Part shown: positions 1 to 64,000 of the stretch, one piece after another
How positions within the stretch are numbered: the first letter of the stretch is position 1
How the letters are laid out: each line of letters opens with the position of its first letter
Source: a virus
Strand: one strand, 5' to 3'
Length of the DNA: 64,000 nucleotides
IMG/VR virus record: IMGVR_UViG_3300034283_000433
Location: 4,323-68,322 of that record
Made by a program: the position numbers and the translations under genes
The notes under the pieces: model-generated
The model's database searches: none
What the model saw: the letters and a program-made list of their open reading frames with translations, nothing else
What the model was told of the DNA's origin: nothing

Positions 1-116
1 CGAATGCTTAATTTGTGGCTTAATAAGCCTTTAGAGCGTTCACCTGTTTGTTGGTTAATTACTCTTCCGTTTAATTCGTCGCTTAACGCTACGATTTCAC
101 CTAATGTCAACTTCAT
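1..116 (-). CDS. Hypothetical protein, truncated by window edge
   Basis: ATG at 116 just after the preceding stop; MKLTLGEIVALSDELNG... open to position 1. Confidence 0.6.
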   Translation of the reverse strand, partial: MKLTLGEIVALSDELNGRVINQQTGERSKGLLSHKLSI

Positions 117-117
117 A

Positions 118-363
118 TTATGATTGGTTTAAATGTTTTTCGTCTACTTCTGCCCAGCGATTGTCTGGACAAGCTCCTTTTACAGGGCTATATATCTTAG
201 CTTTTAACGCGCAACCACACAGCCCACAATGGATAAAAGGAGTAGTGCGCTTATGCTCACATCCTTCGCATATCTGTATTCTTTCTGCTGCTAATACTGA
301 TTGGGCATCGTCTGGATTAAACATTATAGCCCAAGCCTTAAAGATTTCCTCAATTTTAGTCAT
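118..363 (-). CDS. Small Cys-rich (probable Zn-binding) phage protein
   Basis: CxxC...CxxCxC...CP..W pattern; TATATTTG element at 386-393 upstream. Confidence 0.7.
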   Translation of the reverse strand: MTKIEEIFKAWAIMFNPDDAQSVLAAERIQICEGCEHKRTTPFIHCGLCGCALKAKIYSPVKGACPDNRWAEVDEKHLNQS

Positions 364-397
364 CGGTCTTTGCTTTGTTATAGAGCAAATATAAGAA

Positions 398-757
398 TTA
401 TTCCGCTATAGGAGCAGGAGTTTCTTCAGTAATCCAAGGAGCTTTCTTAGTAACTACAAGAGGATTCTTTTGAGTCTCTATTTTAGCATCTAATGCGTTG
501 TCAATAGCAGCCACATCTAAAGTAGCTTCTAACCATTCTACCATAGTAGCTTCTGTTAAGTCATTAAACTCAATGAAAGACTCAGGCTCAGGTAAAGTGA
601 TTGTACAAGCACCATATGTATCAGCTGTATAAGTCTTGTCATCTACTACTTCTGTAGCTTGTTTACGCCAATGAATTACAGATACTACATCTGTCATTGC
701 GTCAATTGAAGGTTTGCAATCTAGGGCTGCAATAACCCATTTTTTTGTATTTGCCAT
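398..757 (-). CDS. Tail-fibre-associated protein (putative assembly factor)
   Basis: 119 aa acidic protein following a fibre gene; FIEFNDLTE..MVEW motif typical of such proteins. Confidence 0.6.
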   Translation of the reverse strand: MANTKKWVIAALDCKPSIDAMTDVVSVIHWRKQATEVVDDKTYTADTYGACTITLPEPESFIEFNDLTEATMVEWLEATLDVAAIDNALDAKIETQKNPLVVTKKAPWITEETPAPIAE

Positions 758-839
758 ATTATTTGTTTATTTTGTTAAAAGACCAATTAGTGTCCAAATT
801 AAAATCATTGAAATAATTGATAATATTTTTGTCTTCATA

Positions 840-2534
840 TTATTTGTTCTTTAAAATATCTATTTCTGCTTTTAATTCTTTTACAACTTCTACTAATAAT
901 CCTACAACTCCATTATAGTTTAATGCTTTTGTTCCGTCATCATTTGGTCTAACTATTTCTGGTATTATTTGCTCAACCTCTTGAGCTATCAATCCAGCGT
1001 CTTCAAGTATATTAGATAAATGCATTCTTGCTGGCGCATTATCCTTCCAAGTGAAAGTATATCCATTTATTTTAGAAATTTTATCTAATGGATTAGATAT
1101 TTTTACTATGTTTTCTTTTAATGTCAAATCAGATAAAGAACCATTTTGTGTTAAAGAGCCATTTATAGTAAGGTTACCACCTCCATACAAGCGCATTTTT
1201 TCATAACAGTTATTTAAATTAGTTGTACTAGAGTCGTGAACAAAAAATCTTAAATCTAATTCCCACCCAGCACCTGCATTTGTTCTACCAGATGCAATTC
1301 CTGATTTATGAGGCCCTACAGAAAACCAATATCCGACTAAATTATCTGTAGTTCCAGAAATTGAATTATATAATTCATATCCCTTTGCTTGAGAATCAAA
1401 GGTAACACTACCACTTGTTATAGTAGAGCCTGTTACATAGTTAGTAATTTGTCCAATTCCATCAGAAGTTCCTACACAAAATTTACCAGCTATATTAATT
1501 CTTGCTCTTTCAGGAGCTCCACTTCCAGTGCTGAATACTAAATGGTTTGTTGCATTTATACCCATATTACCGATAGAGCCACTAGCCACAACTTGATTAG
1601 CCACACCGACATACCCAACAAGATTCCCAGAGTGTGCATATGCTACATATGTTCCATCACTTTTGTCAAAAAGAGCCGACCCATTTACTTCTAAATTATA
1701 TCCAGCAGCTGTAGTTTTGTTTATTAAAACTAATCCAGTACTAGTCAATCTTAATCTTTCTGTATTATCTGTATCAAATGCTAAATAACCTGCTTGGTAG
1801 TTTGTAACTCTATAATTACCGCCAGCCGTTCCACCGAACTCTATATTTCCATTTAATCCTAATAATCCTCCGCCTAGCGTACTTGTAGTATTAATTCTAA
1901 CTAACCCAGCATTTGTAATAGCAAATTTTTCAGCAAATGTAATAGCATTACCAGCTGTACCAGTTCCTGCCGTAGAAAAAGTAAGACCTCCATCTGCACT
2001 AACATTTAATTGAGATGCAGCTTTATTTGTTGTATGATATATATACCCAGTCCCATTAAAATAATTGTTAACGCCAATTTTCATATCAGCATTATTAGTC
2101 TGAAACGCTATATGTTGACCATAACTACCACCTTGAATAGCTATAAATGGTGTCCCCCAAGAACTTGGAGTAGCTCCAACGCCAATATGACCATTGTTTG
2201 TAATTCTCATTCTCTCTAAAGGAGAAGAGCTACCGCCTGGCAAAGTCCAAAAAGTAAGATTGCCATTACCTGTGCTAGTTGATTCATCCCAAGAACGAAT
2301 TCTAGCCATTTCATAATCATTATATCCTCTAAATGATAAATCTAAATATAATGGAGAACCAGATGTTCCAGCTACTCTGTTTGATACAATGGATATGTTG
2401 CCTCCAGAACTTGTACCTATCGCTATGGCAGAACCCTGATTTGATGTTATATTGCTTGTACCTACGCCAACATTTCCGTTATCTAGAACAGTAAATCCAT
2501 TTACAAGTTTACCAAGTTTAAAAGTATTACCCAT
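840..2534 (-). CDS. Tail fibre with C-terminal intramolecular chaperone (peptidase S74-like)
   Basis: ERMRI..G.VGIG repeats; C-terminal SD..LKENI...GLIAQEVE..PE.V...coiled coil. Confidence 0.85.
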   Translation of the reverse strand: MGNTFKLGKLVNGFTVLDNGNVGVGTSNITSNQGSAIAIGTSSGGNISIVSNRVAGTSGSPLYLDLSFRGYNDYEMARIRSWDESTSTGNGNLTFWTLPGGSSSPLERMRITNNGHIGVGATPSSWGTPFIAIQGGSYGQHIAFQTNNADMKIGVNNYFNGTGYIYHTTNKAASQLNVSADGGLTFSTAGTGTAGNAITFAEKFAITNAGLVRINTTSTLGGGLLGLNGNIEFGGTAGGNYRVTNYQAGYLAFDTDNTERLRLTSTGLVLINKTTAAGYNLEVNGSALFDKSDGTYVAYAHSGNLVGYVGVANQVVASGSIGNMGINATNHLVFSTGSGAPERARINIAGKFCVGTSDGIGQITNYVTGSTITSGSVTFDSQAKGYELYNSISGTTDNLVGYWFSVGPHKSGIASGRTNAGAGWELDLRFFVHDSSTTNLNNCYEKMRLYGGGNLTINGSLTQNGSLSDLTLKENIVKISNPLDKISKINGYTFTWKDNAPARMHLSNILEDAGLIAQEVEQIIPEIVRPNDDGTKALNYNGVVGLLVEVVKELKAEIDILKNK

Positions 2535-2543
2535 TTTATATTA

Positions 2544-2873
2544 TTAGCAGTCTACAATATTTTCAGCTCCATATAAACCTATAAGTTTATCTTTTAGCTT
2601 TTCGTAGCCGTATGCAAAGATACTTACATTTTCTAAGGTTGCTATATCAATACTAGGTATGTATATAGTCTGTCCTATAGCCTCACATTTAGCAATTACC
2701 TCACTAATTTCTGTAGCTGTAGTCTTATCTTCTAAATCAGACTGAGCATTGAATACCTCTAACATAAGCACTACATTGCTGTATTTGCTTACGATATATC
2801 CGCATATTCTTACATACGCTTCGGAGGTTACTCCTTTGTCAGTCTCTATTTCAGTTACAATTTTAAGTCCCAT
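2544..2873 (-). CDS. Hypothetical tail-associated protein
   Basis: ORF in fibre cluster; start moved to MGLKIV (ATG 2873, A-rich leader) to avoid overlap. Confidence 0.6.
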   Translation of the reverse strand: MGLKIVTEIETDKGVTSEAYVRICGYIVSKYSNVVLMLEVFNAQSDLEDKTTATEISEVIAKCEAIGQTIYIPSIDIATLENVSIFAYGYEKLKDKLIGLYGAENIVDC

Positions 2874-2889
2874 ATTCTTTATTTTAAAT

Positions 2890-3465
2890 TTATACGCTTC
2901 CGTACCATAAACCAAACTCTACAGTATATGTAGTTCCAGGGTCTACTGTAAAACTATATGATATAGCTGTATATCCTGCATTGGTATTTGTGTTAGCCCT
3001 TCTTACCCCATTCACATTGATATAAGAATAGATAGGTTGACAAGGAGATACACCATAACCATTACTAAAAGCTGTTACTGTACAAGTACTTCTACCTCTA
3101 GCATAGATAGTTCCATTACCACCAAAGGTCAGGAATGTACCTGCGTTTGTACCTCTTTCTGAGTTAGTAATGTTATAACCTGCGTTACCACCACCACCAT
3201 AGGGGCCGTAATAGTATCCTCCTACATCTTGTCCCTCTAATTGACCATAAGTATCCATAGACATAGAACAGCCATCATATAGCTGCCCTGTATTCTGAGA
3301 ATAGTTTATGACTGCAGGAGGCAAAGTATACCCATAGAACTCAGATAAAGAGTCTGGCGTAGACTTACCTAATGTTGAACTCAATCCTCTTAAATTGGAT
3401 GTAGACACATTCAGTTCGGTACGAACAGCATTTATACTTATTGCTCCACTAGAAGGTAATGCCAT
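2890..3465 (-). CDS. Putative fibre-tip adhesin
   Basis: MALPSSGAIS..VRTEL...SLSEFYG N-terminus typical of small fibre-tip proteins; G/Y/T-rich body. Confidence 0.6.
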   Translation of the reverse strand: MALPSSGAISINAVRTELNVSTSNLRGLSSTLGKSTPDSLSEFYGYTLPPAVINYSQNTGQLYDGCSMSMDTYGQLEGQDVGGYYYGPYGGGGNAGYNITNSERGTNAGTFLTFGGNGTIYARGRSTCTVTAFSNGYGVSPCQPIYSYINVNGVRRANTNTNAGYTAISYSFTVDPGTTYTVEFGLWYGSV

Positions 3466-3466
3466 A

Positions 3467-3742
3467 TTACGCTAATTCATTTGTTCTAGTAGCTGCTTCT
3501 TCATTCATTTGAGCTGCTGTTTTTACCCACTCATTTGTGAACGCTGCTGCAACGATTTCATCTTTAGAACCTGGAATAGATTGACCAGCTGCTAAGAATT
3601 TCTCTACTGCAATCTTTACGATTTCATCTACAGCAATTCTTGCTCTTTCTTTCATAGCATTCTCTACCCAATCTTGAGGGTCTAATGCTACATACTCCAT
3701 ACCTTTTTTTTCTGTCTCTGTTAATGTTACTGTGTAATTCAT
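3467..3742 (-). CDS. Small helical protein, putative fibre chaperone
   Basis: 91 aa directly after C1q-type fibre gene. Confidence 0.55.
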   Translation of the reverse strand: MNYTVTLTETEKKGMEYVALDPQDWVENAMKERARIAVDEIVKIAVEKFLAAGQSIPGSKDEIVAAAFTNEWVKTAAQMNEEAATRTNELA

Positions 3743-3754
3743 ATATTTTATTTA

Positions 3755-5323
3755 TTATATTAAAAATCCGCTAAATTGACTTTCAAATTGTATGCCAGTT
3801 GAACCTGATGCAATAATAGCACGAGCTTCAACATAATCCCCAGCATTTAAATTTAGAGTTGCACAAACTGTTAATGTATGGTAATTTGAAGAATAACCAC
3901 TAGGCCCTGCAATAGCGTGACCAAATGAAAAGTTTGTAGTACTACCAGTTGCACCATTTATTGTAAAGAATAATCTTATATATGTTCCAGATGTTGAGCC
4001 ATCAAATCTAGTTGTTGAAGAGAATTGATATCTTCCTGCAATAGGTGCAGTAAATCTACCATTAGATGTATTATAATGACTTCCAGTATTATGATGAACA
4101 TTCCCAAAAATAATAACAGTACCTGCCCCATCCCCTCCAGAAACGCTTTGATTATCTCCACTTCTAAATGCCTGAAACGAAGGTTGTCCAGGTCTATCCA
4201 TTCTACCAGCAAAATATGAAAGCCCTGCAGCTGAATCTATATACGCAACAAGGTCTCCTAAAGACCCATCCGCAGTTGGCTTTCTTACGCTTAATTTTCT
4301 ATTACTTGCAGCATTGTCTCCCTGAAAAGAAAATCCATCTTGAATAAGAAATCCAAATCCAGTACTTAATCCTGTTCCTGTTGATTCGCAGAAAATACCA
4401 GCTGCTTTATTTGCTATAGTAGACGCTTGATATAAAGTCATAATTGCACCACCTACATCTAATCTTGCTCTTGGTGATGCCATACCTACTCCTGTATTAC
4501 TCCCAAATGGGTTTATTAAAAGTGGAGCAGCTGTTCCTTCATTGTAACAAGCTTGAATATATGTATAGTTAGCACCTGCATATCCTATTGATACTCCAAC
4601 ATTTGACTCTGTATATAGTTTTATTCTAAATCTTGAATAATCATATGCTTGTTGTGCATTAGTTGCAGCAATTGTAGAACCTGTTGCTGGAAATGCTATA
4701 GTCAATGGCCCTACTGGAGAACTTGTACCAATTCCTAAAAATCCGCCTGCCGTTATTCTTGCTTTTTCTGTTGCAGTCAAAGATGCGTCTGCTGTACCTG
4801 AAGAACTATTTGAAAAAAGTATGTCACCATTTGCCGTGCTTATCATTGTAGATGGTTCTGCATACCTTGCCCTAAAACCACTATTATAATAGAAATTTGA
4901 ACCAAAGTATACATCATTACTAGAGCCAGAAAATAAAGAAAAATTTCTACCTACAAATAAATGAGCAAATGTTGTAGTAGTTGGAGAAGTGACTCCAATT
5001 GCAACATTCCCAGAAGATGTAACAGTTATTCTTCTTGTATTATCGGTTGCTATTGCTAAATCATTTGTACCCTGAGTTCCTATTGTCAATATATCTCCTA
5101 AAGCACCCCCTGTCATAGGACTTCCATTTCCATCCCAATATCTAATAATAGGCAAAACTGCAGAAGCACTAGACCTTTGCAAATAATATGCTCCTGTAAT
5201 AGAGGCTATATCGCCATTAACAGATAATTTATACGATGGGTTAGTTGTGCCCATACCCACATTCCCATTATCTAGGACTGTTATTGCGTTTGGAAATTTA
5301 CTAAGGTCTCTATTTTTCGCCAT
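3755..5323 (-). CDS. Tail fibre with C-terminal C1q-like domain
   Basis: GNVGIG repeats; PSFQA...NTGSHYNTSNGRFTAPIAGRYQF...LNAGDYVE...FSGFLI. Confidence 0.85.
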   Translation of the reverse strand: MAKNRDLSKFPNAITVLDNGNVGMGTTNPSYKLSVNGDIASITGAYYLQRSSASAVLPIIRYWDGNGSPMTGGALGDILTIGTQGTNDLAIATDNTRRITVTSSGNVAIGVTSPTTTTFAHLFVGRNFSLFSGSSNDVYFGSNFYYNSGFRARYAEPSTMISTANGDILFSNSSSGTADASLTATEKARITAGGFLGIGTSSPVGPLTIAFPATGSTIAATNAQQAYDYSRFRIKLYTESNVGVSIGYAGANYTYIQACYNEGTAAPLLINPFGSNTGVGMASPRARLDVGGAIMTLYQASTIANKAAGIFCESTGTGLSTGFGFLIQDGFSFQGDNAASNRKLSVRKPTADGSLGDLVAYIDSAAGLSYFAGRMDRPGQPSFQAFRSGDNQSVSGGDGAGTVIIFGNVHHNTGSHYNTSNGRFTAPIAGRYQFSSTTRFDGSTSGTYIRLFFTINGATGSTTNFSFGHAIAGPSGYSSNYHTLTVCATLNLNAGDYVEARAIIASGSTGIQFESQFSGFLI

Positions 5324-5333
5324 AAATTATTTT

Positions 5334-7586
5334 TTATCCTATTAAATATCCCATAAAGTTATGATATGGATTTGCTGTAGCTCCCATAGCATAGAATGTA
5401 TTTGTATTATCTGTAATCATAAATATTCTAACAGAATCATTAGCTGATAAATTAATAATTACACTTCTATTACCATTTGTTCCATAGTTTGTTCCAGTAG
5501 CGGTAGTGTCAAGCCTTAAATGATAATCACCTAAGAAATTTGAGTTATTTATTCTTAGAAAAAATCTATATACATCATCAGCACTACCTCCAATATCTGA
5601 CCAAGAAAAATAATATACCCCAGCAATAGGAGCTGTAAATATACCATTTGATGCATTATAATGCCCACCTCTATTTAAGTGAACTGTAGGGAAAGTAAGA
5701 TAAGAACCGCTTAATGTATTAAATGAATCACCATTCCCATAAGCTAAAAATGCTGGTTGATTTGGTTTTAAAACTTGACCAGAAGACGTCAAAGATAATG
5801 CATCTACTGGTGTGCCATTAGTTTTTAATCTAAAATACATTCTACCATTAGCATCATTCCATCTACTATCAATATAAGAATTTCCATAGTAATTATCTGA
5901 CCATAAATCTAATCCAGTCGTATTGTCCGTTTGTCTTAAAAATAAGCCAGTATTCCCATATCCGTCAGTTGAATTTATTTGCAAAACTCTTGTTTTTGCT
6001 GGCTGAGATGTCCATCCAGTACCACTTGGCAAAGTAGCCCCTGGAGTTGAAGTATTAATTCCAATATATCCTCCAGGCTTTAAAAATAATCTAAAATCAG
6101 CGACTGATGATTCAACAAAATTTAAACCATCTGCGCTATTCCATTGAATATGCCATTTTTGAACATTACTATTATTTTGAAACCCTATAGCACCAGCATT
6201 AGCTAAAGTAAGTTTTTCATTTCCAGATGTTCCACCTATAATTACATTACCAGAAGAAGTAACAGCAATCCTTGTTGTATTGGCTGTATAATCGTAAAGA
6301 ACAAAATTATTGTTTACATTTTGCAATGCATATATTCTTGGATAAGTAGAATTTGTATTATTAAATACTAATCCTATATTAACCGCTGACTGGTCTCCTA
6401 TTAAATTCAACATATTACCATCTGTAATAGTTGTTCCGTTTATTGCAAATTTTACACCTGTTTGATATAAAGCACTATCTCCTAAAGTCCCTGAAGCAGT
6501 CCACTTAGGGATATAGTTAGTTGTACCTGAACCACCTACTCCCGTAAATGCACCAACTGTATAGTTGTATGCAACTACTTCCACAATATCATTCACCACA
6601 CAAGCCGTGCCTAGAACTATAGAAGTTCCATTAGTCGCAGTAAACTCTGCAGCAGCTAATTTAGCACCATTGTAAAACACATCTACAAATCCTACAGAGT
6701 AGTTAACAGTAAATGTAGTCTGACCAGCAGTAGCTGTAAATGCAGTTGTTTGTCTTAAGCTATTATTAGCTATGAATTGTCCACCATATTTGTAAACTTC
6801 TACAACATCGTTTACAGCGGCAGCAGCTGTCAATACAACTGTTGACCCATTGCTAGCTGTAAACTCGGTAGCGTTGTCTAACTTAACACCATTTAAGAAC
6901 ACATCTACCATACCTACAGTGTAACCACCAGTAACAGTAAATGTAGTTTGTGATGCAGTAGCTGTAAACTTCTGAATTACTCTTGTAGAAACAGAAGAAG
7001 CATCTACTACCCAAGTTCTATTCGCACTTAAGTCGTATGTAGTTCCGTTTATAGTTATTGTTCTAGCGTTAGTAACAGGAGTATATCCTAGTGCGCCAGT
7101 AACATCTGTATCTAATAATGTAATATCACCAGTACGTGTATTGAAGCTAGATATACCAGCTACAATTGTCCAGCTTCTATTTGCTGATAAATCATATGTC
7201 GTACCATTAATAGTAAGTGTACGAGCATTTGTTACAGGCGTGTATCCTAAAGCTCCTGTTACATCTGTATCAGTTAAAGTTATCGCACCTGTTCTTGTAT
7301 TAAAAGAAGATACACCTGATACGATAGACCAGCTTCTATCAGCAGACAAATCGTAAGATGTACCATTGATTGTAATTGTTCTTGTAGTAGGAACATAAGC
7401 ACTTAATCCAGCAGGAGCTACGAAGTCTGTACCTGCAACAGCAGCTACTAACTTACCACTAGAGTCTGCCTTAAGCATAGAACTTGTTACAGTCGTTTGC
7501 GTAAACGAAGCAGGAACAGTAATGTTTCCACTGCCATCGTAGGTTATCAAATAACTTAACTGACCTGTATTTCTAGTATATCCCAT
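5334..7586 (-). CDS. Tail fibre with two branching-type domains and C-terminal C1q-like domain
   Basis: Two TAT.GQTTF..Y.VG.VDVF.NG.KL domains; C-terminal YNASNGIFTAPIAGVYYF...FMGYLIG. Confidence 0.85.
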   Translation of the reverse strand: MGYTRNTGQLSYLITYDGSGNITVPASFTQTTVTSSMLKADSSGKLVAAVAGTDFVAPAGLSAYVPTTRTITINGTSYDLSADRSWSIVSGVSSFNTRTGAITLTDTDVTGALGYTPVTNARTLTINGTTYDLSANRSWTIVAGISSFNTRTGDITLLDTDVTGALGYTPVTNARTITINGTTYDLSANRTWVVDASSVSTRVIQKFTATASQTTFTVTGGYTVGMVDVFLNGVKLDNATEFTASNGSTVVLTAAAAVNDVVEVYKYGGQFIANNSLRQTTAFTATAGQTTFTVNYSVGFVDVFYNGAKLAAAEFTATNGTSIVLGTACVVNDIVEVVAYNYTVGAFTGVGGSGTTNYIPKWTASGTLGDSALYQTGVKFAINGTTITDGNMLNLIGDQSAVNIGLVFNNTNSTYPRIYALQNVNNNFVLYDYTANTTRIAVTSSGNVIIGGTSGNEKLTLANAGAIGFQNNSNVQKWHIQWNSADGLNFVESSVADFRLFLKPGGYIGINTSTPGATLPSGTGWTSQPAKTRVLQINSTDGYGNTGLFLRQTDNTTGLDLWSDNYYGNSYIDSRWNDANGRMYFRLKTNGTPVDALSLTSSGQVLKPNQPAFLAYGNGDSFNTLSGSYLTFPTVHLNRGGHYNASNGIFTAPIAGVYYFSWSDIGGSADDVYRFFLRINNSNFLGDYHLRLDTTATGTNYGTNGNRSVIINLSANDSVRIFMITDNTNTFYAMGATANPYHNFMGYLIG
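7005..7400 (-). repeat. About 2.5 tandem ~53-aa repeats within the 750-aa fibre
   Basis: RTITINGT.YDLSA.R.W x3; SSFNTRTG.ITL.DTDVTGALGYTPVTNA x2 (approximate bounds). Confidence 0.8.
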
Positions 7587-9364
7587 TAGATTAAATTATT
7601 TCGTTTTAATATGTCACGAAGTTCGTTATTTTCCTTCTTTAATTCTTTTATAGCCTCAATAAATAATCCACCCATATTTCCGTAAGCTACATTATACATA
7701 CCATCTTCATCTTGATTTACAACTTCTGGTACTATAGGTAATGTTTCTTGCGCAATAACACCAATTTTCGTTTTACCATCTTCAGAGCCTATTCTTGTGT
7801 AAGACACACCTCTTAATGCTAATACTTTATCAAGTGCGCCTTCAATAGTCTTTACATTTTCTTTTACTCTAGCATCTGAGTATGCTGTTACATCACCAAC
7901 AGCTGTCCAGTTACCTGAGTCATCACAATAAGCTCCCCATCCACCAGCTTGAGTTAAAAATCCAATACGATTTGAGTTACAATGAATTTCACGCTGCCCC
8001 TCATCACTATCTGACATATATATAGAACTGGATGAGCCAGCTCCTGTTACTGTTAAATATCCACCTATTGTAACACTACCACTACTTGATAGTGGCGTAT
8101 ATCCTAAAGCACCTGTAACCTGACCTGATGTAATACCAGTCAAGTATGTACTGTTATCGTAAGATATAGTTGTACCTGAAATCTTCACAAAACCTGTACC
8201 ATTCAATGCAGGCTGACCACCTAATCCAGCCAATGTATATGTAGGTATATTTAATGTTGCACCTGTTAAGGTTGCAGCACCTGAACTACCTGTTACTGTT
8301 AAAGTAAGTGCGTTTTGTTTATTGTTAAATGTTGTCCAGTTAGCTGATGTCAAATATCCGTTCTGGCTACCTGTAGCAGCAGGCATAGAAAATACACCTG
8401 TGTTTGAATCGTAAGCCATAGGAGCTGTAGCAGAGAATGCAGCTTTACTTGCACCACCACCAATACCATTTGCAACAACAGTTAAAATAGTTCCCTCTGG
8501 TATTCCTGAAGCTAATGTGATACTTGTACCATTCGTAGCTGTAAACTCAGCAGGAGCCATCTTAGAGCCATTATAGAATACTTCTACGCTACCTACAGTA
8601 TAGTTTACTGTGAATACACTTTGGTTAGCTGTAGCTGTAAATACAGTCTCTGTTCTTGTAGGAATATTAGCTGCATCAGCAGGAGTATATCCTAACCATC
8701 CAGCTATTGTTTTATTCACCCATAATGTTCCGTTATATCCTAAGATATGACCATTAACAGGAGTAGTTGTAATTAAATCAACATCGTGAATTTCTCTAAG
8801 CTCAAAACCATTCTGCACCTTCACAAAAATCTCACCATTGTTAGCGTTTATTCTTGTAACGATACCTATAAAAACTAAGTGAGCAGGAGCATAAGGCTTG
8901 TTAGTCAAACCATATATTAAGTTACCATCAGTACCTAACCATACAGGGTCACCTGCATTAGTAGCTCCTGTAGTATTTAAGCCTGCCAATAACCCTTCTG
9001 TAATAACGTTCCCAATCCCATTGTTAGATAGGTTAGACTCTATAAGACCCATTGTCTTAGATGATGTAGCTTCAGATGCGTTAGAGGCCTTGCCAACTAT
9101 CATATTTGTGCCATCCGCACTTGTAACATAAACAGCTTGTCCCTTTGTTAAAGCTACACCTGCCTTTACTTGATGTTTTACAGTAGATGTAAAACCAGCA
9201 GGCAAGGAACCTATACCCAAATCATTGTACAATTCTAAAGCAGTTCTGAAATCTACATTGCCAGAAGCATCAAGTACTAAAAACTTGTCAGTATTTGTAC
9301 CAGCATTAGCTACAGAGTTAGCTGTAATTGTACCATTAAATATGGCATTACTTTGAAACTTCAT
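7586..9364 (-). CDS. Tail fibre with one branching-type domain and S74-like chaperone
   Basis: C-terminal YSDARVKENV...GVIAQE..PEVV; one TATANQSVF..Y.VG.VEVFYNG domain. Confidence 0.85.
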   Translation of the reverse strand: MKFQSNAIFNGTITANSVANAGTNTDKFLVLDASGNVDFRTALELYNDLGIGSLPAGFTSTVKHQVKAGVALTKGQAVYVTSADGTNMIVGKASNASEATSSKTMGLIESNLSNNGIGNVITEGLLAGLNTTGATNAGDPVWLGTDGNLIYGLTNKPYAPAHLVFIGIVTRINANNGEIFVKVQNGFELREIHDVDLITTTPVNGHILGYNGTLWVNKTIAGWLGYTPADAANIPTRTETVFTATANQSVFTVNYTVGSVEVFYNGSKMAPAEFTATNGTSITLASGIPEGTILTVVANGIGGGASKAAFSATAPMAYDSNTGVFSMPAATGSQNGYLTSANWTTFNNKQNALTLTVTGSSGAATLTGATLNIPTYTLAGLGGQPALNGTGFVKISGTTISYDNSTYLTGITSGQVTGALGYTPLSSSGSVTIGGYLTVTGAGSSSSIYMSDSDEGQREIHCNSNRIGFLTQAGGWGAYCDDSGNWTAVGDVTAYSDARVKENVKTIEGALDKVLALRGVSYTRIGSEDGKTKIGVIAQETLPIVPEVVNQDEDGMYNVAYGNMGGLFIEAIKELKKENNELRDILKRNNLI

Positions 9365-9367
9365 TTA

Positions 9368-10462
9368 TTATTTTTTAATAACTACACGATATGCATTTAA
9401 TGCAGGAGCTGTTGCAAAACTAACTGTTACTACCGAAGTAGAAGTCATTACAACATCTGCATATACTTGTTCATATGTAGAGTTATCATATATTAAAACT
9501 ATTACATCTCTTGTTCCCAAGTTATGTGTTAGAGTAAAACTTGTAGCACTTGCGTTACCTACGTTTGCAGCATACCCACCAACAGCATTAGCTAAATATG
9601 TAACTAACTTAAGTGGAGTAACTATTCTTTGGTCATCTGTACCTGCATTTACTTCAGCTTGAGTAGCAATCTCTGCTAAACCTAAAGTAGTCTCTGTAGC
9701 TTGGTCTCTATTTACTTCTAACTGAATCCAATCACTTGCACTAGATGTAGAAGCAGAATCAATCTTAGCGATGATTACATCACCTACGTTGAACGCTACA
9801 CCACCTGTTGTACCTGCTACAGATACATACCAGTAATCACCTTTCTTAGTTCCTGCTACAGGAGTAGAACCTACAGGGAAAGAACCACTAGATGCATCCC
9901 AAGCTCCTTCTAGGTTACCTAAAGTTCCTACATTAGTATCTATGTAAGATTTAATTGCAGAAGAAGTAGCTAATGTAGTTGAGCTAGCAGAAGCTAAATC
10001 AGTTATAACAGTAACTTCAGCAACATTTGCTGTACCGCCTGAAACGTTACCTAAAACTTTAAGATTAGCTATTTGTGCAATCTTAGCCAAAGTAACTTGG
10101 TTATCGCCTAACTTAATTGTAGTTACAGCTCCGTCATTCAACTTAGCTGTAGTGATACCTAAATCTTTAACACGAACTATATCGTTATTAACTTCAATGG
10201 TAGCATTATCTACATTCACATCTAACGTAACATCTCCTGTCGTTCCACCACCAGTTAAACCAGCTCCTGCAACTACAGAAGTGATATCACCTGTAAGGTC
10301 TAACCAAGTAGTTCCATTGTATAAGAATAGTTTTTTAACACCAGTTGTGGTATCAAAATAAATCTGGCCTTGTACAGGGCTAGATGGATTACCAGCGTTG
10401 TTATGTACCGCGACATTTACTATCTGGTTTTTGTTCAAGTCAATGTTAGTAAGAAATTTCAT
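9368..10462 (-). CDS. Proximal tail fibre/linker protein
   Basis: ATQAEVNAGTDD.RIVTPLKL fibre motif; C-terminal THNLG domain. Confidence 0.75.
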   Translation of the reverse strand: MKFLTNIDLNKNQIVNVAVHNNAGNPSSPVQGQIYFDTTTGVKKLFLYNGTTWLDLTGDITSVVAGAGLTGGGTTGDVTLDVNVDNATIEVNNDIVRVKDLGITTAKLNDGAVTTIKLGDNQVTLAKIAQIANLKVLGNVSGGTANVAEVTVITDLASASSTTLATSSAIKSYIDTNVGTLGNLEGAWDASSGSFPVGSTPVAGTKKGDYWYVSVAGTTGGVAFNVGDVIIAKIDSASTSSASDWIQLEVNRDQATETTLGLAEIATQAEVNAGTDDQRIVTPLKLVTYLANAVGGYAANVGNASATSFTLTHNLGTRDVIVLIYDNSTYEQVYADVVMTSTSVVTVSFATAPALNAYRVVIKK

Positions 10463-10468
10463 CTTGTT

Positions 10469-11083
10469 TTAGTTTAAGTAGGCTTTACCACTAATTGCAG
10501 CAGTAAAAGTTATTGTTAGTTGATTTAGTGAATTATATTTTACTTCTCCCATAATGATATCGTTAGACGTATCCACGATATTTATGGCAGCATATTTATT
10601 TAAATTATGTACTACTGTCCAAGTAGCACTTGCAACTTGTTGGTCGTGCACATAGTTTTCTCTTGTCTGTGTTTGGATATAACTAAGGTCAAGATTAACA
10701 TTTACGCTAGTGCCTGTAAAGTCCGTTGAGCCAGTTAATCCAAGCCCTAAATTCAATGGTGTAACTTTGAATACGTATGGAGATACTGTATTAATGCTAG
10801 AAACCACCACTATGTCGCTATATATTGGGCTTAACTTACCATAGTCATATAGATTCACCTTTGCACTTAACCTCTCTACAACCTTGTCTAGTTTACTATT
10901 ACCTACATAGTAATTATCAGCCCACTCAACAGCTTTCTTGTATAAAAAGATTATATCTCTCTCATAATCAAGCAGTTCGCTGTCTTCAGCAAACATATCG
11001 TCATAAGCTACTGAGCCTAGTCTATAAAGGGTTTTATCCGCCTTTAAGAGAATATCTGATATTTCGGTTATAGTATAACCCAT
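10469..11083 (-). CDS. Tail fibre attachment (hub-like) protein
   Basis: C-terminal YVH.Q..AS.TW...HNL...GKAYLN domain; position before fibres. Confidence 0.6.
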   Translation of the reverse strand: MGYTITEISDILLKADKTLYRLGSVAYDDMFAEDSELLDYERDIIFLYKKAVEWADNYYVGNSKLDKVVERLSAKVNLYDYGKLSPIYSDIVVVSSINTVSPYVFKVTPLNLGLGLTGSTDFTGTSVNVNLDLSYIQTQTRENYVHDQQVASATWTVVHNLNKYAAINIVDTSNDIIMGEVKYNSLNQLTITFTAAISGKAYLN

Positions 11084-11637
11084 TAGTAACCTATTTTAAG
11101 AGCATCAGAAATATACTTACCTCTATCAAGGCAAGACTGAGAAGCACCAATGTCTCCGTCAATACCAGCCTTCTTAGCTGATTCTTGCTCTATGAATAAT
11201 CTCTGTAAGTCCTTTACGAATTTGTAGTCTTTCTCAAGACCTGTGCTAATAGCCATCTTATTGGCATTAGAGAAGAACGCACTCATAATGTAGCAAATCA
11301 ATACTACAAGTTCTGTCTTAGTATATACGCTACCTGTCTGAGGTGAGCTAGAAGTAAGTGCTAATGTTATATTAAAAGCATAATCCTTGTCTATAAAGGG
11401 CACATTCTTGTCGTCTACGCCACTCAATGTAATGCTGTTTCCTGAAGCAAAAGGCCATACGTATTGGTTATATGTAACACCATTTACCTTTAGATATGTA
11501 CCATCTGATTTAACGATTGTAAGCTTTCTAGAAGAGAATGTATTTGTAGCCTCTACATTATAGGTAGACGTATCAGTCACAATGAACTGACTGCAGTCTG
11601 CTCCTTGGGTAATGCTAATTGAGGTGATAAAAGGCAT
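11083..11637 (-). CDS. Putative virion structural protein
   Basis: Start moved to MPFITS (ATG 11637), just downstream of TATATTTG at 11653-11660. Confidence 0.6.
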   Translation of the reverse strand: MPFITSISITQGADCSQFIVTDTSTYNVEATNTFSSRKLTIVKSDGTYLKVNGVTYNQYVWPFASGNSITLSGVDDKNVPFIDKDYAFNITLALTSSSPQTGSVYTKTELVVLICYIMSAFFSNANKMAISTGLEKDYKFVKDLQRLFIEQESAKKAGIDGDIGASQSCLDRGKYISDALKIGY

Positions 11638-11671
11638 ATTAAAACGTTTACGCAAATATACCTAAAAACTC

Positions 11672-14600
11672 CTATTTATTCTTTGGCTGTGCTAGCTTCA
11701 TATATTCTATACCAGTAGGATTGTCTGCATTCATTAACCCTAGATTGTACAATAAGCCGAAATAGTTGCTTTTCTCTTTAGCGTCCATATCTGAAGCCTG
11801 GTCAAATATATACTTTGCTCTAATCTTAGCGTCATTGATAATATAGGCTTGGTATACATTTTGGTCATAGTTTTTTTGAATATACTTTCTTTTCATATCT
11901 GCAGAAACAGACTTAGATATATTTCCAGCTATTCCACCACGCTTATCTGAGCTAAGTGTAACCAATTTGCTGTATAAAGAAGGATAATCCTTTTTAACAG
12001 GTTCAAGCGTTTTTATTATTTCCGCAAACTTGTTTTCTATCTGCTTATTATAGTTGTCATACTCCTCTTGAGAACCTTTTTTATTTGCAAGTAATGCGCC
12101 AAATGCTTTTGAACGCAAGTGCTCAATCTCCAATAAATCGCCCTCAATCAAAGACTTATAATAGTTTGGCGTGCCAGAGAACATTCTTTTCTGTAAAGAC
12201 AATCCATTAAATATAGCACCTTTCCAGTCTTTCTCAATGTCATTCTTTATGCTTACAGGAGCTCCAGATGCTAATTCAATTGCAGTTTCAAATGCAATCT
12301 TTGGAATATATATAAGAGGGTTTCTTTCTGGCTGTCCGTATATCTTTTGACCTGCAGCTTGCATTCTAGCTGGAGACAAACCAGTTGCACTACCTACTTT
12401 TTTATAGAAAGTACTTACAGCTTCATCAGTAGCTCCTTCTATGCTATCTGGTATATCAGCCTCGTCTTTTACTAGTTGTCTCTTAGTAAACAAGTCTAAG
12501 TTATTGTATGCCATCATAGCTGCAGCGCCTGGAGGTAACTTTGCAGGAATCTCTGTAATATCTCCAAATGGATTAGCATTAGCAATAGCACCAACATAAT
12601 CAGCCTTGCTGTATATAGCATTGTTAACCTTGCTTTCAAATCCCATCATACCAGCTACCCAGAAATTTTTATATACTGGAGGTAAAGGAACCTTTACAAA
12701 CGCTCTTTCTGGGACATTACCACCTACGTATATGTTAAGGTAGTTTAGCTTTTGGTATTCAGATAATGCATCCCAAGCAGCTTTTTTCTTCTTTTTTTCT
12801 TCTTCGTCTTCCCAAGCCATATTCAATACACCTGCACTATAAGCTGTTAACATACCGCCTATAGATAGCATTTCCGCTAATTGATAAGCTGCTCTACCTG
12901 GATTCTTTTTAATCTGGTCTGTAACAGAAACCCCTGTTCTAACTGTAGAGTTTAAATAGATAATTAATCTTGACGCTGGCTTAATAATACTACCTCCTCT
13001 AGCAAAGTCAGAACTTCTTCTAGCTTCGTGAGCAGCCTTGGCATATATATCATTCATCTCGGAAGTATTTGGTTGTCTTCCGTTTTCTTTTGCAAACTTT
13101 TCTGTAAATACAACTCTTGCTCTATCAAATATAATAAGTCTTGTAGCCTTCTCTGTTACGTCTGATACTTTACCTAAACCTGTCGCATCTATTAATTTAT
13201 CTATAAATTCAACTGGCTTAGAACTATATTTGCTAGCATTATTGATTAACTTTTCATAATTATCTCCATCTACAACGTCTTTTGATAATAAAGAAGATTC
13301 TAATTCTTTACCAGCGTTCATTTCAGTAAATGCACCCCACTTTGCAGCTAATCTATATTTATCTCCTCTTTTGATAACTTGTTGTATAGAACCTCTCCAT
13401 CCTACTTTATCAACTCCACCAAGTGCAATCTGTGCATATGCAACAGGAACAGATGGAGCAAATACATTAGTAGCAACTGCAGCTGTTATAGGGTCTAATG
13501 CAATCATCTGAAATATACCAAATCCAGGGTTCTTACCAGTAAATATTTTTTGAGCTAAACTAGCAAATGTTATATTGGCTAATGTATTAATTTCATCAGA
13601 TTGACGATATTTTGCATTCCATTGTTTTGTTATTTCATTGTCTGCAAGTAATGCCTTTTTTTGTCCATCTTCATAGTAGAATATGTAAGACTTCCCTTCT
13701 GGTGCTTTTGGATAAACAGGATTACCTTCCATATCAAGTCTAACCTCACCTTCGTCATCTACTAATGGATTAACGATTTGAATCATACCATTATCAGGAA
13801 TACTTTCAGCAAACTTAACCAATCCTAATGCAGCCCTATTATTAGATATACTCTTATAATGACCAGCAGCAAATACTTGGAATACATTTTCGTAGTCAGT
13901 AAGAATATCTCCTTCAGCACCGCCAGTTAAAACAGCCTTTCTTAGTTGATTAGGGTTTTTTGATACTACTCTAGCATACTCTGGATTTTCTTCTTGTAAT
14001 ATCTTCTCTATGTATGTAATTGGAACGTAATCGTATTTAGTATAGAATTCGTGCTGCTCTTTAGACGCTATGCCATTTTCCAACTTTTCATCCATAAGCT
14101 TCTTAAATGTATTAAACATTTTATCTGCTCTATTATTTAAATCTTCAAATGTAGCACCATCAAACATTGCAACATTATCAATTTCTTTTTGCAATAATTC
14201 TATTCTCTTTTTAGCAAATCCTGCATTATCTGCTACCTTTTTACCTGTAGCATCTACAGTAGAACCTACTTGGTAGTTTTGCAAATATTCTGTAGTAGTC
14301 TGCGTCTGTGGATTATATTTTCTTCCTAATACTTTTCTACCTTGTAAATATTCTACAGTAGCGTCTATTCTAACTTGAAGTGCTTCTTTTTTAGCCTTAC
14401 TTCTAAGTTTTTTCATCTGAGCGCGCATTGCTTGAAGTTCATTGAATTTGTCTTCAATCATATTTTGTATAGCTACAATTCTTCTTGCACTAATAATTTG
14501 ATTAAGTAATTCAACTTCGCTAGTCTTACTTCCTAATATTTCAATATCGTTTTTGTCAGATAATCCACCGTAAACAGCTTCTGTTAAGTCTTCTGATATT

Positions 14601-17600
14601 AAAGCAGATTGAGCACCAAAACCTCTTGAAGTTGTAAGCAATGATTCTGCAACAGTTCCTGCTTCACCTTTATTTCTAAGCAAGTTTATTAATGTAGTCT
14701 GATTTTCTATTCCACCAAGCTTAATATTTTTATATTTATTTTTAATATTACTAATTAAACCAGTTTTTTCAATAGACTCTTGTGCTCTTTTCTTTGCATT
14801 TATATTATACGCAAATGAAGCAGCCGCATCAGCTTCCGTTCTAGCGTTTTCTTTAGCTGTTTGTTTTGCTGATTTTCTAGTACCACCTTCTTGTTGTAAT
14901 GCAAGTTGTTTTCTTACAGCAATAATAGGCTGTGCTCCCATAGCTGATTTAGCAGCCTGTGGTTTACCTCTTTGTCCAAGTGGTGTTTGATTGGCTTCTT
15001 TTGAAGCAGGTATAAAGCTAGGAGCAATATCTCTAACGTCGTAAAACTTATTAAATATACCTATAGGAGTACCTGTAACTACAAATGGATAAGAAGGGTG
15101 ATTCTTAAATCTATTGTCTGTTCTAGTATCTACAATAGGACTATTTTTATCAATTTGTATAGCAGCTACAATATCACCATATTCTGCACTTTTAACAAGA
15201 GGGTCATTGGATATATCAAGCGCTGTCTCTAATCTTGGAATACCAAAGTTCTTTTCTGTAAATGCACTAAATACTTTTTTAGTAAAACCACCTCTTTGGT
15301 CGTAGCTAAATTTAGAAGGGCCTTCTATAGGCATTAAATTTTCTAAATCTGCAATAGACTCTATACTTGTCTTCTTACCTTTGCTTGCTAATAATTGTCT
15401 AAATGTTTGACCTTTCTTAACATTAGTATCTAACTTGCTGTCAAGATACTTTGCTAAATCTTTTTCTGCAACACCTTTATCTATTGCATTGTAAAATTCG
15501 CCAATCATATATCCGTAGAAGTCATAACTTCCAGTAATACCTTCTTCTTTTTGTGACATTATAAGCCCTACGCCATCACTTGCTTTTGCTCTGTTTAAAA
15601 ACTTCTGAGCTGCAGCTTTTGTAGTAAATGCCCATACACCTGTACCATCTTGATATGAATAACCAACGCCTCCGTTAAACTCGTGAACATATCCACTAGG
15701 TGATTTAACAAAAGCAGAAACAGCTTTATCTGCAGCGAATATAAATGCGTTAGCACCATCAATATCACTTATATCTATAAACTTAAGATTCTTTTCGTCA
15801 AAGTTTCTTTCAGCTATTTCTAAATTTAATCCTTCTTTGTTAGGGCCTCTTTCAGTAGGCTTTATGTTACCAGCATTAATTACAATAGTATCAGAAGTAA
15901 TACCAGCCTCTGTTGCAGAACCTGAAGTTTCACTAACTATTATAATTTCTTTTCCTGTTTGGAATGCTTCTTTAATCTTTGCAGCTATAGACTTGATATC
16001 GTCTAAAGAATTAATATCTGTGCCTAATCCTATAATATCTAAGAATCCTCTAATTACGTCTAAGATATTCTGCATTACAGTAGGCTGGTCTACAGGTAGT
16101 TCAATTTGTCCGTCTGCAACTCTAGCTATAAATTCTACAATAGCTTCTGACTTTACAGTATCGTCTCCGTAGATAGAATAGCCATCGCCAAAAGCTAATA
16201 CACCATTTACACCATCAAGAGTTTCACTAAGGTCTCTCAATTGATTGTACAACGTACCAACAGCTTCTGAGTTTTGCTCTGCTATAATATTGATAATAGG
16301 ATGAGCTCCTTCGTGGAATATTGTAGATGTTTTAGCCTTTTTAGCAATATTCTCCGCATTAAGATATATAATATCATTCTCTGGGTCAAATGCTCCATTA
16401 GAGCCTCTTAAGTCCCTTTCTCTTTGTTTACTTACTGTTTCTCCATTGTCCAACTCTTGTTGTAACAAAGTATTACCATACTCTTGAACCGTAGGTATAA
16501 CAGCTATTTTAAGATTTGGCTTGATACTTTTTAATGCAGATACGACATTCGCTGCTCTATTGATAACGCCATCTATTAAAGACCTAGGTCTATCTATGGT
16601 TGATGTTGCTGCATTTTGAGCGTCAATAACTATTTTTTGTTGTTGCGTCTTGCTGCCGAAAGCGCTATAGCGATTATCTGTTTCATTGGACGCTTGGTTT
16701 TGGATGCCTTGAGTTCCCTGATATTGGCTGATACTGCTTGTTGCTGTGCTTTCTTGCCCTTCGCTGATTGTAGTGGCATATTGTTTATTTTTAATATTTA
16801 ATCCTGTCTTATCATCAACCTCTTCTGTAAGAGGGTCGTCAGATGCTTGCGCTCTGCTGATTCTCTCGTTTACTTGCTCTAACTCAGTATTTAATGCATT
16901 TAACGCACTAATGTTAGTTTCTGGCGTATTCTTTATTTGCTCTTGTAAGGCTTCTGCCTTCATAGTCAAACCAGCTACTGTAGGTACAGCATCTTGGTTA
17001 GACACCATAACCTTAGCCTTTGTGTCTCTAAACTTATTTACATCGTCTACTGCCTTTTTAGCTGTACCTTCTGGAACTAAGCCTGTTTGTTCCATAGCTA
17101 CCATATTATTGTAGATAGTCTGATTATCTAAGTTTGATATAGCATTGTAAGCATATGACTTAACGTACTTAGGTACTGATACAGCACCACCAATAGCAGC
17201 AAATCCAAGTTGAGTTAAAAACTCCGCCTTGAACTGCTCCTCAGCTGAATCATCCGAACCTCCTCTAACCTTTTCCATAGAGTATGCAACAGCACCATCT
17301 AAAAAGCCAGATAAGGCCAATTCCTTGCCATTTGAAGCTGCATCTTTTAAGAATGCCTTAGTAGCTTGCCCAAAAGATTTAAGGTCTCTAGCAGGCGCTA
17401 AATCAGCAAATTTGTTTAATACCTTGTTACCCAAGTATTGACTCACTGCTCCCTCTGCAGCACCAGTTAATAATGGCACTTTGCTATTCCAAAAATTAGT
17501 AGCTACTTCGTATGCATCGTCGTCTGAAAGTCCACTCTGTTTAGCTTTTTGGAATGCCTGATTCATACTGTCAAATTGCTGTCTCTTACCTTGCACAGCA

Positions 17601-18511
17601 CCGACAACAGCAGGTGATAACATTTGGCCTAATCCAGGGATTGCGCCTACAGTTATACCCGTAGCAATGTCTGGCATAACGCCACCCATCATAGAAGCTG
17701 TTTCTGCGAATGCTCCACGTCTTTCCATACCAACAGTGCCTAAATCTTTATCCATTGGTCTGTCAATATATCTTGTCTTATTAGGCTTTCCAGCCTCTCC
17801 TATAGTAGGTATTTGAACTCTCTTGCTACCTTTCATAAACGAAATCTGCTCGTCTTTGTCCATCATATCAAAGTCAGCTACCTGAGAATTTGCATTTAGT
17901 GTATTTTGTACACCATCTATAAAGTTGGCAATAGTGCCATCTATAACATTCTTAAGTACAGGGAATCCTTTGTCATCTTTAGCAATACGTAATTCTCCTT
18001 TCTTAAATCTAGATAAAAAATCCTCTTTCTTTTGAGCTACGAATACGTCTCTCATTGGCATATCAGCAGGAAGCTGATTAGCATATAATTTAGCCTGATT
18101 GTCTATAGCTATCAATGCATTTTCGTATGTATTAATATTAGCCTTAGACTTCTCAAGTACGATTCCTTTTGGCTTTTCTCCTGTAACCTCTTTAGCTTTT
18201 ACAACAGGCTTAACAGCTTCTACTCTAGGCTTCATTTCAGCCATAGCAGCAGCTTCTACATCTTTCATTGAAAATGCAGGTTTAGCCTCTTGTTTAGCTT
18301 GTTCTTTTTGTACGGGAAGTTGACCAGCCCTTGCAGCTTTAAATAATGGCTGTACAGATGGAGCACCCTTCTTTAAGGTATTCAAATAGTTTGCTCTAAG
18401 TAATTCGCTTACACTAGAGTATCCAGTTCTTCTATCTTTTGGATTAGTAGGGCCTTGACTATTGCCTTCGCTATTGTAATCAACGGTTTCGTCTGTAGTA
18501 TTTTCAGCCAT
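11672..18511 (-). CDS. Large internal virion/ejection (polyvalent-type) protein with zincin HExxH motif
   Basis: 2279 aa, helical; IFHEGAH...SEAIVE; third of three ejection-like genes after the nozzle. Confidence 0.7.
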   Translation of the reverse strand: MAENTTDETVDYNSEGNSQGPTNPKDRRTGYSSVSELLRANYLNTLKKGAPSVQPLFKAARAGQLPVQKEQAKQEAKPAFSMKDVEAAAMAEMKPRVEAVKPVVKAKEVTGEKPKGIVLEKSKANINTYENALIAIDNQAKLYANQLPADMPMRDVFVAQKKEDFLSRFKKGELRIAKDDKGFPVLKNVIDGTIANFIDGVQNTLNANSQVADFDMMDKDEQISFMKGSKRVQIPTIGEAGKPNKTRYIDRPMDKDLGTVGMERRGAFAETASMMGGVMPDIATGITVGAIPGLGQMLSPAVVGAVQGKRQQFDSMNQAFQKAKQSGLSDDDAYEVATNFWNSKVPLLTGAAEGAVSQYLGNKVLNKFADLAPARDLKSFGQATKAFLKDAASNGKELALSGFLDGAVAYSMEKVRGGSDDSAEEQFKAEFLTQLGFAAIGGAVSVPKYVKSYAYNAISNLDNQTIYNNMVAMEQTGLVPEGTAKKAVDDVNKFRDTKAKVMVSNQDAVPTVAGLTMKAEALQEQIKNTPETNISALNALNTELEQVNERISRAQASDDPLTEEVDDKTGLNIKNKQYATTISEGQESTATSSISQYQGTQGIQNQASNETDNRYSAFGSKTQQQKIVIDAQNAATSTIDRPRSLIDGVINRAANVVSALKSIKPNLKIAVIPTVQEYGNTLLQQELDNGETVSKQRERDLRGSNGAFDPENDIIYLNAENIAKKAKTSTIFHEGAHPIINIIAEQNSEAVGTLYNQLRDLSETLDGVNGVLAFGDGYSIYGDDTVKSEAIVEFIARVADGQIELPVDQPTVMQNILDVIRGFLDIIGLGTDINSLDDIKSIAAKIKEAFQTGKEIIIVSETSGSATEAGITSDTIVINAGNIKPTERGPNKEGLNLEIAERNFDEKNLKFIDISDIDGANAFIFAADKAVSAFVKSPSGYVHEFNGGVGYSYQDGTGVWAFTTKAAAQKFLNRAKASDGVGLIMSQKEEGITGSYDFYGYMIGEFYNAIDKGVAEKDLAKYLDSKLDTNVKKGQTFRQLLASKGKKTSIESIADLENLMPIEGPSKFSYDQRGGFTKKVFSAFTEKNFGIPRLETALDISNDPLVKSAEYGDIVAAIQIDKNSPIVDTRTDNRFKNHPSYPFVVTGTPIGIFNKFYDVRDIAPSFIPASKEANQTPLGQRGKPQAAKSAMGAQPIIAVRKQLALQQEGGTRKSAKQTAKENARTEADAAASFAYNINAKKRAQESIEKTGLISNIKNKYKNIKLGGIENQTTLINLLRNKGEAGTVAESLLTTSRGFGAQSALISEDLTEAVYGGLSDKNDIEILGSKTSEVELLNQIISARRIVAIQNMIEDKFNELQAMRAQMKKLRSKAKKEALQVRIDATVEYLQGRKVLGRKYNPQTQTTTEYLQNYQVGSTVDATGKKVADNAGFAKKRIELLQKEIDNVAMFDGATFEDLNNRADKMFNTFKKLMDEKLENGIASKEQHEFYTKYDYVPITYIEKILQEENPEYARVVSKNPNQLRKAVLTGGAEGDILTDYENVFQVFAAGHYKSISNNRAALGLVKFAESIPDNGMIQIVNPLVDDEGEVRLDMEGNPVYPKAPEGKSYIFYYEDGQKKALLADNEITKQWNAKYRQSDEINTLANITFASLAQKIFTGKNPGFGIFQMIALDPITAAVATNVFAPSVPVAYAQIALGGVDKVGWRGSIQQVIKRGDKYRLAAKWGAFTEMNAGKELESSLLSKDVVDGDNYEKLINNASKYSSKPVEFIDKLIDATGLGKVSDVTEKATRLIIFDRARVVFTEKFAKENGRQPNTSEMNDIYAKAAHEARRSSDFARGGSIIKPASRLIIYLNSTVRTGVSVTDQIKKNPGRAAYQLAEMLSIGGMLTAYSAGVLNMAWEDEEEKKKKKAAWDALSEYQKLNYLNIYVGGNVPERAFVKVPLPPVYKNFWVAGMMGFESKVNNAIYSKADYVGAIANANPFGDITEIPAKLPPGAAAMMAYNNLDLFTKRQLVKDEADIPDSIEGATDEAVSTFYKKVGSATGLSPARMQAAGQKIYGQPERNPLIYIPKIAFETAIELASGAPVSIKNDIEKDWKGAIFNGLSLQKRMFSGTPNYYKSLIEGDLLEIEHLRSKAFGALLANKKGSQEEYDNYNKQIENKFAEIIKTLEPVKKDYPSLYSKLVTLSSDKRGGIAGNISKSVSADMKRKYIQKNYDQNVYQAYIINDAKIRAKYIFDQASDMDAKEKSNYFGLLYNLGLMNADNPTGIEYMKLAQPKNK
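16630..16779 (-). CDS. Nested out-of-frame small basic protein (49 aa)
   Basis: Hand-translated MPLQSAKGKKAQQQAVSANIRELKASKTKRPMKQIIAIALSAARRNNKK; A-rich leader; resembles a common stand-alone phage peptide family. Confidence 0.7.
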   Translation of the reverse strand: MPLQSAKGKKAQQQAVSANIRELKASKTKRPMKQIIAIALSAARRNNKK

Positions 18512-18562
18512 ATTTACGTATGAATTATATACGCAAATCTAAGATTTTTTGCCTAGATATTA

Positions 18563-19789
18563 CTATTGTGGGATGGAACCTGGCTTATATCCTCTTTGTG
18601 CTGCAAGTTGTATATAAGATGCTCTAGCCTTATCAATCATATCTTGAGTGATACCCATATCTTCTAAATCTTCTGTACTATATAGGTTACCTCCAGTTTC
18701 CAAAATAAGTCTCAATGTAGATGCATTAGCACCAGAATTCTTTCCTAATATCTTATCTCTAGCCATCTTTAATCTCGCTTGAGTTGCCTTATCATTCATA
18801 TTCAACTTTAATGCAGCAAGTTTAGCATTAAACTCTTTCATTGAAACAGAAGTACCTAAAGTATTTCTATCTAAGTAACCTCTATTTGCAGCTATTACCA
18901 TTGCAGGAGAAGCTTTTGTAATATCACCTTGTAACTCAGGATATGCTGTAAGTATTTTGTCAGCTGTTTTCTTAGCTAATTGTTTAGCTATCAAAGAGTC
19001 TGTATCTGTAGCAGCAGAACCTAAAGAAGCCTGAAGTGCGGCCTTTTGGTCTACAGCAGCATTTTTAATTAATGCGTCTGCATTTAATGCATCGGTAACT
19101 CTACCTAAAACAGCGTATTGGTCTTTTATTGTAAATTGCTCCTTCTCTGGTACACTAACAACTTGATATCCTTTCTCTCCCTTTGTGCCTATTTCAATAT
19201 CAAAACTCTTTCCTGGAACATCTACGCTTCCTTTATTTTCCTTAATACCCTTTAAAGCACCATCTAAAGTAGTAAAGTCTCTTTCATTAGCCTTAAAGTT
19301 ATATGCAGTAGGAGCTTTTATTTCATCAAAATTAATCTGGTCAATAGGCTTTGTTTTAAGCAACATCATAGTTTGATTCATATCGTCTGGTAAAGCATAT
19401 CCAGAATTAGTCATTCTATCTGCATATTTTACCATATCTCCAAGTATACTAGCGCCTTTTGCAGAGTCTGTGTATACCTTATTCAACTTACCTCTAACAG
19501 CATCTAATTCAGCTTGTTTAGCTGATATTTTTTCTGTATTAGCACCGCCTCTATTTAACTTATTAAACTCAATAGCTTTTTTTCTGTACTCGTCAAAAGC
19601 AGTTGCAAACAAAGGAATATCCTTTGGCATCATTTTGCCAGTGTCATAAGTACTTTTAAAATCGTCAATTTCTCTTCTTACGATAGCCTCTCTTTGCATT
19701 CTAAATTGAGCCGCTTGTTGCAAACCTTGGGCAATACTTTGCCCTATTCCCGAAAAATCTACTGGTGCTACTCTAAAATCAATTGCCAT
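18563..19789 (-). CDS. Putative internal virion/ejection protein
   Basis: 408 aa helical, VDFSGIGQSIAQGL N-terminus; synteny. Confidence 0.55.
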   Translation of the reverse strand: MAIDFRVAPVDFSGIGQSIAQGLQQAAQFRMQREAIVRREIDDFKSTYDTGKMMPKDIPLFATAFDEYRKKAIEFNKLNRGGANTEKISAKQAELDAVRGKLNKVYTDSAKGASILGDMVKYADRMTNSGYALPDDMNQTMMLLKTKPIDQINFDEIKAPTAYNFKANERDFTTLDGALKGIKENKGSVDVPGKSFDIEIGTKGEKGYQVVSVPEKEQFTIKDQYAVLGRVTDALNADALIKNAAVDQKAALQASLGSAATDTDSLIAKQLAKKTADKILTAYPELQGDITKASPAMVIAANRGYLDRNTLGTSVSMKEFNAKLAALKLNMNDKATQARLKMARDKILGKNSGANASTLRLILETGGNLYSTEDLEDMGITQDMIDKARASYIQLAAQRGYKPGSIPQ

Positions 19790-19808
19790 TTATGTTATAT
19801 TTTATATT

Positions 19809-20501
19809 TTAAGCTCCTGGAGGTTTTCCTAAAAATGCACCTGCTACTTGAGCCGCGCCTTGTATAGCTGTACTTAATGTTTGATTTAATCTACTTCTTT
19901 CCGCTACACCTTTATTAATCAACGCTTCATTCTTCATTTGTTGAAGACCAAGAACGTCTCTACCATATTGCATTTTAACGCCAATATTTGACATCTGATT
20001 TTCTCTTTTCATCATAGCATTTTGAGCAGCTAATCTTAATGCAAAATCACTTGAACTAGCAGCTAAACCTGGAATACCAGCTAATGCAGAGCGTCTAGTT
20101 CCTAATGCTCTAAGAGCAGTGCTCATACCTCTAGATTGCTCTTGCATAGCTAATTGTTGAGACGCTGCATCCATCCCCTGATTTGCCATAGCATTAGACT
20201 GAGCTAAAGCTTGTTGCTGTTCAGGAGTCATATCCATATTCATTAAATTCTGCATACCTTGCTCTTCCATTTGTTTAGCTCTCTTAACTTTTTGAATATG
20301 TCTTTGGCCAGCTCCTATTAAAGCTCCAAGTCCACCAGTAAGCGCAACTCCACCAGCTGTCTGAAAAAAGGTTTTTTTGTATTTTTCTGGCGAAACAGAG
20401 TAATTCTGATTAGCACTTGTGTTTACTCCTGCAATACCTGGCGTGCCCATTGTATTTGTTACACTTGATGAAGGGACACCCAAATTATATTTTTCAGCCA
20501 T
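19809..20501 (-). CDS. Putative DNA ejection protein
   Basis: G/A/Q-rich with hydrophobic GG.ALTGGLGALIGAG segment; synteny. Confidence 0.55.
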   Translation of the reverse strand: MAEKYNLGVPSSSVTNTMGTPGIAGVNTSANQNYSVSPEKYKKTFFQTAGGVALTGGLGALIGAGQRHIQKVKRAKQMEEQGMQNLMNMDMTPEQQQALAQSNAMANQGMDAASQQLAMQEQSRGMSTALRALGTRRSALAGIPGLAASSSDFALRLAAQNAMMKRENQMSNIGVKMQYGRDVLGLQQMKNEALINKGVAERSRLNQTLSTAIQGAAQVAGAFLGKPPGA

Positions 20502-20502
20502 T

Positions 20503-23500
20503 TTATCTATTATTTAAAGGTTGTTGTATTCCTAATTCTACGTAGTACAAATCTACTAAACTTTGCGGATTTACTGGCTTTAAGTTTAATTCAACCCAGC
20601 TACCTTTCAAAGGCCTTCCGTTTAGTAATCCTCCTGGGCTTAACATATCTCTCTTAAATGCAGCGTGATACTTGTCGTCTTTAATTCTAAAGTCAGACTG
20701 TACAAGCTGTGATTGTTGAGCCATATTAGTATTTACATCCCCTTGCGTAGGAGCAACCCAAGTAGTATTGCCTAATGTAGTTATAGTATTGTAATGCTTT
20801 TTGATGCTTTGACCATCATTGAAAATAATCTTTATACTAGGGCTTTTCTGTTCTTCATAGAAGTTAGCATAGTTAGTAGTATTGTTATGCACCCATAGCT
20901 CCCCATTTTTCCAAGTAATAATCAAATTACCAACAGAGTCTATCCACTCTGGGAAGTAGTCATAAAACGCACTATATGCGTTTCTAGTCTCAGAGAATCC
21001 AAATGTATAGTCTGGCAGTACAGTTGAGCTACCTTGCATAGCTGTAATGTACTCCTCTTCAAATAAGTCATACACTCCTAAAATCTTTGCATACCCTCCG
21101 TTACCAAACTTATCTGGGTAGTCTGTTTTTTGATATTTAGCTATCTTATCTGTAAAGAAAAAGTGTGCTTTATATAATTCAGTTATAGAAGTAATTCCAT
21201 CATTAGACAGTCTAATCTGAGCACCTAAAACAGGGTCTATAAAATAGTCAGCAATAGGCGAAGAAGCTAAAGAACAATACTGCTCTCCTATGCCATACTC
21301 ACCTTTATAGTACTGAATCTTATTTACGATTTCTGAGCTTTGAGAAACAACGCTATTACCATCTGCTGTTTGTAGCATATTTTGAAGGATAGGTACTACT
21401 CCACACGCTCTATTTTGGAATACTCTTAGTTGATTATCCCTTAATTTAAATCTTTGTATATCACCCTTTTGTCTGTCGTACTCATCAAGATTTTCTGGTA
21501 AAAACTTATTTGTATTGTTTATACTTGTACTACTTTGATACTCAAGAGAATATCTTATAGTCGTTGGAAAATATGTTTCTCTTGCATACTCATCTTCTAC
21601 AAATGTTCTTCCATTACCATCTAGCTTAGACTCATACTTATCAGATATAGACATATCTATAATTGAATGTCCGTTACTTCTTAGTCTTGAATAAACATCG
21701 CCTTTATACAAATAGTATTGAGCAGCCTGTGCAGGTGTAGCTTGACCAGGGTTCTGTATTACTTGATTTTTAAGAGAACCTTCGTGTACTAAATTTCCGT
21801 TAGCATCTGTTATGATATTGTAATTTTCTCCAAACTCATAATAAACTTGGTCGCTATAAGACGAATTGGTAAATGGCTTATACGCTTCAATATAGTATAT
21901 AACAGAGTTGTTTGGGTTTGTAGGCCAAGTACTCATAAATGCACTTGTATTATCGTACTGAATCTTAATCCAATAACCTGGTGTTTTAGTTCCGTCTGTA
22001 CTCTCTGTTAATACTTCAATAATTGGAACTTCATAGCCATTATAGGTAGATTGTCCAAAAGCTCCGTGTATGATGACTCTATCCCCTTTTGTATATTCAT
22101 AAATAGGGAATCCAGCATTATTCTGATTATAAGCCAATATGTTCATATAAGCATAAGTAGAATCCTTATAAACGAAATTTGTAGTAGCCCACACAAAATT
22201 GCTATTTGTCAAGTTCTTTGTTCTTACAAATGAAAATGATTTAGCCCAAGATGGTGGCTTATGAGAAATATTAAATTTAATTCTAGGGTATGGTATTATT
22301 GGGTCTGTACCTAAGCCTAAAGTTGTAACAGATAAGCTAGGTGTCATAAACCTCATTTCTGTATTTGTAACAACTCCGTTTGTAACACCAAACTCATCAA
22401 AGTATACTAAGCCAAACTTGTATAAAGAAGAATGCTTGTAAATTGAAATATTGGTATCTGGTATAGCATCAGGATTAATCAACGTTACAGTAGCTGTACC
22501 TGTTACAGACCATTGTAATGTATTGGCTGTAAATGGATAAACTATAGTAAATCCATTTGTTATAGCATCTGTATTTAATTCCGACTCGTTGCCTATTATA
22601 CCAGAAAAATAAGTAATAACATCATTTATTGTTTTCCCAGTCGTTACTGTATAAGAATAAGAATAGTTCTTAGTAGTAGCAACAGGGATTCCTCCAGTAC
22701 CTGTTAAATAAAACAATCTAACTGTCATCGCTATTATGTCACCAACGGCAGGTATACCAGTGAATGTAAATGACCACGCTGAACCATTACTTTTACCTGT
22801 AACAACTAAAGGATTAGAAGGCTTTACAGTATCTATAGTCTTAGATATAGAAAGTGTTTCACTAAAAGTATTACCCTCTGTAATTCCTCCGTAAGCTAAA
22901 ACATTACCATTTAATAACTCCTGTGTATTTGCTTTTTTAGGCACATAATCAAACAGCTGTGTGCTATCAGATAATCCGACAATAGAATACAATTGGTCGT
23001 TATAGAAATTATAAACGCTAGTTGAATTATCTGGAATAGAGTTCTTTGCCTTGTCTATAACAGTAGCAAGCATTCTATCAGAGAATACAGATGCTACACT
23101 CTCTCTTACAGATATTTCAATCTTAGTTACATCTCTCTGCCCTGTCTTGTAAAATACGTTTATTGCGTTGTTTACCGCAGCTGTAGATAGCGTTATATCC
23201 GTAACTCCTGGAGGAGGCACAAGCGCACTCCAAGGGCCCCAAGTAGATTTTGTATCATCTCTATAAACCCATCTATAACTAAATTGGAATAACTTACTAG
23301 CTAGGTTATTTGAAGTAGAACTAGGCTCTGTAGCATAGTTGCATACAGGAGCTAATCCAGGTACTTTTCTACTAACAGTCAGGTATTCTTTTTTCCAGTT
23401 ACTTCCGTATACATTAGCAGCTATTCTATTAGTTCCTGCTGGTCTATCTAAACCAGTATCCTTTATGTTTATTTTCATTGGTCTATTCTTCCTGTCTGTC

Positions 23501-23748
23501 CAATGAAGCACATCTCCGTCTTGTTCTGTTCTATATAATATATTTACTGAGGCTACTGGGAACTTTGGGTCAAACTCAAATAAGTCCTCTTGGCTGTCTA
23601 TAAAAGAAATAAGCAAAGGCTCAATAACGTTTGTCTTAAGATTGTATACATATATGCCATTATAACCAGCAGAGTTGTAATTAAAATAAAACACCCTGTG
23701 CTTTAATTCGTCATAATGAGACCCTATGCATTGATTGGTAGAAGCCAT
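20503..23748 (-). CDS. Tail nozzle/stabilization protein, apparently lacking its N-terminal ~60 aa
   Basis: 1081 aa; WTDRKNRPMKINI, FQFSYRWVY.D, YKFGLVYFDEFG, RLSNDGIT.I motifs. Confidence 0.8.
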   Translation of the reverse strand: MASTNQCIGSHYDELKHRVFYFNYNSAGYNGIYVYNLKTNVIEPLLISFIDSQEDLFEFDPKFPVASVNILYRTEQDGDVLHWTDRKNRPMKINIKDTGLDRPAGTNRIAANVYGSNWKKEYLTVSRKVPGLAPVCNYATEPSSTSNNLASKLFQFSYRWVYRDDTKSTWGPWSALVPPPGVTDITLSTAAVNNAINVFYKTGQRDVTKIEISVRESVASVFSDRMLATVIDKAKNSIPDNSTSVYNFYNDQLYSIVGLSDSTQLFDYVPKKANTQELLNGNVLAYGGITEGNTFSETLSISKTIDTVKPSNPLVVTGKSNGSAWSFTFTGIPAVGDIIAMTVRLFYLTGTGGIPVATTKNYSYSYTVTTGKTINDVITYFSGIIGNESELNTDAITNGFTIVYPFTANTLQWSVTGTATVTLINPDAIPDTNISIYKHSSLYKFGLVYFDEFGVTNGVVTNTEMRFMTPSLSVTTLGLGTDPIIPYPRIKFNISHKPPSWAKSFSFVRTKNLTNSNFVWATTNFVYKDSTYAYMNILAYNQNNAGFPIYEYTKGDRVIIHGAFGQSTYNGYEVPIIEVLTESTDGTKTPGYWIKIQYDNTSAFMSTWPTNPNNSVIYYIEAYKPFTNSSYSDQVYYEFGENYNIITDANGNLVHEGSLKNQVIQNPGQATPAQAAQYYLYKGDVYSRLRSNGHSIIDMSISDKYESKLDGNGRTFVEDEYARETYFPTTIRYSLEYQSSTSINNTNKFLPENLDEYDRQKGDIQRFKLRDNQLRVFQNRACGVVPILQNMLQTADGNSVVSQSSEIVNKIQYYKGEYGIGEQYCSLASSPIADYFIDPVLGAQIRLSNDGITSITELYKAHFFFTDKIAKYQKTDYPDKFGNGGYAKILGVYDLFEEEYITAMQGSSTVLPDYTFGFSETRNAYSAFYDYFPEWIDSVGNLIITWKNGELWVHNNTTNYANFYEEQKSPSIKIIFNDGQSIKKHYNTITTLGNTTWVAPTQGDVNTNMAQQSQLVQSDFRIKDDKYHAAFKRDMLSPGGLLNGRPLKGSWVELNLKPVNPQSLVDLYYVELGIQQPLNNR

Positions 23749-23751
23749 TTA

Positions 23752-23991
23752 TTAAACTGTTTTAAATCTTAATGTTATAAAGTTAGAACAATATTGCGTA
23801 AGTGATTGAATCTTAATCTGATATGCAGTATCTGGAACGTCAGTATATTGTTTTGGAGTCCCTGTAACGAATGCTTGAGCAGTCTTTTCCCACCCAGAAA
23901 CTAATGCACCAGCATTGTCTAACGCAGTAAGTGTAAAGTTACCTGTATCTAGACCCTGAGTTGTTATTGTAATGCTGACTGTTTGTGCCAT
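23752..23991 (-). CDS. Small beta-rich virion-associated protein
   Basis: 79 aa with own TATCTTTG element at 24016-24023. Confidence 0.6.
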   Translation of the reverse strand: MAQTVSITITTQGLDTGNFTLTALDNAGALVSGWEKTAQAFVTGTPKQYTDVPDTAYQIKIQSLTQYCSNFITLRFKTV

Positions 23992-24073
23992 ATTTTCTAC
24001 CGAATTTTAATTGCTCAAAGATACGATTTTATGATATTAGATAAATTGCAAGGAATATACTGAAAATGCCTAA

Positions 24074-24673
24074 TTAATCATTCATTTTAAACAGAATCAT
24101 ACACTTATCATTATAATGGGGATATCCTTCTTGGCAATTTTCATTAATCAAATATATTGGGTTTAAATAAAACGGCTCAATCATAAGATTTATACATTTC
24201 CATCCCCCATCCTGTATGTCTGGATTCATATTCCAACGTGTAAATGATGTAGCTAAAAGATACTTGCTACCACTATTTCTTATGTTAGCTATTGCTTTAT
24301 GTACATTTTCATTTGTTAAATGTCCTAGACAATCTCTAACAAAAACTAAGTCAACTTTAGGTAATTCATCAGTTGTTAAATCTAATGTTCTAAAATCTAT
24401 ATTTGGATAAGATTGCTTATTAGATATTATTAATTTTTCTACTATATCTGCACCTATATAAGAAACACTGGATAAATCAACTTTTTTCATCCAATTCCAG
24501 TCTCCGCAAGGTATGTCTAGCATAGATTTTATATCAAATTTTTGAAACAAATAAGGTAGTTCATTCCTTATTAATTCTGTATTCTTTAACTCAGAACCAA
24601 TTCCACTTGAACTTTCAGAAGAAGTCCATAAATTATTTTCATAAATATCTGTAAATGTTTCTTTTATACTCAT
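24074..24673 (-). CDS. Class I SAM-dependent methyltransferase
   Basis: SG.GS, MLDIPCGD.NWM, YIGADIV, DL..VRDCL.HL motifs; ATG 24673 overlaps GT stop (ATGA). Confidence 0.85.
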   Translation of the reverse strand: MSIKETFTDIYENNLWTSSESSSGIGSELKNTELIRNELPYLFQKFDIKSMLDIPCGDWNWMKKVDLSSVSYIGADIVEKLIISNKQSYPNIDFRTLDLTTDELPKVDLVFVRDCLGHLTNENVHKAIANIRNSGSKYLLATSFTRWNMNPDIQDGGWKCINLMIEPFYLNPIYLINENCQEGYPHYNDKCMILFKMND

Positions 24674-25596
24674 ATTAATATTGTTTTTTTGGCTGTTTCT
24701 TGTACTTGCATCCAATAGTAGTAGGATGCTCTATTTTGGTCTATGTGTAAATCATCCCAATATGGAAGTTTATTTGCGTAAGAAGACTTGAAGAATAATC
24801 CGCTATTGCTATTGGTTACTCCTGCATTATGTAATATCCAATACTTGTCAATAACCTCAATACTATCCGTACTCCATCCAAACCCAAGTCTTTTATCAAC
24901 CTCTGTAGGATGGCCAAATAACCAAGCATTCCAAAGTAAAGCCCACATACCAGCAGTCCATTTTTGTATGGGGTAGTCATTTGGGAATTTCTCTATATAA
25001 CTACCTTCTACAGCGCAAAAGTATTGATATAACTTTATAGAATCTTTTTCTACTTTGTCCCAAAAATCAGCACCTTCTCCTTTAACTATATATTGAGCCC
25101 CTCCAGAGTGGTTTTTCATTAACTTAGGTATTTGCTTGTCTATACCTATTATTTCGCACATAGCTTCATATATATCATTACCCTTGTGTTGTATGTAGTC
25201 ATAATTTATATATGAATTAGTATCACTCATATACCAAGTGCCAGGTGTCATATACCAGTCTAATTCTGGAGGCCTAGTAAATACTATATCACAATCGTGT
25301 AAGAATAAGTATTTATTTTTTAATTCAGGGAATGCAGTTAGATGATGTTTCATTAAATTGAAGTATACAGATGGAATATAGCTATTAGGCTGTCTAGTAT
25401 CTTCATAGAAATAAAAACCTACAGGAGCATAATGATTTTTTAGTTTTACCCAATCTTCTGGTATATATCCTCCATTAATTGAGCATAAAATATCTATTTG
25501 ATTTGGGTCAATACCATTTTTTATAAAATTATTTATAAGTACTTCTATCTGCCATCTATAATAGTCGTTGGCAGGCTGTGCGCATATATATCTCAT
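24670..25596 (-). CDS. GT-A fold glycosyltransferase resembling peptide O-glycosyltransferases (GT95/GT96)
   Basis: YYRWQ, LFLHDCDIVFTRP (DxD), KWTAGMWA, ILHNAG motifs. Confidence 0.7.
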   Translation of the reverse strand: MRYICAQPANDYYRWQIEVLINNFIKNGIDPNQIDILCSINGGYIPEDWVKLKNHYAPVGFYFYEDTRQPNSYIPSVYFNLMKHHLTAFPELKNKYLFLHDCDIVFTRPPELDWYMTPGTWYMSDTNSYINYDYIQHKGNDIYEAMCEIIGIDKQIPKLMKNHSGGAQYIVKGEGADFWDKVEKDSIKLYQYFCAVEGSYIEKFPNDYPIQKWTAGMWALLWNAWLFGHPTEVDKRLGFGWSTDSIEVIDKYWILHNAGVTNSNSGLFFKSSYANKLPYWDDLHIDQNRASYYYWMQVQETAKKTILI

Positions 25597-25619
25597 ATTA
25601 TTGGTTTACTTTTTAACAA

Positions 25620-28160
25620 TTAACATCCTGCTGCTGTTGCGCAAGATATAAAAGAAGTAGAACTCATTATTATTGCTGGGCTACCACTTTGGAATCTACT
25701 TCCAACTGTATAAGCAAAACCTGTAGGAGTAGCTGGTCTATAGTATCTTATAGGATTTGCACTAAAACCTACTGGAAATGCACCATATTTTTGCTCTCCA
25801 GTTGCAACACAAGAGCCATTATCACACATATATTCTGTCATAAAAAATATATCATAAGGAGCAGCCGTTGTGGTGGTAGTTGTAGTAGTGGTAGTAGTTG
25901 TGGTACATCCAGCATTTATAGACCTTATTTTAGACCTTCCTTCTGTATCTTTTACTACAACAAATCTTGTAGAATTTCCAGGTTGATTATTATAAAATTT
26001 ACTACCAGAAACAGCTTCAAATGAACCACTAATTGCAGCAGACTCTGAATCGTATGTAGTTGTACTAGCTAAGTAACTTCCATTACCACCTGTAAATCCA
26101 CTTATTGTAATATCTTGGAATGAACCATCACAAACAGAACTAATACTGCAATTAACAGGAGCCAATGTGGTAGTAGTTGTTGTATATCCACAATCAGGTG
26201 AATTAGATGAATAAAATCCTCCAGCCTGAAACGCATTATAAGTTGTAGAACAAGGATTTGTATCTATTTGTTCGTAATGTTTATTTACATCTACGCATCT
26301 CCAATAAGTATTTATATCTCTATTTACCCAAACAGGGTCTGTATTAGGTGCTGTTTGTGAAGGGTTTGTAGCATACGTCGTAGTTCCTGCAATCCATTGA
26401 TTACCAAAGAAACAAGTATTCGTATTTTTATAAACAGGCGTAGATGTTACACCTGAATTACAAGTATAAATATATCCAACAAGTTCAGTATAGCTTGCAT
26501 TAAAGTTAAATGTTTGTCCTATTTGTTTAGGAGTACTTATACTACCAGAAACTATTTTTATATATCTAGTTCCATTTGGTTGGTTATTATAATTATAAGT
26601 ACTAGCTGGAGTTGTAGAAACAGCACCAGCCATAGCAGCTCCTGCATCAGCATAAGTTGTTAAAGAAGCATAATAATTAGTACCATCACCTCCAGCAAAG
26701 TTATTCACTGTGATATTCTGCGTTCCTGAACTAGTACAAACAGAACTAGTGCTAGCTGTTATTGGAGGAAGAGTAGTTGTTGTAGTAGTAGGGCAAACTC
26801 CAACAGTAAATGATTTTGCAATCTTATTAAATGTATTAGCCCTATCTCTTACAGCAACCCAATATGTACCTGCAGCTAATCCAGTATATGTTCTAGTAAA
26901 TTCTACATTAGTAAAACTTCCGTCTCTTGCAGCTTGCTCTGTAGAATATGTAATATTACTAGGAGTTGCATCATACGTACCTAATCCACCAGTAAATGAT
27001 AATATAGTAATTTGGCCATCTGATTCACCACTATTAGCACATCCAGCACTTCCACCAAAATTAACAGGAGCTGGAGTTGTTGTACTCGTAGTTGTTGTCG
27101 TAGTTGTAGTAGTTGTTCCGCAACTTATATTAGGATATTTAGTACTTCCATAACTTAATGAAGTTCCAATACCTACTGTTAATATATAATTAGAATCAGG
27201 TAAGTTAGAGAATGTAACTCCACTTCCTTGATTAAATGGCCCTAATGTAGTTCTTTGGCCATTAGATATATTTATAATTGTAGCATAGTAATTTAAATAC
27301 GTTCCACCATCTGCATTTGCAACAATTATCTGACCAGACCCAGGGCCTGCAAGACAAGCTGTCGTAAATGTATACGTTACCATAGGTATTGTAGTAGTCG
27401 TAGTTATTGTTTGACATCCAGTTCCACCTATGCTTTGTATAGGATAATTAGGTGAAGGAAGTGCTGTAGGAGATATACTCTGTATATAATAATTTCTTTG
27501 TGTAACAGGACTATAAACACTCTGATTAACAGTGAATGTATCTTGGAAATAGTTAGTTGATGTAACTATAGAATTGCTTGTACAATCGTATATATAATAC
27601 CACTCTTGTGGAGGAGCAGTTGTTGTGCTAGTAGTACTTGTTGTAGTACAATTAGAATTAACTGATTTAACTACTGGAGTAGTGCCACTTCCATCTCTTA
27701 CTGCTACAAATCTAGCTGTAGTGCCAGCTTGATTATCATAAACCTTTGCACCATTACTAACAGCTACAAATGTGCCGTTTAAGGCAGCAAATTCTGTATC
27801 ATAAGTAGTTGTGCTAGCTTGATAATTACCATCTCCACCTGTAATGCTATTTATAGTGACATCCTGATATATGCCATCACAAACAGAAAGAATATTAAAA
27901 TTAACTGCAGTTGTTAAAGCTATTGTACCACTTAAAGCACAGTTAGGCGTAAATACTATATTACCAGAAAAATTACAATCGTTTTTAATTAAACTTGAGT
28001 TTGTAACCATTGAATTACCTCTGATAGCTGTAAAGTGCATATCAGGAGCATTACCCTTAAAAACGCCATTTCTAGCCTCTTTATGATGAGTGCTAGGGAA
28101 TATATCATTGGAATCATCCAAGTTCATAATCCCCTGAAATGTCTTTCTTTGTGTACTCAT
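25620..28160 (-). CDS. Thr-run (mucin-like) protein with SprB-like repeats and nozzle-type N-terminal peptide
   Basis: Six Cys-initiated, Pro-terminated Thr runs; ~5 repeats such as C...DGQITI..FTGG.GTY...YTGLAAGTYWVAVRD. Confidence 0.8.
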   Translation of the reverse strand: MSTQRKTFQGIMNLDDSNDIFPSTHHKEARNGVFKGNAPDMHFTAIRGNSMVTNSSLIKNDCNFSGNIVFTPNCALSGTIALTTAVNFNILSVCDGIYQDVTINSITGGDGNYQASTTTYDTEFAALNGTFVAVSNGAKVYDNQAGTTARFVAVRDGSGTTPVVKSVNSNCTTTSTTSTTTAPPQEWYYIYDCTSNSIVTSTNYFQDTFTVNQSVYSPVTQRNYYIQSISPTALPSPNYPIQSIGGTGCQTITTTTTIPMVTYTFTTACLAGPGSGQIIVANADGGTYLNYYATIINISNGQRTTLGPFNQGSGVTFSNLPDSNYILTVGIGTSLSYGSTKYPNISCGTTTTTTTTTTSTTTPAPVNFGGSAGCANSGESDGQITILSFTGGLGTYDATPSNITYSTEQAARDGSFTNVEFTRTYTGLAAGTYWVAVRDRANTFNKIAKSFTVGVCPTTTTTTLPPITASTSSVCTSSGTQNITVNNFAGGDGTNYYASLTTYADAGAAMAGAVSTTPASTYNYNNQPNGTRYIKIVSGSISTPKQIGQTFNFNASYTELVGYIYTCNSGVTSTPVYKNTNTCFFGNQWIAGTTTYATNPSQTAPNTDPVWVNRDINTYWRCVDVNKHYEQIDTNPCSTTYNAFQAGGFYSSNSPDCGYTTTTTTLAPVNCSISSVCDGSFQDITISGFTGGNGSYLASTTTYDSESAAISGSFEAVSGSKFYNNQPGNSTRFVVVKDTEGRSKIRSINAGCTTTTTTTTTTTTTAAPYDIFFMTEYMCDNGSCVATGEQKYGAFPVGFSANPIRYYRPATPTGFAYTVGSRFQSGSPAIIMSSTSFISCATAAGC

Positions 28161-28161
28161 C

Positions 28162-28353
28162 TTAAGGTCTGTCTATGGTTTTTAAATTGCTATTGGTTAC
28201 TTTGCTATTTCCTTTTACTGACTGAAATTTAATAAGACCGCCATTGCCTCTAAAAACACCATTTCTAGCCTCTTTGTGGTGAAAGCTAGGCATCGTGTCT
28301 TTTGGGTCATCTAAGTTCATAAAGCCACTTATTGTCTTCTTTTCAGTTCTCAT
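28162..28353 (-). CDS. 63-aa paralogue of the N-terminus of the 846-aa protein
   Basis: 34 of 57 residues identical to the start of 25620..28160; tightly packed between neighbours. Confidence 0.8.
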   Translation of the reverse strand: MRTEKKTISGFMNLDDPKDTMPSFHHKEARNGVFRGNGGLIKFQSVKGNSKVTNSNLKTIDRP

Positions 28354-28354
28354 A

Positions 28355-29125
28355 TTATGCTCTTACTACCAATTTTTGACCAAGTCTAATTACTTCGTTT
28401 GCCTCTGGCAAAGAGAATGTATTCTCACGAAGGTTAGCTAATCTTTTTTGGTTGTAGTATTCTTTTCTACGTAATTGCTTATCTCCTAAACTTGCACGTC
28501 TACCCAAAGGTAAATGCTCAATATCTTTCCAAGCTATAAAAGCTAAAACAGCTTCTCTAATTTGAACTGGTATTTTGTAGTCTACATCGTCAGCAGGAGA
28601 AGACAAGTATTCTAATACCACATAGTCGTGGCTATATTCGTTATCAAGATATAATATACCTTGCTCCTCGTCAATATCAAAAGAACCTGCGCCATTTAAA
28701 ACAGCACCTGCTCCAAATATATTTACATATCTAGCTCCGTCAAAATAGTTTACAAAAGCTAAGTCTTGTAGTCTATAGGTATTACCTGTTGTATTATCTG
28801 TATTGCTGTCAGTTCTATCTGCTTGGTTGATTTTATAAGAAGATAGGTTTCTGTTTCTTTTCAAGGTAGCAACTTCTCCGTCTGCGTTAAATACGCCTAC
28901 TTTAGAAAAGCCAATATAATCAGAAGGCAATGTAACAGTCTTGTTTGCATTAACTACCAACTTAGCTGTTTTAGGTGTGGAATATACATCCATCCCCATT
29001 TCTTCTACGCCACGAACTCCTACAGTCCATAATCTACGATACTCAGCATTAGTCTGTTTAGACTGGTCTAAGTATTGGTAAATTACTTCTGATAAAGGAA
29101 CCCATTTTGCTGTATCTTTTGCCAT
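28355..29125 (-). CDS. Tail ring/adaptor structural protein
   Basis: LPSDYI and VVLEYLS motifs; position between capsid and nozzle. Confidence 0.65.
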   Translation of the reverse strand: MAKDTAKWVPLSEVIYQYLDQSKQTNAEYRRLWTVGVRGVEEMGMDVYSTPKTAKLVVNANKTVTLPSDYIGFSKVGVFNADGEVATLKRNRNLSSYKINQADRTDSNTDNTTGNTYRLQDLAFVNYFDGARYVNIFGAGAVLNGAGSFDIDEEQGILYLDNEYSHDYVVLEYLSSPADDVDYKIPVQIREAVLAFIAWKDIEHLPLGRRASLGDKQLRRKEYYNQKRLANLRENTFSLPEANEVIRLGQKLVVRA

Positions 29126-29131
29126 TTTTTA

Positions 29132-29755
29132 TTATATTTTATCTAGTGCATCATTTGTTGAATCTTGAGGCGTAGCCTTTCTAGGTCTAAGCTGATTCAT
29201 TACTAAATTGATGATGTCTGTAATATATTCTTGAGGTACGTTAATTTCTGCATCTAAATCAGAAGTCTCTGTACTTACCATTCTTACTATTGCAAATCTA
29301 CCAACTAAATTGGTATAACTCTTAAACCAAAGCTTTTTTCCTTCTACCCAATAAAATATTTTACTAGGAGGCTGCTTTAAATTATCCATATAGTCTAACT
29401 CTCTTGGAGAAACAGGTATTGGTGATTTAGCCAAGCCTGTACTAGTAGGGAATGTAACTGTAGATATACCATATCCTCTAGATAATCCAAGTGGAACTTG
29501 AGGTAAATCTAAAGAGTAGTATCCTGTATCGTTATCTTTTGTAATAGCTAAGTTTTTAAATGTCGCATAAAAAGAATCTGCAACAGTCTCTATACCATCT
29601 AGCTTAATAGCATCAGTATAGTTTACTTTAGCCATATAAGCTATAGCTTCGTTAATATATAGATTAATTTCTTTCTCTGTTATATTAGCATCGTCAGTAG
29701 GTATGCCTCCGTAAAGCATACGTCTTATTTGCTCTATCAAAACTCTTCTAGTCAT
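29132..29755 (-). CDS. Tail ring/adaptor structural protein
   Basis: 207 aa; synteny with adjacent ring genes. Confidence 0.6.
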   Translation of the reverse strand: MTRRVLIEQIRRMLYGGIPTDDANITEKEINLYINEAIAYMAKVNYTDAIKLDGIETVADSFYATFKNLAITKDNDTGYYSLDLPQVPLGLSRGYGISTVTFPTSTGLAKSPIPVSPRELDYMDNLKQPPSKIFYWVEGKKLWFKSYTNLVGRFAIVRMVSTETSDLDAEINVPQEYITDIINLVMNQLRPRKATPQDSTNDALDKI

Positions 29756-30435
29756 TATTGGCCTTCGTTTTTAATTGTTTGAGATACTCTAAGCAAATCA
29801 CCATCTTTTAAATTAATACCTATAATTCCAATTGCTCTGTAGATAATTTCATTCATATCTGCATCACCCCACTCTGGTTGAACAGAACCTGTAGTAGGAA
29901 CTACAGAAGGCCCACCAGCAGCAGAATAAACCAAGTTACCAGTATAAGCCCAAACCATTGTATTTGGATTTCTAATGTATCCAAGTATAGGAGCTGCTAC
30001 ATTTGATGGGTAAAATTTAAAATTATCACCAAACTCCATATAAATAGCATCTGTAGTTGTAGGTGCATCTATTGGGTTAATTAAGTGGTTTGCAAGATTA
30101 TCATCAAATACCTTCTTTATAGGTCTATTAGTAGATGTTCTTAAAGATGTAGCCGTATTCATATTTGCAGGCTTAGGTGCAACCCCAGATGTAACAGTTA
30201 GGCCTGTTTCTGTATAAAACTTTGATAATCTATCAGATATAGCAGAATTTACAATAAGGCCTGCTGGACTTTTTCTGTTATTACTATTAACGTTACCAGT
30301 ACCATCAACAAGTGATTCTAAATACTGCGATTGCGCCATATTTATAATACTATTGAAATCTTCTGGAGACAAATACGTACCCTGATATTTATCAACAAGG
30401 TAGGTTACTATTTTATATACTTCATCTATAGTCAT
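29755..30435 (-). CDS. Head-tail adaptor / tail tubular protein
   Basis: MTIDEVY..V...K.QG.YLSPEDFN....AQ and Y.R.P...WAY motifs. Confidence 0.7.
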   Translation of the reverse strand: MTIDEVYKIVTYLVDKYQGTYLSPEDFNSIINMAQSQYLESLVDGTGNVNSNNRKSPAGLIVNSAISDRLSKFYTETGLTVTSGVAPKPANMNTATSLRTSTNRPIKKVFDDNLANHLINPIDAPTTTDAIYMEFGDNFKFYPSNVAAPILGYIRNPNTMVWAYTGNLVYSAAGGPSVVPTTGSVQPEWGDADMNEIIYRAIGIIGINLKDGDLLRVSQTIKNEGQ

Positions 30436-30450
30436 ATTGCAAATATAAAC

Positions 30451-30476
30451 AAAAAAGCCCCTATAGAAATAGGGGC
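30451..30476 (-). terminator. Intrinsic terminator with UUUCUA loop
   Basis: GCCCCTA-TTTCTA-TAGGGGC followed by T6 on - strand. Confidence 0.8.
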
Positions 30477-30512
30477 GATTTAACCAATGAAACCATATAA
30501 CACAAAGCGCAT
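30451..30512 (-). ncRNA. Candidate 3'-UTR-derived antisense sRNA
   Basis: U-rich 3' UTR segment complementary to start regions at 53020, 54258, 54561, 46780 and 57389. Confidence 0.45.
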
Positions 30513-31433
30513 TTAGGCTTTCACCATACTCTTTAATTCAATATAGAAGTCTCTGCCCTTTTCTGTTAAACAGAACTCTGAAACAAACTCAGCTGGCTTT
30601 TTGCCGTCTGGGATTTGTACAATAAAGGTCTTGGTTTCACTCCATACTGCTTGACCCTTCACGTGGGTAAAGTTAATTAAGTTCTTTTCAACTGCTCTAT
30701 CTACGATAAACTTAGATAATACAGTTGGGTTATTATAAGTCTTAATAAACGTATCTGACATCTTATTAGCAATATTGTAGTATAATGGTCGTAATGCCAT
30801 TTCTGATACAAAGTTACCTTCCTTGTCTTTTACGTTGATTCCTAAGAATTTAGCGTGAGGTAACATAATGTCGTAAGGAGCTGTCTTAGCTAACTCTGTA
30901 GCGTTCATTTCACTCTCAAACTTCTTATAGTTAGCTTGCTCAATAGCCTCTTCGTCAACCAATTTAAAGATACCTCTTGATTCAGGTAATCTGTGAGGAT
31001 TAGCCTTATTCATATTAGTAACGTTTAAAAAGTGTACTAAAGCTGTCTTTTGAGCTGGCACTCTTAGTCTACCCCAAACAAATCTAATCTCAGGTCTTTG
31101 TCTTTTCTTAGCGTCTGATAGCTTTTCTTGTTCATCTACCCAAATAGTGTTTACACCCTCTAGGTATCTGATTTCTCTTTCTGTACCTGTTACGTGGTCA
31201 AAAATTACATCTGAGTTTCTAATAATGTAGTTTTCTGGGAATGGAGGTCTAGTACTGTTAACTGTGTTTACTTGAAACTTCTCAGTAAGTTCGTACTCGT
31301 ACCACTGCTTTTCCTTCTTTTTCTTAACTGGTTCTGGGATAAATGTTGCAGCTTCTTGTGATTGTTCCGTGGCGATTTCCACTTCTACAATATTACCATC
31401 TGCATCAATGGTTTGTTTTTTTGCTTTTGCCAT
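30513..31433 (-). CDS. Conserved protein downstream of capsid gene, function unknown
   Basis: 306 aa, own promoter element at 31457-31464. Confidence 0.7.
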   Translation of the reverse strand: MAKAKKQTIDADGNIVEVEIATEQSQEAATFIPEPVKKKKEKQWYEYELTEKFQVNTVNSTRPPFPENYIIRNSDVIFDHVTGTEREIRYLEGVNTIWVDEQEKLSDAKKRQRPEIRFVWGRLRVPAQKTALVHFLNVTNMNKANPHRLPESRGIFKLVDEEAIEQANYKKFESEMNATELAKTAPYDIMLPHAKFLGINVKDKEGNFVSEMALRPLYYNIANKMSDTFIKTYNNPTVLSKFIVDRAVEKNLINFTHVKGQAVWSETKTFIVQIPDGKKPAEFVSEFCLTEKGRDFYIELKSMVKA

Positions 31434-31465
31434 ATTGGTTTAATTTATATGTGTCACAAATATAC

Positions 31466-31497
31466 ATAAAAAAGAAAACCCCACCATAAGGTGGGGC
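31466..31497 (-). terminator. Intrinsic terminator after capsid gene
   Basis: GCCCCACC-TTAT-GGTGGGGT then TTTCTTTTTT on - strand. Confidence 0.8.
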
Positions 31498-31518
31498 TCT
31501 CTATATAATCTGTAAAGA

Positions 31519-32856
31519 TTAGTAAGTAACGCTGATGTATTGATTTGCAGCGAACACTTGGATACCGCAGTATGCCATATGATGCACATTCAATTCCATC
31601 TTGTCTGAAGTTGGAGTCTTAGCTAATGCACCAGTCTCCCAAACTTTCACTTCTTTACCTGGCTCAACTTCGTTGTAAACCATACGTAATGAAGGTAATT
31701 TGTCTCCAGTTTGAGCATCTCTTCCCTCTTTCATTGGGATTAAGATACCGCTATTCTTGTACAAGCTTGTAGAAGGAGCAACTCCGTATACAGCTTCAGC
31801 ATTGAATGGTAAGTACTTCTTCAAGTGGAAAGTTGTACCATCAATCTTTAATGAATCAAAACCGTACTTAACAGCTACGTCTTGAGAACCACCTGCGTTA
31901 GCCCAAACAATAGCACCGTTTTGGTACTTAGTGAATAAAGCGTCATCAACAGCTGTTCTTAAGTAGCTATCCATTAAGAAGTGATACTCTTGAGCACCAC
32001 CGTTAAAGTCAGCTAAACGAGCTAAAGCGTGGAAATCTTCAATTGTGAAAGCTGAGTCACCACCCCATTGGTAGTTTTGACCACCAGCTTTGATTTGAGG
32101 AATCAAACCAGTTGTACCTACAGTTCCAGTGATGTTTGTAGCAGCACTACCGAACATTAACTTGAACTCTTTGTTGTTCATAAAACGACGTACAGCTTCA
32201 TCTAAACCTTTGTAAGTGTAGTAAGCTTGTCCGTTTACTTCAAAGTATAATTCTTCAATCTTAGCACGGTCAGTGATAGAGAAATCTTCACGAATTTCAG
32301 TTGTGTAGAAAGTCTTTCTTTCAGTCAAACCAGTTAAAGAATTGAATTTAGTAGAAGCTTCACCAGCTTCAGTAATACCTCTGAATAATAAGAATGCAGT
32401 TGAAGTAGCACCTAAATCATCGTTAGCATCAATTGTAGCGATTAAAGGCTTAATAGTACAAGTTGCAGCAGTTGGTACAGTCATAATCTTGTACTGAACA
32501 CCAGTTGCAGCGTTCTCTACAACTTCACCTACACGTAATGGAGATTTACCACCATCAATGTAGCCTGCAGCGATTTCTACTGCAATTGCGTCACCAGCAG
32601 CTACAGTAGCTAAAGCACCACCGTTTAATTGTACAGCTGAATGTAATTTTCCTTTAGATTCAAAGTGGAAGAATTCACGAGAAGGAACTGTAGCCTTCAT
32701 ACCTAAAGCTTCCAATAATTGTGTATAGTTTTGAGAACCATACTTCTCAATAAACTTATCGTAGTATTGAGGTTTTAAGATAGATAAGTCAGAAACGAAC
32801 TGGCGACCTACTTGGCCTGCAGTTGGTTGAACATTACCTGGTTGTAATACTGGCAT
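31519..32856 (-). CDS. Major capsid protein
   Basis: 445 aa after scaffold; strongly biased codons; followed by terminator. Confidence 0.85.
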   Translation of the reverse strand: MPVLQPGNVQPTAGQVGRQFVSDLSILKPQYYDKFIEKYGSQNYTQLLEALGMKATVPSREFFHFESKGKLHSAVQLNGGALATVAAGDAIAVEIAAGYIDGGKSPLRVGEVVENAATGVQYKIMTVPTAATCTIKPLIATIDANDDLGATSTAFLLFRGITEAGEASTKFNSLTGLTERKTFYTTEIREDFSITDRAKIEELYFEVNGQAYYTYKGLDEAVRRFMNNKEFKLMFGSAATNITGTVGTTGLIPQIKAGGQNYQWGGDSAFTIEDFHALARLADFNGGAQEYHFLMDSYLRTAVDDALFTKYQNGAIVWANAGGSQDVAVKYGFDSLKIDGTTFHLKKYLPFNAEAVYGVAPSTSLYKNSGILIPMKEGRDAQTGDKLPSLRMVYNEVEPGKEVKVWETGALAKTPTSDKMELNVHHMAYCGIQVFAANQYISVTY

Positions 32857-32885
32857 TGTAATTAATTTTTATTTTTAATAATTGT

Positions 32886-34016
32886 TTATATACTGAACAT
32901 TTTGCCAACCATCTTATCATAGTCACTCATATCGCTCACAGCTGCTGTCCTTGGAGTATTGCTGTAATCAATATTTTTCATACCCTTCAACAAGTCTGCC
33001 TTTGCTTTGCTTACCGCTTGGGTAACCATAGAATTGACAATCTTGTCTCTGTTTTGTAAGAAGTAGACGTCTTCTGCTAATTGCTTGGTATCGTACTTAC
33101 CATCCTTGTAGTAACGAGGCCCGTAAAAAGACTCTAAATCAAAATCCTTCAAGTCGTTTTGAAGTTGTGCTTTCTCCTCTGGTGACAGAGCATACTTGCC
33201 GTCAAATTGGACTTCCTCGTCCTTGTAATTAACGTTAAATCCTTCAAAAGCGTTCAAACCAGACTCAATACTTTGCTCATACATTTGTCTAGCCTGCTCG
33301 TAGGCTTTTGCTTGTTCTTCTTCCTGAGTTTTCAAATACTGACTCACGACTTCCTCTGTGTTTACAGAAGGTTGTGATTGTTCTTGAAATTGACTCAAGA
33401 TATCTGGAAAGCTAATGTCCTGTTTTAATGTCTGCAAGTAGTCTTTCGCTTCACGTACATCCTTCTTCAACTCTCTTGCTAGTGCTTTTTCTTGCTTCTC
33501 AATTTGCTTGCGTTTAGCAGCAATTTCTTCTTCTGACATTAAAGACTCGTCAAAGTCTTTATCTACAGCGTATTTAGAAGCAAACTCTTCCTCAATTTCC
33601 TCTGGACTTAAATCTGGATAATCGTAAGCTATCTTAAGCTTTAAAATATCAGACTCGTCCATCTTGTCTAATTCTGAAAGAACTTTTTGTTCATATAAGA
33701 TATCCGCTACTTCACTAATGTTTCCAGTAGTCAAACTATCGTATATGTTTTTTGCTACTTCGTTTTCCCACTCAAATTGAATTTTAGTAGGTTCACTAGG
33801 TTCGCTTTGCGCAGGCTCTACTTTTGCTGGTTCAGTTTGAGTAGGTTCTACTGTTGTTTGAGTTGGTTCAGTCTGAGTTGCCGTTGGTTCTACTTGCGTA
33901 GGTTCTGCAGGTGTTGGTTCAGTCTGAGTTGGCTCTGTTTGTGTTGGTTCTACTGATGTGTTTGGGTCACTTGAGTAACTTGACACATCAAATGGATTGA
34001 TGTCTTGCTCTGCCAT
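32886..34016 (-). CDS. Scaffolding protein
   Basis: Very acidic coiled coil between portal and capsid; EPTQT repeats. Confidence 0.75.
   Translation of the reverse strand: MAEQDINPFDVSSYSSDPNTSVEPTQTEPTQTEPTPAEPTQVEPTATQTEPTQTTVEPTQTEPAKVEPAQSEPSEPTKIQFEWENEVAKNIYDSLTTGNISEVADILYEQKVLSELDKMDESDILKLKIAYDYPDLSPEEIEEEFASKYAVDKDFDESLMSEEEIAAKRKQIEKQEKALARELKKDVREAKDYLQTLKQDISFPDILSQFQEQSQPSVNTEEVVSQYLKTQEEEQAKAYEQARQMYEQSIESGLNAFEGFNVNYKDEEVQFDGKYALSPEEKAQLQNDLKDFDLESFYGPRYYKDGKYDTKQLAEDVYFLQNRDKIVNSMVTQAVSKAKADLLKGMKNIDYSNTPRTAAVSDMSDYDKMVGKMFSI
33790..33955 (-). repeat. EPTQT pentapeptide repeats in scaffold
   Basis: About 10 EPT(Q/P/A)T-like units (approximate bounds). Confidence 0.8.
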
Positions 34017-34047
34017 ATTGGTTTATTTTGTTATGCAAATATATAAA

Positions 34048-36357
34048 TTATTCTGCTTCAGTTTCTTGCGCCTCTTGTTCTTGCGCTGCTTGTTGCTGTT
34101 GCATCATCATTTCTTCCATTTCTTTTTGCTGCTTCTTAGCAAAGAATGCATCAACTACTGCTTTCATTTCTGGACTAAGTGGTCTACCTAGTTCATAAGA
34201 TTTAAGTAAAGCTAATTGTACAAACTCTTGCTCAGATAACTCTTGCTTCATCTTCATCTCTGTACTAACAACAGCTAGTTTACCTTGAGCTTCTATTTGT
34301 TGTAATTGAGCATCTGCCTGAGCTTTAGCTTGAATAGACTGCTGTTGAGCTTGCGCATTCATTTCTGAATTACGTTGCGCCTTCTCCATCTCAGCTTTTT
34401 CTTTATTCTTCTTAGCCTTTGTAAGATACATTTCTGCAAGCTTAGTGTTCTTAATACTACGGATTCTAAATGCATCTTCAAATTCCATCATACCTGCAGA
34501 TAATGCTGTTTGAATCATACCTTCTAAGAATTGTCTTTCTTTCTCGTCTGGCATTACTTCAATCTTTACATCAAAGTGTCTTCCTTTTACCTTATCTGGA
34601 GTTAAATAGTCTTCGTATTGTTTACCACCATAAGAAACAGAATCATATAACAATAATGAAATCTTGAATGCAGTTTGTTGGTATAAGCTTAAATAAGCAT
34701 CGTATATGAAATCTGTAGCATTGTTAGATGCTTGAATTTGCGCTTGTTGTACACCTAAACCTAATTTAGGGTTTACGCCAGAACCTTCTCTATATTCATT
34801 AACTCCGATTTCATCACGTAAGCGCTCAAGATAGTGGTTGTAAACCATAATCAATTGTTGGATTTGACTTACGCTACCAGTATTAGGAGCTTCTTGAATA
34901 GGCACTCCGTTTTGGCTATCTCCATCTTCAGTTCTACGCTTGTAGTAGATGTTACCTGTTTGGTCGTAAACAGCTTGTAACTCCAACGGACTCAATGCTT
35001 TAGCTTGTCCAATATTAATATCAGACAATGAGTCAATATCTATAATTAAACCTGAAGGTCTAAGTTTTGCGATTAACTGCTGAATCTTCAAGTGAGCTAA
35101 AGTCATCTGGCGAATAGAAGTCTCCATTCTCTCAGGAATAGCCATATTCTCTAAATCCAAGTTCTCGTGCATATACACGCTATAGCTAAAGTATGCGTCA
35201 GCAATTTCTTTTGTACTAGAAGGCTTAATCATATTCTTAGCAACACCCCACTCTAGCATAGTGTCTGTATTCAATACATATACACCACGATAGATAACGT
35301 ACATATCCTTGGTAATCAATTCTTTATTATCACCTAGTCTTTGAGGAGCTTTGTCCTTTTTATCAACAGCTGTAAGATTGCCATACTTGTTAGTCTTGGC
35401 TTGATACATCATACTGTCTATAGTCTTGATTTCGTAGTCTAATACGTCTACAGTCCAATCGTCATATGGTCTATCAATAGAATATCTAAATCTATCGTCC
35501 CACTTAACAGACTGGCTATATTGTTTAGCCTGTTTAGCTAACTGCCAAATCTTTTCTTCTGGCATATTAGGATATTGGTTTCTAATGTCTACTAATTTCA
35601 TAGACAATACCTCACCTATAAAAGAAACGTCACGAAAATCATCGTAGTTAGAAAAACCATAAAAGCTATTCTCTGGAACAACACGTCTAACGTTTATTTT
35701 ACCATTAGCTCCTGTACTTACTTTTGTAGCTCCTAAGCCTGTTTCTGATACATCTTCTAAAATCTTACGCTTGATTACAGGCCATCCATTTTCATAGAAT
35801 ACGTAATCACAGCCTTTTTCAAATAATATTTCCTCTGGCAATTGATATTCAAGGCCAAAGTATAATTCTAATTCATCATAGTCTTGAGGAGTAAACTGAC
35901 CATCAGCAATTAACTTTACGCCAGTTTGAGCTTCCATACCCTTAATCTCTTCACCAAAGTTCATTCTAAACTCAGCGTCGTCTCTATCGTATTTCTTTCT
36001 CTCAACAGATACTGGGTCAATCGCTGTAGCACGAACTTTCTCGTCACGCTTCATAAATCCACCGATAATAACCTGCATAAACTTAGGAGCAATTGCAGGC
36101 GCTTTCATATCTAGGTTTACAAACGCTTCTTTACCATCTACGTTCAATAAGTCTAAGAACTCCTGCATAGGCTGTTTACCTCTAGAGAACTTCCTGTTCT
36201 TTTCAAACTTTTTATTACGTCTGGTGAAATAACCACTATTGTAGGCTTTTTGTAAGAATTTAGATATCTTTAAGCCTTCGTCAGTATCTCTCTTTAATTT
36301 AGAGTTACCTAGGTGGAAATTTAATATTTCCTTTGTTGTTTCTTTATTATCGCTCAT
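34048..36357 (-). CDS. Portal protein
   Basis: 769 aa; IAPKF..VI.G, YDQTG.IYY, G.NE.REGS motifs, Q-rich C-terminal barrel; follows terminase. Confidence 0.85.
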   Translation of the reverse strand: MSDNKETTKEILNFHLGNSKLKRDTDEGLKISKFLQKAYNSGYFTRRNKKFEKNRKFSRGKQPMQEFLDLLNVDGKEAFVNLDMKAPAIAPKFMQVIIGGFMKRDEKVRATAIDPVSVERKKYDRDDAEFRMNFGEEIKGMEAQTGVKLIADGQFTPQDYDELELYFGLEYQLPEEILFEKGCDYVFYENGWPVIKRKILEDVSETGLGATKVSTGANGKINVRRVVPENSFYGFSNYDDFRDVSFIGEVLSMKLVDIRNQYPNMPEEKIWQLAKQAKQYSQSVKWDDRFRYSIDRPYDDWTVDVLDYEIKTIDSMMYQAKTNKYGNLTAVDKKDKAPQRLGDNKELITKDMYVIYRGVYVLNTDTMLEWGVAKNMIKPSSTKEIADAYFSYSVYMHENLDLENMAIPERMETSIRQMTLAHLKIQQLIAKLRPSGLIIDIDSLSDINIGQAKALSPLELQAVYDQTGNIYYKRRTEDGDSQNGVPIQEAPNTGSVSQIQQLIMVYNHYLERLRDEIGVNEYREGSGVNPKLGLGVQQAQIQASNNATDFIYDAYLSLYQQTAFKISLLLYDSVSYGGKQYEDYLTPDKVKGRHFDVKIEVMPDEKERQFLEGMIQTALSAGMMEFEDAFRIRSIKNTKLAEMYLTKAKKNKEKAEMEKAQRNSEMNAQAQQQSIQAKAQADAQLQQIEAQGKLAVVSTEMKMKQELSEQEFVQLALLKSYELGRPLSPEMKAVVDAFFAKKQQKEMEEMMMQQQQAAQEQEAQETEAE

Positions 36358-36383
36358 AAGTATAGCAAAAGTACAAAATTACA

Positions 36384-38402
36384 TTACACAGTAATCTTGT
36401 ATGTTTTTAATGGTAAAGAAGAGAGTTTTACTTCCTCTTTGTGACTTTCCAAAGATACACCAGAAAGTAGACTAATCATAAAGGCGATACTTCGGTCAAA
36501 TGGAGTTCGGTTCTCGTGGTCGTACGCCAGCAACTCTTCCAGCAAGTCAACGAAATATATTTTATGACTATGGTTCTCTACGTAAGATATTGCTGTGTCT
36601 AATTGCCTAGCCATAGCAAATGCATCCGCAGAAGCTACCCCGTACTTTCCAGGGCCACCTTGTCTTCTCTTGAATCTGTCTACAGCTGCCTGTGGTGTCT
36701 TCAAAAGAAATGCCCTAAATCCTTTATTCTGGAAATAGTCTACGAAGTCATCACCTACGTCATTCTCGTAACAAGCCTTGTATCCATAGAATACAGCCGC
36801 TTTTAACATCTCGTCGTGAAACATACTTTTCAGTCTAGGTCTTCCCACATACTCGGCAATAGGCATCCCTGTATTCTCAGGGTCTTTCATATCTAGCTTC
36901 TCAAATATGTAGCAAGCTCCCATAGAACCCTTTCCACTAATAACAGAAGATTTGAATGGGTCAATACCACTTGAGTAGATATGGTTATTAGCAGGAGTTT
37001 TAACGCCACCTACTTCTGTCCACTTGTTTTGCATTTCCTTTGGCGGAAACTTATGTATTAGCCAGTTGCCTTCTTTATCGTCAGACCAGTCTACGGTCTT
37101 GTCATCTTTCCAATAAAAACGTACTCTACGCATAGCAAGTCTTTCTTCTTTTAAGAAGTCTAACTGGTTGTATATTTTCTCTGCGTTGAAGTAACACTTC
37201 TTAGCATCAATCATAAAGGCTTCGTTTTCGTCAAATGGATTCATACGAATCTCTTCCGACAACTGCTCTTTATCTGTAATTAACTTACGCTGATTGATAA
37301 GGTAGTCTCTACTACCCATTTCTATTTTGATGCCAAATCTTTCGTAGATATATTTCTTTTGTCTTTCTGTAGGTGCTTCTATAATAGACTTGCCATACTC
37401 GTCTATAAAACCTTCGTATCCATCGTATGCAGGACAGAAGTATCTGTATAGTCCAGATGCAGTCATTGCATTTTCAAATTGATTAGACGCATCGTATAGT
37501 TTCTTGTAAGGTTCACCACCAGACTTTGCATCATTCGCTGTAGATGGTATCAAACAGAATCCTACCTTTATTGCACCACGACCCATCGTCTTTTTTACGA
37601 TAGGCCAGTATTGGTTTACGGAAACTTCTTTAGGCCACTTACCAGCCTCATCCATTAGTAAAGCCGTAACACGGCCTGAATCGTACGAGTTAAGGGCAGT
37701 ATTCTTAAAATTGATTTTTGACTCCAAGCCAATGTCATCATCAAATACCTTTCCCTTCTCGCGGCCCTTCGCCTTACGTTTATCTTTCTTCTTCTTGAAT
37801 ACCAATTCTGTCTTAGTCTCTTCATCTTCTGCTCTCGGTTTTAAAAATATAGGTAAGTTACGATATCCGTTCATTACCATATATACAAACGCATCACTGG
37901 CATCCTTACCTGTCTTAGATATGATACCACAGAATGATTTACGTTTAGTGATTGATTTCCATACCAAGTATGCTGTAGCTTGTGAGGTAGCACCTTCACG
38001 ACGCTTCTTAATCCTTACTATACCAAAACAGTAGGGTAATGATTCAGCGTGGTCTTGGAAATAAAAATATTTTCTGTCTACATCTCTGTAGTCTGGATTA
38101 GAGCCATCCTCTAGTGTCCAGTAGTTTAAATAGAAATAGTGTAACCCTGTAAGATATGTAGCTTCACCGTCATTCATAAACCAGTACCCATTGTTTATGC
38201 GGCCCCACTCCTGAATAACGAAGTCTCTTTGTTCATCCGTGTATATAGGATTACCATCTTCATCAAACTCTAGTTCTTCAAAGAAGTCAGGTATATCTGC
38301 GCGGTAAAACTTTTGGTCTTCCTGCTCTAACTCCTGATTATCTATAACAGATGGTTTCTCAGGTAATTTGTACTTAATTCCGTACACTTCTACACTACTC
38401 AT
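36384..38402 (-). CDS. terL: Terminase large subunit
   Basis: KKRREGAT P-loop, LLMDEAGKW Walker B, GIDP and FDRSIA nuclease motifs; start set at MSSVEV. Confidence 0.9.
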   Translation of the reverse strand: MSSVEVYGIKYKLPEKPSVIDNQELEQEDQKFYRADIPDFFEELEFDEDGNPIYTDEQRDFVIQEWGRINNGYWFMNDGEATYLTGLHYFYLNYWTLEDGSNPDYRDVDRKYFYFQDHAESLPYCFGIVRIKKRREGATSQATAYLVWKSITKRKSFCGIISKTGKDASDAFVYMVMNGYRNLPIFLKPRAEDEETKTELVFKKKKDKRKAKGREKGKVFDDDIGLESKINFKNTALNSYDSGRVTALLMDEAGKWPKEVSVNQYWPIVKKTMGRGAIKVGFCLIPSTANDAKSGGEPYKKLYDASNQFENAMTASGLYRYFCPAYDGYEGFIDEYGKSIIEAPTERQKKYIYERFGIKIEMGSRDYLINQRKLITDKEQLSEEIRMNPFDENEAFMIDAKKCYFNAEKIYNQLDFLKEERLAMRRVRFYWKDDKTVDWSDDKEGNWLIHKFPPKEMQNKWTEVGGVKTPANNHIYSSGIDPFKSSVISGKGSMGACYIFEKLDMKDPENTGMPIAEYVGRPRLKSMFHDEMLKAAVFYGYKACYENDVGDDFVDYFQNKGFRAFLLKTPQAAVDRFKRRQGGPGKYGVASADAFAMARQLDTAISYVENHSHKIYFVDLLEELLAYDHENRTPFDRSIAFMISLLSGVSLESHKEEVKLSSLPLKTYKITV

Positions 38403-39012
38403 CTTCAAAATGTTTTTTAGTGAATTTATCAATCTTGGTAAACATAGTTATACCTGTGCCTGTTAAGGCAAACAGCTTTCTAGTTCCTTGCGTTGATGGT
38501 ACGTTTACAACGTATCCTTTTTTAACCATACGATTGTTCATAGCGTAGAATGTTAAAGTCATTCCTTCCCAGTCTCTTTTAAAGTCGTTAGTTCCGTAAA
38601 AGTTATACGTACCTGCCCACAATAAAAAAGCACACTCATTCAAAGATAAACCTATAATATCTGTTACAACATTAATCTTGTTTAGGAATGTATACATATC
38701 TATGATACGACCATCCCTCTCTTTTATCTGTACTATAGCTTCTTGGTATCCTGCTTTTTTAGCCTGAACCACCTTTGAACGTATGTGTCTTTGTAGGTTA
38801 TTAATATGCTTCTCCTTTCCATATACGCGCTGCTTCTCCTTGAACAGCTTATAACTTAGTTTGCCGTAACGCTCGTTTTTATGCTTAATAACCTTAGCTT
38901 TCTTTTCTTTAGAATTTTTATGCAGCCTATTGAGTCTTTTAATTTCTTCTTGAGACTCTCTGTAGGCTTCGTATAATTCTGAATGAGGACTGTTCTTGGT
39001 TATATACTTCAT
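38395..39012 (-). CDS. Basic coiled-coil protein with probable C-terminal winged HTH
   Basis: ...MVKKGYV......RKLFALTGTG wHTH-like end. Confidence 0.6.
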   Translation of the reverse strand: MKYITKNSPHSELYEAYRESQEEIKRLNRLHKNSKEKKAKVIKHKNERYGKLSYKLFKEKQRVYGKEKHINNLQRHIRSKVVQAKKAGYQEAIVQIKERDGRIIDMYTFLNKINVVTDIIGLSLNECAFLLWAGTYNFYGTNDFKRDWEGMTLTFYAMNNRMVKKGYVVNVPSTQGTRKLFALTGTGITMFTKIDKFTKKHFEDE

Positions 39013-39302
39013 CGTACCAATTGTTCAATTAAAGGTTTTTGACGCGTCTTGTCTTTTTCTTCGTCACCAGTTAACGCATTGTCAATCTTTAGCTTTTTCA
39101 TAACGTCGTTGATTTCTCCAACACTAGCAAACAGCTTAAGTACACGCTCCCAGGAGCTATCTTGTCTATCTGACAAGTCTAGCCTAGATAAGTTGCTGTT
39201 GTTTAACAGAATGGTGATTTCGTTTAGTTTACGATTGAGTGCGTAGTATGCACCAACAATGCCGTCTTCTTCGTACAGCTTTAGTTTTTCTTTATCAGTC
39301 AT
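39009..39302 (-). CDS. Hypothetical protein, possible terminase small subunit
   Basis: 97 aa helical, upstream of terL. Confidence 0.45.
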   Translation of the reverse strand: MTDKEKLKLYEEDGIVGAYYALNRKLNEITILLNNSNLSRLDLSDRQDSSWERVLKLFASVGEINDVMKKLKIDNALTGDEEKDKTRQKPLIEQLVR

Positions 39303-39928
39303 TAGTATCCTCTTTTATCAAAGTCGTGGTCAATAGCTAAACAGTCAATATACTTAAGACGTATAATGCTTTCTTGTTTGCCGTTTAGATTATGGGTCAT
39401 TTCGTAGTCAGCGTACTTGTACGTAATTACGACATCCCCTTCGTTGAAATCTGTTGTAGATTCTGGCTTGGCTTTGATGCGTAGCTTGTTGTGTATCTTG
39501 ATGGGTTCTGTATTTAGTATGATACCACCTTTTGTGATATTGTCTGGTTCATATAGCCTTTCAGCTAATAGGTAGCCATCAATAGGAATTACCTTGCCAT
39601 CCTTAAATCCAAAATAAATAAATTGTTCTTCTACTGAGAAGAGTTTATAACCGTCAGGGATGTTGTCGTATACCAATTCGCATTCGTTCCCCATACTGCT
39701 GTGGTGTGCCAATACATAAGTTCCTGCTTTTAAGTTTTTGTAATCTGTAAGTAAAATGCCTTGAGTGATGTTTGTTACCCTGCTATCCCAAGAGTAGTCA
39801 GTAGCAATTTCTAGATTAACAGATTTTCCGTCTCCTAGATTTAGTTTGTGATTTTTTTTGTCCTCTGGCTTTGAAAGTACGATAACACGTTTGCCAACAG
39901 GCTTAATCTTGTTAAATAGATGTTTCAT
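39302..39928 (-). CDS. Co-chaperonin with two tandem GroES-like domains
   Basis: IKPVGKRVIV... and IPIDGYLLAE...TKGGIIL...EGDVVI. Confidence 0.7.
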   Translation of the reverse strand: MKHLFNKIKPVGKRVIVLSKPEDKKNHKLNLGDGKSVNLEIATDYSWDSRVTNITQGILLTDYKNLKAGTYVLAHHSSMGNECELVYDNIPDGYKLFSVEEQFIYFGFKDGKVIPIDGYLLAERLYEPDNITKGGIILNTEPIKIHNKLRIKAKPESTTDFNEGDVVITYKYADYEMTHNLNGKQESIIRLKYIDCLAIDHDFDKRGY

Positions 39929-39969
39929 TTGCTTTGGTTATACGCAAATATACGATAAGATTCGTATTA

Positions 39970-40275
39970 CTATCTGAAACGTTCTCCTCTTCCTGAAGTT
40001 CTACCAGAGCGGTATACTTGTGAACCAGGAGACCATAGGTGATGGTATGCCCACCATCCTGCTGTTAATCTAGATGCGTTTGCTGATTTAGCGTGACGCT
40101 TTCTATAATTTCTTCTAGCCTCTGCACTATAGTTAGAAGAGTATCCTTTAGCACCAAATCTAATAATGCGAACTCTGTCGCCTTCCTTAGCTAGTACTAC
40201 TTTTTTGTGAACGCCATCATTAGCGTTTTTAGGTTTATTATAACCTGCAAATCTTTCACCGCGATACTCTACCAT
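39970..40275 (-). CDS. Small basic conserved viral protein
   Basis: IRFG..GY....RR.YRKRH....AGWWA motif. Confidence 0.7.
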   Translation of the reverse strand: MVEYRGERFAGYNKPKNANDGVHKKVVLAKEGDRVRIIRFGAKGYSSNYSAEARRNYRKRHAKSANASRLTAGWWAYHHLWSPGSQVYRSGRTSGRGERFR

Positions 40276-40409
40276 TTGTTAGACTTTAATTTTGAATATT
40301 GTTTTGGAGGAATAGTAGATTTAGACTTAGGTCTTGAAATACCCATAGCCTTTCTAGCATTGATATTGTTTACCAAACTATTCTTTACTCCAAGTTTATT
40401 TGTTTTCAT
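40269..40409 (-). CDS. Small basic protein (46 aa)
   Basis: Hand-translated MKTNKLGVKNSLVNNINARK...; fills gap, overlaps next start. Confidence 0.6.
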   Translation of the reverse strand: MKTNKLGVKNSLVNNINARKAMGISRPKSKSTIPPKQYSKLKSNKW

Positions 40410-40410
40410 T

Positions 40411-41226
40411 TTATGCCTGATTAGAAGGTTCAGTTGCTGTTTTAGCAATAGTATTGTTTAATTCAATAATATCTTTGTCGCTAAAGTTTTTTCTCATACG
40501 TTGAAATACCTTAGTTTTATTTATCTCTTTATTATTCAAAGCTTTCTTAAATGTCTCCTCGTCTATTTTTTGACCGTATTTTTTTGTAATACCTTGCTCT
40601 TTTAATAAATATCTTACAGCATCTAAATCAGCCTTTGATTCAAACGCCCCTACATCGTGTACATCGTAACCTTGTCTTTGCATTGTTTGATATGCTGGGT
40701 CTGTAGAATATAAGTTCCATCTTGTATTTGACATATATTCCTTTCCTATTTCTTTTCTTTGCTTGTCTGTTATATTCTTGTTTTTAGCAATAAACTGCCA
40801 AGCTTCAGCTGGAGATTGGTATAGGCCTCCTCCTTGTGTAGGTGACTTAGAAAATGTTTTAAGTCCAGATGTTACGTGACCTATTTCGTGAGCTAATATA
40901 GATTTATCTGAACCTTGTGCTAATTGCACAGTAGGATTACCAGCATAATATATTGCAGCAGAAGAGCCTTTAGGGCCAGCAAAAAATTCTATATTTTTAA
41001 GTGCTTCTTGTCTTTCACTAACAACATTAGATATATTTTTTTCTCCTTGCATTGCAAGTCTATCTGCATATTCCTTAGATTGCATATATCCTAACTTATC
41101 TTGTATAAGATTTTCTGCCATCTTTCTAACAGCCATATCTGCGCCACTTGGCTTCCATCCTCCTCTAGAAGTCCATCCTTTGTTATATTTTGAAGGATTT
41201 ATTTTTTTAGGTTGCTTATCTGCCAT
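40411..41226 (-). CDS. Zincin-like (HExxH) protein
   Basis: ILAHEIGH...FESKAD. Confidence 0.65.
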   Translation of the reverse strand: MADKQPKKINPSKYNKGWTSRGGWKPSGADMAVRKMAENLIQDKLGYMQSKEYADRLAMQGEKNISNVVSERQEALKNIEFFAGPKGSSAAIYYAGNPTVQLAQGSDKSILAHEIGHVTSGLKTFSKSPTQGGGLYQSPAEAWQFIAKNKNITDKQRKEIGKEYMSNTRWNLYSTDPAYQTMQRQGYDVHDVGAFESKADLDAVRYLLKEQGITKKYGQKIDEETFKKALNNKEINKTKVFQRMRKNFSDKDIIELNNTIAKTATEPSNQA

Positions 41227-41228
41227 AA

Positions 41229-41354
41229 TTATCTTCCTTGACCGCGGTAAGCTTTTGGCTTAGGCGTGTGTTTGTTAAAAGATTTTTGCGCACTACCTTG
41301 TTTGCGTTTGCCAAAGGAAACTTTTTGACTACTATTTTTAGTTGCTTTTGCCAT
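41229..41354 (-). CDS. Small basic protein, YRGQGR type (41 aa)
   Basis: Hand-translated MAKATKNSSQKVSFGKRKQG...KAYRGQGR. Confidence 0.75.
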   Translation of the reverse strand: MAKATKNSSQKVSFGKRKQGSAQKSFNKHTPKPKAYRGQGR

Positions 41355-41355
41355 T

Positions 41356-41769
41356 TTATTTCTTACTTAGACCTTCGCCTATTTTTTGATATTCTGTATA
41401 TTTTTTGTTTGCGATAGCTTCGTTAGACGCTTTTTCAATAAAACCTTTAAACAATGCTGCAGATACTGGGTCTAATGCATAGCTAGATAAAGGCTTGTTA
41501 TCTCTCTTAGCTTGTAGCATCTTGTCTCTAAGTTCCATAGCAGCTAGATGCTTTTTACTATCTGATAAATAGTTTTCGTCTTCAGCTTCCATATCCATTT
41601 CCTTCATAGCCTCTTCAGGCTTTCTAGACATAATCTTCTTGCCAAGCATTTCAGCATAGTTGTGTACTAAACCTAAGTTAACATTCAAGCTGTCTCTGCC
41701 TGTCATAGGATTTTGAGGCGCTTGTGCTGCCCTTTCGTTAATTATCTTTATAAGTTTTTTAGCTGACAT
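41356..41769 (-). CDS. Hypothetical protein
   Basis: 137 aa, tightly packed. Confidence 0.65.
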   Translation of the reverse strand: MSAKKLIKIINERAAQAPQNPMTGRDSLNVNLGLVHNYAEMLGKKIMSRKPEEAMKEMDMEAEDENYLSDSKKHLAAMELRDKMLQAKRDNKPLSSYALDPVSAALFKGFIEKASNEAIANKKYTEYQKIGEGLSKK

Positions 41770-41773
41770 ATTG

Positions 41774-41944
41774 TTATCTGTTTATTTTTGCACGCTTTGC
41801 AGCATCTGCTAATTTACCTTTTACAGCTGGTTTAGCCACATCACCTGGCTTACGGCTTTCCCATTGCTTTTGCATTGCCTCTTCAAACTTTTCTTTGTTA
41901 GAAGCATATCCCATTTCTCCAACTTTCTTTTTCTTAGGTTCCAT
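41774..41944 (-). CDS. Small basic protein (56 aa)
   Basis: Hand-translated MEPKKKKVGEMG...AKRAKINR; fills gap. Confidence 0.6.
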   Translation of the reverse strand: MEPKKKKVGEMGYASNKEKFEEAMQKQWESRKPGDVAKPAVKGKLADAAKRAKINR

Positions 41945-41947
41945 AGT

Positions 41948-42136
41948 TTATTTAATTTTCTTTTTAGCGTTTTTCTTAGCTGTCTTCTTAGCTACAGGTT
42001 TTTTAGCTGCAGGCTTTTTCTTTACAGCTTCTTTCTTTGCCTCAACCAATTGTTCAATAGGAGATGCATACTCTGATGGTACGTATTCCCATTTCTTTCC
42101 AAATAGGTTGTTGAAGAATTCTATTATCTTTTTCAT
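41948..42136 (-). CDS. Histone-H1-like Lys/Ala-rich protein
   Basis: KKKPAAKKPVAKKTAKKNAKKK tail. Confidence 0.7.
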   Translation of the reverse strand: MKKIIEFFNNLFGKKWEYVPSEYASPIEQLVEAKKEAVKKKPAAKKPVAKKTAKKNAKKKIK

Positions 42137-42151
42137 AGATACAAAAATAGC

Positions 42152-42772
42152 TTATTTAGCTTTATATTTATTCACCATATACTTTGCCATATCATCTGGC
42201 ACTTTTCTATAGGATTTCTTGAATGTTTTAGGAGCCATCTCTACAAGCGTAGGGTCAGTGTGTACACCAGTAGGGAACTGTTTTATAGTAGGTAGCATAT
42301 GGTAGCTGTACAAATACACGTTAGCTTTCTTTACGTATTGCGTTATGTTTACAGGTAACTCCCACTTGCGTATCTTATCTACAGCACGCATCTCGCAATC
42401 CTTCTCTAGTTCAACCATATCATCAAGTACATTACGAAGCTGTGTATTGTTCATTATAACGCCACCACCCATCCAGTCCCAAGTTTTACCGCAAGCGTCT
42501 GTCCACTTCTCCCATCTAGGGTCTGTTTTCCATTGCTCTAAATGACAGAATTCGTGGATGAGTATTTCAAACCATTCTTTAAAAGGTTTACCACAGGCAA
42601 CAGCCAATACCTTGTCTCTATCGCAGAAGTATCCACTGCAATCCTGTGAGAAATCATCTGTTAAGACAACGGTCTTTGAAGGAGCAAGCATCAACTCTAT
42701 GCCGTATGTTTTACACTGTCTTTTTACTGAGGCTATGAAAGGTTTGTATTCTTGTGGGATATCGTACTTCAT
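42152..42772 (-). CDS. Zincin-like (HExxH) protein
   Basis: ILIHEFCHLEQW...ELEKDCE. Confidence 0.7.
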   Translation of the reverse strand: MKYDIPQEYKPFIASVKRQCKTYGIELMLAPSKTVVLTDDFSQDCSGYFCDRDKVLAVACGKPFKEWFEILIHEFCHLEQWKTDPRWEKWTDACGKTWDWMGGGVIMNNTQLRNVLDDMVELEKDCEMRAVDKIRKWELPVNITQYVKKANVYLYSYHMLPTIKQFPTGVHTDPTLVEMAPKTFKKSYRKVPDDMAKYMVNKYKAK

Positions 42773-42785
42773 ACCCCAAATTTAC

Positions 42786-43244
42786 CTAAATTAAGCGTAG
42801 CCTGTTTCCGTTGAAGAATACGTTAGGATTTACCCAGTACTCTATATTAGACCCTAACTTCTGGGCTATAATCTTAGCTTCTATTAATTCACTAACAGCT
42901 GTTCGTATAGTATTAGCAGATGATATACCTGTAGCCACCTGTATATCGGGTATATGGTATACTACGGTCTGACTGAGGGGGCGTATGGTGCAGGCCCCGT
43001 AAACCAGTAGCCTCAACCCAGTACCCGACAATTTCATTAAGTCTTTAAGATTATCTGTAAACAGCTTTGTATAGGCAGAGGTATCTGTCAGCGACATCTT
43101 GTTCTTGGGTATCTTGCGTACAGCGTATAGGTCATCACCATCCTTTAGCTGCCATACCTCCTCGTTCTGTTTAGTTAGGAAATGCTTTTCTTCTAGCCCT
43201 ATAATTCTAAAGGGGCTATGTAGGTACGATTCGTACTTTTTCAT
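42786..43244 (-). CDS. RepL-like winged-helix DNA-binding protein
   Basis: HTH then YWVNPNVFFNGNR, the plasmid RepL-type C-terminal signature. Confidence 0.7.
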   Translation of the reverse strand: MKKYESYLHSPFRIIGLEEKHFLTKQNEEVWQLKDGDDLYAVRKIPKNKMSLTDTSAYTKLFTDNLKDLMKLSGTGLRLLVYGACTIRPLSQTVVYHIPDIQVATGISSANTIRTAVSELIEAKIIAQKLGSNIEYWVNPNVFFNGNRLRLI

Positions 43245-43629
43245 ATCTTCGTATTGACTTATTTAAAATGAAAACGAAGATACGTCATTTTGCAGCCTAA
43301 AACTCAATTTGACGTATTTTTTTTACAAAAAATTGAAAAACACATATTGATTTACAACGTGTTACAAGGTTTCCTTCTTATATATATTATATAGAATTCT
43401 ATAGTCTGTTTATAGTCCACTTATTTATATAAAATACTGGACAATCTATAGGAGCCTGGAGGCTCTTGTTTATGTAAGGAATGTAACCGTGCAAGGGAAC
43501 TATATAGTAATACTGCGCATAGTGCCTAGGTGAAAGTCAAATCCTGCAACCGAGTACCCCTAGATTCAAATTGATTATCAAGCAAGTAATATAGGAAAGT
43601 AACCTAGATAGAAAGGTAAATAGATATGC

Positions 43630-43781
43630 TAATGTGTATATTATACACTAAGTAATGTGTAATAAATACACTAACGAGCGTAAGCGATAACCCCTACGAA
43701 AGAAATCGTAAATCCTAAACTCTAATCCCTACTAAACTAATAGACTAATGCTTTATAACTAATGTGTAAAATGTACACTAA
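43630..43781. repeat. Three 22-bp repeats TAATGTGTA-N5-TACACTAA with palindromic core
   Basis: Copies at 43630-43651, 43653-43674, 43760-43781. Confidence 0.9.
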
Positions 43782-43944
43782 CTATAACTCCGAAATGCTT
43801 CGTAATCAAGGGTAAATGTTAAAATTCCTTTAACACATTTCCTGCCATTTAGGGGCGATTTTAGCCCGTCTCCATCGTTTTGGATGTCTACCCTTGGACA
43901 CTCCGAGAAGTGCCAAATTTGGGGAAATGCGCCTTACCTCTAAT

Positions 43945-44003
43945 TGCGCGCGCGTATGTACGCGTGTGTATGTGTGCGCGTGTACGTGTATGCGCACGTA
44001 TGC
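43945..44003. other. 59-bp strictly alternating pyrimidine-purine tract
   Basis: TGCGCGCGCGTATGTACGCGTGTG...GTATGC checked base by base. Confidence 0.9.
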
Positions 44004-44099
44004 CTGCGCGCTATATCCTTATACCACAGCTGTAAAAAATCTTTTAACAAAACCTTAACTAGGCTGTTGATTGCGGTATCAAAACTATTTTGCAGTTTT

Positions 44100-44436
44100 A
44101 CAATGTCAACGGGGACGACCTAATGACACAGCTCTTTTAACGTTTCTTTAACACTCTTGCATACCTGACCTCAATAAGTCACTTAGTCACTGCAAGTATG
44201 GTCTCGCTAGGCTTTCCGCTGTAAAGCGTTGTAGCAATCACGAAGAGTGAGAGAGACCCATCCGATGGTTATGATGGTGCATAAACTCAACCCTGCTTTT
44301 GGTTTCCCTAGGACTATAGGCAGTAAAACTAGGCGACGAAATGGTTCAGTTCCATAGTAGTTGAAGATGGCGCGTTTAAAAACGTTAGCTGTTCGGAGCG
44401 TTGGGTGACAGCAATGCCCTCTAAAATAACGATGTC
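44100..44436 (+). ncRNA. Structured RNA upstream of hammerhead (unknown class)
   Basis: GC-elevated, no ORF in the track; several multi-branch helices with G-U pairs on + strand. Confidence 0.6.
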
Positions 44437-44484
44437 CGCGGATAAATTACTCCGCGCTGATGAGCTGCAGAACAGCGAAACATT
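44431..44484 (+). ncRNA. Type III hammerhead ribozyme
   Basis: GAUGUC^ / stem I CGCGGA-UCCGCG / CUGAUGA / stem II GCUG-CAGC / GAAA / stem III ACAUU; cleavage predicted after 44436. Confidence 0.93.
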
Positions 44485-44498
44485 TAAACCTAAATACT

Positions 44499-44765
44499 AT
44501 GAAAGCTACAATTAACGGCACAATGCTAAACGAAGACAGATTTGTTATTGAATTAAACGCTGAACAAATGGAAGACCTAGCTGTCTACTACTTGCTAGAG
44601 TCTTGCAAGTGGGACGCTAAGAATATCAAGTACGATGGCAATGATATGAGACAAAGAGATACCTACAATAGATTAGCTGACAAGTACTACACAATGTACA
44701 AATCAATCAAGGCTATACAAGGTAAGGAAGAACCAATAGGTGTTGAATATATCCTAGAAAATTAA
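44499..44765 (+). CDS. First early protein, hypothetical
   Basis: ATG 44499 (MKATING) after A-rich leader, just past the ribozyme. Confidence 0.75.
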   Translation: MKATINGTMLNEDRFVIELNAEQMEDLAVYYLLESCKWDAKNIKYDGNDMRQRDTYNRLADKYYTMYKSIKAIQGKEEPIGVEYILEN

Positions 44766-44818
44766 TTAACCACGGGGGTTAACAGCCCCCACATTTTAAC
44801 CTAAAAAAATATACAATT

Positions 44819-45742
44819 ATGAGACAACAAACAGCACAACAAATGATGAACGATGCATCTAGATTCAGCGCACGCACAACCGCAGACGCGGAGCGCAAGA
44901 TTGACAACATCCTAGAGAACAGCAGACAAGACAATGTCTTCGTTGAGTCCTCTATTATTAGCTTATCTGAAATCACGGGAATGGACACGCGCAAAGGCCT
45001 AGAGCAGGCAGTTATTTGTGAGGGTCAAATCGTTAACGTGGTATCTTCTAGCTATGGCCACCTAGATAACCGCAAGTTCTACTACGAAGCAGAGTCCAAG
45101 CTAATTGATTCTGACATCTACTACAAACAGCGCTCTATCAACAAAGATAACCGCTCATTCGCTGTAGATTATGTACTTGCTGATGACCGCTACAAGATAT
45201 GCGTAAAGGGTGAAGAGGATGTACTACGTCCGATGTTACGATTCGTAAACTCTTACGATGGTAGCTGTAAGACTAGCGGCTCCTTTGGATTTTGGCGCAA
45301 AGTATGTGACAATGGACTACACGTTGCACATACTGAGATTGGATTCAGCGTTAAGCACCGCGGTAATATAGCAGACGTGGTAATGCCTAAGATGGACGAG
45401 ATTGTATCTAAGTTTATGGACAACGAGTTCTATACATTAAAACGCAAGTTTGAAGTATTGGCAGAGCGCCCCGTATACAACCTAGACGGATATGTAAAAG
45501 CTACAGCTAAATCATTAGGGCTGTTCAAGTACGAAGCTAGTGACAAGAACCCCGAGCCTAGCGCTAACGCTCGTTTTGTTCTAGATGTAATCAACCGCGA
45601 GACTAGACAATTGAATACACAACCTAACCAATGGATTGTATACAACGCGTTCAACGAATTGTTACACGGCAAGTTAAAGAAGACCTTTGACCAACAGCGT
45701 AACATTGACGAGCAATTGTTTGAGACTATCTATAATTCATAA
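44819..45742 (+). CDS. DUF932/DUF945-like early protein
   Basis: NSYDGS...GFWRKVCDNGL...KH motif and W..YNAFNE. Confidence 0.8.
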   Translation: MRQQTAQQMMNDASRFSARTTADAERKIDNILENSRQDNVFVESSIISLSEITGMDTRKGLEQAVICEGQIVNVVSSSYGHLDNRKFYYEAESKLIDSDIYYKQRSINKDNRSFAVDYVLADDRYKICVKGEEDVLRPMLRFVNSYDGSCKTSGSFGFWRKVCDNGLHVAHTEIGFSVKHRGNIADVVMPKMDEIVSKFMDNEFYTLKRKFEVLAERPVYNLDGYVKATAKSLGLFKYEASDKNPEPSANARFVLDVINRETRQLNTQPNQWIVYNAFNELLHGKLKKTFDQQRNIDEQLFETIYNS

Positions 45743-45788
45743 TCATAACCACGGGGGCGGGCAACTGCCCCCACAAAAACTATCATCA

Positions 45789-46010
45789 ATGGCAAAAGAA
45801 TTCAAAATCGGTGAGTACGCTGTAGGCGGTATCATCAAGGTAGATAAGGGTGCTAAATTAGTACGCATCCAAGCCCTAGATTGGGACGATAAGGATGTAT
45901 TAAGAAACAAAGTATTCCCCGTAGATTATACGGACGCTATGGACGAGTTCTTAAACGACTTGACCACTAGCTACTACGCAGACAAAATATTAGACTACAT
46001 TAAAAACTAA
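45789..46010 (+). CDS. Hypothetical early protein
   Basis: Start moved to MAKEFKIG (ATG 45789) after AAAAACTATCATCA leader. Confidence 0.7.
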   Translation: MAKEFKIGEYAVGGIIKVDKGAKLVRIQALDWDDKDVLRNKVFPVDYTDAMDEFLNDLTTSYYADKILDYIKN

Positions 46011-46014
46011 AGCT

Positions 46015-46182
46015 ATGAAACCAAAAAATCACCAAGAGCAAATTATTATCCCCGTTTATTATTACGAAGACGAAGATGGACAATTAGTCTACGACTTTGA
46101 AGAAATGGCGGACTATTTTGCAAAAGAATTATCTAAACTTGATGAATCAAATAAAATTTTATGTAATCTAGAATATAAATAA
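46015..46182 (+). CDS. Small acidic early protein (55 aa)
   Basis: Hand-translated MKPKNHQEQIIIPVYYYEDEDG...; same leader as next gene. Confidence 0.65.
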   Translation: MKPKNHQEQIIIPVYYYEDEDGQLVYDFEEMADYFAKELSKLDESNKILCNLEYK

Positions 46183-46193
46183 AAACTAAAGCT

Positions 46194-46541
46194 ATGAAAC
46201 AAAAATTAGTATGGCCAAACATTTACAAGATGGAGCAACCTATTATTGAAAAACCTAAAACCTATGCAACTATGATACACGATGAACCTATTATTTTATC
46301 TGACCTATTAGATAGCGTATATGTACACGACTATAGTTATATGATGTCAGACGACAAGCGAGTGTGGGAGCGTGGCAAAAACAATGAGCGCCACATCAAG
46401 GATTTGATTGACATACTAATTACTGAGCTGTATGTTAAGCCAATTGACCTATTGAAACAGCTGTTAGAATGCAGAAGCGAGCAACATACCGACGGGTTAA
46501 CGCACCGCGTAATCAAGGGGTGGTTCGCTATTTATATGTAA
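46194..46541 (+). CDS. Hypothetical early protein
   Basis: HDYSYMMSDD.RVW motif. Confidence 0.7.
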   Translation: MKQKLVWPNIYKMEQPIIEKPKTYATMIHDEPIILSDLLDSVYVHDYSYMMSDDKRVWERGKNNERHIKDLIDILITELYVKPIDLLKQLLECRSEQHTDGLTHRVIKGWFAIYM

Positions 46542-46573
46542 ACAATTATTATTTTATCTAAACTATTAACACA

Positions 46574-46780
46574 ATGAAAGAGTTATTTAACATTTATGTA
46601 GTATATAATCCTAAAAAAGAATATGTAATCAGATGGGAATCCGACAATAGTATAGTGTTGTATGGTAGCGAGCTTGACGCTACATATGACTGCAACGAAG
46701 ACGAGATTGTTATTACTGCAGATAAACTAAATAAAAAATATCAAGACGAAATATTATTGGAACTTAAACAATTAAACTAA
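46574..46780 (+). CDS. Hypothetical early protein
   Basis: Repeated TTATCTAAACTA leader. Confidence 0.65.
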   Translation: MKELFNIYVVYNPKKEYVIRWESDNSIVLYGSELDATYDCNEDEIVITADKLNKKYQDEILLELKQLN

Positions 46781-46787
46781 TAACACA

Positions 46788-47204
46788 ATGAACTATTCAT
46801 TTTATCTATTCGTAAACTTACGAAATGCCATACTTGGCGAAGGTGTTGAGTACGATTGTCAGTATGGTATTGACCAAACAATATTTGCAATGTACGAGAA
46901 ATCAAAGTACAATGAAGATAACACACCCGAGTACGAGTGTATGGTCAACTTCTTAAACGCATACAAGGACAATAAGATTGACATCATTATGGACAGCTTT
47001 AACAACTACCTAAACAAACACGATTGGGTAGTATTGCTTGATGAAAGCGGTATCAGTCACGACTTTCTTAAGCCTAGAAGAGGCGATGTATTGCAGTTTA
47101 TTAGAATCAATGACAACGACTCTACTATAGGTGAGTTCTTGCACTTACCCAGCAATCAACCGCTAAACATATTCGCTGACCGCACACTTAAACTAAATAA
47201 ATAA
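46788..47204 (+). CDS. Hypothetical early protein
   Basis: 138 aa, A-rich leader. Confidence 0.65.
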   Translation: MNYSFYLFVNLRNAILGEGVEYDCQYGIDQTIFAMYEKSKYNEDNTPEYECMVNFLNAYKDNKIDIIMDSFNNYLNKHDWVVLLDESGISHDFLKPRRGDVLQFIRINDNDSTIGEFLHLPSNQPLNIFADRTLKLNK

Positions 47205-47206
47205 CT

Positions 47207-47425
47207 ATGAAAAAACAATTAACAGCAAAATGGTTATTAACCGAGTTGCAAAATATGGAAGCGCTAGGAACCGACCTTTCTAAGGTAGAACTTAGCTACC
47301 GATTTGACCCCGACTCAGACGTAGAGCCAATTACATATGTAAGCGAGGGTATATACGATGCTGAGACTAATAATATTCTAGAAGAACTAATATTCTTGAC
47401 CGATGCGTCGGAGTATGAAGATTAA
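47207..47425 (+). CDS. Small acidic early protein
   Basis: 72 aa, packed. Confidence 0.65.
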   Translation: MKKQLTAKWLLTELQNMEALGTDLSKVELSYRFDPDSDVEPITYVSEGIYDAETNNILEELIFLTDASEYED

Positions 47426-47446
47426 ATTATCTAAACTAATAATACA

Positions 47447-47623
47447 ATGGAAAAATTATCAACACGCGCCATCCTAGTTACTGCATTGATAGACCTAGCA
47501 GGCGACGAATACGAAACAACGGAAGACTTTATTGATATGGCAAAGAAGTCTGAACTAGAGTTAATCCAAGACTTAATTCATACAGCTAGATACTATAAAA
47601 ACTTAAACGATGAAGCAAGCTAA
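47447..47623 (+). CDS. Small early protein (58 aa)
   Basis: Hand-translated MEKLSTRAILVTALID...; repeated leader. Confidence 0.6.
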   Translation: MEKLSTRAILVTALIDLAGDEYETTEDFIDMAKKSELELIQDLIHTARYYKNLNDEAS

Positions 47624-47759
47624 AAAATATTACCACAGCCACCATTGGATATACGAAATCCAAACGGAGAACGGCATCCGCTATACACCCGACATAGATT
47701 GGTCGGAGTGGACAACTATAGAAGGTGCTAAAGCGCACATAGATAATCTACAACGATAA
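47610..47759 (+). CDS. Small early protein (49 aa)
   Basis: Hand-translated MKQAKKYYHSHHWIYE...AKAHID. Confidence 0.55.
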   Translation: MKQAKKYYHSHHWIYEIQTENGIRYTPDIDWSEWTTIEGAKAHIDNLQR

Positions 47760-47771
47760 AAACTATCATCA

Positions 47772-47894
47772 ATGCCACGCAAGAAAAAATACCGCCTTAC
47801 AGCATACGGCTACCAACAAATGCCATTCTTAACCGAGGGTACAATCGTTGAGCTGTCTTGGACACCTAACCTGCTGTATTGGGAAGAAATTTAG
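47772..47894 (+). CDS. Small early protein (40 aa)
   Basis: MPRKKKYRL...; same leader as 45789 gene. Confidence 0.55.
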   Translation: MPRKKKYRLTAYGYQQMPFLTEGTIVELSWTPNLLYWEEI

Positions 47895-47954
47895 GTTAAC
47901 GTGGGGAGCGTCACGTACAACGCTCACCTTTTTAAATTATCTAAACTAATAATT

Positions 47955-48209
47955 ATGTTAACACTAGAACAAGACAAACAATTAGAACAATTATGCGATG
48001 ACAATTCACCATATGTCATTATGAATGTAGTCAAAGAAGTATACAGCTCAGATAGAAAGCGCGACTTAATAGACGAGTGTATTGAGTTCCTACAAGACGA
48101 AGGATACCTTACTATTAAGCCATCTAATCTATTAGAACAGCAAAAGGTAGAAGACTTCATTGTAGAGTTGAAGCCACACTACAACGAGCGTCAATATCTA
48201 TTTATCTAA
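47955..48209 (+). CDS. Hypothetical early protein
   Basis: Start moved to ATG 47955 after repeated leader. Confidence 0.65.
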   Translation: MLTLEQDKQLEQLCDDNSPYVIMNVVKEVYSSDRKRDLIDECIEFLQDEGYLTIKPSNLLEQQKVEDFIVELKPHYNERQYLFI

Positions 48210-48221
48210 ACTATTAATATT

Positions 48222-48464
48222 ATGACAACAAGAGAAAAGATTGCACTATACAACCAAGAGGCTGTTATGTGGGATAACCTAGATGAAGCTATTATCGGCA
48301 TCACGGACGACGGCAAGGTAGTCTACGATATAGACAAAATGGTAGATATATTCTCAAAGGATATGAGTACCGATGATGCTATAGAATGGATAGACTACAA
48401 TATTCTAGGCGCACACGTAGGAGACTACACTCCCGTACACATTCATAAAATAAATGCAATATAA
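48222..48464 (+). CDS. Conserved small acidic phage protein
   Basis: LDEAIIG...VVYD..KM...A.EW..YNI.GA.VG..TP motif. Confidence 0.75.
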   Translation: MTTREKIALYNQEAVMWDNLDEAIIGITDDGKVVYDIDKMVDIFSKDMSTDDAIEWIDYNILGAHVGDYTPVHIHKINAI

Positions 48465-48496
48465 TTTGCAGTTATGCAAACATTATTTTAACTTTA
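48465..48496 (+). promoter_or_regulatory. Bacteroidota-type promoter (degenerate -7)
   Basis: TTTG-N20-TAACTTTA. Confidence 0.55.
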
Positions 48497-48512
48497 CACA
48501 AAACATACACAT

Positions 48513-48764
48513 ATGACACAAGACCAATGGAATTCTCTATTAGTTGAGCGTGCATCTGAGATGGCGCATCACCGCACTATTATTGACTTTATTATCAATG
48601 CCCCGTTTGACAAGGAATTTAAGGAAGACGACTTATGGGTATCTGATGGTGGAGAAGATGATGATTCACTTGTATACACGGACGAGGCTCAAGACGTATT
48701 TAACTTTTACTACGATGAGTACTACGACCAATTAGTTAACACCTATGAAATGCCAATACAATGA
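48513..48764 (+). CDS. Acidic hypothetical protein
   Basis: YTDEAQDVFN.YYD.Y motif. Confidence 0.7.
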   Translation: MTQDQWNSLLVERASEMAHHRTIIDFIINAPFDKEFKEDDLWVSDGGEDDDSLVYTDEAQDVFNFYYDEYYDQLVNTYEMPIQ

Positions 48765-48877
48765 GTGACTTTGAATTCTTAAGATACCTACACCTAGCTA
48801 TATTCACAGCTTGGGTCGTAGCATTAGTATCACTCGTAGTCGTAGTATTACGAGATAAACTAAACAAACATAAATGA
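48761..48877 (+). CDS. Small single-TM peptide (38 aa)
   Basis: Hydrophobic core, starts within the previous stop region. Confidence 0.45.
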   Translation: MSDFEFLRYLHLAIFTAWVVALVSLVVVVLRDKLNKHK

Positions 48878-48950
48878 TTGACAATATTATATTAGCTGTG
48901 ATAATATATTTACTTGCAGTAATATTCTTATCCAAAAAACACAAGACCAA

Positions 48951-49202
48951 ATGAAACACTATGTATTTGCTAATACGCTAGATAACTACACATCTGAACG
49001 TGTAGAACATATTGAAGAGTTCAATGACTACAATACAGCTATGGATTATTATAGAAACACATTCAAGAATCAATCCGAGCAACTAGTAGACCACGGAGGT
49101 GACCATACTATTATGCTGTATACTAAAGAGAACCACTATGTACGCGTATTGAAGAGACACACTATTTCTACAACCTTTAATAAAATAGAAGACAATGACT
49201 AA
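48951..49202 (+). CDS. Hypothetical protein
   Basis: 83 aa. Confidence 0.6.
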   Translation: MKHYVFANTLDNYTSERVEHIEEFNDYNTAMDYYRNTFKNQSEQLVDHGGDHTIMLYTKENHYVRVLKRHTISTTFNKIEDND

Positions 49203-49431
49203 CGTAAAGAAACTACAAATAGCTTTGGATATTATATACGATTTGCCATTCTTAGAGAATGCCAAGATGATTGCAGTTACTGAACGCACTGCACTTCCAG
49301 AGTCTTACACATTAGTAAGAAGATATGTAATCAAGCATCAGACTATGGAGCTGTATGATATGAATATGGTAGGGCCTAAAACATACTATGCTGTAGTACG
49401 CAACCTAGGCGAGTTTCAGATAATGTTATAA
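49195..49431 (+). CDS. Hypothetical protein
   Basis: 78 aa, coupled to previous gene. Confidence 0.6.
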   Translation: MTNVKKLQIALDIIYDLPFLENAKMIAVTERTALPESYTLVRRYVIKHQTMELYDMNMVGPKTYYAVVRNLGEFQIML

Positions 49432-49440
49432 ATAAAAAAT

Positions 49441-49860
49441 ATGAGAAGAACGAAAAACGGAAGAGGGGTTACTGCTATAAGCCCATATGTTTATGTAGGT
49501 ATAAGGCCAAATGACTTGCCTAAAAACATAAGGGTTAGATTAAAGTTTTTGAAGAGAAGCTACACGATAGATATCATTACATCTGCTATAAAAAAGGTTA
49601 CAAAAATAACGCACCAGCAGATTGGCAGACAAAATAGGCAAAGAGATGTAAGTGAGGCAAGAAAGATGTACTGCTATTTCGTAAAACAAAAGATGAATCT
49701 GTCATTGAAAGAAATAGGCAATAGTATTGGTAGAGACCATACCACCGTGATTCATAACATTGAAGTATTTAAAGACTTGTACGAAACAGACCTTCACTTT
49801 AAATCTAAGGCTGATAAGATATCTGACTTGATTGAAAACAATAGCCTAGATAATCTATAA
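49441..49860 (+). CDS. Stand-alone DnaA domain IV-like HTH protein
   Basis: R...AR.M..Y......SL.EIG..IGRDHTTVIH signature. Confidence 0.85.
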   Translation: MRRTKNGRGVTAISPYVYVGIRPNDLPKNIRVRLKFLKRSYTIDIITSAIKKVTKITHQQIGRQNRQRDVSEARKMYCYFVKQKMNLSLKEIGNSIGRDHTTVIHNIEVFKDLYETDLHFKSKADKISDLIENNSLDNL

Positions 49861-49861
49861 A

Positions 49862-50080
49862 ATGTATTACTATTTAGAAAACGGGAAGGTAGTGTTTACG
49901 GAGAAGTTCCACCTTGAGCGTGGATACTGCTGTAATAATAATTGTAGACACTGCCCCTATAAAACACAACACAATGGAAGTATTGAAGAAACTATTCACA
50001 ACCCCAAGAGCGGAGAAACCAACGATGAGCTACGACAAGGCTGTCCTCACAGCAGAATTGAGGACGACCCTATTGAATGA
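49862..50080 (+). CDS. DUF5522-like small Cys-cluster protein
   Basis: FTE.FHL.RG.CC...CRHCPY. Confidence 0.7.
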   Translation: MYYYLENGKVVFTEKFHLERGYCCNNNCRHCPYKTQHNGSIEETIHNPKSGETNDELRQGCPHSRIEDDPIE

Positions 50081-50360
50081 GCTGTTTGAAATACAGCGTG
50101 GCATCCTAGACAAAAAAGGCTACGACTATGCAGGCGAGGACGTGCTGTCTAATTTCAGATTAGCAGGTATGATTGTCAATCAAGGCAGTACACATCCCGA
50201 TGCTGTCAATTGTCTTAACCTAATAGGCACTAAGGTCGCAAGGCTAGGTCAATTACTATCATCAAACAAATCTGCGCAGAACGAAAGCGTACAAGATTCT
50301 ATCGTAGACCTATGTAACTACAGCGCATTACTTTATCTAATCCTTAAAATGGAGAAATAA
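49974..50360 (+). CDS. Nucleotide-modification-associated (DUF1599-like, all-alpha) protein
   Basis: KK.YDYA..D..SNF...K..RL...NES..DS..DL.NY; start at ATG 49974. Confidence 0.7.
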   Translation: MEVLKKLFTTPRAEKPTMSYDKAVLTAELRTTLLNELFEIQRGILDKKGYDYAGEDVLSNFRLAGMIVNQGSTHPDAVNCLNLIGTKVARLGQLLSSNKSAQNESVQDSIVDLCNYSALLYLILKMEK

Positions 50361-50363
50361 TAT

Positions 50364-50552
50364 ATGAACGAAAAAGAAAAAATAATCAATTCCTTTCCCG
50401 AAAATAGCATTTACTTTACCTTAAAGGATGAATCTAATCCTATAATGGTAATAAGTAACGGAAAATTTTATTGGAAAGATAAAGAGATAGACGATATATA
50501 CAATATTTATGAAAGATTTAATGAATGGCTTACAAAAGCTCAAAACAAATAA
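50364..50552 (+). CDS. Hypothetical protein
   Basis: 62 aa packed ORF. Confidence 0.55.
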   Translation: MNEKEKIINSFPENSIYFTLKDESNPIMVISNGKFYWKDKEIDDIYNIYERFNEWLTKAQNK

Positions 50553-50555
50553 CCT

Positions 50556-50759
50556 ATGAAACTGCTGAATAACTTTAGGGTAACTAACAGCAACAAAACC
50601 ACAGGCTCTGAGATATCCATTGAAGACATTAACAGAGACGAAGTAATACGCATACACGCTGTATTCTTCAAGAAGTCTGGTCGCAAACAGCGTCAGACAC
50701 TTAGTCTACTAATTTGGTGGGCTATTAAACACTATTTTAAAATCATATGTAAACGATAG
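50556..50759 (+). CDS. Hypothetical protein
   Basis: 67 aa packed ORF. Confidence 0.55.
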   Translation: MKLLNNFRVTNSNKTTGSEISIEDINRDEVIRIHAVFFKKSGRKQRQTLSLLIWWAIKHYFKIICKR

Positions 50760-50761
50760 CT

Positions 50762-50983
50762 ATGGATAACAGATTACTTAGCTTTTTTGCCGCAATAGGC
50801 GTATTTGTATGTATATGCTGTATAGCTTACTTGACACTGCATACAATATCTGGATTTCAAGAAAAACAACAACAGAAGTATGTTATAGATAGCCTAGAAC
50901 AAGAGATACTACTTAGAGATAACCTTATTAAACAATCTAAAGACACAACCTATGGCGAAGAAACACCAACAAGCATTAAATAG
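50762..50983 (+). CDS. Membrane-anchored small protein
   Basis: N-terminal TM helix plus coiled coil. Confidence 0.55.
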   Translation: MDNRLLSFFAAIGVFVCICCIAYLTLHTISGFQEKQQQKYVIDSLEQEILLRDNLIKQSKDTTYGEETPTSIK

Positions 50984-51296
50984 TACGCACTTAGGTAGCG
51001 TATTCGTAAAAGAAGAAGATAATTTCGTACACAGCTACGAGTTATACCACCAAGAAACACTTGACACTACGATTATAAAGTACGCAGAAGGTAAGCTGTG
51101 GGACAGAGAGGTTCAAGGGACTGCAGCAGGGTCTGTCTTTGACAACGGGGACATTGTGACCATCAGTATAGGTCTCACTATGTTTCAGTTAGACTATTCT
51201 GAGATGGAAGTCCTAACAGCCCTTATAATGGCCTGCAATGACACTGAGATGGAGTTTAGAAAGTATATTGTTTCCTCATCTATAAAACCAATCTAA
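50952..51296 (+). CDS. Hypothetical protein
   Basis: 114 aa. Confidence 0.6.
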   Translation: MAKKHQQALNSTHLGSVFVKEEDNFVHSYELYHQETLDTTIIKYAEGKLWDREVQGTAAGSVFDNGDIVTISIGLTMFQLDYSEMEVLTALIMACNDTEMEFRKYIVSSSIKPI

Positions 51297-51415
51297 TGAA
51301 AGGACTAATACTTCTGATGCTACCAATGGCTGTAGCCATTTTCACAGCGTTCTACCTATTTGAAAAGGACGCAAACAAGCCAGACAGCTTTGACGAGCGA
51401 GATATCTACAAATAG
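51296..51415 (+). CDS. Small TM peptide (39 aa)
   Basis: TAATG coupling; MKGLILLMLPMAVAIFTAFYLF... Confidence 0.5.
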   Translation: MKGLILLMLPMAVAIFTAFYLFEKDANKPDSFDERDIYK

Positions 51416-51416
51416 A

Positions 51417-51447
51417 TTTGGTAATTTAAAAACTATTTATATCTTTG
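51417..51447 (+). promoter_or_regulatory. Consensus Bacteroidota sigma70 promoter
   Basis: TTTG-N19-TATCTTTG. Confidence 0.8.
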
Positions 51448-51452
51448 CTGTA

Positions 51453-51550
51453 CAAATCCGATAAGGTAGGGGATGACTTTATCGGGTATGTTTCAAGAAC
51501 TAACCCTTCTTAAGATATGCCCATTAGAATCCCCTCTAGTGGGCTTTTTT
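51453..51550 (+). ncRNA. ~100-nt two-hairpin RNA with complementary loops, ending in terminator
   Basis: 11-bp hairpin with loop AGGGGAUG; 9-bp hairpin with loop AAUCCCCU, then U6. Confidence 0.65.
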
Positions 51551-51956
51551 ATTCCACTTACCTACGGATATGAAGGATGCAGAAGCATCCCACTCATAGT
51601 TCCGAGTACAAGGAAGCTAGTAGCTAACGCCTGCAAAGATTCCGTTAACTACGAATATTCTTTTAAATGTATAGTATTGTTCTAGACTTCCGTAACTATA
51701 CAGCCTCACGTAACGACAACTCATTAACTCATTAGTATGTATGGTAAGATAGACAGGTCGTATCTCCTTTGGGGGTAGGGGGTATGACTTGCGTTTTTCT
51801 TACCTACGTTCACCAATCTATTAATCTATTAGTATGAATAAACATATAAGCACTACGCTCGGATTCGCGAAGTTTTTCGTAGTCTCCGTACCAATAGCTT
51901 GCGTAATATATACGTGCGCTATGTTGATAAGTTTTTGTAAAAAAACTATAGAAATA

Positions 51957-51988
51957 TTTGGCAAGTAGTATAACTATTTGTAGTTTCG
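51957..51988 (+). promoter_or_regulatory. Promoter for recombination/replication genes
   Basis: TTTG-N20-TAGTTTCG. Confidence 0.6.
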
Positions 51989-52010
51989 CAAACAATAAAA
52001 TATAAACAAT

Positions 52011-52631
52011 ATGAGTATCGTAAAAATCCAAGAGGAGCTAAAAGCTCCAAAGAACCAACGTAATAACTTTGGTGGCTACAACTATCGTAGCGCAGAAGAC
52101 ATCATTGAAGCTGTTAAACCTATAGCACACAGGTATGGTTACTACCTTATTATCTCAGATGAAATAGTAGAGGTAGGTGGACGTATCTACGTAAAAGCTA
52201 CAGCTAGATTACAGCCTAACGAAGCGGGTAATATATACTCCGCTACGGGATGGGCTAGAGAAGAAGAAACAAAGAAAGGTATGGATGGCGCGCAAATCAC
52301 AGGTGCTGCTAGTTCATACGCACGTAAGTATGCATTGAATGGCCTATTGGCTATTGATGATACAAAGGATGCAGACGCAACCAATACGCACGGCAAGGAA
52401 GAAGTTAGTAATGTAGCTGTACCACAAACAGCTCCAGCTGTTAGAGTATACCCTGCGAAGAATAGCTCAGATAAACCAGAAGACGATAAGGCTTGGTTAA
52501 ATAAGAATAACCCTAAATGGTCACTTATTGTACAGCAATTCAAGACAGGTGAAAACAATATCAATAACCTACGCAAGGAATTTAAGGTATCTAAGGCTGT
52601 AGAAGCTGAGTTAACAGCACTAAGCGTATAG
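52011..52631 (+). CDS. erf: ERF-family single-strand annealing protein
   Basis: KAPK.Q.N.FG.YNYRS.EDI...GAASSYARKYAL.GL..IDD..DAD. Confidence 0.85.
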   Translation: MSIVKIQEELKAPKNQRNNFGGYNYRSAEDIIEAVKPIAHRYGYYLIISDEIVEVGGRIYVKATARLQPNEAGNIYSATGWAREEETKKGMDGAQITGAASSYARKYALNGLLAIDDTKDADATNTHGKEEVSNVAVPQTAPAVRVYPAKNSSDKPEDDKAWLNKNNPKWSLIVQQFKTGENNINNLRKEFKVSKAVEAELTALSV

Positions 52632-52632
52632 T

Positions 52633-52875
52633 ATGGCTGACTATCCTACGGGCAAATGGTATCGTTCATACATAGAAAAGTATGAGGAGAACATATTTAA
52701 AAAATTTGAAGAAGATATTATGGCAGGTAAAATAACAGAATCAAAAAACATACAGCTTAAGCTAGAAGAAATTATAGATGCGCTACGCAACGCTATAGAG
52801 AAAGGCAACGACCTACACTTAGGTATAGTAATTGGACAGACTCTTAAACAGCTAGAAGATATCGCATACAAGTAA
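52633..52875 (+). CDS. Hypothetical protein
   Basis: 80 aa. Confidence 0.55.
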   Translation: MADYPTGKWYRSYIEKYEENIFKKFEEDIMAGKITESKNIQLKLEEIIDALRNAIEKGNDLHLGIVIGQTLKQLEDIAYK

Positions 52876-52975
52876 ACGTATTGCCCTCCCACTTAAATTT
52901 ATTATTAATTAACAGGGGTGTTGGTTATGTAAATTGGGAGGGTAACCTTGTTTTATTTTAAATTGAAAAATCAAT

Positions 52976-53010
52976 GGCCTGCGGTGTTTCTACATTGGAG
53001 GCCGCTTTTT
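52976..53010 (+). terminator. Terminator-like hairpin with UUUCUA loop
   Basis: GGCCTGCGGTG-TTTCTA-CATTGGAGGCC then GCTTTTT. Confidence 0.6.
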
Positions 53011-53026
53011 TAAAAACAATTAACCA

Positions 53027-53782
53027 ATGATAACATTAGAACAACTACAAGAGCGACCACTTAGCTACAGCTCACTAAAAGAATTCGCTAAGAGTCCTCG
53101 TCACTACCTAGACTATCTAAACAGAAAGAAGGAGACTACAGCTCCTATGCTGTTTGGTAGTATGGTACACTGCCTATTGCTTGAACCATCTAAGTTTAAC
53201 GAAGAGTTTGCTGTGATGGGTACAATAGATAGACGCACATCTGCAGGAAAAGAAGCATACGCAAAGTTTGTAGAAGAGTCTGCAGGTAAAGAAGTAGTTA
53301 TGGAAAATGATTACAACGAGGCGAAAGGTTTAGCTGATAATGTTTTATCTAATCCTAAGTTAGCTCCGTGGATACATAACTGTCATCAATACGAGCAGGA
53401 GTTTCGCGCTGAAATGTGGGGTCTACCCGTACGTGGTTTCTTTGATGGTATAGCAGAAGACTATATACTTGAAGTTAAGACTACGATGGATGCGTCACCA
53501 GAAAATTTAATGCGTGACTTTTATAACAGACAATACCATATGCAGGCTGGATTGTATAATCTAGTTTCAAATAAACCTATCAAGTATCTTATCATAGAAA
53601 CGAAAGGCCCTTACGATGCGTACATTGCAGATGCAACAGAAAACTATATCAAGAAAGGTCAGGAGCTGTTTTCAGATACTATTGTTAAGTTTAACAAATG
53701 TATGGAAGACAATGCGTGGACTAAAGGATACGAATACCATAATAACAATATTACGATAGACCTGCCATCGTGGGTAAAATAA
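53027..53782 (+). CDS. RecE/exonuclease VIII-like PD-(D/E)XK exonuclease (DUF3799-like)
   Basis: LSYSSLK, GS..H..LLEP, RG..D.....EVKTT, Y..QA..Y. Confidence 0.85.
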   Translation: MITLEQLQERPLSYSSLKEFAKSPRHYLDYLNRKKETTAPMLFGSMVHCLLLEPSKFNEEFAVMGTIDRRTSAGKEAYAKFVEESAGKEVVMENDYNEAKGLADNVLSNPKLAPWIHNCHQYEQEFRAEMWGLPVRGFFDGIAEDYILEVKTTMDASPENLMRDFYNRQYHMQAGLYNLVSNKPIKYLIIETKGPYDAYIADATENYIKKGQELFSDTIVKFNKCMEDNAWTKGYEYHNNNITIDLPSWVK

Positions 53783-53783
53783 A

Positions 53784-53814
53784 TTTGGCAGTTTCGCAAA
53801 AGTTTGTATATTCG
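53784..53814 (+). promoter_or_regulatory. Bacteroidota-type promoter
   Basis: TTTG-N19-TATATTCG. Confidence 0.65.
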
Positions 53815-53818
53815 CAAT

Positions 53819-53874
53819 GGGTTTTCTCATCATTGTGTTAAATATAGGGGGTGCTAGGCATAGATAGTACCCCC
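53819..53874 (+). ncRNA. Candidate sRNA or leader: antisense seed plus 10-bp hairpin
   Basis: UCAUUGUGUUA(A) complementary to starts of genes at 46574, 46788, 57397; hairpin GGGGGTGCTA/TAGTACCCCC. Confidence 0.45.
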
Positions 53875-53889
53875 AAACTTTAGAAACTT

Positions 53890-54252
53890 ATGGGTAGATT
53901 TGATACCTTAAAAATAAATACGAGATTCCTGCCTATATCAGATGCGCAGGAGCTTGAAGACCTTTCGGATTTGGAATTCCAAACGAAAGACCTAGAAAAA
54001 CAATTCTTAGAATATGAAGTAGGCGAAGATGGTTATTTGTATTTTGAAGACTACGAATACGAAATGATACCATCCGACAATCCTGAAGGACTATTTAATA
54101 TTAACCTAAGAAAGATTAACCAAACCATTAAAAAAAGCTACCACACAGGTGACGTTGAGTTTTACGGGAAACCTTGGGAGTATATGTATACATTCAAGGC
54201 ACACTTCCAAGACGGGAAACTAGAAAGGGTAGACTTGATAAACAAAGAATAG
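53890..54252 (+). CDS. Conserved phage protein
   Basis: MG.FD...FQTKDL...F.DGKL motif. Confidence 0.7.
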   Translation: MGRFDTLKINTRFLPISDAQELEDLSDLEFQTKDLEKQFLEYEVGEDGYLYFEDYEYEMIPSDNPEGLFNINLRKINQTIKKSYHTGDVEFYGKPWEYMYTFKAHFQDGKLERVDLINKE

Positions 54253-54266
54253 ACCACTGAAACCAT

Positions 54267-54500
54267 ATGACGACAAAGAACAAGGGTATAAACAAAGCAA
54301 AATTAACCAAACAATACCCACAAGTAGCAAAGATTGTAGATGCCATCCTTGAAGAAAACAAGAATGATAACTATTGGTTTTATGTAAACTATTGTGGTAA
54401 ATATAAGGACAAGAATGGAGCTGCTAGAGCAGTTTCTATGGGCTCTATTTTTGACCTTCTAACTAACTACGGATATAAGATTGATATAATAGTAAAATAG
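54267..54500 (+). CDS. Hypothetical protein
   Basis: 77 aa. Confidence 0.6.
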   Translation: MTTKNKGINKAKLTKQYPQVAKIVDAILEENKNDNYWFYVNYCGKYKDKNGAARAVSMGSIFDLLTNYGYKIDIIVK

Positions 54501-54584
54501 TTTAATACGGACATACAATCACACGCCCTGCGTTTCTACGTGGGGCTCATTTTGAAAATTTTTAACCAATAAAACATAGACACA

Positions 54585-54911
54585 ATGTCACAAGAACAAA
54601 CACAAAGAAGCTCAATAGGAGCTTGGAAAAGACAAACACCAAGAGGTGAAGTAATTAACTTTACAATCAACGGCCAGAAATATAATATGTGGCCTAACAC
54701 GAAGAAGTCTAACGAAAAACAACCTGACTTCAACATCTTGGAAGACAACTACGTTCCTCAACCAAAAGTAGCTGTTCAACAGCCACAGCAACAATATGTT
54801 GCACAGCAACCTCAGTACGTACAACCTCAACAGCAGTATGTACAACAACAGCCGCAGCCACAACAACCTCAACAAGGTTATGTTCCTGCTGGCAACGGAT
54901 TGAATTTCTAG
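54585..54911 (+). CDS. Putative single-stranded DNA-binding protein
   Basis: IGAWK...K.NEKQPDF small beta domain, Q/P-rich tail ending in Phe, upstream of primase-helicase. Confidence 0.6.
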   Translation: MSQEQTQRSSIGAWKRQTPRGEVINFTINGQKYNMWPNTKKSNEKQPDFNILEDNYVPQPKVAVQQPQQQYVAQQPQYVQPQQQYVQQQPQPQQPQQGYVPAGNGLNF

Positions 54912-54945
54912 TTTTTCTTTTTTTGATTCATAATTATAATTTGTC

Positions 54946-54976
54946 CCTCACGGCCTAAAAATCGTGAGGGTTTTTT
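54946..54976 (+). terminator. Intrinsic terminator
   Basis: CCCTCACGG-CCTAAAAA-TCGTGAGGG-TTTTTT. Confidence 0.75.
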
Positions 54977-54982
54977 ACCACT

Positions 54983-56803
54983 ATGCAATACACGGTAACA
55001 GTATTTAACAACATTAGAAACGTAACAGACCCTATTGAAAAGGACTTACGTGATGTTCTTATGGCCATCAGAGATGGTGCATACAAAGAACAAGTAGAAG
55101 CAATACGTAATTGCACAGACTCCTATAAAATCCCTTCCCTCAAACAAAATCTTCCGTGTGTACTTTACGCTGGGCTGTTTAAAAAGCCTGTAGAAAAAGT
55201 ATACGACAACGGACAAAAATATATATCGTATAGAGACGATAAATCATTAACCATACATAGTGGCTTTGTACCTATAGATATGGATGGTATAACAGATATA
55301 CCTGCTAAGAAAGAAGAACTAAAACAGAACCCATACATCTTTGCGCTGTGGACATCCGCTAGTGGCAAGGGTATACACGGCCTTATAAAGATTGGTGATA
55401 CCAATAAACATACGGAGCACTACAAGGCTATCTTGGAATTGATTCCAGACCTTGACCCTACAGCTAGAAATCCTTCACGTGTGCTGTATATGTCTTACGA
55501 CCCTGATATGTATGTTAATAGTTCAGCTAGCATATTCTACAATATTGTAAAAGAAGAAGAATTAAAGGCTGCTAATATCGTATATGGTGATGGATATACT
55601 GACTATAGAAAGTTGGATATCGCATCTAGGATGATTAGACTCGCTAAGGAAGGCGAGAAACACCACGTTCTATTGAAAGCTGCACACCTTATGGGTGGAT
55701 ACGTAGCAACTAAACATATAGAGTATGACATTGCTTTTAATATACTTGTTCACGAAATTTCTAAAAAAGATGTGCAAGACTTAAATCTTGCGAAGAAAAC
55801 TATAGAGGATGGTATGCGTCACGGTATGACGATGCCTATATCTGAAATAGAAACTCAGTTCAGAGAAGCTGCACGTATCATTGGAGTACAAGAAGAGGAC
55901 TTAGCTTTCCTCTCATCTAATCCTAAAGACGATGACTTTATTTATAAATTCAGGTCTGGTCTTATCCCTATGGGATTACCGTTTGGATATACTGAGATGG
56001 ACGAGCATTTAAGGCTCAAGGAAGGCGAATTCTACGCATCCCTAGCGCATAGTCACATTGGTAAAACAACCGTGAATCTGTGGCTTATATTCCTATCTGC
56101 GATACACTACGATTGGAATTGGATGATGTATATGGGTGAGAATCAGTCTGCTTCTATCAAGATGAAGCTAATGGAATTCTTTATCGGTAAGAAGATTAAG
56201 GATATGAACGACCACGAACACAACGTATCACTACGTTTCGTAGAGGAGCACTTCTTTATTCTGTCTACAGATAATATGTATACATACGGAGAAATCTTAG
56301 ATAACGCTAAGGTTCTAATGCAATACAAATCTTTGAAGGGTGTATTTATAGACCCATACAATAGCCTTAAGATGGAGCTGACAACAGCTAAGAACAAATA
56401 CATCTATGACTACGAGGCGTACAGTGAAATGTTAAACTTCACTAAGAAATACAACACAACTATATTCTTATCTGTTCATACTACGACAGCATCACAAAGA
56501 GAACGTGACAGCGAAGGCAACCAGAAGATGCCACACGCAGCTGATACAGAGGGTGGCGCAGCATTGTATAATAGGGTAGATAACTTTATAACTTTGCATA
56601 GAAAGATTAAGAGTCAGGACGAGTGGATGTATACGCAAGTATCAATAGACAAGGTTAGAAACGGAGAGACGGGTGGTATGCCTACGCGTGTTGGTAATCC
56701 TTGTATCATCAAGATGAATAGAGGTATAGAGTTTACTGATATGAATGGTGCACTACCATTTAATAGAGACCAATTATTACTTAAATATAAATGTAAATTT
56801 TAG
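54983..56803 (+). CDS. Primase-helicase (BT4734/VirE-N-like primase domain plus DnaB-like SF4 helicase)
   Basis: K..LP, SG.VPID.D, S.SG.G.H, R..YMSYDP; AHSHIGKT, FIDPYN, LSVH, KVR..ETGG. Confidence 0.85.
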   Translation: MQYTVTVFNNIRNVTDPIEKDLRDVLMAIRDGAYKEQVEAIRNCTDSYKIPSLKQNLPCVLYAGLFKKPVEKVYDNGQKYISYRDDKSLTIHSGFVPIDMDGITDIPAKKEELKQNPYIFALWTSASGKGIHGLIKIGDTNKHTEHYKAILELIPDLDPTARNPSRVLYMSYDPDMYVNSSASIFYNIVKEEELKAANIVYGDGYTDYRKLDIASRMIRLAKEGEKHHVLLKAAHLMGGYVATKHIEYDIAFNILVHEISKKDVQDLNLAKKTIEDGMRHGMTMPISEIETQFREAARIIGVQEEDLAFLSSNPKDDDFIYKFRSGLIPMGLPFGYTEMDEHLRLKEGEFYASLAHSHIGKTTVNLWLIFLSAIHYDWNWMMYMGENQSASIKMKLMEFFIGKKIKDMNDHEHNVSLRFVEEHFFILSTDNMYTYGEILDNAKVLMQYKSLKGVFIDPYNSLKMELTTAKNKYIYDYEAYSEMLNFTKKYNTTIFLSVHTTTASQRERDSEGNQKMPHAADTEGGAALYNRVDNFITLHRKIKSQDEWMYTQVSIDKVRNGETGGMPTRVGNPCIIKMNRGIEFTDMNGALPFNRDQLLLKYKCKF

Positions 56804-56804
56804 G

Positions 56805-57041
56805 ATGGCATACGCTTTTATAGATGAACAGAGAGTCTCTATATTGGCCTACGATGTGACGATAGCTAATATAGAAGAGAGAAAGAAGAAAGCAATAGAA
56901 TTTAAAACATTGAAACTAGCAGAACAAAAGCTGGGTGTAGGACAACACGTGCTGAAGAACGCCCTAAAGAATAGGGGTCGTGTATTTTCTACACTATACC
57001 AAAAAGAGTTTGCTGTTAGACTTAAACCACTGAAGAAATGA
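56805..57041 (+). CDS. Small HTH-like DNA-binding protein
   Basis: EFKTL..AEQKLGV....L...LK; start moved to ATG 56805. Confidence 0.55.
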   Translation: MAYAFIDEQRVSILAYDVTIANIEERKKKAIEFKTLKLAEQKLGVGQHVLKNALKNRGRVFSTLYQKEFAVRLKPLKK

Positions 57042-57400
57042 AATACTCCTCTAGCTTTACACACGACCTAGCCTTTGGAGAAAAGGCAGAGGATTGGGTA
57101 AACGATATTTTTAAAAATGGAAAGAAGGTTGAAGTTAAGTATGACAGGATTGCTCACAAGACAGGGAACATATTCATAGAGTATGAGTCAAGAGGCAAGC
57201 CTAGTGGTATAGCTACAACAGACGCAGACTATTGGATTTATAAATTAGAAAAGACAGAATGCGCTATAATTCTACCTGTAGAATACCTAAAAGAAAAACT
57301 TCGTTCTTATTACCACGAAGGAATATATTTAATCAATGGAGGAGATAACAATACGTCAAAAGGATTTTTAGTACCAATAAATAAAATAATAACACAATGA
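57038..57400 (+). CDS. PD-(D/E)XK nuclease-like protein
   Basis: VEVK.D.....TGN.FIE..SRGKPSGI..T.ADYW. Confidence 0.75.
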   Translation: MKYSSSFTHDLAFGEKAEDWVNDIFKNGKKVEVKYDRIAHKTGNIFIEYESRGKPSGIATTDADYWIYKLEKTECAIILPVEYLKEKLRSYYHEGIYLINGGDNNTSKGFLVPINKIITQ

Positions 57401-57807
57401 AACCCGTAAATGTAAGTTTTAACGTAGGCTCTTTTGAAGAGAAACAATTCAACGAATGCAAAGTTATGTATGCAAAGTTCCAAGAGTCTGTATCTAAACA
57501 GATAGACTGCTCTGACCCTAATCAAATCATAGAGCATATGACAGAGTTAACATCTATGCTAAGTATGGGTGCTGTTTGTAAAGCTACCCTTGAATATCTA
57601 ACAGATAAGTTATCCGTAAAGGCTTTGATGAACCTGAGAGATATTGATGGTAGTGCTAATGAGCGAAAGGTAATGTTAGCCTTTGCTATTGGAGATTGTA
57701 GCTTCTATAACAATGTAGTAGAGTTATTAATCAAAGAAGCACACTATAAGATAGAAATACTTAGAAGTTCTTTATCTTACTGCAAATCAGAATTAAACAT
57801 TCAGTAG
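57397..57807 (+). CDS. Helical hypothetical protein
   Basis: C-terminal LRS.LSY.K.E; ATGA coupling. Confidence 0.65.
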   Translation: MKPVNVSFNVGSFEEKQFNECKVMYAKFQESVSKQIDCSDPNQIIEHMTELTSMLSMGAVCKATLEYLTDKLSVKALMNLRDIDGSANERKVMLAFAIGDCSFYNNVVELLIKEAHYKIEILRSSLSYCKSELNIQ

Positions 57808-57808
57808 T

Positions 57809-58033
57809 ATGGCAATACACGAACTAAGAAATACTATAGACGTAGAGACACCGCTTGGTTATGGCAAGGCTATAGCTTGGATTGACTATGGTTCTCAGAT
57901 GAACACAGTCTGGAAGGTCGTACTTTATGCTGATGGAAAAGTTCGTAACTTTTACGATGACGATATATACGTTTACCCTAATAAAATGGATGGCGGTGCA
58001 ATTCATACAAGCTATAATAATCAAGTCAAGTAA
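57809..58033 (+). CDS. Conserved small phage protein
   Basis: V.TPLG.G.A...IDYG...N.VW.V. Confidence 0.7.
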   Translation: MAIHELRNTIDVETPLGYGKAIAWIDYGSQMNTVWKVVLYADGKVRNFYDDDIYVYPNKMDGGAIHTSYNNQVK

Positions 58034-58113
58034 GCTCCCTATTGAACTACAGGAAGGATGCCATTTAAAAAAGATAAAGGGTAAATATTATTTAATAAAA
58101 ACAACGATAGTAT

Positions 58114-58335
58114 ATGGAAGAGGATTTAAATTTAGATAGGGCTGTACTTAAGATAGTTGAGTATTGTTGGTATAATAGACAAAGATTTCCAACCTTAACT
58201 GATATAGCTTCGGTTACAAAATGTTCTAGCAGAACACTAACTAGAATAGCTAGGGACAATAATTTACCGCCTAGATATAATATAAGTAGATATGCGACAG
58301 ATAAAGAAAGTGCAAAAGCACGGACAAAAGTTTGA
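58114..58335 (+). CDS. HTH DNA-binding protein
   Basis: TL.DIA....CS.RTL.R. Confidence 0.65.
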   Translation: MEEDLNLDRAVLKIVEYCWYNRQRFPTLTDIASVTKCSSRTLTRIARDNNLPPRYNISRYATDKESAKARTKV

Positions 58336-58651
58336 TTCTAGACTAGAATTATTCTTCTATGAGTTATTAGTAGATGCTAAGATACCTTTTGAGTTTCAGG
58401 TATGTTACGAGATGGTGCCCTCGTTTAAGTACGATGGTAAAGCTGTACGGCCTATGACACTCACAGTAGACTTTGACTTTACAGACCACGGAAAGAATGT
58501 TATTGTAGACACCAAAGGCTTTTGGCGTAACGATAATAAGCTCAAGTGGAAGTACTTTCAATGGGGTATGTCTGATGTACAACCTAAATTATTTTTTCCA
58601 AAATCGCAAAAAGAATGCAAAGAAGTTTTGGAATTAATAAAAAAATTGTAA
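58292..58651 (+). CDS. DUF1064-like endonuclease (resolvase-like)
   Basis: G.KFDS.LE...DF......VDTKG. Confidence 0.75.
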   Translation: MRQIKKVQKHGQKFDSRLELFFYELLVDAKIPFEFQVCYEMVPSFKYDGKAVRPMTLTVDFDFTDHGKNVIVDTKGFWRNDNKLKWKYFQWGMSDVQPKLFFPKSQKECKEVLELIKKL

Positions 58652-58677
58652 TTTAGCAAATAACCTAACCATATCTA

Positions 58678-59724
58678 ATGAGCAAAAAAGATTTTCGTCC
58701 TCGCCTTACAGCTGACGAATACACCATCCTACAAGACATACGCAATAAACACGCAGCCTTAGAAGCAGAATGCTTTGCACAAGGATTACCTGTAGAATCA
58801 GTAAAACAATATTGGTATAAAGGAGAACACTTCTCCATTAACCTACGAGGCGAAGGGGGTAAATCATATGAACAAATTAAAGACGATATTATTAAGGAGA
58901 TGCAAGGGCACGCTCCAAAATACCAAAAGATAAAGCGTGACAAAGAAAATCTTAAATTAGATGGTCATCTGTTGGTGATAGACCCTGCTGACATCCACAT
59001 TGGGAAGCTAGCTAAGGCTATAGAAACAGGTGAAGAGTATAATAATAAGATAGCTGTTGAGCGTGTAATGATGGGAGTATATGGCATTGTAGAAAAGGCT
59101 TCAGCTTTTAAGACTGATAGAATTTTATATATAATAGGCAATGATATATTACATATTGATACACCTAAACGCCAAACAACTTCTGGCACTCCACAGGATA
59201 CAGATGGTATGTGGTATGATAATTTCACTATAGCTCGTAGATTACACGTAGAGGTAATTGAAATGCTTAGAGAGATTGCAGATGTGCACGTACAATACGA
59301 CCCATCTAACCACGACTATACCAATGGATTCTTTTTAGCAGATACACTAGCGTCTTGGTTTCACAATGACCAACACGTTACGTTTAATGTCACACCTGCA
59401 CACAGAAAGTATTTCCACTACCACAATAACCTTATAGGTACAACACACGGAGACGGAGCAAAGCAAGCAGACTTACCATTGTTGATGGCACACGAAGCCA
59501 AACAAGAGTGGGCTATATCTGACCATAAATATTTTTACATACACCACATACACCACAAGCAGTCTAAGGATATTATGGGAGTTACCATAGAAGCATTAAG
59601 AAGCCCTTCAGGAGCAGATAGTTGGCATCACCGAAATGGTTACCAGCATTCACCAAAGGCTGTTGAAGGTTTTATGCACCATAAGATATACGGACAGATA
59701 GCTAGGTTCACGCACATTTTCTAG
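58678..59724 (+). CDS. Calcineurin-like metallophosphoesterase
   Basis: DIHIG, GND..H.D, SNHD, HGD, H.HH motifs. Confidence 0.85.
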   Translation: MSKKDFRPRLTADEYTILQDIRNKHAALEAECFAQGLPVESVKQYWYKGEHFSINLRGEGGKSYEQIKDDIIKEMQGHAPKYQKIKRDKENLKLDGHLLVIDPADIHIGKLAKAIETGEEYNNKIAVERVMMGVYGIVEKASAFKTDRILYIIGNDILHIDTPKRQTTSGTPQDTDGMWYDNFTIARRLHVEVIEMLREIADVHVQYDPSNHDYTNGFFLADTLASWFHNDQHVTFNVTPAHRKYFHYHNNLIGTTHGDGAKQADLPLLMAHEAKQEWAISDHKYFYIHHIHHKQSKDIMGVTIEALRSPSGADSWHHRNGYQHSPKAVEGFMHHKIYGQIARFTHIF

Positions 59725-59930
59725 TTGGCGTAGATATACGACAATAGGAATGGGTCGTTGATATTGGCAGGAATGCCGTCATCATATGTGATGAAATCGT
59801 CAATGTATTCATCCTCAATCATTTCCAAAATATTCATTTGGGAGCACAAATAAAGGCGTTTAAATTGTATATTTGGAACTTCCTTATCAATCTGTTGAAT
59901 TGCTATTATCATAGCTAAAATTTTGTTCTT

Positions 59931-60098
59931 ATGAAGATAATAAAAATAGAAGAGTCCAACAAGGACAACCAAGACTTAGAAGTGTTATTGAAAGAAAAAG
60001 CAAAGGTAGATGCCTATGCTAAAAAGTTATCCGATAAAATACGTGAGATTATATATAAGTACGATACAGGGAAGATGGACTTTACAAAAAAAGCCTAA
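59931..60098 (+). CDS. Small coiled-coil protein (55 aa)
   Basis: Hand-translated MKIIKIEESNKDNQD... Confidence 0.45.
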   Translation: MKIIKIEESNKDNQDLEVLLKEKAKVDAYAKKLSDKIREIIYKYDTGKMDFTKKA

Positions 60099-60307
60099 GT
60101 AGAAGATTTCTCTTCGTCCTTAAGCTTCTTTAGCTCCTTATACTTGATAAAGATGCCGATAATCAAATAGATAATTGACAAGAAGGAGATTCCTAGTGTC
60201 AATAACATATTGATGTTGGAAATGTTGAACATACTCATAATATTTAAAATTACCGCTCCTATTGTACTTGGTATTCCTACCTCGTCCGAAATTTTAAATT
60301 GCTCCAT
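60095..60307 (-). CDS. Holin-like two-TM protein
   Basis: Two hydrophobic segments, charged tail; promoter element at 60333-60340. Confidence 0.55.
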   Translation of the reverse strand: MEQFKISDEVGIPSTIGAVILNIMSMFNISNINMLLTLGISFLSIIYLIIGIFIKYKELKKLKDEEKSST

Positions 60308-60340
60308 TTCTGTTCATCTATTTAATTAATTGCAAATATA

Positions 60341-60622
60341 TTACTTCTTAGTAGATTTTCCGTTCTGTCCATTACGACCACGATTCTTAGACTGATGTTC
60401 TAGCTTCATCTTGCCATCCTTAGTATGACTCATATCCTTGTCATCACCATTACCATAAGTTCCTGCCTTACGATTAGCCCTATTTAGTTCTGCTCTATAC
60501 TTCTTTTGCTTCTCAGTTGCAGCATACTTCTTATCATACGCTCTCTTGCGTGCGATAGAAGATGGGCTCCATTTTAATTTAAGATAGCTCGGATGTTTAC
60601 CTGCATTTTTATTCTTAGGCAT
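60341..60622 (-). CDS. Small basic protein with degenerate HNH-like C-terminus
   Basis: GD.KD.SH..DG......NR.RNG. Confidence 0.65.
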   Translation of the reverse strand: MPKNKNAGKHPSYLKLKWSPSSIARKRAYDKKYAATEKQKKYRAELNRANRKAGTYGNGDDKDMSHTKDGKMKLEHQSKNRGRNGQNGKSTKK

Positions 60623-60684
60623 TTACACAAATAGTTTTAATAGTGTCCAAAGTTACTGAATTAACAGCTATATTGCCTGGTTGT

Positions 60685-60843
60685 TTAGTGTCCGACATTT
60701 ACTTGTTTTTGAAGGCTGTCAATAATGATTCTGTCTTGCTTTACTTGTTGAGTAAGCTGTGCGTTCTCTATTACACCTGCTACTACCAATACGCTTAGGC
60801 ATATGATAATAATACAGAATAATAAAAATATACTTCTTGCCAT
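60685..60843 (-). CDS. TM-anchored peptide (52 aa) after endolysin
   Basis: TAATG coupling; MARSIFLLFCIIIICLSVLVV... Confidence 0.5.
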   Translation of the reverse strand: MARSIFLLFCIIIICLSVLVVAGVIENAQLTQQVKQDRIIIDSLQKQVNVGH

Positions 60844-61439
60844 TATGCTAATAGTTGATGGTATTCTTTAAAATGTTTTACTCTATCATCAAGACCGATA
60901 GTTCCTCCGTTTACCTTCTTGGTAATCTTAGTAACTACTTCTGTAGTATTACCTTGGTCAGCGATAGCGTTCAAGCCATTCTTAGACCAGAACCAAGCAG
61001 CAGATAGTAAAGGATACTTTGTAGCTACCAAGTCAGGATTCGCTTCAATGTTGTCTTCAACAGTCTTATCAAACGCTTGATAATTTGTCTTACCTGTAAG
61101 CTGGATATAGCCCCTTCCACGAAATTTATAGCCTTCACCAGAAGCCTGGTTACCATTCCCCATTCTGTTTGCGTAGACAATGTTTGCGATTTTTTCAGGT
61201 TTACGTTGATATTCTGCAGCACTCTCTGCTGTAAAATACTTTTTAAATATATTCTGCAATCCTTTAGCACTATAGTTTAAGTTCTCTGTAGTAACTCTAA
61301 AGCCACCACTCTCGTGCCCTGTTTGAGCAAGGAAGTGTGCTAATCTTAATGGAGTGTTTACTCCGAACTTCGCAGCCACGTCTGGTATCTGATTGATTAC
61401 AGAGTCAGGAATATGGCCTTTCAATTTAGTTAAATCCAT
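60843..61439 (-). CDS. Endolysin, glycoside hydrolase family 19
   Basis: AHFLAQ..HESG, ENLNYS, FRGRG.IQLTG..NY, NGG..GL.DR. Confidence 0.9.
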   Translation of the reverse strand: MDLTKLKGHIPDSVINQIPDVAAKFGVNTPLRLAHFLAQTGHESGGFRVTTENLNYSAKGLQNIFKKYFTAESAAEYQRKPEKIANIVYANRMGNGNQASGEGYKFRGRGYIQLTGKTNYQAFDKTVEDNIEANPDLVATKYPLLSAAWFWSKNGLNAIADQGNTTEVVTKITKKVNGGTIGLDDRVKHFKEYHQLLA

Positions 61440-61440
61440 T

Positions 61441-61689
61441 TTACTTATTTTCTTTTATATTCTTATTACCAAATACAGCCTCTACGCCTGTGATACCACA
61501 CATAGTTAATGCTGTGTACATTAATCCGTTAAATACAATAGGTTCAATTACGAACGCAATTCCCATAGCTCCTGTAACAATATCTGTTAGGGCATAAACA
61601 GCCATTAACACAAATGATACAAAACCTAATACAGCTTTCTGATTTACGTCAGACTTGTCGCTGAACATTCTAAGTAAAAATTCTTTCAT
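61441..61689 (-). CDS. Holin-like membrane protein
   Basis: Two TM helices directly upstream of endolysin. Confidence 0.6.
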   Translation of the reverse strand: MKEFLLRMFSDKSDVNQKAVLGFVSFVLMAVYALTDIVTGAMGIAFVIEPIVFNGLMYTALTMCGITGVEAVFGNKNIKENK

Positions 61690-61694
61690 AAGAT

Positions 61695-62297
61695 TTATTT
61701 AAGTTTCCAATAAATTGATGCATTAATAAACGGAGTCTTATTGATGTCAATACCTGCTCCGATATTATACAACTTGTCGCACTTTGTGTTAATCAATAGA
61801 TTTGCACCTACGTGGTTTATGTAGTTGGTTCTGTCAAAGCCCATACCTACACCCCAGAATATCTTGGTCTTAGGTAGTTCTTTAACTATGGTTGTTTCTT
61901 TAATTGTACGTTGCTTAACATTAGCTGTAAACATTCTAGCCTCAATCGTATTCTTGCTGATTGTATCTAGCATAATAATGTAACCTAAACTATCTGGCAA
62001 GTACAAGGTATCCTTGTATACGTTCTTAGCAAAGTAATTCTTGATAATGGCAATCGTATCCACGTTCATAGGAACTTGTACGAAGATTGTCGTATCGTGG
62101 TAAATGTCTTTACCTTGCTTCGTAATTACCTTAGTCTTTACGATATCAATAGTATCAATCTCGTGCTTGATAACCTCGTAAGGCTTACCATCCACGTATT
62201 TTATATTGGGCTTCAAGGGATTATGAAACCCATTGATAAAGAAGTTTAGCGCTAACGCGCCAACTATCATCAATAATGCTGGTTTAAGTAATTTCAT
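61695..62297 (-). CDS. Spanin-like lysis protein
   Basis: N-terminal TM, DT(I/L) repeats, C-terminal amphipathic strands ending IYWKLK. Confidence 0.5.
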   Translation of the reverse strand: MKLLKPALLMIVGALALNFFINGFHNPLKPNIKYVDGKPYEVIKHEIDTIDIVKTKVITKQGKDIYHDTTIFVQVPMNVDTIAIIKNYFAKNVYKDTLYLPDSLGYIIMLDTISKNTIEARMFTANVKQRTIKETTIVKELPKTKIFWGVGMGFDRTNYINHVGANLLINTKCDKLYNIGAGIDINKTPFINASIYWKLK

Positions 62298-62306
62298 ATA
62301 GCAAAT

Positions 62307-63593
62307 TTACAAATTAAATTTAGTACCGACTAACAGCCCTATTGTATGCACAGGCCCCATATATTTCACGTTTAAGGCCAATTTAAAGCGTTTTGAGAGG
62401 GCTATGTCAAAAGATGACCCAACTATATAGCTTAATTGGCTCACGGAGCTTAAATCGTCTGATTTTGAGCTGTAGGATAATGGGCTAGACATCAGGAAAA
62501 CTTCAGGCGTAATGCCTAGTCTTTTGCTGTAGGTGAATGGCTTCATACCAAATATTACTATAGAGGACGTCCAAAACTGTTGCTTATTATCCTCAAAAGG
62601 GATAGATGTGTTGATAATACTCAACGCATACCCATAGATATAGCTGTTCTTCATCATCACATATGAATTACCTGCAATATGTAATAGACTCCCTGCGTTA
62701 TAGGCTAGGGTATATGACATTGTTCCAATGCCACATAACTGCCCATTTTGGATATCCATCTTAGAATAGCGTGTAGAAAGCGCAAATTGTTTTAAATTTG
62801 AGAAGATGGTTAGCGTTGAACCATAAGATACATCACCTGCCATAGAGGCTCTAGAAACGCCCAGATTGGCCATTAAATTAAAATCCCCATCCAATTGCTT
62901 AACACTACTCATATCCGAAGAAAATATAAGAGGCGTTTGACCAGCCTTGGCATTACTCTTCTTTTTCTCTTCCTTCTTACTCTCCTTTTTCTCCTCTTTC
63001 TTACTCTCGGATTTGCTTTCGGACTTGGACTCTTCACTATTGGATTCATTGCTTGCTTCCGCCTTGCTTTCCGATTTACTTTCGGAAGAACTACTGCTAC
63101 TTTGAGACGAGCTAGAACTACTATTAGAGGCAGCTGGTGCGCTAGAAGATGGCGCAGCTGGCGCAGGAGCAGGAGCAGGCGTTGGAACACTTACACTACT
63201 AGCAGCACTCGCAGCAGCACTTGAAGCCGCAGATGAGGCAGCGGATGAAGCTGCACTTGATGCAGCACTACTAACGGCAGCCGATACTGATGCTGAAACT
63301 GTTTGTTGTGTAATCTGTTGAGTTAGTTGATTGACAGGGCAAGGAGCTGAATACTCTGCATATACCTGATTTACCCACTGCATTAAGGCACCTGAGCGTA
63401 CATCTTCAGCTGTGATGTATTTAGACTTATTCATAAACACCAATGTAGTACCCTGCAAAGGCACTACAAAGACTGTAACCTTCTTAGTACAGGGGTCTAC
63501 AAATGTGTTCGTAAGAACTTGTGCATTTAATATTTTTGTACAGAAAAGCGTACAAAAAAACGTACAGAATTTTATTCTATTTCGTAAAGACAT
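62307..63593 (-). CDS. Putative outer-membrane beta-barrel protein with S/A/E/K-rich linker
   Basis: Signal-peptide-like ...ILNA-Q; low-complexity linker; amphipathic strands ending VGTKFNL. Confidence 0.6.
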   Translation of the reverse strand: MSLRNRIKFCTFFCTLFCTKILNAQVLTNTFVDPCTKKVTVFVVPLQGTTLVFMNKSKYITAEDVRSGALMQWVNQVYAEYSAPCPVNQLTQQITQQTVSASVSAAVSSAASSAASSAASSAASSAAASAASSVSVPTPAPAPAPAAPSSSAPAASNSSSSSSQSSSSSSESKSESKAEASNESNSEESKSESKSESKKEEKKESKKEEKKKSNAKAGQTPLIFSSDMSSVKQLDGDFNLMANLGVSRASMAGDVSYGSTLTIFSNLKQFALSTRYSKMDIQNGQLCGIGTMSYTLAYNAGSLLHIAGNSYVMMKNSYIYGYALSIINTSIPFEDNKQQFWTSSIVIFGMKPFTYSKRLGITPEVFLMSSPLSYSSKSDDLSSVSQLSYIVGSSFDIALSKRFKLALNVKYMGPVHTIGLLVGTKFNL

Positions 63594-64000
63594 TCTTTTT
63601 AACCATTCTTTGTAGGATGCGAGCACACGCAATATCTAGTGCTTTCTTTGTGGCTGTTCCTATAGTAGATTGGTTAAATTTAACAGGGTCTAAGTTAGTG
63701 TCATTCAATAGGCTTGCTTCTCTTGTAGTCTTAGCTTCGCCTAATCCTGATGCTGCTATAATTTCTCCTGTCTCTGCATTGGTAAATCTTACTTGTAATC
63801 CTATTCTTGTAACTACTGTTTCCTTGATACCATCCTTCACTCTGATTTCTTCATCTTCTGAAACAGAATAATCGTAGCATTCAATTTCTACGAAGTAGTG
63901 TGCTAGTCTAATCTTTCCTCTTCCGTCCAACTTATCTTGAGAGATTCCTGCCTGTGAAGCTTGGAATTGCTTGACCATTCGGTTCTTAATCTCTGTCTTG
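63577..64000 (-). CDS. CsgG-like protein, 5' end beyond window
   Basis: T.IGLQVRF.NAETGEII...G.G.A C-terminal motif; frame open to window edge. Confidence 0.6.
   Translation of the reverse strand, partial: KTEIKNRMVKQFQASQAGISQDKLDGRGKIRLAHYFVEIECYDYSVSEDEEIRVKDGIKETVVTRIGLQVRFTNAETGEIIAASGLGEAKTTREASLLNDTNLDPVKFNQSTIGTATKKALDIACARILQRMVKKNVFTK

What the first reader, a model, noticed from the sequence alone, without database searches (positions are those of the whole stretch)
16630..16779. Small basic gene nested out of frame inside the 2279-aa ejection protein
Seen: a 49-codon ORF on the same strand in a shifted frame (MPLQSAKGKKAQQQAVSANIRELKASKTKRPMKQIIAIALSAARRNNKK) behind an A-rich leader (AAATATTAAAAATAAACAAT-ATG). 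Over the same bases the large protein reads as an odd Q/S/T-rich linker. From memory, the peptide matches a widespread stand-alone phage family (MPL.KG.S...IS.NI.EL....P.KQA.AIAL..AR). Inferred: a real gene captured inside the giant gene, whose linker is the overprinted frame. Gene callers would miss it.
Basis: partly seen in the sequence, partly recalled or inferred. Interest (0 to 1): 0.75.

Follow-up and report, generated by a model that had tools for sequence, protein, structure and literature searches.

The report
Conserved small gene nested in giant gene
A 49-codon gene from a widespread phage family lies, in a shifted reading frame, inside the giant virion-cargo gene of a freshwater crAss-like phage, and comparison with relatives shows that the small frame is the one under protein-level selection while the giant frame is merely kept open across it.

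Summary
The 49-aa ORF 16630..16779(-) lies in the +1 frame inside the 2279-aa ORF 11672..18511(-) of a crAss-like phage contig.

It belongs to phrog_2423, a family distantly linked to Pfam DUF6496. A profile of the family finds 4,549 cluster representatives.

In the 75 related viral loci fetched, 21 carry the same gene nested in the same relative frame of a 1,500-3,800-aa ORF (20 unique copies with the window). Five crAss-like loci carry it free-standing between two large genes. The downstream one matches the C-part of the giants.

Across the 20 unique nested copies:
- Variation peaks at the small frame's third codon position.
- Small-frame dN/dS is about 0.42 and giant-frame dN/dS about 1.09.
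- The giant frame has 0 stops. The equivalent frame has 88 stops in 18 free-standing copies.
- The ATG is kept in every copy, behind an A-rich, unstructured leader like other genes of this phage.

I read it as a real, separately initiated gene, with the giant protein's Q/T/E/G-rich linker as the unconstrained read-through frame. Translation and function are not shown. My guess is a basic helical-hairpin protein of the head or cargo. Whether the gene was captured or the giant later split is unresolved.

The parts
16630..16779 (-). Nested small gene: 49 aa, basic, phrog_2423 family. It is also the dual-coding segment, since the same bases encode residues about 578-628 of the giant protein in the other frame.
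   Evidence: ORF and peptide. phrog_2423 E=3.4e-6 over the full length. Homologues of 48-60 aa. Codon-position pattern and dN/dS 0.42 (small frame) vs 1.09 (giant frame). Giant frame with 0 stops in 20 of 20 nested copies. AlphaFold2 helix-loop-helix, pLDDT 83.
16780..16804 (-). Translation-initiation region of the nested gene: an A-rich, unstructured leader without a Shine-Dalgarno sequence.
   Evidence: 14 A in -20..-1. Only this ATG, of the 134 internal ATGs of the giant gene, reaches that count, and the leader ends like those of other genes of the window. Predicted MFE of -25..+15 is 0.0 kcal/mol against a background mean of -4.6. In relatives, 14 of 20 loci are in the top 5% for A-richness and 20 of 20 are within the most open 16% of internal ATGs.
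16780..18511 (-). N-part of the giant gene (residues 1-577), upstream of the nested gene.
   Evidence: Only 28-31% identical to L001, L003 and L004, while neighbouring genes are 70-86% identical. Weak profile match to the upstream gene of split loci (probability 51.6%, E=1.5e-4).
11672..16629 (-). C-part of the giant gene (residues about 629-2279). It has one HExxH motif 104 residues after the overlap and a sub-threshold LPD38 hit at residues 1911-2060.
   Evidence: Pfam LPD38 at 23.4 bits (cut-off 27). HExxH. Profile of C-parts against the downstream gene of split loci: probability 97.3%, E=2.4e-11 over 601 columns.
20503..23748 (-). Crassvirus muzzle protein homologue. This context marker places the giant gene in the position of the cargo genes.
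   Evidence: PF25731 E=2.2e-13 and PF25729 E=6.1e-9. Gene order in crAss001 (muzzle, then cargo genes).
34048..36357 (-). Portal protein (context: virion module).
   Evidence: phrog_6547 E=4.6e-89.

Best explanation
The 49-codon ORF is a real protein-coding gene of the phrog_2423 family (distantly DUF6496). It is embedded in the +1 frame of the giant virion-cargo gene of an uncultured freshwater crAss-like phage.

Shown here by comparison:
- The small frame is under purifying selection.
- The giant frame over the same bases changes its amino acids freely but is kept free of stop codons.
- The ATG and an A-rich, unstructured leader are conserved.

Inferred mechanism:
- Both products come from the same late mRNA.
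- Ribosomes translating the giant ORF read a disordered Q/T/E/G-rich tether between its N- and C-parts.
- Other ribosomes start de novo at the internal ATG by the Shine-Dalgarno-independent route usual in Bacteroidota, and make the small protein.

Inferred evolution:
- The small gene is far older than the arrangement, because it has thousands of free-standing relatives in unrelated phages.
- In this phage group it sits either between two large cargo genes or inside their fused form, so the linker is a read-through of a pre-existing gene.

Function (inferred, about 35% likely): a basic two-helix hairpin that acts inside the head with packaged proteins or DNA, for example as an adaptor that brings cargo, scaffold or protease into the procapsid. 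In other phages the same domain is the N-terminus of such proteins.
For: Family:
- phrog_2423 at E=3.4e-6 for the window peptide; 30 of 36 aligned relatives match it, best 1.2e-21.
- 15 of 36 match DUF6496 at E<=1, best 2e-6.
- A profile of A2 finds 4,549 representatives at E<=1e-3 and 368 at E<=1e-10.

Conserved nesting:
- Of 75 viral loci, 21 have the gene inside an ORF of 1,535-3,817 aa, always in the same relative frame. That gives 20 unique nested copies with the window. L022 has a truncated copy (28 open codons in its own frame) beside a 546-codon ORF in the same relative frame.

Selection (20 unique nested copies):
- Pairwise differences by small-frame codon position 1/2/3 are 0.276/0.193/0.422. 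The small frame's third position is the giant frame's first.
- Mean amino-acid identity is 0.68 in the small frame and 0.46 in the giant frame.
- The OLGenie-like ratio is 0.42 for the small frame (bootstrap 0.30-0.56) and 1.09 for the giant frame (0.79-1.50).

Frame kept open:
- Nested copies: 0 stops in the giant frame and 81 in the third frame, in 20 of 20 copies.
- Free-standing copies: 88 stops in the equivalent frame, which is open in 0 of 18.

Island of conservation:
- Nucleotide identity of the small ORF to L001, L003 and L004 is 0.82, 0.75 and 0.73. The flanks are 0.54-0.58.
- Neighbouring genes are 70-86% identical, but the giant is at most 31% identical.
- In two DNA metagenome runs, contigs of other phages match only about 16643-16795 and then run on unlike the window.

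Start signals:
- The ATG and the MPL start are kept in all nested copies.

Split relatives:
- L002, L008, L009, L023 and L024 have the gene free-standing between two large genes, in the same synteny from the muzzle gene to the homologue of the 190-aa gene.
- Their downstream gene matches the giants' C-parts (probability 97.3%).

Function leads:
- In-frame N-terminal copies of the domain occur on a DUF2213 protein (L064), a 1,634-aa polyvalent-type protein (L053) and AP22 gp28, annotated 'head maturation protease'.
- The Pbunavirus homologue lies between the portal and capsid genes and is annotated 'virion protein' by its depositors.
- The AlphaFold2 model has two helices, 9-25 and 32-47, at pLDDT 83.
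Against: - No direct evidence of translation was obtained. The RNA-library contigs that cover parts of the region do not separate the two frames and may even be DNA.
- The dN/dS figures are uncorrected pairwise proportions on related sequences, so their precision is overstated.
- The family is absent from crAss001 and from 4 of 4 other Flavobacteriia or crAss-like records tested. It is therefore not a universal crassvirus component.
- The functional guess is weak. In phiCbK the homologue sits in a tRNA cluster, and in RSB1 it is the last gene after the lysis genes.
- The fold search gave no match at E<=0.001, and PDB sequence searches gave nothing.
- The upstream half of the 'split' picture is only weakly supported (probability 51.6%).
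- In the L031-type giants a domain that follows the small gene lies before it in the split loci. The junction is therefore not at one fixed point in all lineages.
Confidence: 0.8

Rival explanations
1. Programmed frameshift product. Ribosomes translating the giant ORF slip into the small frame near its start. They would make a truncated N-part carrying the small domain at its C-terminus, rather than a free 49-aa protein.
For: The two frames are on the same strand and mRNA. Among the 150 best representatives, some have the domain at the C-terminal end of 110-180-aa proteins, for example P0036, P0147 and P0150. These could equally be over-extended start calls.
Against: The 30 nt upstream of the ATG differ widely among the 20 unique nested copies, with no shared slippery heptamer by inspection. 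The ATG and the MPL N-terminus are invariant and identical to those of free-standing genes. The leader has the features of an initiation site. Going from the giant frame to the small frame would need a +1 (or -2) shift, which is rare.
Confidence: 0.05
2. Untranslated relic or nucleotide-level element. The island is conserved for a reason other than the small protein, such as an RNA structure, a recombination or regulatory site, or constraint on the giant protein's linker. The ORF would then be a leftover of an old fusion.
For: The island is conserved at the DNA level and is shared by otherwise dissimilar contigs. No expression data exist.
Against: Variation is highest at the small frame's third codon position and lowest at the giant frame's third position. 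This is the opposite of what constraint on the giant protein would give. Amino-acid identity is 0.68 in the small frame and 0.46 in the giant frame. Indels are whole codons, and start and stop are kept in 20 of 20 copies. The start region is predicted to be unstructured. Free-standing copies diverge in DNA (0.64-0.69 identity) but keep the protein.
Confidence: 0.07
3. The read-through has no function of its own. The working products are the N-part, the small protein and the C-part, as in the split relatives. The giant polypeptide is cut, or its linker is irrelevant, so the fusion is a neutral accident that persists.
For: The giant-frame dN/dS over the overlap is about 1.09. Split relatives show that covalent linkage is not required. 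The linker composition looks disordered. Some giants, but not all, carry HExxH motifs.
Against: The giant frame is open in 20 of 20 unique nested copies, with 0 stops against 81 in the third frame. The same frame carries 88 stops in 18 free-standing copies. This needs sustained selection on codon choice. Nested copies have 45-51% GC against 31-54% in free-standing copies; the five crAss-like split loci (four unique copies) have 33-41%.
Confidence: 0.08

Closest known systems
phrog_2423 / Pfam DUF6496 small proteins of unknown function. Examples are Pbunavirus KPP22M1 ORF084 and E217 locus tag 00021, and the N-terminal 40 residues of Acinetobacter phage AP22 gp28.
   Same: Same family by HMM and profile comparison. 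Same length class, invariant MPL start, NIRE and AIA motifs and predicted two-helix hairpin.
   Different: Known members are free-standing genes or in-frame N-terminal domains. Here the gene lies out of frame inside another gene. The window peptide itself is below the Pfam cut-off (13.5 vs 24 bits). No member has a tested function that I could find: a full-text search for 'DUF6496' returned 0 papers.
Embedded out-of-frame genes of dsDNA phages, for example lambda Rz1 inside Rz in the +1 frame (recalled from general knowledge, not from a call).
   Same: A small gene lies wholly inside a larger gene on the same strand in a shifted frame, with its own start.
   Different: Here the embedded gene belongs to an old, widespread family with thousands of free-standing relatives. 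The host gene's frame is the unconstrained one over the overlap, and relatives exist in which the host gene is two genes flanking the small one. A functional partnership of the two products is not shown.
Overprinting (birth of a new gene in an alternative frame of an existing gene) as reviewed in PMC8227390. Only the search listing and abstract were seen.
   Same: One DNA stretch codes in two frames. One frame is conserved, and the other is compositionally odd and fast-evolving.
   Different: The polarity is reversed. The short nested frame is the old gene, and the long frame's segment is the young, unconstrained reading. It probably arose by fusion or read-through of flanking genes, not by de novo birth of the short ORF.
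Crassvirales cargo proteins (crAss001 gp45, gp46, gp47, gp49, gp50; PMC10172136, passages read).
   Same: The giant gene follows the muzzle gene in the virion module, as the cargo genes do in crAss001. Its size is like that of gp47 (2,341 aa).
   Different: There is no detectable similarity to gp47 (best BLASTP E=0.38) or to any PDB chain. crAss001 has no member of the small family.

Membership tests
phrog_2423 | Significant full-length match to the family HMM | tested here: met
   E=3.4e-6, residues 1-49 on profile positions 1-43 of 52. 30 of 36 aligned relatives match, best 1.2e-21.
Pfam DUF6496 (PF20106) | Score at or above the gathering cut-off (24 bits) | tested here: not met
   The window peptide scores 13.5 bits, E=0.097, on its C-terminal helix only. 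15 of 36 relatives match at E<=1, best 2e-6. The link is therefore distant, through relatives.
phrog_2423 | Small size with the conserved MPL start, NIRE and AIA motifs, and a helix-loop-helix | tested here: met
   M1, P2, L3, N19, I20, R21 and A37 are invariant in 36 sequences. AlphaFold2 gives helices 9-25 and 32-47 at mean pLDDT 83.3.
Embedded out-of-frame gene (Rz/Rz1 type) | Wholly inside another ORF, same strand, different frame | tested here: met
   16630..16779 lies inside 11672..18511, with a start offset of 1732 nt = 3x577+1. The same arrangement is found in 21 related loci.
Embedded out-of-frame gene (Rz/Rz1 type) | Own translation start signals | tested here: met
   Computational only. 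The leader is A-rich (only this one of the giant gene's 134 internal ATGs reaches 14 A) and unstructured. The ATG is conserved in 20 of 20 unique nested copies.
Embedded out-of-frame gene (Rz/Rz1 type) | Both proteins are made | not testable with these tools
   Only contigs of RNA libraries were available, and they cannot show frame, ends or translation.
De novo overprinted gene | The nested frame is the novel one, without relatives outside the clade | tested here: not met
   The nested frame has 4,549 representatives and 552 GenBank phage records. The giant frame is the unconstrained one.
Programmed ribosomal frameshift site | Conserved slippery sequence at the frame junction | tested here: not met
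   By inspection only, no shared heptamer is seen in the 30 nt upstream of the ATG in the 20 unique nested copies. No formal scan was run.
Crassvirales cargo protein (host gene) | Position after the muzzle gene in the virion module | tested here: met
   Muzzle homologue at 20503..23748. Gene order compared with crAss001.
Crassvirales cargo protein (host gene) | Sequence similarity to a characterised cargo protein or presence in virions | tested here: not met
   BLASTP against crAss001 gp47 gives a best E of 0.38. There is no PDB chain at E<=1. LPD38 is below its cut-off. Virion presence is not testable here.

The most novel reading that the evidence does not exclude
The small protein is a general head-interior adaptor that loads large cargo, scaffold or protease proteins into procapsids. 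Some phages carry it in cis, as the N-terminal domain of the protease, DUF2213 or polyvalent proteins. In these crAss-like phages it works in trans, on the very giant cargo protein whose gene contains it. Nesting would then tie the adaptor's synthesis to that of its client. The arrangement would have arisen by fusion of two cargo genes across an intervening essential gene. That would be a route to dual coding in which the long frame, not the short one, is the newcomer.
Probability: 0.2. Interest if true: 0.8.

Novelty: new variant of a known kind. Interest (0 to 1): 0.62.

Why it matters
1. It adds a well-supported, deeply conserved out-of-frame nested gene to the few known in large dsDNA phages. 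It sits in a group (environmental crAss-like phages) whose giant virion proteins are poorly understood.

2. The polarity is unusual. An old, widespread small gene is read through by a hypervariable giant gene whose overlapping segment evolves neutrally yet is kept open. This gives a natural test case for how two frames share constraint, and for gene fusion or fission across an intervening gene.

3. It is a practical warning for annotation. Three of five nested copies looked up are not on record as proteins, and some GenBank cyanophage records leave the free-standing gene unannotated.

4. It points to a family of several thousand small basic phage proteins with no tested function. Its recurrent association with head-morphogenesis and cargo proteins can be tested in cultured Pseudomonas and Acinetobacter phages.

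Tried and rejected
Searches of GenBank phages:
- blastn with 15800-17600 gave no match.
- tblastn with the window's own 49-aa peptide gave no match even at E<=10. A relative's peptide found 552 records, so the blank probably reflects the low-complexity filter on this K/Q/A-rich query. It is not absence.
- tblastn with the 256-aa ring-like protein gave no match.
- The terminase found only relatives at about 31% identity in Flavobacteriia phages.

Structure and sequence look-ups that gave nothing:
- PDB sequence searches with the giant protein and with the family profile gave 0 matches.
- Foldseek of the hairpin model against the PDB gave no match at E<=0.001. The best was E=3.7, so the listed names mean nothing.
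- The ESM Atlas returned only unnamed viral clusters, one with DUF6496 on 16% of members.

Complex prediction of the portal (769 aa) with the small protein returned 'no answer' (score 0.00). This is no evidence either way.

Relatives without the family:
- crAss001 and four other records (Maribacter phage Panino, Flavobacterium phage elemoE_6-9C, MW202828.1 and Cellulophaga phage phi14:2) gave no family match. The tool warns that an empty answer shows little.
- BLASTP of the giant against crAss001 gp47 gave nothing significant.

HExxH after the overlap was checked as a possible conserved self-cleaving protease. It is present in only some giants and at varying distances, so I dropped it as a general feature.

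Sequencing runs: the small shares in RNA runs were laid, and only two short RNA-library contigs cover parts of the region. This does not show transcription, and parts without cover mean nothing.

Literature:
- 'DUF6496' returned 0 papers.
- 'crAss-like' with 'overlapping gene' returned 3 papers, none on this subject judging by title and abstract.
- 'nested gene', 'overprinting', 'bacteriophage', 'out-of-frame' returned general reviews only, seen as listings.
- The E217 cryo-EM paper (PMC10329688) has 0 occurrences of 'gp21' or 'mass spectrometry' in its main text.
- The 'KPP22' search did not return the paper behind the 'virion protein' annotation.
- Supplements were closed and may hold virion proteomes that bear on the Pbunavirus homologue.

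Tree: nine rows (L031-L036, L038, L059 and their kind) were left out because their muzzle homologue is only about 243 aa. The root is a midpoint only, so no direction of change is claimed.
Full report
**What is there.** The window is 64 kb of a 68-kb IMG/VR virus record, estimated 57% complete.
- The minus strand carries a virion module: terminase, portal (phrog_6547, E=4.6e-89) and structural proteins. A Crassvirus muzzle homologue lies at 20503..23748 (PF25731, E=2.2e-13).
- Genes of 230 and 408 aa follow, then a 2279-aa ORF at 11672..18511, and then tail-fibre-like genes.
- The nearest cultured relatives by terminase are Flavobacteriia phages at about 31% identity.
- The stretch occurs in lake and freshwater metagenomes of several studies.
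- Genes of the window have no Shine-Dalgarno motif. They have A-rich leaders, as expected for a phage of Bacteroidota.

**The observation.** The 49-codon ORF at 16630..16779(-) exists as described, in the +1 frame of the giant ORF.
- An ORF of this size in an alternative frame is not remarkable by itself. One search lists several others nearby.
- The peptide, however, matches phrog_2423 over its whole length (E=3.4e-6). It matches Pfam DUF6496 weakly (13.5 bits, below the 24-bit cut-off).
- A search of 5.8 billion proteins gave 26 proteins of 48-60 aa at 57-98% identity.
- A profile of 36 relatives found 4,549 cluster representatives at E<=1e-3, mostly 41-100 aa.
- A relative's peptide found 552 GenBank phage records.

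**Nested and split relatives.** The search for related loci returned 75 viral loci.
- In 21 of them the small ORF lies inside an ORF of 1,535-3,817 aa, always in the same relative frame: L001, L003-L007, L010-L015, L020, L031-L036, L038 and L059. L022 has a truncated copy.
- In five crAss-like loci (L002, L008, L009, L023, L024) it stands free. It starts 4-32 nt after the stop of a large upstream gene and abuts a 1,000-1,270-aa downstream gene. Synteny is the same: muzzle gene upstream, homologue of the window's 190-aa gene downstream.
- The downstream gene is collinear with the C-parts of the giants: BLASTP down to 2e-25 and profile-profile probability 97.3%, E=2.4e-11 over 601 columns.
- The upstream match is weak (probability 51.6%, E=1.5e-4). 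Cross comparisons are negative at probability 0.3%.
- In the L031-type giants, a domain that follows the small gene lies before it in the split loci. The junction has therefore not stayed at one point in every lineage.

**Which frame is selected.** The close relatives L001, L003 and L004 have neighbouring genes 70-86% identical to the window's. Their giant genes reach only 28-31% in part of the N-half and give no hit in the C-half. Yet the nested peptide is 77-94% identical.
- Nucleotide identity is 0.82, 0.75 and 0.73 in the small ORF, against 0.54-0.58 in the flanking 300 nt.
- In two DNA runs, contigs of other phages match the window only at about 16643-16795 and then diverge.
- In a codon alignment of 20 unique nested copies, pairwise differences by small-frame position 1/2/3 are 0.276/0.193/0.422. 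The most variable position is the giant frame's first, and the least variable is the giant frame's third.
- Amino-acid identity is 0.68 in the small frame and 0.46 in the giant frame.
- An OLGenie-like partition gives 0.42 for the small frame (bootstrap 0.30-0.56) and 1.09 for the giant frame (0.79-1.50).
- These are uncorrected proportions on related sequences, so they show direction, not exact strength.

**The giant frame is nevertheless kept open.**
- It has 0 stops in 20 of 20 unique nested copies, against 81 stops in the third frame.
- The equivalent frame of 18 free-standing copies has 88 stops and is open in none.
- The giant-frame translation of the overlap is Q/T/E/G-rich with hardly any L, F, M, W, C or H. 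Its hydrophobic fraction is 0.153 against 0.306 elsewhere, like a disordered tether.

**Start signals.**
- All nested copies keep the ATG and the MPL start.
- In the window, the 20 nt before the ATG hold 14 A. The 134 internal ATGs of the giant gene average 6.85, and only this one reaches 14. The leader ends like those of several bona fide genes of the window.
- Across the 20 unique nested loci, 14 are in the top 5% of internal ATGs for A-richness.
- All 20 have a predicted folding energy of -25..+15 between 0 and -2 kcal/mol, against background means of -3.7 to -5.5.
- I saw no shared slippery sequence upstream (by inspection). By eye, the 120 nt upstream in the window hold no Bacteroidota-type promoter motif.
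- I therefore infer internal initiation on the mRNA of the giant gene.

**Evolution.** On a tree of the C-terminal 420 aa of the muzzle protein (20 rows), the five split loci need one change (support 77/93, not starred). They sit inside a tree with nested loci on both sides.
- Nine more distant nested rows were left out because their homologue is short.
- The root is a midpoint only, and phage modules recombine, so the direction (fusion or fission) stays open.
- What is clear is that the small family is far older and wider than the nested arrangement. The giant frame over it is therefore the secondary reading.

**Function.** Nothing is tested for any member.
- A search for 'DUF6496' found 0 papers.
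- AlphaFold2 with the 36-row alignment gives a two-helix hairpin (pLDDT 83.3) with no significant structural neighbour.
- Context leads towards the head. The domain is the in-frame N-terminus of a DUF2213 protein (L064, E=4.3e-45 for DUF2213). It is also the N-terminus of a 1,634-aa protein with a weak ART-PolyVal hit (L053), and of AP22 gp28, annotated 'head maturation protease'.
- In Pbunaviruses the homologue lies between the portal and capsid genes, and its depositors annotated it 'virion protein' in KPP22M1.
- Against a uniform head role, phiCbK has it in a tRNA cluster, and RSB1 has it as the last gene after the lysis genes.
- crAss001 and four other related records lack the family.
- My committed guess, at about 35%, is a basic head-interior protein acting with packaged proteins or DNA, possibly as a loading adaptor.

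**Annotation.** The window's exact peptide is on record from one ENA contig. Three of five nested peptides looked up are not on record. Several GenBank cyanophage records have no feature over the free-standing gene.

**Earlier scan note.** Note e1-6306518 describes a genome with 231-, 548-, 1383- and 1255-aa proteins. These are the gene sizes I see in split locus L009. Its claim about cysteines was not tested here.

**Verdict.** The reading as a real nested gene, with the giant's linker as the unconstrained frame, is supported by independent comparative tests. Expression and function remain to be shown. Nested out-of-frame genes are known in phages. This case is new in its family, its host gene and its polarity, so I rate it a new variant of a known kind, with interest 0.62.

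Noticed in passing
window 11672-18511 vs L001, L003, L004: The giant gene is hypervariable among otherwise close phages. Neighbouring genes are 70-86% identical, but the giant reaches only 28-31% in part of its N-half and gives no BLAST hit in its C-half. Its length also varies, from 1,935 to 2,288 codons stop to stop, among these relatives.
   Followed up: partly
window 5334-7586 and 7586-9364: The two tail-fibre-like genes share repeated segments. tblastn hits from residues 65-88, 118-141 and 171-194 of the 750-aa protein land on the same target stretch. This suggests a repeat of about 53 aa and mosaic exchange between fibre genes of relatives.
   Followed up: no
GenBank JF974321.1 6615-6743, NC_020857.1 6615-6743, JF974286.1 and NC_020847.1 23517-23645: In the Prochlorococcus phage records MED4-117 and MED4-184, the free-standing homologue (62.8% identity to the L026 peptide, E=8e-9) has no annotated feature. 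The near-identical P-HS2 record annotates it as a hypothetical protein.
   Followed up: partly
L053 9986-14887: In an unrelated, GC-rich viral contig the small domain is the in-frame N-terminus of a 1,634-aa protein with a weak ART-PolyVal hit (E=4.3e-5, below cut-off). This is a second kind of link between this domain and giant polyvalent-type proteins.
   Followed up: partly
L008, L009, L023 upstream gene residues about 790-900 vs L031-L036 and L059 giants, residues 3-126 after the small gene: A conserved domain of about 70-130 aa (36-55% identity) lies just after the nested gene in one lineage. In the split lineage it lies about 480 aa before the free-standing gene. Either the small gene or the domain has changed place.
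   Followed up: no
window 16643-16795 in runs X3 and X5: In two DNA metagenome runs, the summed contig depth over the nested gene is several times that of the flanks (for example 150-274 against 18-72 in X5). The cause is that contigs of other phages share only this island.
   Followed up: partly
L022 10001-10087: One relative, with a muzzle protein 52% identical to the window's, has only a truncated copy of the small ORF (28 codons open in its own frame). A 546-codon ORF lies in the other frame, near the end of the held locus. It may be a broken or rearranged copy.
   Followed up: no

What the first reader, a model, noticed from the sequence alone, without database searches (positions are those of the whole stretch)
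20503..28353. Nozzle gene apparently split, with two alternative N-terminal plug-in peptides
Seen: the 63-aa ORF and the first 57 aa of the 846-aa Thr-rich protein share 34/57 residues (G.MNLDD...HHKEARNGVF.GN...GNS.VTNS). The nozzle 4.4 kb downstream begins abruptly at STNQCIGSHYDE. From recalled family knowledge, related stabilization proteins start with an F..GMN.D...A.N...GN segment directly followed by CIG...D. Inferred: the missing N-terminal strands are supplied in trans, either bare or carrying a ~790-aa appendage. This would be a strand-complementation display system setting how many adhesins decorate the nozzle.
Basis: partly seen in the sequence, partly recalled or inferred. Interest (0 to 1): 0.8.

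Follow-up and report, generated by a model that had tools for sequence, protein, structure and literature searches.

The report
Split phage nozzle with plug-in peptides
In this uncultured lake phage the first 60 residues of the tail-tip "muzzle" protein are encoded apart from the rest, once as a bare 63-residue peptide and once as the head of a long fibre-like protein, so the tail tip is probably completed by snapping in either a blank or a fibre-carrying plug.

Summary
The 63-aa ORF and the start of the 846-aa ORF share 34 of 57 residues (E 7e-22). The 1081-aa ORF is a crassvirus muzzle protein (Pfam) that starts exactly where single-chain relatives continue after this same peptide: of 120 listed homologues, 51 carry the peptide in one chain, 68 start like ours and 1 is a fragment.

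The split arose once. Among 28 non-identical split loci, every one keeps at least one peptide copy: 18 have blank plus fusion, 6 fusion only, 4 blank only.

The blank peptide gene is under purifying selection, and 69 of 71 clusters end at the same place.

A complex prediction places the peptide against the muzzle's first blade and C-terminal strands (score 0.82, best control 0.00).

Trans-complementation is well supported by sequence comparison and prediction. Control of fibre number by the blank peptide is inference.

The closest precedent is the split nozzle of Pseudomonas phage A1002 (PMC13730344). This scan has noted muzzle genes split at other positions on other DNA. I rate it a new variant of a known kind.

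The parts
28162..28353 (-). Gene for the free ('blank') 63-aa plug peptide, homologous to residues 1-60 of single-chain muzzle proteins
   Evidence: Peptide HMM E 3e-26. Start lies 1 nt after the stop of the upstream gene; TAA stop lies 1 nt before the next ATG. Pairwise pN 0.00-0.27 against pS 0.08-0.99. 69 of 71 database clusters end at the same place.
25620..28160 (-). 846-aa fusion protein: residues 1-57 (window 27990-28160) are the second copy of the plug peptide. They are followed by short Cys-containing repeats, beta-sandwich modules and poly-Thr linkers (presumed fibre or adhesin).
   Evidence: 34/57 identity to the free peptide. Peptide HMM E 3.4e-22. 16 clusters of such peptide-stalk fusions, 158-1134 aa, among 1.84 billion representatives. 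AF2 model poor overall (pLDDT 41.9); two modules look FN3-like at Z 7-9.
24670..25596 (-). 308-aa protein of PHROG 4417 (function unknown, possible glycosyltransferase); a lineage-specific insert between fusion gene and p79
   Evidence: PHROG E 1.6e-67. A homologue is present in only 4 of 27 loci with a fusion.
24074..24715 (-). 213-aa methyltransferase; a lineage-specific insert
   Evidence: PHROG 3382 E 2e-54. Pfam methyltransferase domains fall below cut-off.
23752..23991 (-). 79-aa protein (p79) that travels with the fusion gene
   Evidence: p79 is present in 24 of 24 non-identical split loci that have a fusion, and in 0 of 4 that lack one. No family hit.
20503..23748 (-). Muzzle (nozzle) protein lacking its N-terminal strands (deltaN-MUZ), 1081 aa
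   Evidence: Pfam crAss_MUZ 49.7 bits and crAss_MUZ_C 36.6 bits, cut-off 27 for both. Homologues. An unsplit relative folds like crAss001 gp44, Z 32.5.
28355..29125 (-). 256-aa virion structural protein. In unsplit relatives it directly precedes the muzzle gene, so it marks the left edge of the split interval.
   Evidence: PHROG 13977 E 5.3e-21. Gene order.
29132..29755 (-). 207-aa tail ring protein-like gene (context)
   Evidence: Pfam CrAss_Ring_2 E 1.1e-4, 22.4 bits, below the cut-off of 27.

Best explanation
The window belongs to an uncultured freshwater crAss-like podophage (68-kb record). Its hexameric tail-tip muzzle protein, a relative of T7-type nozzles, is encoded in pieces. Ancestrally the first ~60 residues (five short beta-strands) were the N-terminus of the muzzle. 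They pack against the first propeller blade and the C-terminal strands, forming what I take to be the platform or 'ring-joining' domain that seats the hexamer on the 12-mer tail ring. In one clade the gene was cut in the loop after these strands. The strands are now made as separate products of the same tightly packed gene row: a bare 62-63-aa peptide, and a paralogous copy at the N-terminus of a variable Cys-rich, bead-like protein (846 aa here). Either product inserts its strands non-covalently into a deltaN-muzzle subunit. This completes the fold, and in the fused case also mounts an appendage at the ring-muzzle junction. Shown here: the homology, the single origin, the conservation of both forms, and that natural genomes manage with either form alone. 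Predicted only: the binding pose. Inferred: that in genomes with both forms the six sites are shared between blanks and loaded plugs, so that fewer than six long fibres are mounted, and that the appendage is a host-binding fibre.
For: (1) Homology and a precise cut. The peptide aligns to residues 1-60 of one-chain muzzles, and deltaN-MUZ starts at the next conserved motif.
(2) Single origin. The split clade is monophyletic and nested among unsplit forms (SH-aLRT 100 for 11 rows; 98 for 19 rows).
(3) Of 31 split loci with both flanks, 28 have non-identical muzzles: 16 have one blank + fusion + p79; 2 have two blanks + fusion + p79; 6 have fusion only + p79; 4 have blank only. So 28 of 28 keep at least one peptide. 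Blank-only arose twice.
(4) The blank is a real gene. pN is 0.00-0.27 against pS 0.08-0.99, and omega is 0.00-0.35 where computable. There are 73 clusters in 5.8 billion proteins; of the 71 printed, 53 are 61-63 aa, 16 are the same ORF called from Met-12, and 69 end at the same place.
(5) The two forms are old paralogues, not gene-converted copies. Blank-to-blank identity across genomes has median 73%; blank-to-fused in the same genome has median 55%, the same as across genomes.
(6) In all 68 representative hits the peptide sits at residues 1-~60 of the protein, except one row that had no matched stretch.
(7) Structure. In cis, in an unsplit relative, the peptide has pLDDT 82-92 and five strands. 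Alone, at the head of the fusion, its pLDDT is 30-39. In trans it scores ipSAE 0.82 (median of 3 runs) against a best control of 0.00; partner pLDDT is at least 55 (85 in two runs) and at least 63% of contacts are shared between runs. The calibration mark was reached by 58 of 80 solved complexes and 2 of 110 mismatched pairs. The peptide contacts MUZ residues 1-5 and 23-50, and 859-865, 897, 919-931, 945-978 and 1050-1076. Replacing the C-terminal MUZ piece gives 0.00.
(8) All 17 split-clade peptides have an aromatic residue at position 43 and Gly at 32, where 9 of 9 unsplit ones have Ala/Ile and Val/Ile. The muzzle side of the predicted interface also carries clade-specific changes at 952, 1053 and 1055.
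(9) The blank co-occurs with long fusions (445-1068 aa) in 18 of 18 loci and with short ones (208-210 aa) in 0 of 6.
Against: There is no physical evidence: no virion proteomics, no structure and no cultured host. Solved muzzle and nozzle structures exist (7QOK/7QOL and others), so the pass may reflect likeness to known folds rather than binding of this copy. I tested only the bare peptide in the complex job, not the fused one. The fused copies have their own conserved signature (positions 35-45), which could mean a different site or affinity. The link between blanks and long fibres rests on about two independent lineages. That the appendage binds the host is inferred from variability and beta-sandwich modules only; the model is poor (pLDDT 41.9) and the fold matches lie in the range of common arrangements (Z 7-9). 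That the peptide is the 'ring-joining domain' of crAss001 gp44 is inferred. The paper's text gives no residue limits for that domain, and I could not see its figures or supplements.
Confidence: 0.65

Rival explanations
1. Only the bare peptide completes the muzzle. The fused copy has been re-purposed: it docks the fibre at another place (ring protein, neighbouring subunit, capsid) or acts as a competitor or assembly regulator rather than as a structural plug.
For: The fused copies carry their own conserved signature at positions 35-45 and are only 47-58% identical to the blank of the same genome. Both forms have been kept apart for a long time. Only the blank was tested in the complex prediction.
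Against: Six non-identical loci have a fusion as their only peptide source and still have a deltaN-muzzle, so a fused peptide can evidently do the job. However, those fusions carry a blank-like or intermediate peptide signature. Fused copies keep the positions that are invariant in all classes (M12, L14, D15, A29, N31, F34, G36, N37, G48, N49), and they share the derived aromatic residue at position 43.
Confidence: 0.15
2. The pieces are re-joined: by RNA splicing (intron), ribosomal bypass or frameshift, or protein trans-splicing, so that a normal one-chain muzzle is made.
For: crAss-like phages are known to carry introns (recalled, not checked here).
Against: Each piece has its own ATG and TAA. 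Two or three peptide copies per genome do not fit a simple intron. In blank-only genomes the peptide stop is followed by a 13- or 26-nt AT-rich spacer and a new ATG. There are 0 Rfam matches in the window. The one contig of an RNA library that covers the place (28075-28416) is collinear with the DNA, and the only joints found lie inside the poly-Thr repeats. That library may hold DNA, and its cover is partial. No intein-like family was found.
Confidence: 0.03
3. The 63-aa ORF is a dead remnant of recombination at a fibre-swapping hotspot, or the split is an assembly error.
For: Short duplicated N-terminal fragments are common next to swapped receptor-binding genes (general knowledge).
Against: The ORF is under purifying selection with saturated synonymous sites in most pairs. 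69 of 71 clusters end at the same place. The architecture is present in 28 non-identical loci from two collections. Contigs of independent runs bridge both junctions. Blank-only genomes have no other source of the strands.
Confidence: 0.02

Closest known systems
Muzzle protein gp44 of Bacteroides phage crAss001 (PDB 7QOK/7QOL; Pfam PF25731 + PF25729; Bayfield et al. 2023, PMC10172136 - passages found by term search)
   Same: Same family by Pfam. An unsplit relative (47-48% identical to the window's protein) matches 7qol_P with Foldseek E 2e-36 and VIA Z 32.5, rmsd 5.5 A, 844 aligned, model 1..1149 on chain 3..1371. It is the last gene of the ring-protein row. The paper describes a hexamer with a ring-joining domain and a seven-bladed propeller like the T7 nozzle, seated on a 12-mer ring.
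   Different: gp44 is one chain. Here the N-terminal ~60 residues are separate gene products, in two versions. crAss001 mounts its fibres on collar hub proteins at rings 1-2 (paper text), not on the muzzle.
Split nozzle of Pseudomonas podophage A1002: nozzle-rope gp39 plus nozzle-base gp42 (Pang et al. 2026, PMC13730344 - abstract and section 9 read)
   Same: A podophage nozzle built from two polypeptides, in which strands of one protein fill the truncated platform and propeller of the other. The detached piece also carries the fibre-docking part.
   Different: It is a different phage group, and no sequence comparison was made here. In A1002 the complementing part is the C-terminal ~150 residues of gp39 (platform-C plus two incomplete blades). 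Here it is the N-terminal 60 residues only. A1002 has one complementing protein; here there are two or three paralogous ones, including a bare 'blank', and lineages with only one kind.
Receptor-binding proteins with a conserved N-terminal anchor and swappable distal part (e.g. T7 gp17-type fibres, Klebsiella phage tailspikes; PMC12692247 seen as a search listing and abstract start only)
   Same: A conserved ~60-aa N-terminus is followed by highly variable distal modules: 16 clusters, 158-1134 aa.
   Different: The anchor here is not an autonomous docking domain. It is homologous to, and replaces, an integral part of the nozzle's own fold. An unloaded copy is encoded alongside.
Other split muzzle genes noted by this scan on other genomes (e1-6013169, e1-5911798, e1-5844247, e1-5947088, e1-5848780, e1-6080517, e1-5924338, e1-5354345; AI notes, not checked here)
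   Same: crAss-like muzzle genes cut into two or three ORFs, with adhesin-type modules at the break.
   Different: As far as the short notes tell, those cuts carry larger muzzle pieces extended by display domains. None mentions a bare 60-aa piece duplicated as a blank and a loaded version. No look-alike of this window's proteins was on record.

Membership tests
Crassvirus muzzle protein (PF25731/PF25729; crAss001 gp44) | Pfam models matched above the gathering score | tested here: met
   crAss_MUZ 49.7 bits (residues 717-948 on model 1010-1223) and crAss_MUZ_C 36.6 bits (959-1034), cut-off 27 for both.
Crassvirus muzzle protein (PF25731/PF25729; crAss001 gp44) | Fold of gp44 (propeller, Ig-like domains, crass domain) | tested here: met
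   Tested on an unsplit homologue, P0090, not on the window's protein itself: AF2 pLDDT 82.4; 7qol_P E 2e-36; Z 32.5, 844 aligned.
Crassvirus muzzle protein (PF25731/PF25729; crAss001 gp44) | One chain that includes the N-terminal strands | tested here: not met
   The ORF starts at the CIG motif after two stop codons. The strands are encoded 4.4 kb upstream. It is therefore a member of the family in split form.
Crassvirus muzzle protein (PF25731/PF25729; crAss001 gp44) | Hexamer closing the tail below a 12-mer ring | not testable with these tools
   Needs virions. Only the gene order after ring-like genes is seen; the Ring_2 match is below cut-off (22.4 against 27).
Split nozzle (A1002 type) | The part missing from one nozzle gene is encoded by another gene of the same phage | tested here: met
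   The peptide HMM built from one-chain muzzles hits the 63-aa ORF (E 3e-26) and the 846-aa ORF (E 3e-22) and nothing else in the record.
Split nozzle (A1002 type) | The two products assemble by beta-strand complementation | tested here: inconclusive
   Prediction only: 0.82 against best control 0.00. The mark was reached by 58 of 80 solved complexes and 2 of 110 mismatched pairs, and the result may come from likeness to solved nozzles.
Split nozzle (A1002 type) | Same cut and same complementing domains as gp39/gp42 | tested here: not met
   In A1002 the complementing part is platform-C plus propeller-C at the C-terminus of gp39 (paper section 9). Here it is the N-terminal 60 residues. Homology to gp39/gp42 was not tested.
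Receptor-binding protein with N-terminal anchor | Conserved N-terminus, variable distal part | tested here: met
   16 clusters of peptide-stalk fusions, 158-1134 aa. Fusions of 208-1068 aa in 24 non-identical loci.
Receptor-binding protein with N-terminal anchor | Binds a host receptor | not testable with these tools
   No family hit. The Atlas lead to SprB-repeat clusters scores 0.79-0.83, below the level to trust. FN3-like modules score Z 7-9.

The most novel reading that the evidence does not exclude
The plug peptides are not interchangeable fillers. They are paralogues that occupy fixed, alternating positions around the hexamer. Genomes with one, two or three peptide genes (all seen) would then build tail tips of six-fold, three-fold or two-fold order: for example three fibres alternating with three blanks. 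If so, the phage encodes the valency and symmetry of its tail-tip adhesins in the number of 60-residue microgenes. The peptide would also be a natural, portable tag that mounts any protein on an essential tail part.
Probability: 0.15. Interest if true: 0.85.

Novelty: new variant of a known kind. Interest (0 to 1): 0.66.

Why it matters
It shows a route by which a podophage gains and exchanges tail-tip appendages: an essential nozzle protein is cut at a domain border and the detached strands become the mounting tag. The natural series offers a ready-made experiment on how fibre number is set. It comprises one-chain, blank only, loaded only, blank plus loaded, and two blanks plus loaded. The 62-63-aa gene is also a clear case of a conserved, functional microprotein that routine annotation leaves nameless ("hypothetical protein" wherever a source names it). 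A 60-residue tag that completes the fold of its partner could serve as a display handle. The phages are uncultured, so all this remains to be tested. My searches of the held library found a split nozzle in print only for phage A1002, and nothing on split crass-type muzzles.

Tried and rejected
- The search for related loci with the single protein found no relative in viral contigs; an alignment was needed.
- PHROG scan of the two peptide stretches at E up to 10: 0 families.
- PDB sequence search with an unsplit muzzle: 0 hits; relatives appear only by fold.
- tblastn of the peptide against 50,697 deposited phage records: no match. The muzzle finds only Flavobacterium, Cellulophaga, Tenacibaculum and Maribacter phages and one unclassified Caudoviricetes record, all below 60% identity (25-27% in the 25 rows listed; 87 records, none covering 80%). 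So no cultured member of the clade was found there.
- Rfam on the whole window: 0 matches. tRNA scan: 0. Promoter-like sites are not above shuffles (45 against a mean of 51). One clean terminator-like hairpin lies at 30476-30457.
- The non-peptide part of the 846-aa protein was not found in five records of the unsplit sister clade; the tool warns that an empty answer shows nothing.
- The Atlas pointed to viral SprB-repeat clusters (0.79-0.83), but Pfam at E up to 1 gives no SprB hit in 9 fusions. I dropped this as a claim.
- AF2 of the 846-aa protein is poor (mean pLDDT 41.9). The FN3-like matches (Z 7-9) are in the range the tool calls common.
- The p79 profile gives only E 0.3-9 hits outside its own family; I rejected these.
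- RNA evidence: libraries X19 and X18 cover only parts of the stretch (21 and 22 of 30 bins) and may contain DNA. No contig joins the peptide to the muzzle. This does not prove absence of splicing.
- Earlier-findings look-ups by place and by sequence returned nothing.
Full report
**1. Observation**

Late genes lie on the minus strand of a 35% GC window. The gene row reads, in order:
- a 207-aa ring-like protein;
- a 256-aa structural protein (PHROG 13977);
- a 63-aa ORF (28353..28162);
- an 846-aa ORF (28160..25620);
- a 308-aa protein (PHROG 4417);
- a 213-aa methyltransferase;
- a 79-aa ORF (p79);
- a 1081-aa ORF (23748..20503).

The genes are packed tightly. The 63-aa ORF starts 1 nt after the preceding stop. 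Its TAA is 1 nt from the next ATG. The 1081-aa ORF follows two TAA codons. The 63-aa ORF and residues 1-57 of the 846-aa ORF share 34 of 57 residues without gaps (E 7e-22).

**2. Identity of the large protein**

The 1081-aa ORF matches Pfam crAss_MUZ (49.7 bits) and crAss_MUZ_C (36.6 bits), cut-off 27 for both. PHROG 14478 aligns it only from profile position 59 of 1474.

An AlphaFold2 model of a one-chain relative (P0090, 1154 aa, mean pLDDT 82.4) matches the crAss001 muzzle. Foldseek gives 7qol_P at E 2e-36. VIA gives Z 32.5, rmsd 5.5 A, 844 aligned, model 1..1149 on chain 3..1371. It also matches podophage nozzles from their first residues: P22 gp10 at Z 22.2 and T7-type nozzles at Z 17.7-17.9.

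According to Bayfield et al. (PMC10172136; passages found), gp44 is a hexamer. It has a ring-joining domain and a seven-bladed propeller like the T7 nozzle, and it sits on a 12-mer ring.

**3. The missing N-terminus**

Of the 120 best homologues listed from 5.8 billion proteins (413 passed E 0.001):
- 51 (1138-1177 aa, about 47% identical) begin with the peptide, four of them as called from its Met-12, and continue directly into the C-I-G motif;
- 68 start at that motif like the window's protein;
- 1 is a fragment.

An HMM of the one-chain N-termini hits exactly two ORFs in the window: the 63-aa ORF (E 3e-26) and the 846-aa ORF (E 3e-22). A profile of the free peptides (A2) finds only these same two places in the whole 68,322-bp record.

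**4. Comparative anatomy**

I fetched 32 loci from IMG/VR and 55 from metagenomes.

In one-chain relatives the 256-aa gene is followed at once by the muzzle gene, for example in L006, L007, L009-L013, L019 and L020.

Thirty-one loci have a muzzle that starts at the motif and also retain the 256-aa gene, so the interval between the two is complete. Three of them have muzzles identical to another locus, which leaves 28. Their architectures are:

| Architecture | Loci |
|---|---|
| One bare peptide + peptide-fusion + p79 | 16 |
| Two bare peptides + fusion + p79 | 2 (L003, L053) |
| Fusion only + p79, no bare peptide | 6 (L005, L008, L014, L015, L048, L060; fusions 208-210 aa) |
| Bare peptide only, then the muzzle gene after a 13- or 26-nt AT-rich spacer | 4 (L018, L059, L040, L070; spacers read in L040 and L018) |

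Every locus (28 of 28) keeps at least one copy of the peptide. p79 goes with the fusion: 24 of 24 with a fusion, 0 of 4 without.

The split clade is monophyletic and nested among one-chain forms (SH-aLRT 100 for 11 rows; 98 for 19 rows; both quick trees). Bare-only genomes arose twice. Fusion-only genomes sit at two places in the tree.

**5. The bare peptide is a gene**

Between loci, pN is 0.00-0.27 and pS is 0.08-0.99. Omega is 0.00-0.35 in the pairs where dS could be computed.

A profile search restricted to proteins of 34-111 aa found 73 clusters. Of the 71 I printed:
- 53 are 61-63 aa;
- 16 are 51-52 aa (the same ORF called from Met-12);
- 2 are odd;
- 69 end at the same place.

Among 1.84 billion representatives, 68 proteins match. 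In all rows with a matched stretch, the peptide lies at residues 1 to about 60. By my classification:
- 45 continue as muzzle;
- 16 continue as a Cys-repeat stalk with variable distal parts (158-1134 aa);
- 1 is the bare-peptide cluster;
- the rest are fragments and one doubtful row.

Contigs of independent lake-water runs bridge both junctions. The stretch is held to half or more of its words by 17 runs.

**6. Two old paralogues**

Bare peptides of different genomes are 60-100% identical (median 73%). A bare and a fused copy of the same genome are 47-58% identical (median 55%), the same as across genomes. So there is no gene conversion, and each form has its own conserved signature at positions 35-45.

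Both forms share derived states against the one-chain forms. Gly replaces Val/Ile at position 32, and an aromatic residue replaces Ala/Ile at position 43 (17 of 17 against 0 of 9). The sole peptide of fusion-only genomes is bare-like or intermediate.

**7. Does it fit in trans?**

The peptide behaves differently in different contexts:
- In cis it is confidently folded, with five strands and pLDDT 82-92.
- At the head of the 846-aa protein modelled alone, its pLDDT is 30-39. That alignment was shallow.

The complex job used muzzle residues 1-330, muzzle residues 690-1081 and the bare peptide, each with alignments. It scored 0.82 (median of three runs: 0.77, 0.82, 0.83) against a best control of 0.00. 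Partner pLDDT was at least 55, and the runs agreed in at least 63% of contacts. The calibration mark was reached by 58 of 80 solved complexes and 2 of 110 mismatched pairs.

The peptide touches the first propeller blade (residues 1-5, 23-50) and the C-terminal strands (859-865, 897, 919-931, 945-978, 1050-1076). Replacing the C-terminal piece abolishes the score. So the peptide and the C-terminal strands form one sheet domain, which I equate with the platform or ring-joining domain; that equation is an inference. On the muzzle side, positions 952, 1053 and 1055 differ between split and most one-chain forms.

Caveat: solved muzzles and nozzles exist, so the pass may show likeness of fold rather than binding of this copy.

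**8. The appendage**

After the peptide, the fusions carry 12-13-residue repeats, each with one Cys, and then very different Cys-rich modules. The window's protein adds five poly-Thr linkers.

No family is matched. Two better-modelled modules look FN3-like (Z 7-9), which is weak evidence. Reading the appendage as a host-binding fibre is inference from its position, modularity and variability.

**9. Mechanism proposed**

An essential nozzle protein was cut in the loop between its N-terminal platform strands and blade 1. The strands are now delivered by small or large carriers that complete each of the six subunits.

Nature provides genomes with only blanks and genomes with only loaded plugs, so either form appears sufficient. 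Blanks accompany long fusions (18 of 18) and never short ones (0 of 6). This suggests that blanks fill sites that long fibres leave free or cannot all occupy. The pattern rests on few independent events. I hold this step at roughly even odds.

**10. Rivals**

- Re-joining by splicing or bypass is unlikely. Each piece has its own start and stop, there are several peptide copies per genome, Rfam gives no hit, and a contig from an RNA library is collinear with the DNA.
- A dead remnant or an assembly artefact is contradicted by selection and recurrence.
- A re-purposed fused copy that docks elsewhere remains possible. I did not test the fused peptide in a complex.

**11. What is known**

The nearest precedent is the split nozzle of Pseudomonas phage A1002. 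There, gp39 supplies platform and blade strands to a truncated gp42 and also carries the fibre docks (PMC13730344; abstract and section 9 read). The cut, the polarity and the phage group differ, and A1002 has no blank version.

My searches found no paper on split crass-type muzzles. The Crassvirales review mentions the muzzle only as one protein (passages).

This scan has already noted muzzle genes split at other positions in other genomes. It has also noted a poly-Thr protein next to a sugar-transferase-like enzyme inside a split muzzle gene of a 64-kb aquatic phage (e1-5873153). Those are unchecked AI notes.

**12. Verdict**

The finding is a new variant of a known kind. Nothing here is measured physically.

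Noticed in passing
window 24074-25596 (-), with 25620-28160: A 308-aa PHROG-4417 protein and a methyltransferase sit between the fusion gene and p79 only in the window's own lineage (4 of 27 loci with a fusion: window, L035, L036, L037). Runs of six or more Thr/Ser occur in the fusions of 3 of these 4 loci and in 0 of the other 23. This fits an earlier scan note (e1-5873153) that the enzyme may glycosylate poly-Thr linkers. No enzyme family was matched here.
   Followed up: partly
window 26161-27088 and 26792-27088: Contigs of run X5 (DNA) and X19 (RNA library) join across parts of the fusion gene between poly-Thr linkers. The X5 joint skips 926 nt with 5 letters between, a net 921 nt, which is in frame. 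These could be module-number variants of the fibre or assembly collapse at repeats; the flanking sides are only 20-24 letters.
   Followed up: no
window 23992-24073: This is the only sizeable non-coding gap in the row (82 nt, before p79). It contains a TAnnTTTG-like motif, recalled as the Bacteroidota -7 promoter element, so p79 and the muzzle gene might have their own promoter (sequence). The sigma-70 scan is not informative for such hosts.
   Followed up: no
window 30457-30476 (-): A clean terminator-like hairpin (8 pairs, 5 GC, T-run) lies just upstream of the 226-aa gene. It probably marks the start of the transcription unit that holds the ring genes, the peptides and the muzzle gene.
   Followed up: no
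window 11672-18511 (-): A 2279-aa ORF lies downstream of the muzzle module. Homologous positions in related loci hold ORFs of about 1900-2660 aa. I did not analyse it.
   Followed up: no
window 11083-11655 (-) and equivalents in L001, L002, L004, L005, L014, L015: ORFs of 182-191 aa after the giant gene give repeated but non-significant hits to the p79 profile (E 0.3-2.2). A distant beta-sandwich relationship is possible.
   Followed up: no
L003 6816-7201; L053 4526-4904: Two tandem bare-peptide genes lie in one genome; the two copies in L003 are 68% identical to each other. Several pairs of peptide clusters also share the same longest contig in the big database. So three peptide genes per genome is a recurrent state.
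   Followed up: partly
window 44000-46000: AT skew changes sign near 44 kb and GC skew flattens. This is the switch from the minus-strand late module to plus-strand genes.
   Followed up: no

Follow-up and report, generated by a model that had tools for sequence, protein, structure and literature searches.

A conserved tail of a putative late phage mRNA is complementary to, and may silence, the translation start of an early gene

Results

In an uncultured lake phage, the mRNA of a virion-module gene ends in a conserved, unstructured tail that probably serves as a late-to-early trans-antisense element with mainly one target, the translation start of a 77-aa gene in the recombination/replication module. 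We give the reading in which the tail base-pairs in trans with this start and represses the 77-aa gene a probability of roughly 0.5, and a base-pairing element of this kind rates somewhat higher once a version with several targets is counted in. A sequence-only reading of the same DNA had listed the 77-aa start only as an 11-nt match among others; what stands out from the background is one extended duplex with it.

A single-stranded tail between a stop codon and a terminator

The window, that is, the whole stretch of 64,000 nucleotides analysed here, is most of a 68-kb IMG/VR virus record. Minus-strand genes fill a block from 1 to 43 kb that includes portal-like and virion structural proteins, and plus-strand genes lie at 44-59.7 kb and include those for an ERF-family annealing protein, an exonuclease, and a primase/helicase. 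From the gene content of each block, together with its strand, we infer that the minus strand is transcribed late and the plus strand early or in the middle of infection. The two divergent blocks are separated by a gene-poor stretch of 1.2 kb (43245-44460) that holds an alternating purine–pyrimidine run of the ACGCGCGC/ACACAC type. Start regions are A/C-rich and have no Shine–Dalgarno sequence, which fits the Bacteroidota-type initiation proposed in the sequence-only reading and does not by itself prove the type of host. The features around the tail are the following.

30513..31433, minus strand: 306-aa virion-module gene whose mRNA bears the element (ORF; matches only PHROGs of unknown function)
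30477..30512, minus strand: 36-nt single-stranded 3′ UTR element, RNA CGCUUUGUGUUAUAUGGUUUCAUUGGUUAA, with its conserved core at 30480-30509 (sequence, fold, and conservation)
30450..30476, minus strand: intrinsic terminator, an 8-bp G+C-rich stem (30476..30457) followed by a U run (terminator scan and fold)
30436..30449, minus strand: conserved TTTATATTTGCAAT directly before the ATG of gene 29755..30435 (sequence; kept in all relatives)

A gap of 77 nt separates the minus-strand genes 30513..31433 (306 aa) and 29755..30435 (226 aa) and contains, in the order of that strand, the TAA stop, 36 nt (ATGCGCTTTGTGTTATATGGTTTCATTGGTTAAATC), the 8-bp G+C-rich hairpin, TTTTTTG, and TTTATATTTGCAAT, after which the next gene begins with its ATG. 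The stop codon of the 306-aa ORF (30513-30515) adjoins the element on the same strand, the hairpin (30476..30457) and U run flank it on the other side, and the element is unpaired in the centroid of a 112-nt fold. Centroid fold and terminator scan therefore agree with the earlier claim that the segment is single-stranded and capped by a terminator on the late minus-strand transcript. A position between stop codon and terminator and an accessible single-stranded seed are the anatomical marks of a 3′-UTR-derived base-pairing RNA, and both are found here. RNAalifold, applied to 18 relatives, recovered the hairpin only in part because the stems were misaligned. The terminator loop (30457-30476, minus strand) reads TTTCTA in 8 of 18 distinct relatives despite differing stems, the others having TTCTC, TCTCTA, or similar.

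On the far side of the terminator, TTTATATTTGCAAT resembles what we take to be the Bacteroidota −7 box (TAnnTTTG) and is presumably a promoter box. Read as TTTATATTTGCAWT, the same stretch (30436-30449, minus strand) is kept by every one of the 29 IMG/VR relatives and stands immediately before the ATG of the next gene. Should TATATTTG indeed be a Bacteroidota −7 box, transcripts of the gene that follows the terminator would have little or no leader.

The 306-aa protein has 91 homologs and no Pfam family. Its AF2 model (pLDDT 71) is largely helical, including the C-terminal half, and found no fold match in the PDB, capsid-like or other, so that the gene is probably not that of the major capsid protein. 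As a lead only, the neighbouring 445-aa gene (31519-32856, minus strand) seems the likelier candidate, the ESM-Atlas look-alikes of its protein carrying the SU10_MCP and Crass_capsid families with scores of 0.98-0.99; the capsid origin first proposed for the tail is thus not upheld. The 445-aa gene has its own terminator (31502..31473), and because the 306-aa gene is closely preceded by this terminator and a TATATTTG box and followed by another terminator, it resembles a unit with its own promoter and terminator. GenBank phages gave no DNA or protein match to the 306-aa gene region. Among metatranscriptome contigs from four runs, a few pieces of 100-190 nt cover the 306-aa gene and its neighbours, and 30410-30775 is covered by none, which is uninformative either way.

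Other readings of the tail were considered and set aside. A minus-strand mini-ORF (MRFVLYGFIG) has its ATG replaced by CCT or ACG in relatives, and a plus-strand mini-ORF (MKPYNTKRI) has no ATG in the G004, G005, and G016 types; since the start codons are not kept, a mini-ORF cannot explain the element. Nor does the element look like a promoter: inspection by eye found no TTTG/TAnnTTTG arrangement on either strand, and a sigma-70-type scan gave nothing over it. A search of 30300-30700 against Rfam returned nothing near any threshold; the best of 14 matches up to E 10 was JA04, with 25.2 bits against a threshold of 81, and the C4 family was absent among the 14.

One extended duplex with the start of the 77-aa gene

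54267..54500, plus strand: 77-aa early/middle gene in the recombination/replication module (ORF; protein conserved)
54251..54283, plus strand: predicted target site, which opens with the stop codon of the preceding 120-aa gene and extends into the 77-aa gene as far as codon 5-6 (best non-self duplex)

The 77-aa protein has homologs at 44 IMG/VR loci and in 21 of 26 related records. It belongs to no Pfam or PHROG family, and its AF2 model is confident (pLDDT 88); as to its function, Foldseek against the PDB, VIA-align, and the ESM Atlas gave nothing reliable. The predicted target site spans −16..+16 relative to the ATG at 54267, the duplex itself reaching from −16 to about +12..+16, and the region is unstructured on its own (−4.3 kcal/mol). 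When the 36-nt tail was paired with 88 start regions, that of the 77-aa gene came out at −33.1 kcal/mol, ahead of −22.1 for the runner-up. The 25-27 pairs, two of them G–U, form an almost unbroken duplex, interrupted by one mismatch and one bulged target base. For comparison, 250 dinucleotide shuffles of the tail gave a best-of-88 energy of −21.2 kcal/mol on average (sd 2.3, lowest −30.1), and 743 random genomic 36-mers averaged −17.6 (lowest −30.5). Over the whole window, both strands included, the 77-aa start is again the best non-self site, at −34.3 kcal/mol vs −28.3 for the next. The random-segment null is heavy-tailed, with values near −30 about once in 250-750 trials, and the energy from a single genome is therefore suggestive, not decisive, and would by itself fail a genome-wide search. 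Ungapped identity between the tail and the 77-aa start is 20 of 30 positions, which is chance (the shuffle maximum was 19-21 in most of 300), and the signal emerges only when G–U pairs and one bulge are allowed. With the element at 30.5 kb and the target at 54.3 kb, a cis-encoded antisense RNA is excluded.

Conservation of the element and covariation with its target

Relatives here are related lake phages, represented by metagenome loci, three IMG/VR contigs, and additions from a profile scan. The 30-nt core is unchanged in every metagenome relative and in every one of the three contigs whose sequence reaches it, while variation is seen in the adjoining coding DNA, in the three bases that follow the stop codon, and in the hairpin stem. 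A further 26 IMG/VR relatives, more distant at 46-50% protein identity, came from the profile scan, and a recognisable element, GCTT(C/T)GTGTT..TATGGTTT(C/G/T/-)ATTGGTT, is present in 29 of 29 IMG/VR loci, in each of which it precedes a variable hairpin and then a conserved T run and box. The stems differ between relatives, the hairpin still forms, and the T run is kept. In the distant relatives G009-G011, a 28-nt core identical to that of the window follows a coding end identical at 99/155 positions; across all relatives with an identical 28-30-nt core, the last 150 coding nucleotides are 99/155 to 116/153 identical (64-76%). Since the core is identical where the flanking coding DNA has diverged, the element is clearly under selection. 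Between close relatives (loci L002-L008 compared with 30400-30545 of the window), the types of 306-aa 3′ end, hairpin, and next-gene N terminus combine differently, and because these are reshuffled the conserved intergenic module looks like a recombination joint.

Each genome's tail was paired with its own 77-aa start in the 24 genomes that carry both parts and in four records from a second scan. Twelve of the 24 (group A) reach −30.7 to −37.1 kcal/mol and the other twelve (group B) only −15.6 to −21.0; the four records (group C, 4/4) stand at −13.5. Pairing with the 77-aa start is thus seen in 12 of 28 related genomes, and 16 keep the element without it. Membership of group A does not merely follow closeness to the window: G016 pairs with a 77-aa protein 48% identical to that of the window, whereas G020 and G021 (51-54%) do not. 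In all eight group A genomes tested with their own sequences, the 77-aa start ranks first among 57-98 start regions.

Four variants of the tail occur within group A. They differ at three tail positions, and the target answers at all three, in one case through a one-base deletion common to both. A C-to-U change in GGUUU[C]AUUGG of the G004 and G005 tails goes with G to A in the target; in G016 that C is lost from the tail and the matching G from the target; and a U-to-C change in GCUU[U]GUG of the G005 tail goes with A to G in the target, which changes Thr to Ala. A tail change of A to U at position 11 is accompanied by a shifted bulge. In a swap test every one of the 8 targets paired best with its cognate tail, and among 24 permutations the true assignment ranked first; because there are only four independent tail variants, this test cannot reach below P about 0.04, and a further pattern scan of IMG/VR gave no new tail variant. 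The fit has exceptions. Four of the five distinct targets of the window's tail variant have one uncompensated mismatch in CCAATG, at varying positions, and in G005 a site in a coding region (−35.6 kcal/mol) beats the start region (−31.1). The start of a 168-aa late-strand gene in G005-type phages also pairs with the tail, at −30.8 kcal/mol. For telling RNA from DNA by the asymmetry of G–U and A–C combinations, the informative sites are too few to discriminate.

Trans complementarity beyond chance, conserved and covarying, is accordingly found at −33 to −37 kcal/mol and in four variants, in 12 of 28 genomes only. Covariation of seed and target, which the sequence-only reading had proposed as a check, is positive for one target, the 77-aa gene. 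Whole-genome scans of six group B genomes revealed no alternative outlier target, and because groups B and C keep the element without the pairing, with no replacement target in these six, the element must have a role beyond pairing with the 77-aa start. On a more speculative view, since every relative retains it, the element might have a broader anti-leader role late in infection, the 77-aa pairing being one specialised use of it. Group C keeps a G/U-rich tail of a different sequence, and the late-gene tails at loci L145, L148, L149, and L151 (G043, G046, G047, and G049) are G/U-rich with a different sequence.

Alternatives to pairing with a single start

The element could instead serve the late mRNA itself, as a signal for 3′-end stability, processing, or termination or as a G/U-rich landing pad for a protein, the fit to the 77-aa start being a by-product of its resemblance to a leader in reverse. 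Such a role would agree with the fact that the 29 IMG/VR relatives of the 306-aa gene all have the element, whether they show the 77-aa pairing or not, with its position always directly before the terminator, with the G/U-richness of the differing group C tail, and with random segments that occasionally reach −30 kcal/mol. It leaves unexplained, however, why the 77-aa start follows the tail changes in four variants, among them a shared deletion and an amino-acid-changing substitution, and why that start comes first in 8 of 8 genomes, and we regard it as unlikely.

The sequence-only reading had described the segment as a concatemer of seeds, a small RNA whose separate 9-11-nt matches would silence the genes for the exonuclease and for the 77-aa and 108-aa proteins, together with two others. 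The plus strand at 30479-30505 reads TTTAACCAATGAAACCATATAACACAA, and all five short matches proposed are exact and lie where they had been placed; those outside the 77-aa gene are as follows.

53020..53030, plus strand: TTAACCAATGA over the ATG of the exonuclease gene; duplex only −16.1 kcal/mol
54561..54570, plus strand: TTTAACCAAT, within the leader of the 108-aa neighbour of the 77-aa gene; duplex energy between −20.6 and −22.1 kcal/mol
46780..46788, plus strand: ATAACACAA, 9 nt, at the start of the 138-aa gene and repeated at 57389-57397; a word of a leader family common to several early genes

The exonuclease label is confirmed by a match to phrog_412 (E 3.4e-52), whereas the label SSB finds no such backing, the 108-aa gene at 54585 having only a sub-threshold DUF736 match. 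TTAACCAATGA occurs at 30480 and 53020 (2 matches vs 0.03 expected) and TGAAACCATAT at 30488 and 54258 (2 vs 0.04), and TTTAACCAAT is found at 30479, 54561, and, on the minus strand, 63669 (3 vs 0.59) and ATAACACAA at 30497, 46780, and 57389 (3 vs 1.25, chance level). The 27-mer shares at least 9 nt with 5 of 40 plus-strand start regions (−25..+6), dinucleotide shuffles averaging 0.66 (P 0.0032 as a per-segment figure, 5000 shuffles). The excess over shuffles recurs in G001 (5/35, P 0.015) and G002 (7/40, P 0.0005), and late-strand starts are unenriched (0/48, 1/27, 0/40). With the 77-aa gene excluded, it persists in G004 (10/38, P 0.007) and G005 (6/41, P 0.011), and in G007 the leader of the gene after the 77-aa homolog (locus L055) carries, right up to the ATG, 20 nt that are perfectly complementary to the late tail of the same phage.

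Against several seeds stand the following results. Four loci across the 43 kb of minus-strand transcription (8851, 22693, 30479, and 39596) reach five or more such matches, so that the short-seed count alone fails a look-elsewhere correction. Without the 77-aa gene, 3 of 37 early starts in the window share at least 9 nt (P 0.066), the other seven group A genomes range from P 0.007 to 0.61 (G009, G011, and G016 at 0.09-0.61), and six group B genomes have 0-2 matches (P 0.14-1.0). The enrichment over shuffles that had been named as a check therefore holds per segment, not over the minus strand, and is marginal once the 77-aa gene is left out. Early leaders share words in any case, such as TTTTTAACCAAT after terminators and TAACACAATG, and for this reason any leader-like string matches several of them; ATAACACAA and TTTAACCAAT are near chance frequency, and the duplexes of the other proposed targets (−16 to −22 kcal/mol) fall inside the shuffle range. 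The leader of the 108-aa gene is the second best start region, yet inside that range too, and is a weak candidate for a second target. With the residual count at P 0.066, group B unenriched, and A/C-rich leaders sharing words, the concatemer is not borne out, and shut-off through many separate seeds is improbable. Within the preferred reading, the shorter matches to other early leaders may be weak side targets, clearest in G004 and G005 and near chance in the window. Taken as a whole, the proposal of an antisense 3′-UTR tail on a late transcript keeps its tail, its terminator, and its complementarity to early starts and loses its several seeds, its capsid source, and its SSB label.

A plus-strand stretch between the exonuclease and 120-aa genes (53784-53889) is organised as TTTG-N19-TATATTCG, then GGGTTTTCTCATCATTGTGTTAAATATA, then a 9-10-bp hairpin. 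Its CATTGTGTTAA mirrors the TTAACACAATG found in the leaders of three genes (46574, 46788, and 57397), and TTGTGTTA is common to it and the 30.5-kb element; this stretch may be a second anti-start RNA.

Self-control of the kind described for icaR, in which the tail would fold back on the start of its own 306-aa gene and damp or time its translation, would give all relatives a common role and account for conservation where the 77-aa pairing is absent; the icaR 3′ UTR, which pairs with its own Shine–Dalgarno region, is a precedent (PMC3868564). For 10 of 17 distinct sequences, 6 of the 10 group B types among them, pairing with the own start (−35..+15) is better than shuffles at P ≤0.05, and the own start ranks 3rd of 80-90 in G015 and G020. 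The energies are modest, however (−11.5 to −20.3 kcal/mol, within the shuffle range for the best of all starts), the window itself gives −17.7 kcal/mol (shuffle P 0.085) and the G004 and G005 types P 0.39 and 0.27, and the signal rests on words common to many leaders (AACCAAT, AAACCAT). Self-control is, on this balance, quite improbable.

Finally, the two loci could be a feature of the DNA that involves no RNA pairing, either two copies of a protein-binding site, for instance that of a phage regulator, or a repeat kept alike by gene conversion. Both copies read the same way on the plus strand, so that a shift in binding preference or a conversion would alter them in step. The phage encodes an ERF-family annealing protein and an exonuclease, and its 77-aa protein weakly resembles small DNA binders of the helix-turn-helix-like kind (best Z 4.3, others 2.5-3). 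This reading is nevertheless very improbable, given that these fold matches are below any reliable level, that similarity stops exactly at the duplex ends, that each genome has only two copies and group B keeps one alone, and that the spacing of the halves differs between copies (the target has one base more in the window type and in G004, though not at the same place, and one base fewer in G005), which counts against a rigid DNA site because a duplex tolerates spacing shifts that a rigid site usually does not.

Discussion

The pairing of tail and 77-aa start suggests a mechanism in which a separately promoted and terminated late mRNA, that of the 306-aa gene, ends in an unstructured G/U-rich tail of 36 nt before its hairpin, and this tail would pair in trans with the site at which translation of the 77-aa gene begins (54267), acting either as the whole mRNA or as a fragment protected by the terminator. 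Because the predicted duplex of 25-27 bp spans the start codon, from −16 to about +12..+16, the ribosome landing site would be covered, and a helix of this length is also a plausible substrate for RNase III. Synthesis of the 77-aa protein would then stop once late transcription is under way. To our knowledge, Bacteroidota-type hosts lack Hfq, and complementarity this long may make an Hfq-like chaperone unnecessary. That the two RNAs meet, that the effect is repression, and that the timing is late on early are deductions, the last from gene content and strand. The wider proposal, that in uncultured Bacteroidota-type lake phages an abundant late-mRNA tail acts as a chaperone-free "anti-start" RNA that co-evolves with and silences an early start, is tentative and for the present doubtful.

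If the wider proposal holds and extends to other phages, late-mRNA tails that mirror early starts would be a common means, so far undescribed, of timing phage genes without Shine–Dalgarno pairing or Hfq. As an mRNA with two functions and a long trans duplex, that of the 306-aa gene would offer a clean case from nature, and the natural compensatory variants make the pairing directly testable. It would also provide a handle on a widely conserved 77-aa early protein that apparently needs to be off late in infection. A full-text literature search (a limited set of main texts) found no description of a late tail pairing with an early start.

Temporal control in phages relies mostly on transcription factors, sigma factors, and antitermination, along with a few protein repressors of translation. 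In T4, the translational repressor RegA and the endoribonuclease RegB are protein effectors that shut off early mRNAs; the system proposed here would likewise silence early translation starts as infection proceeds, but its effector would be RNA. Bacterial small RNAs derived from 3′ UTRs, such as CpxQ, DapZ, and SroC, come from host genes, use short seeds of ~7-12 nt, and depend on Hfq or ProQ. The phage tail shares with them the terminator of a coding mRNA and a seed in the single-stranded stretch before the hairpin. Unlike the enterobacterial examples, it has a predicted duplex of 25-27 bp and a host in which Hfq is likely absent, and it is known here from sequence.

A 3′-UTR counterpart that acts on a translation start is icaR of Staphylococcus aureus, in which a 7-nt anti-Shine–Dalgarno motif in the 3′ UTR pairs with the start of the same mRNA, blocks initiation, and creates an RNase III substrate (PMC3868564). 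In both, a 3′ UTR motif is complementary to a translation start and the predicted mechanism is alike; in the phage, by contrast, the strong partner is the start of another gene and pairing with the own start is weak. Among phage RNAs, lambda produces the small RNAs PreS, LPR2, and 6S, of which PreS acts on host dnaN with Hfq, and a preprint (10.1101/2024.10.31.621285) raises the action of late-operon RNAs on early-operon RNAs as a possibility only; UTR-derived candidates from Pseudomonas phages are reported without known targets (PMC10914365, PMC11512511). As excerpted, these lambda and Pseudomonas transcriptome studies describe no late 3′ tail that mirrors an early start; their RNAs resemble ours in coming from phage operons, some of them from 5′ or 3′ UTRs.

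The c4 antisense RNA of phages P1 and P7 (Citron and Schuster 1990, via PMC5320573) is a structured RNA of 77 nt that RNase P cuts out and that pairs through two loops; it is part of a system of lysogenic immunity and shares an operon with its target. Here, in contrast, the candidate effector is an unstructured late-mRNA tail that would form one long duplex with a target 24 kb away in an apparently lytic, Bacteroidota-type phage. The two nevertheless have in common a phage RNA that belongs to a longer transcript and a trans action, predicted in our case, on the ribosome-binding region of another phage gene (PMC5320573). Moreover, in both, effector and target differ in step between related phages, and in c4 it is this that sets specificity (PMC5320573).
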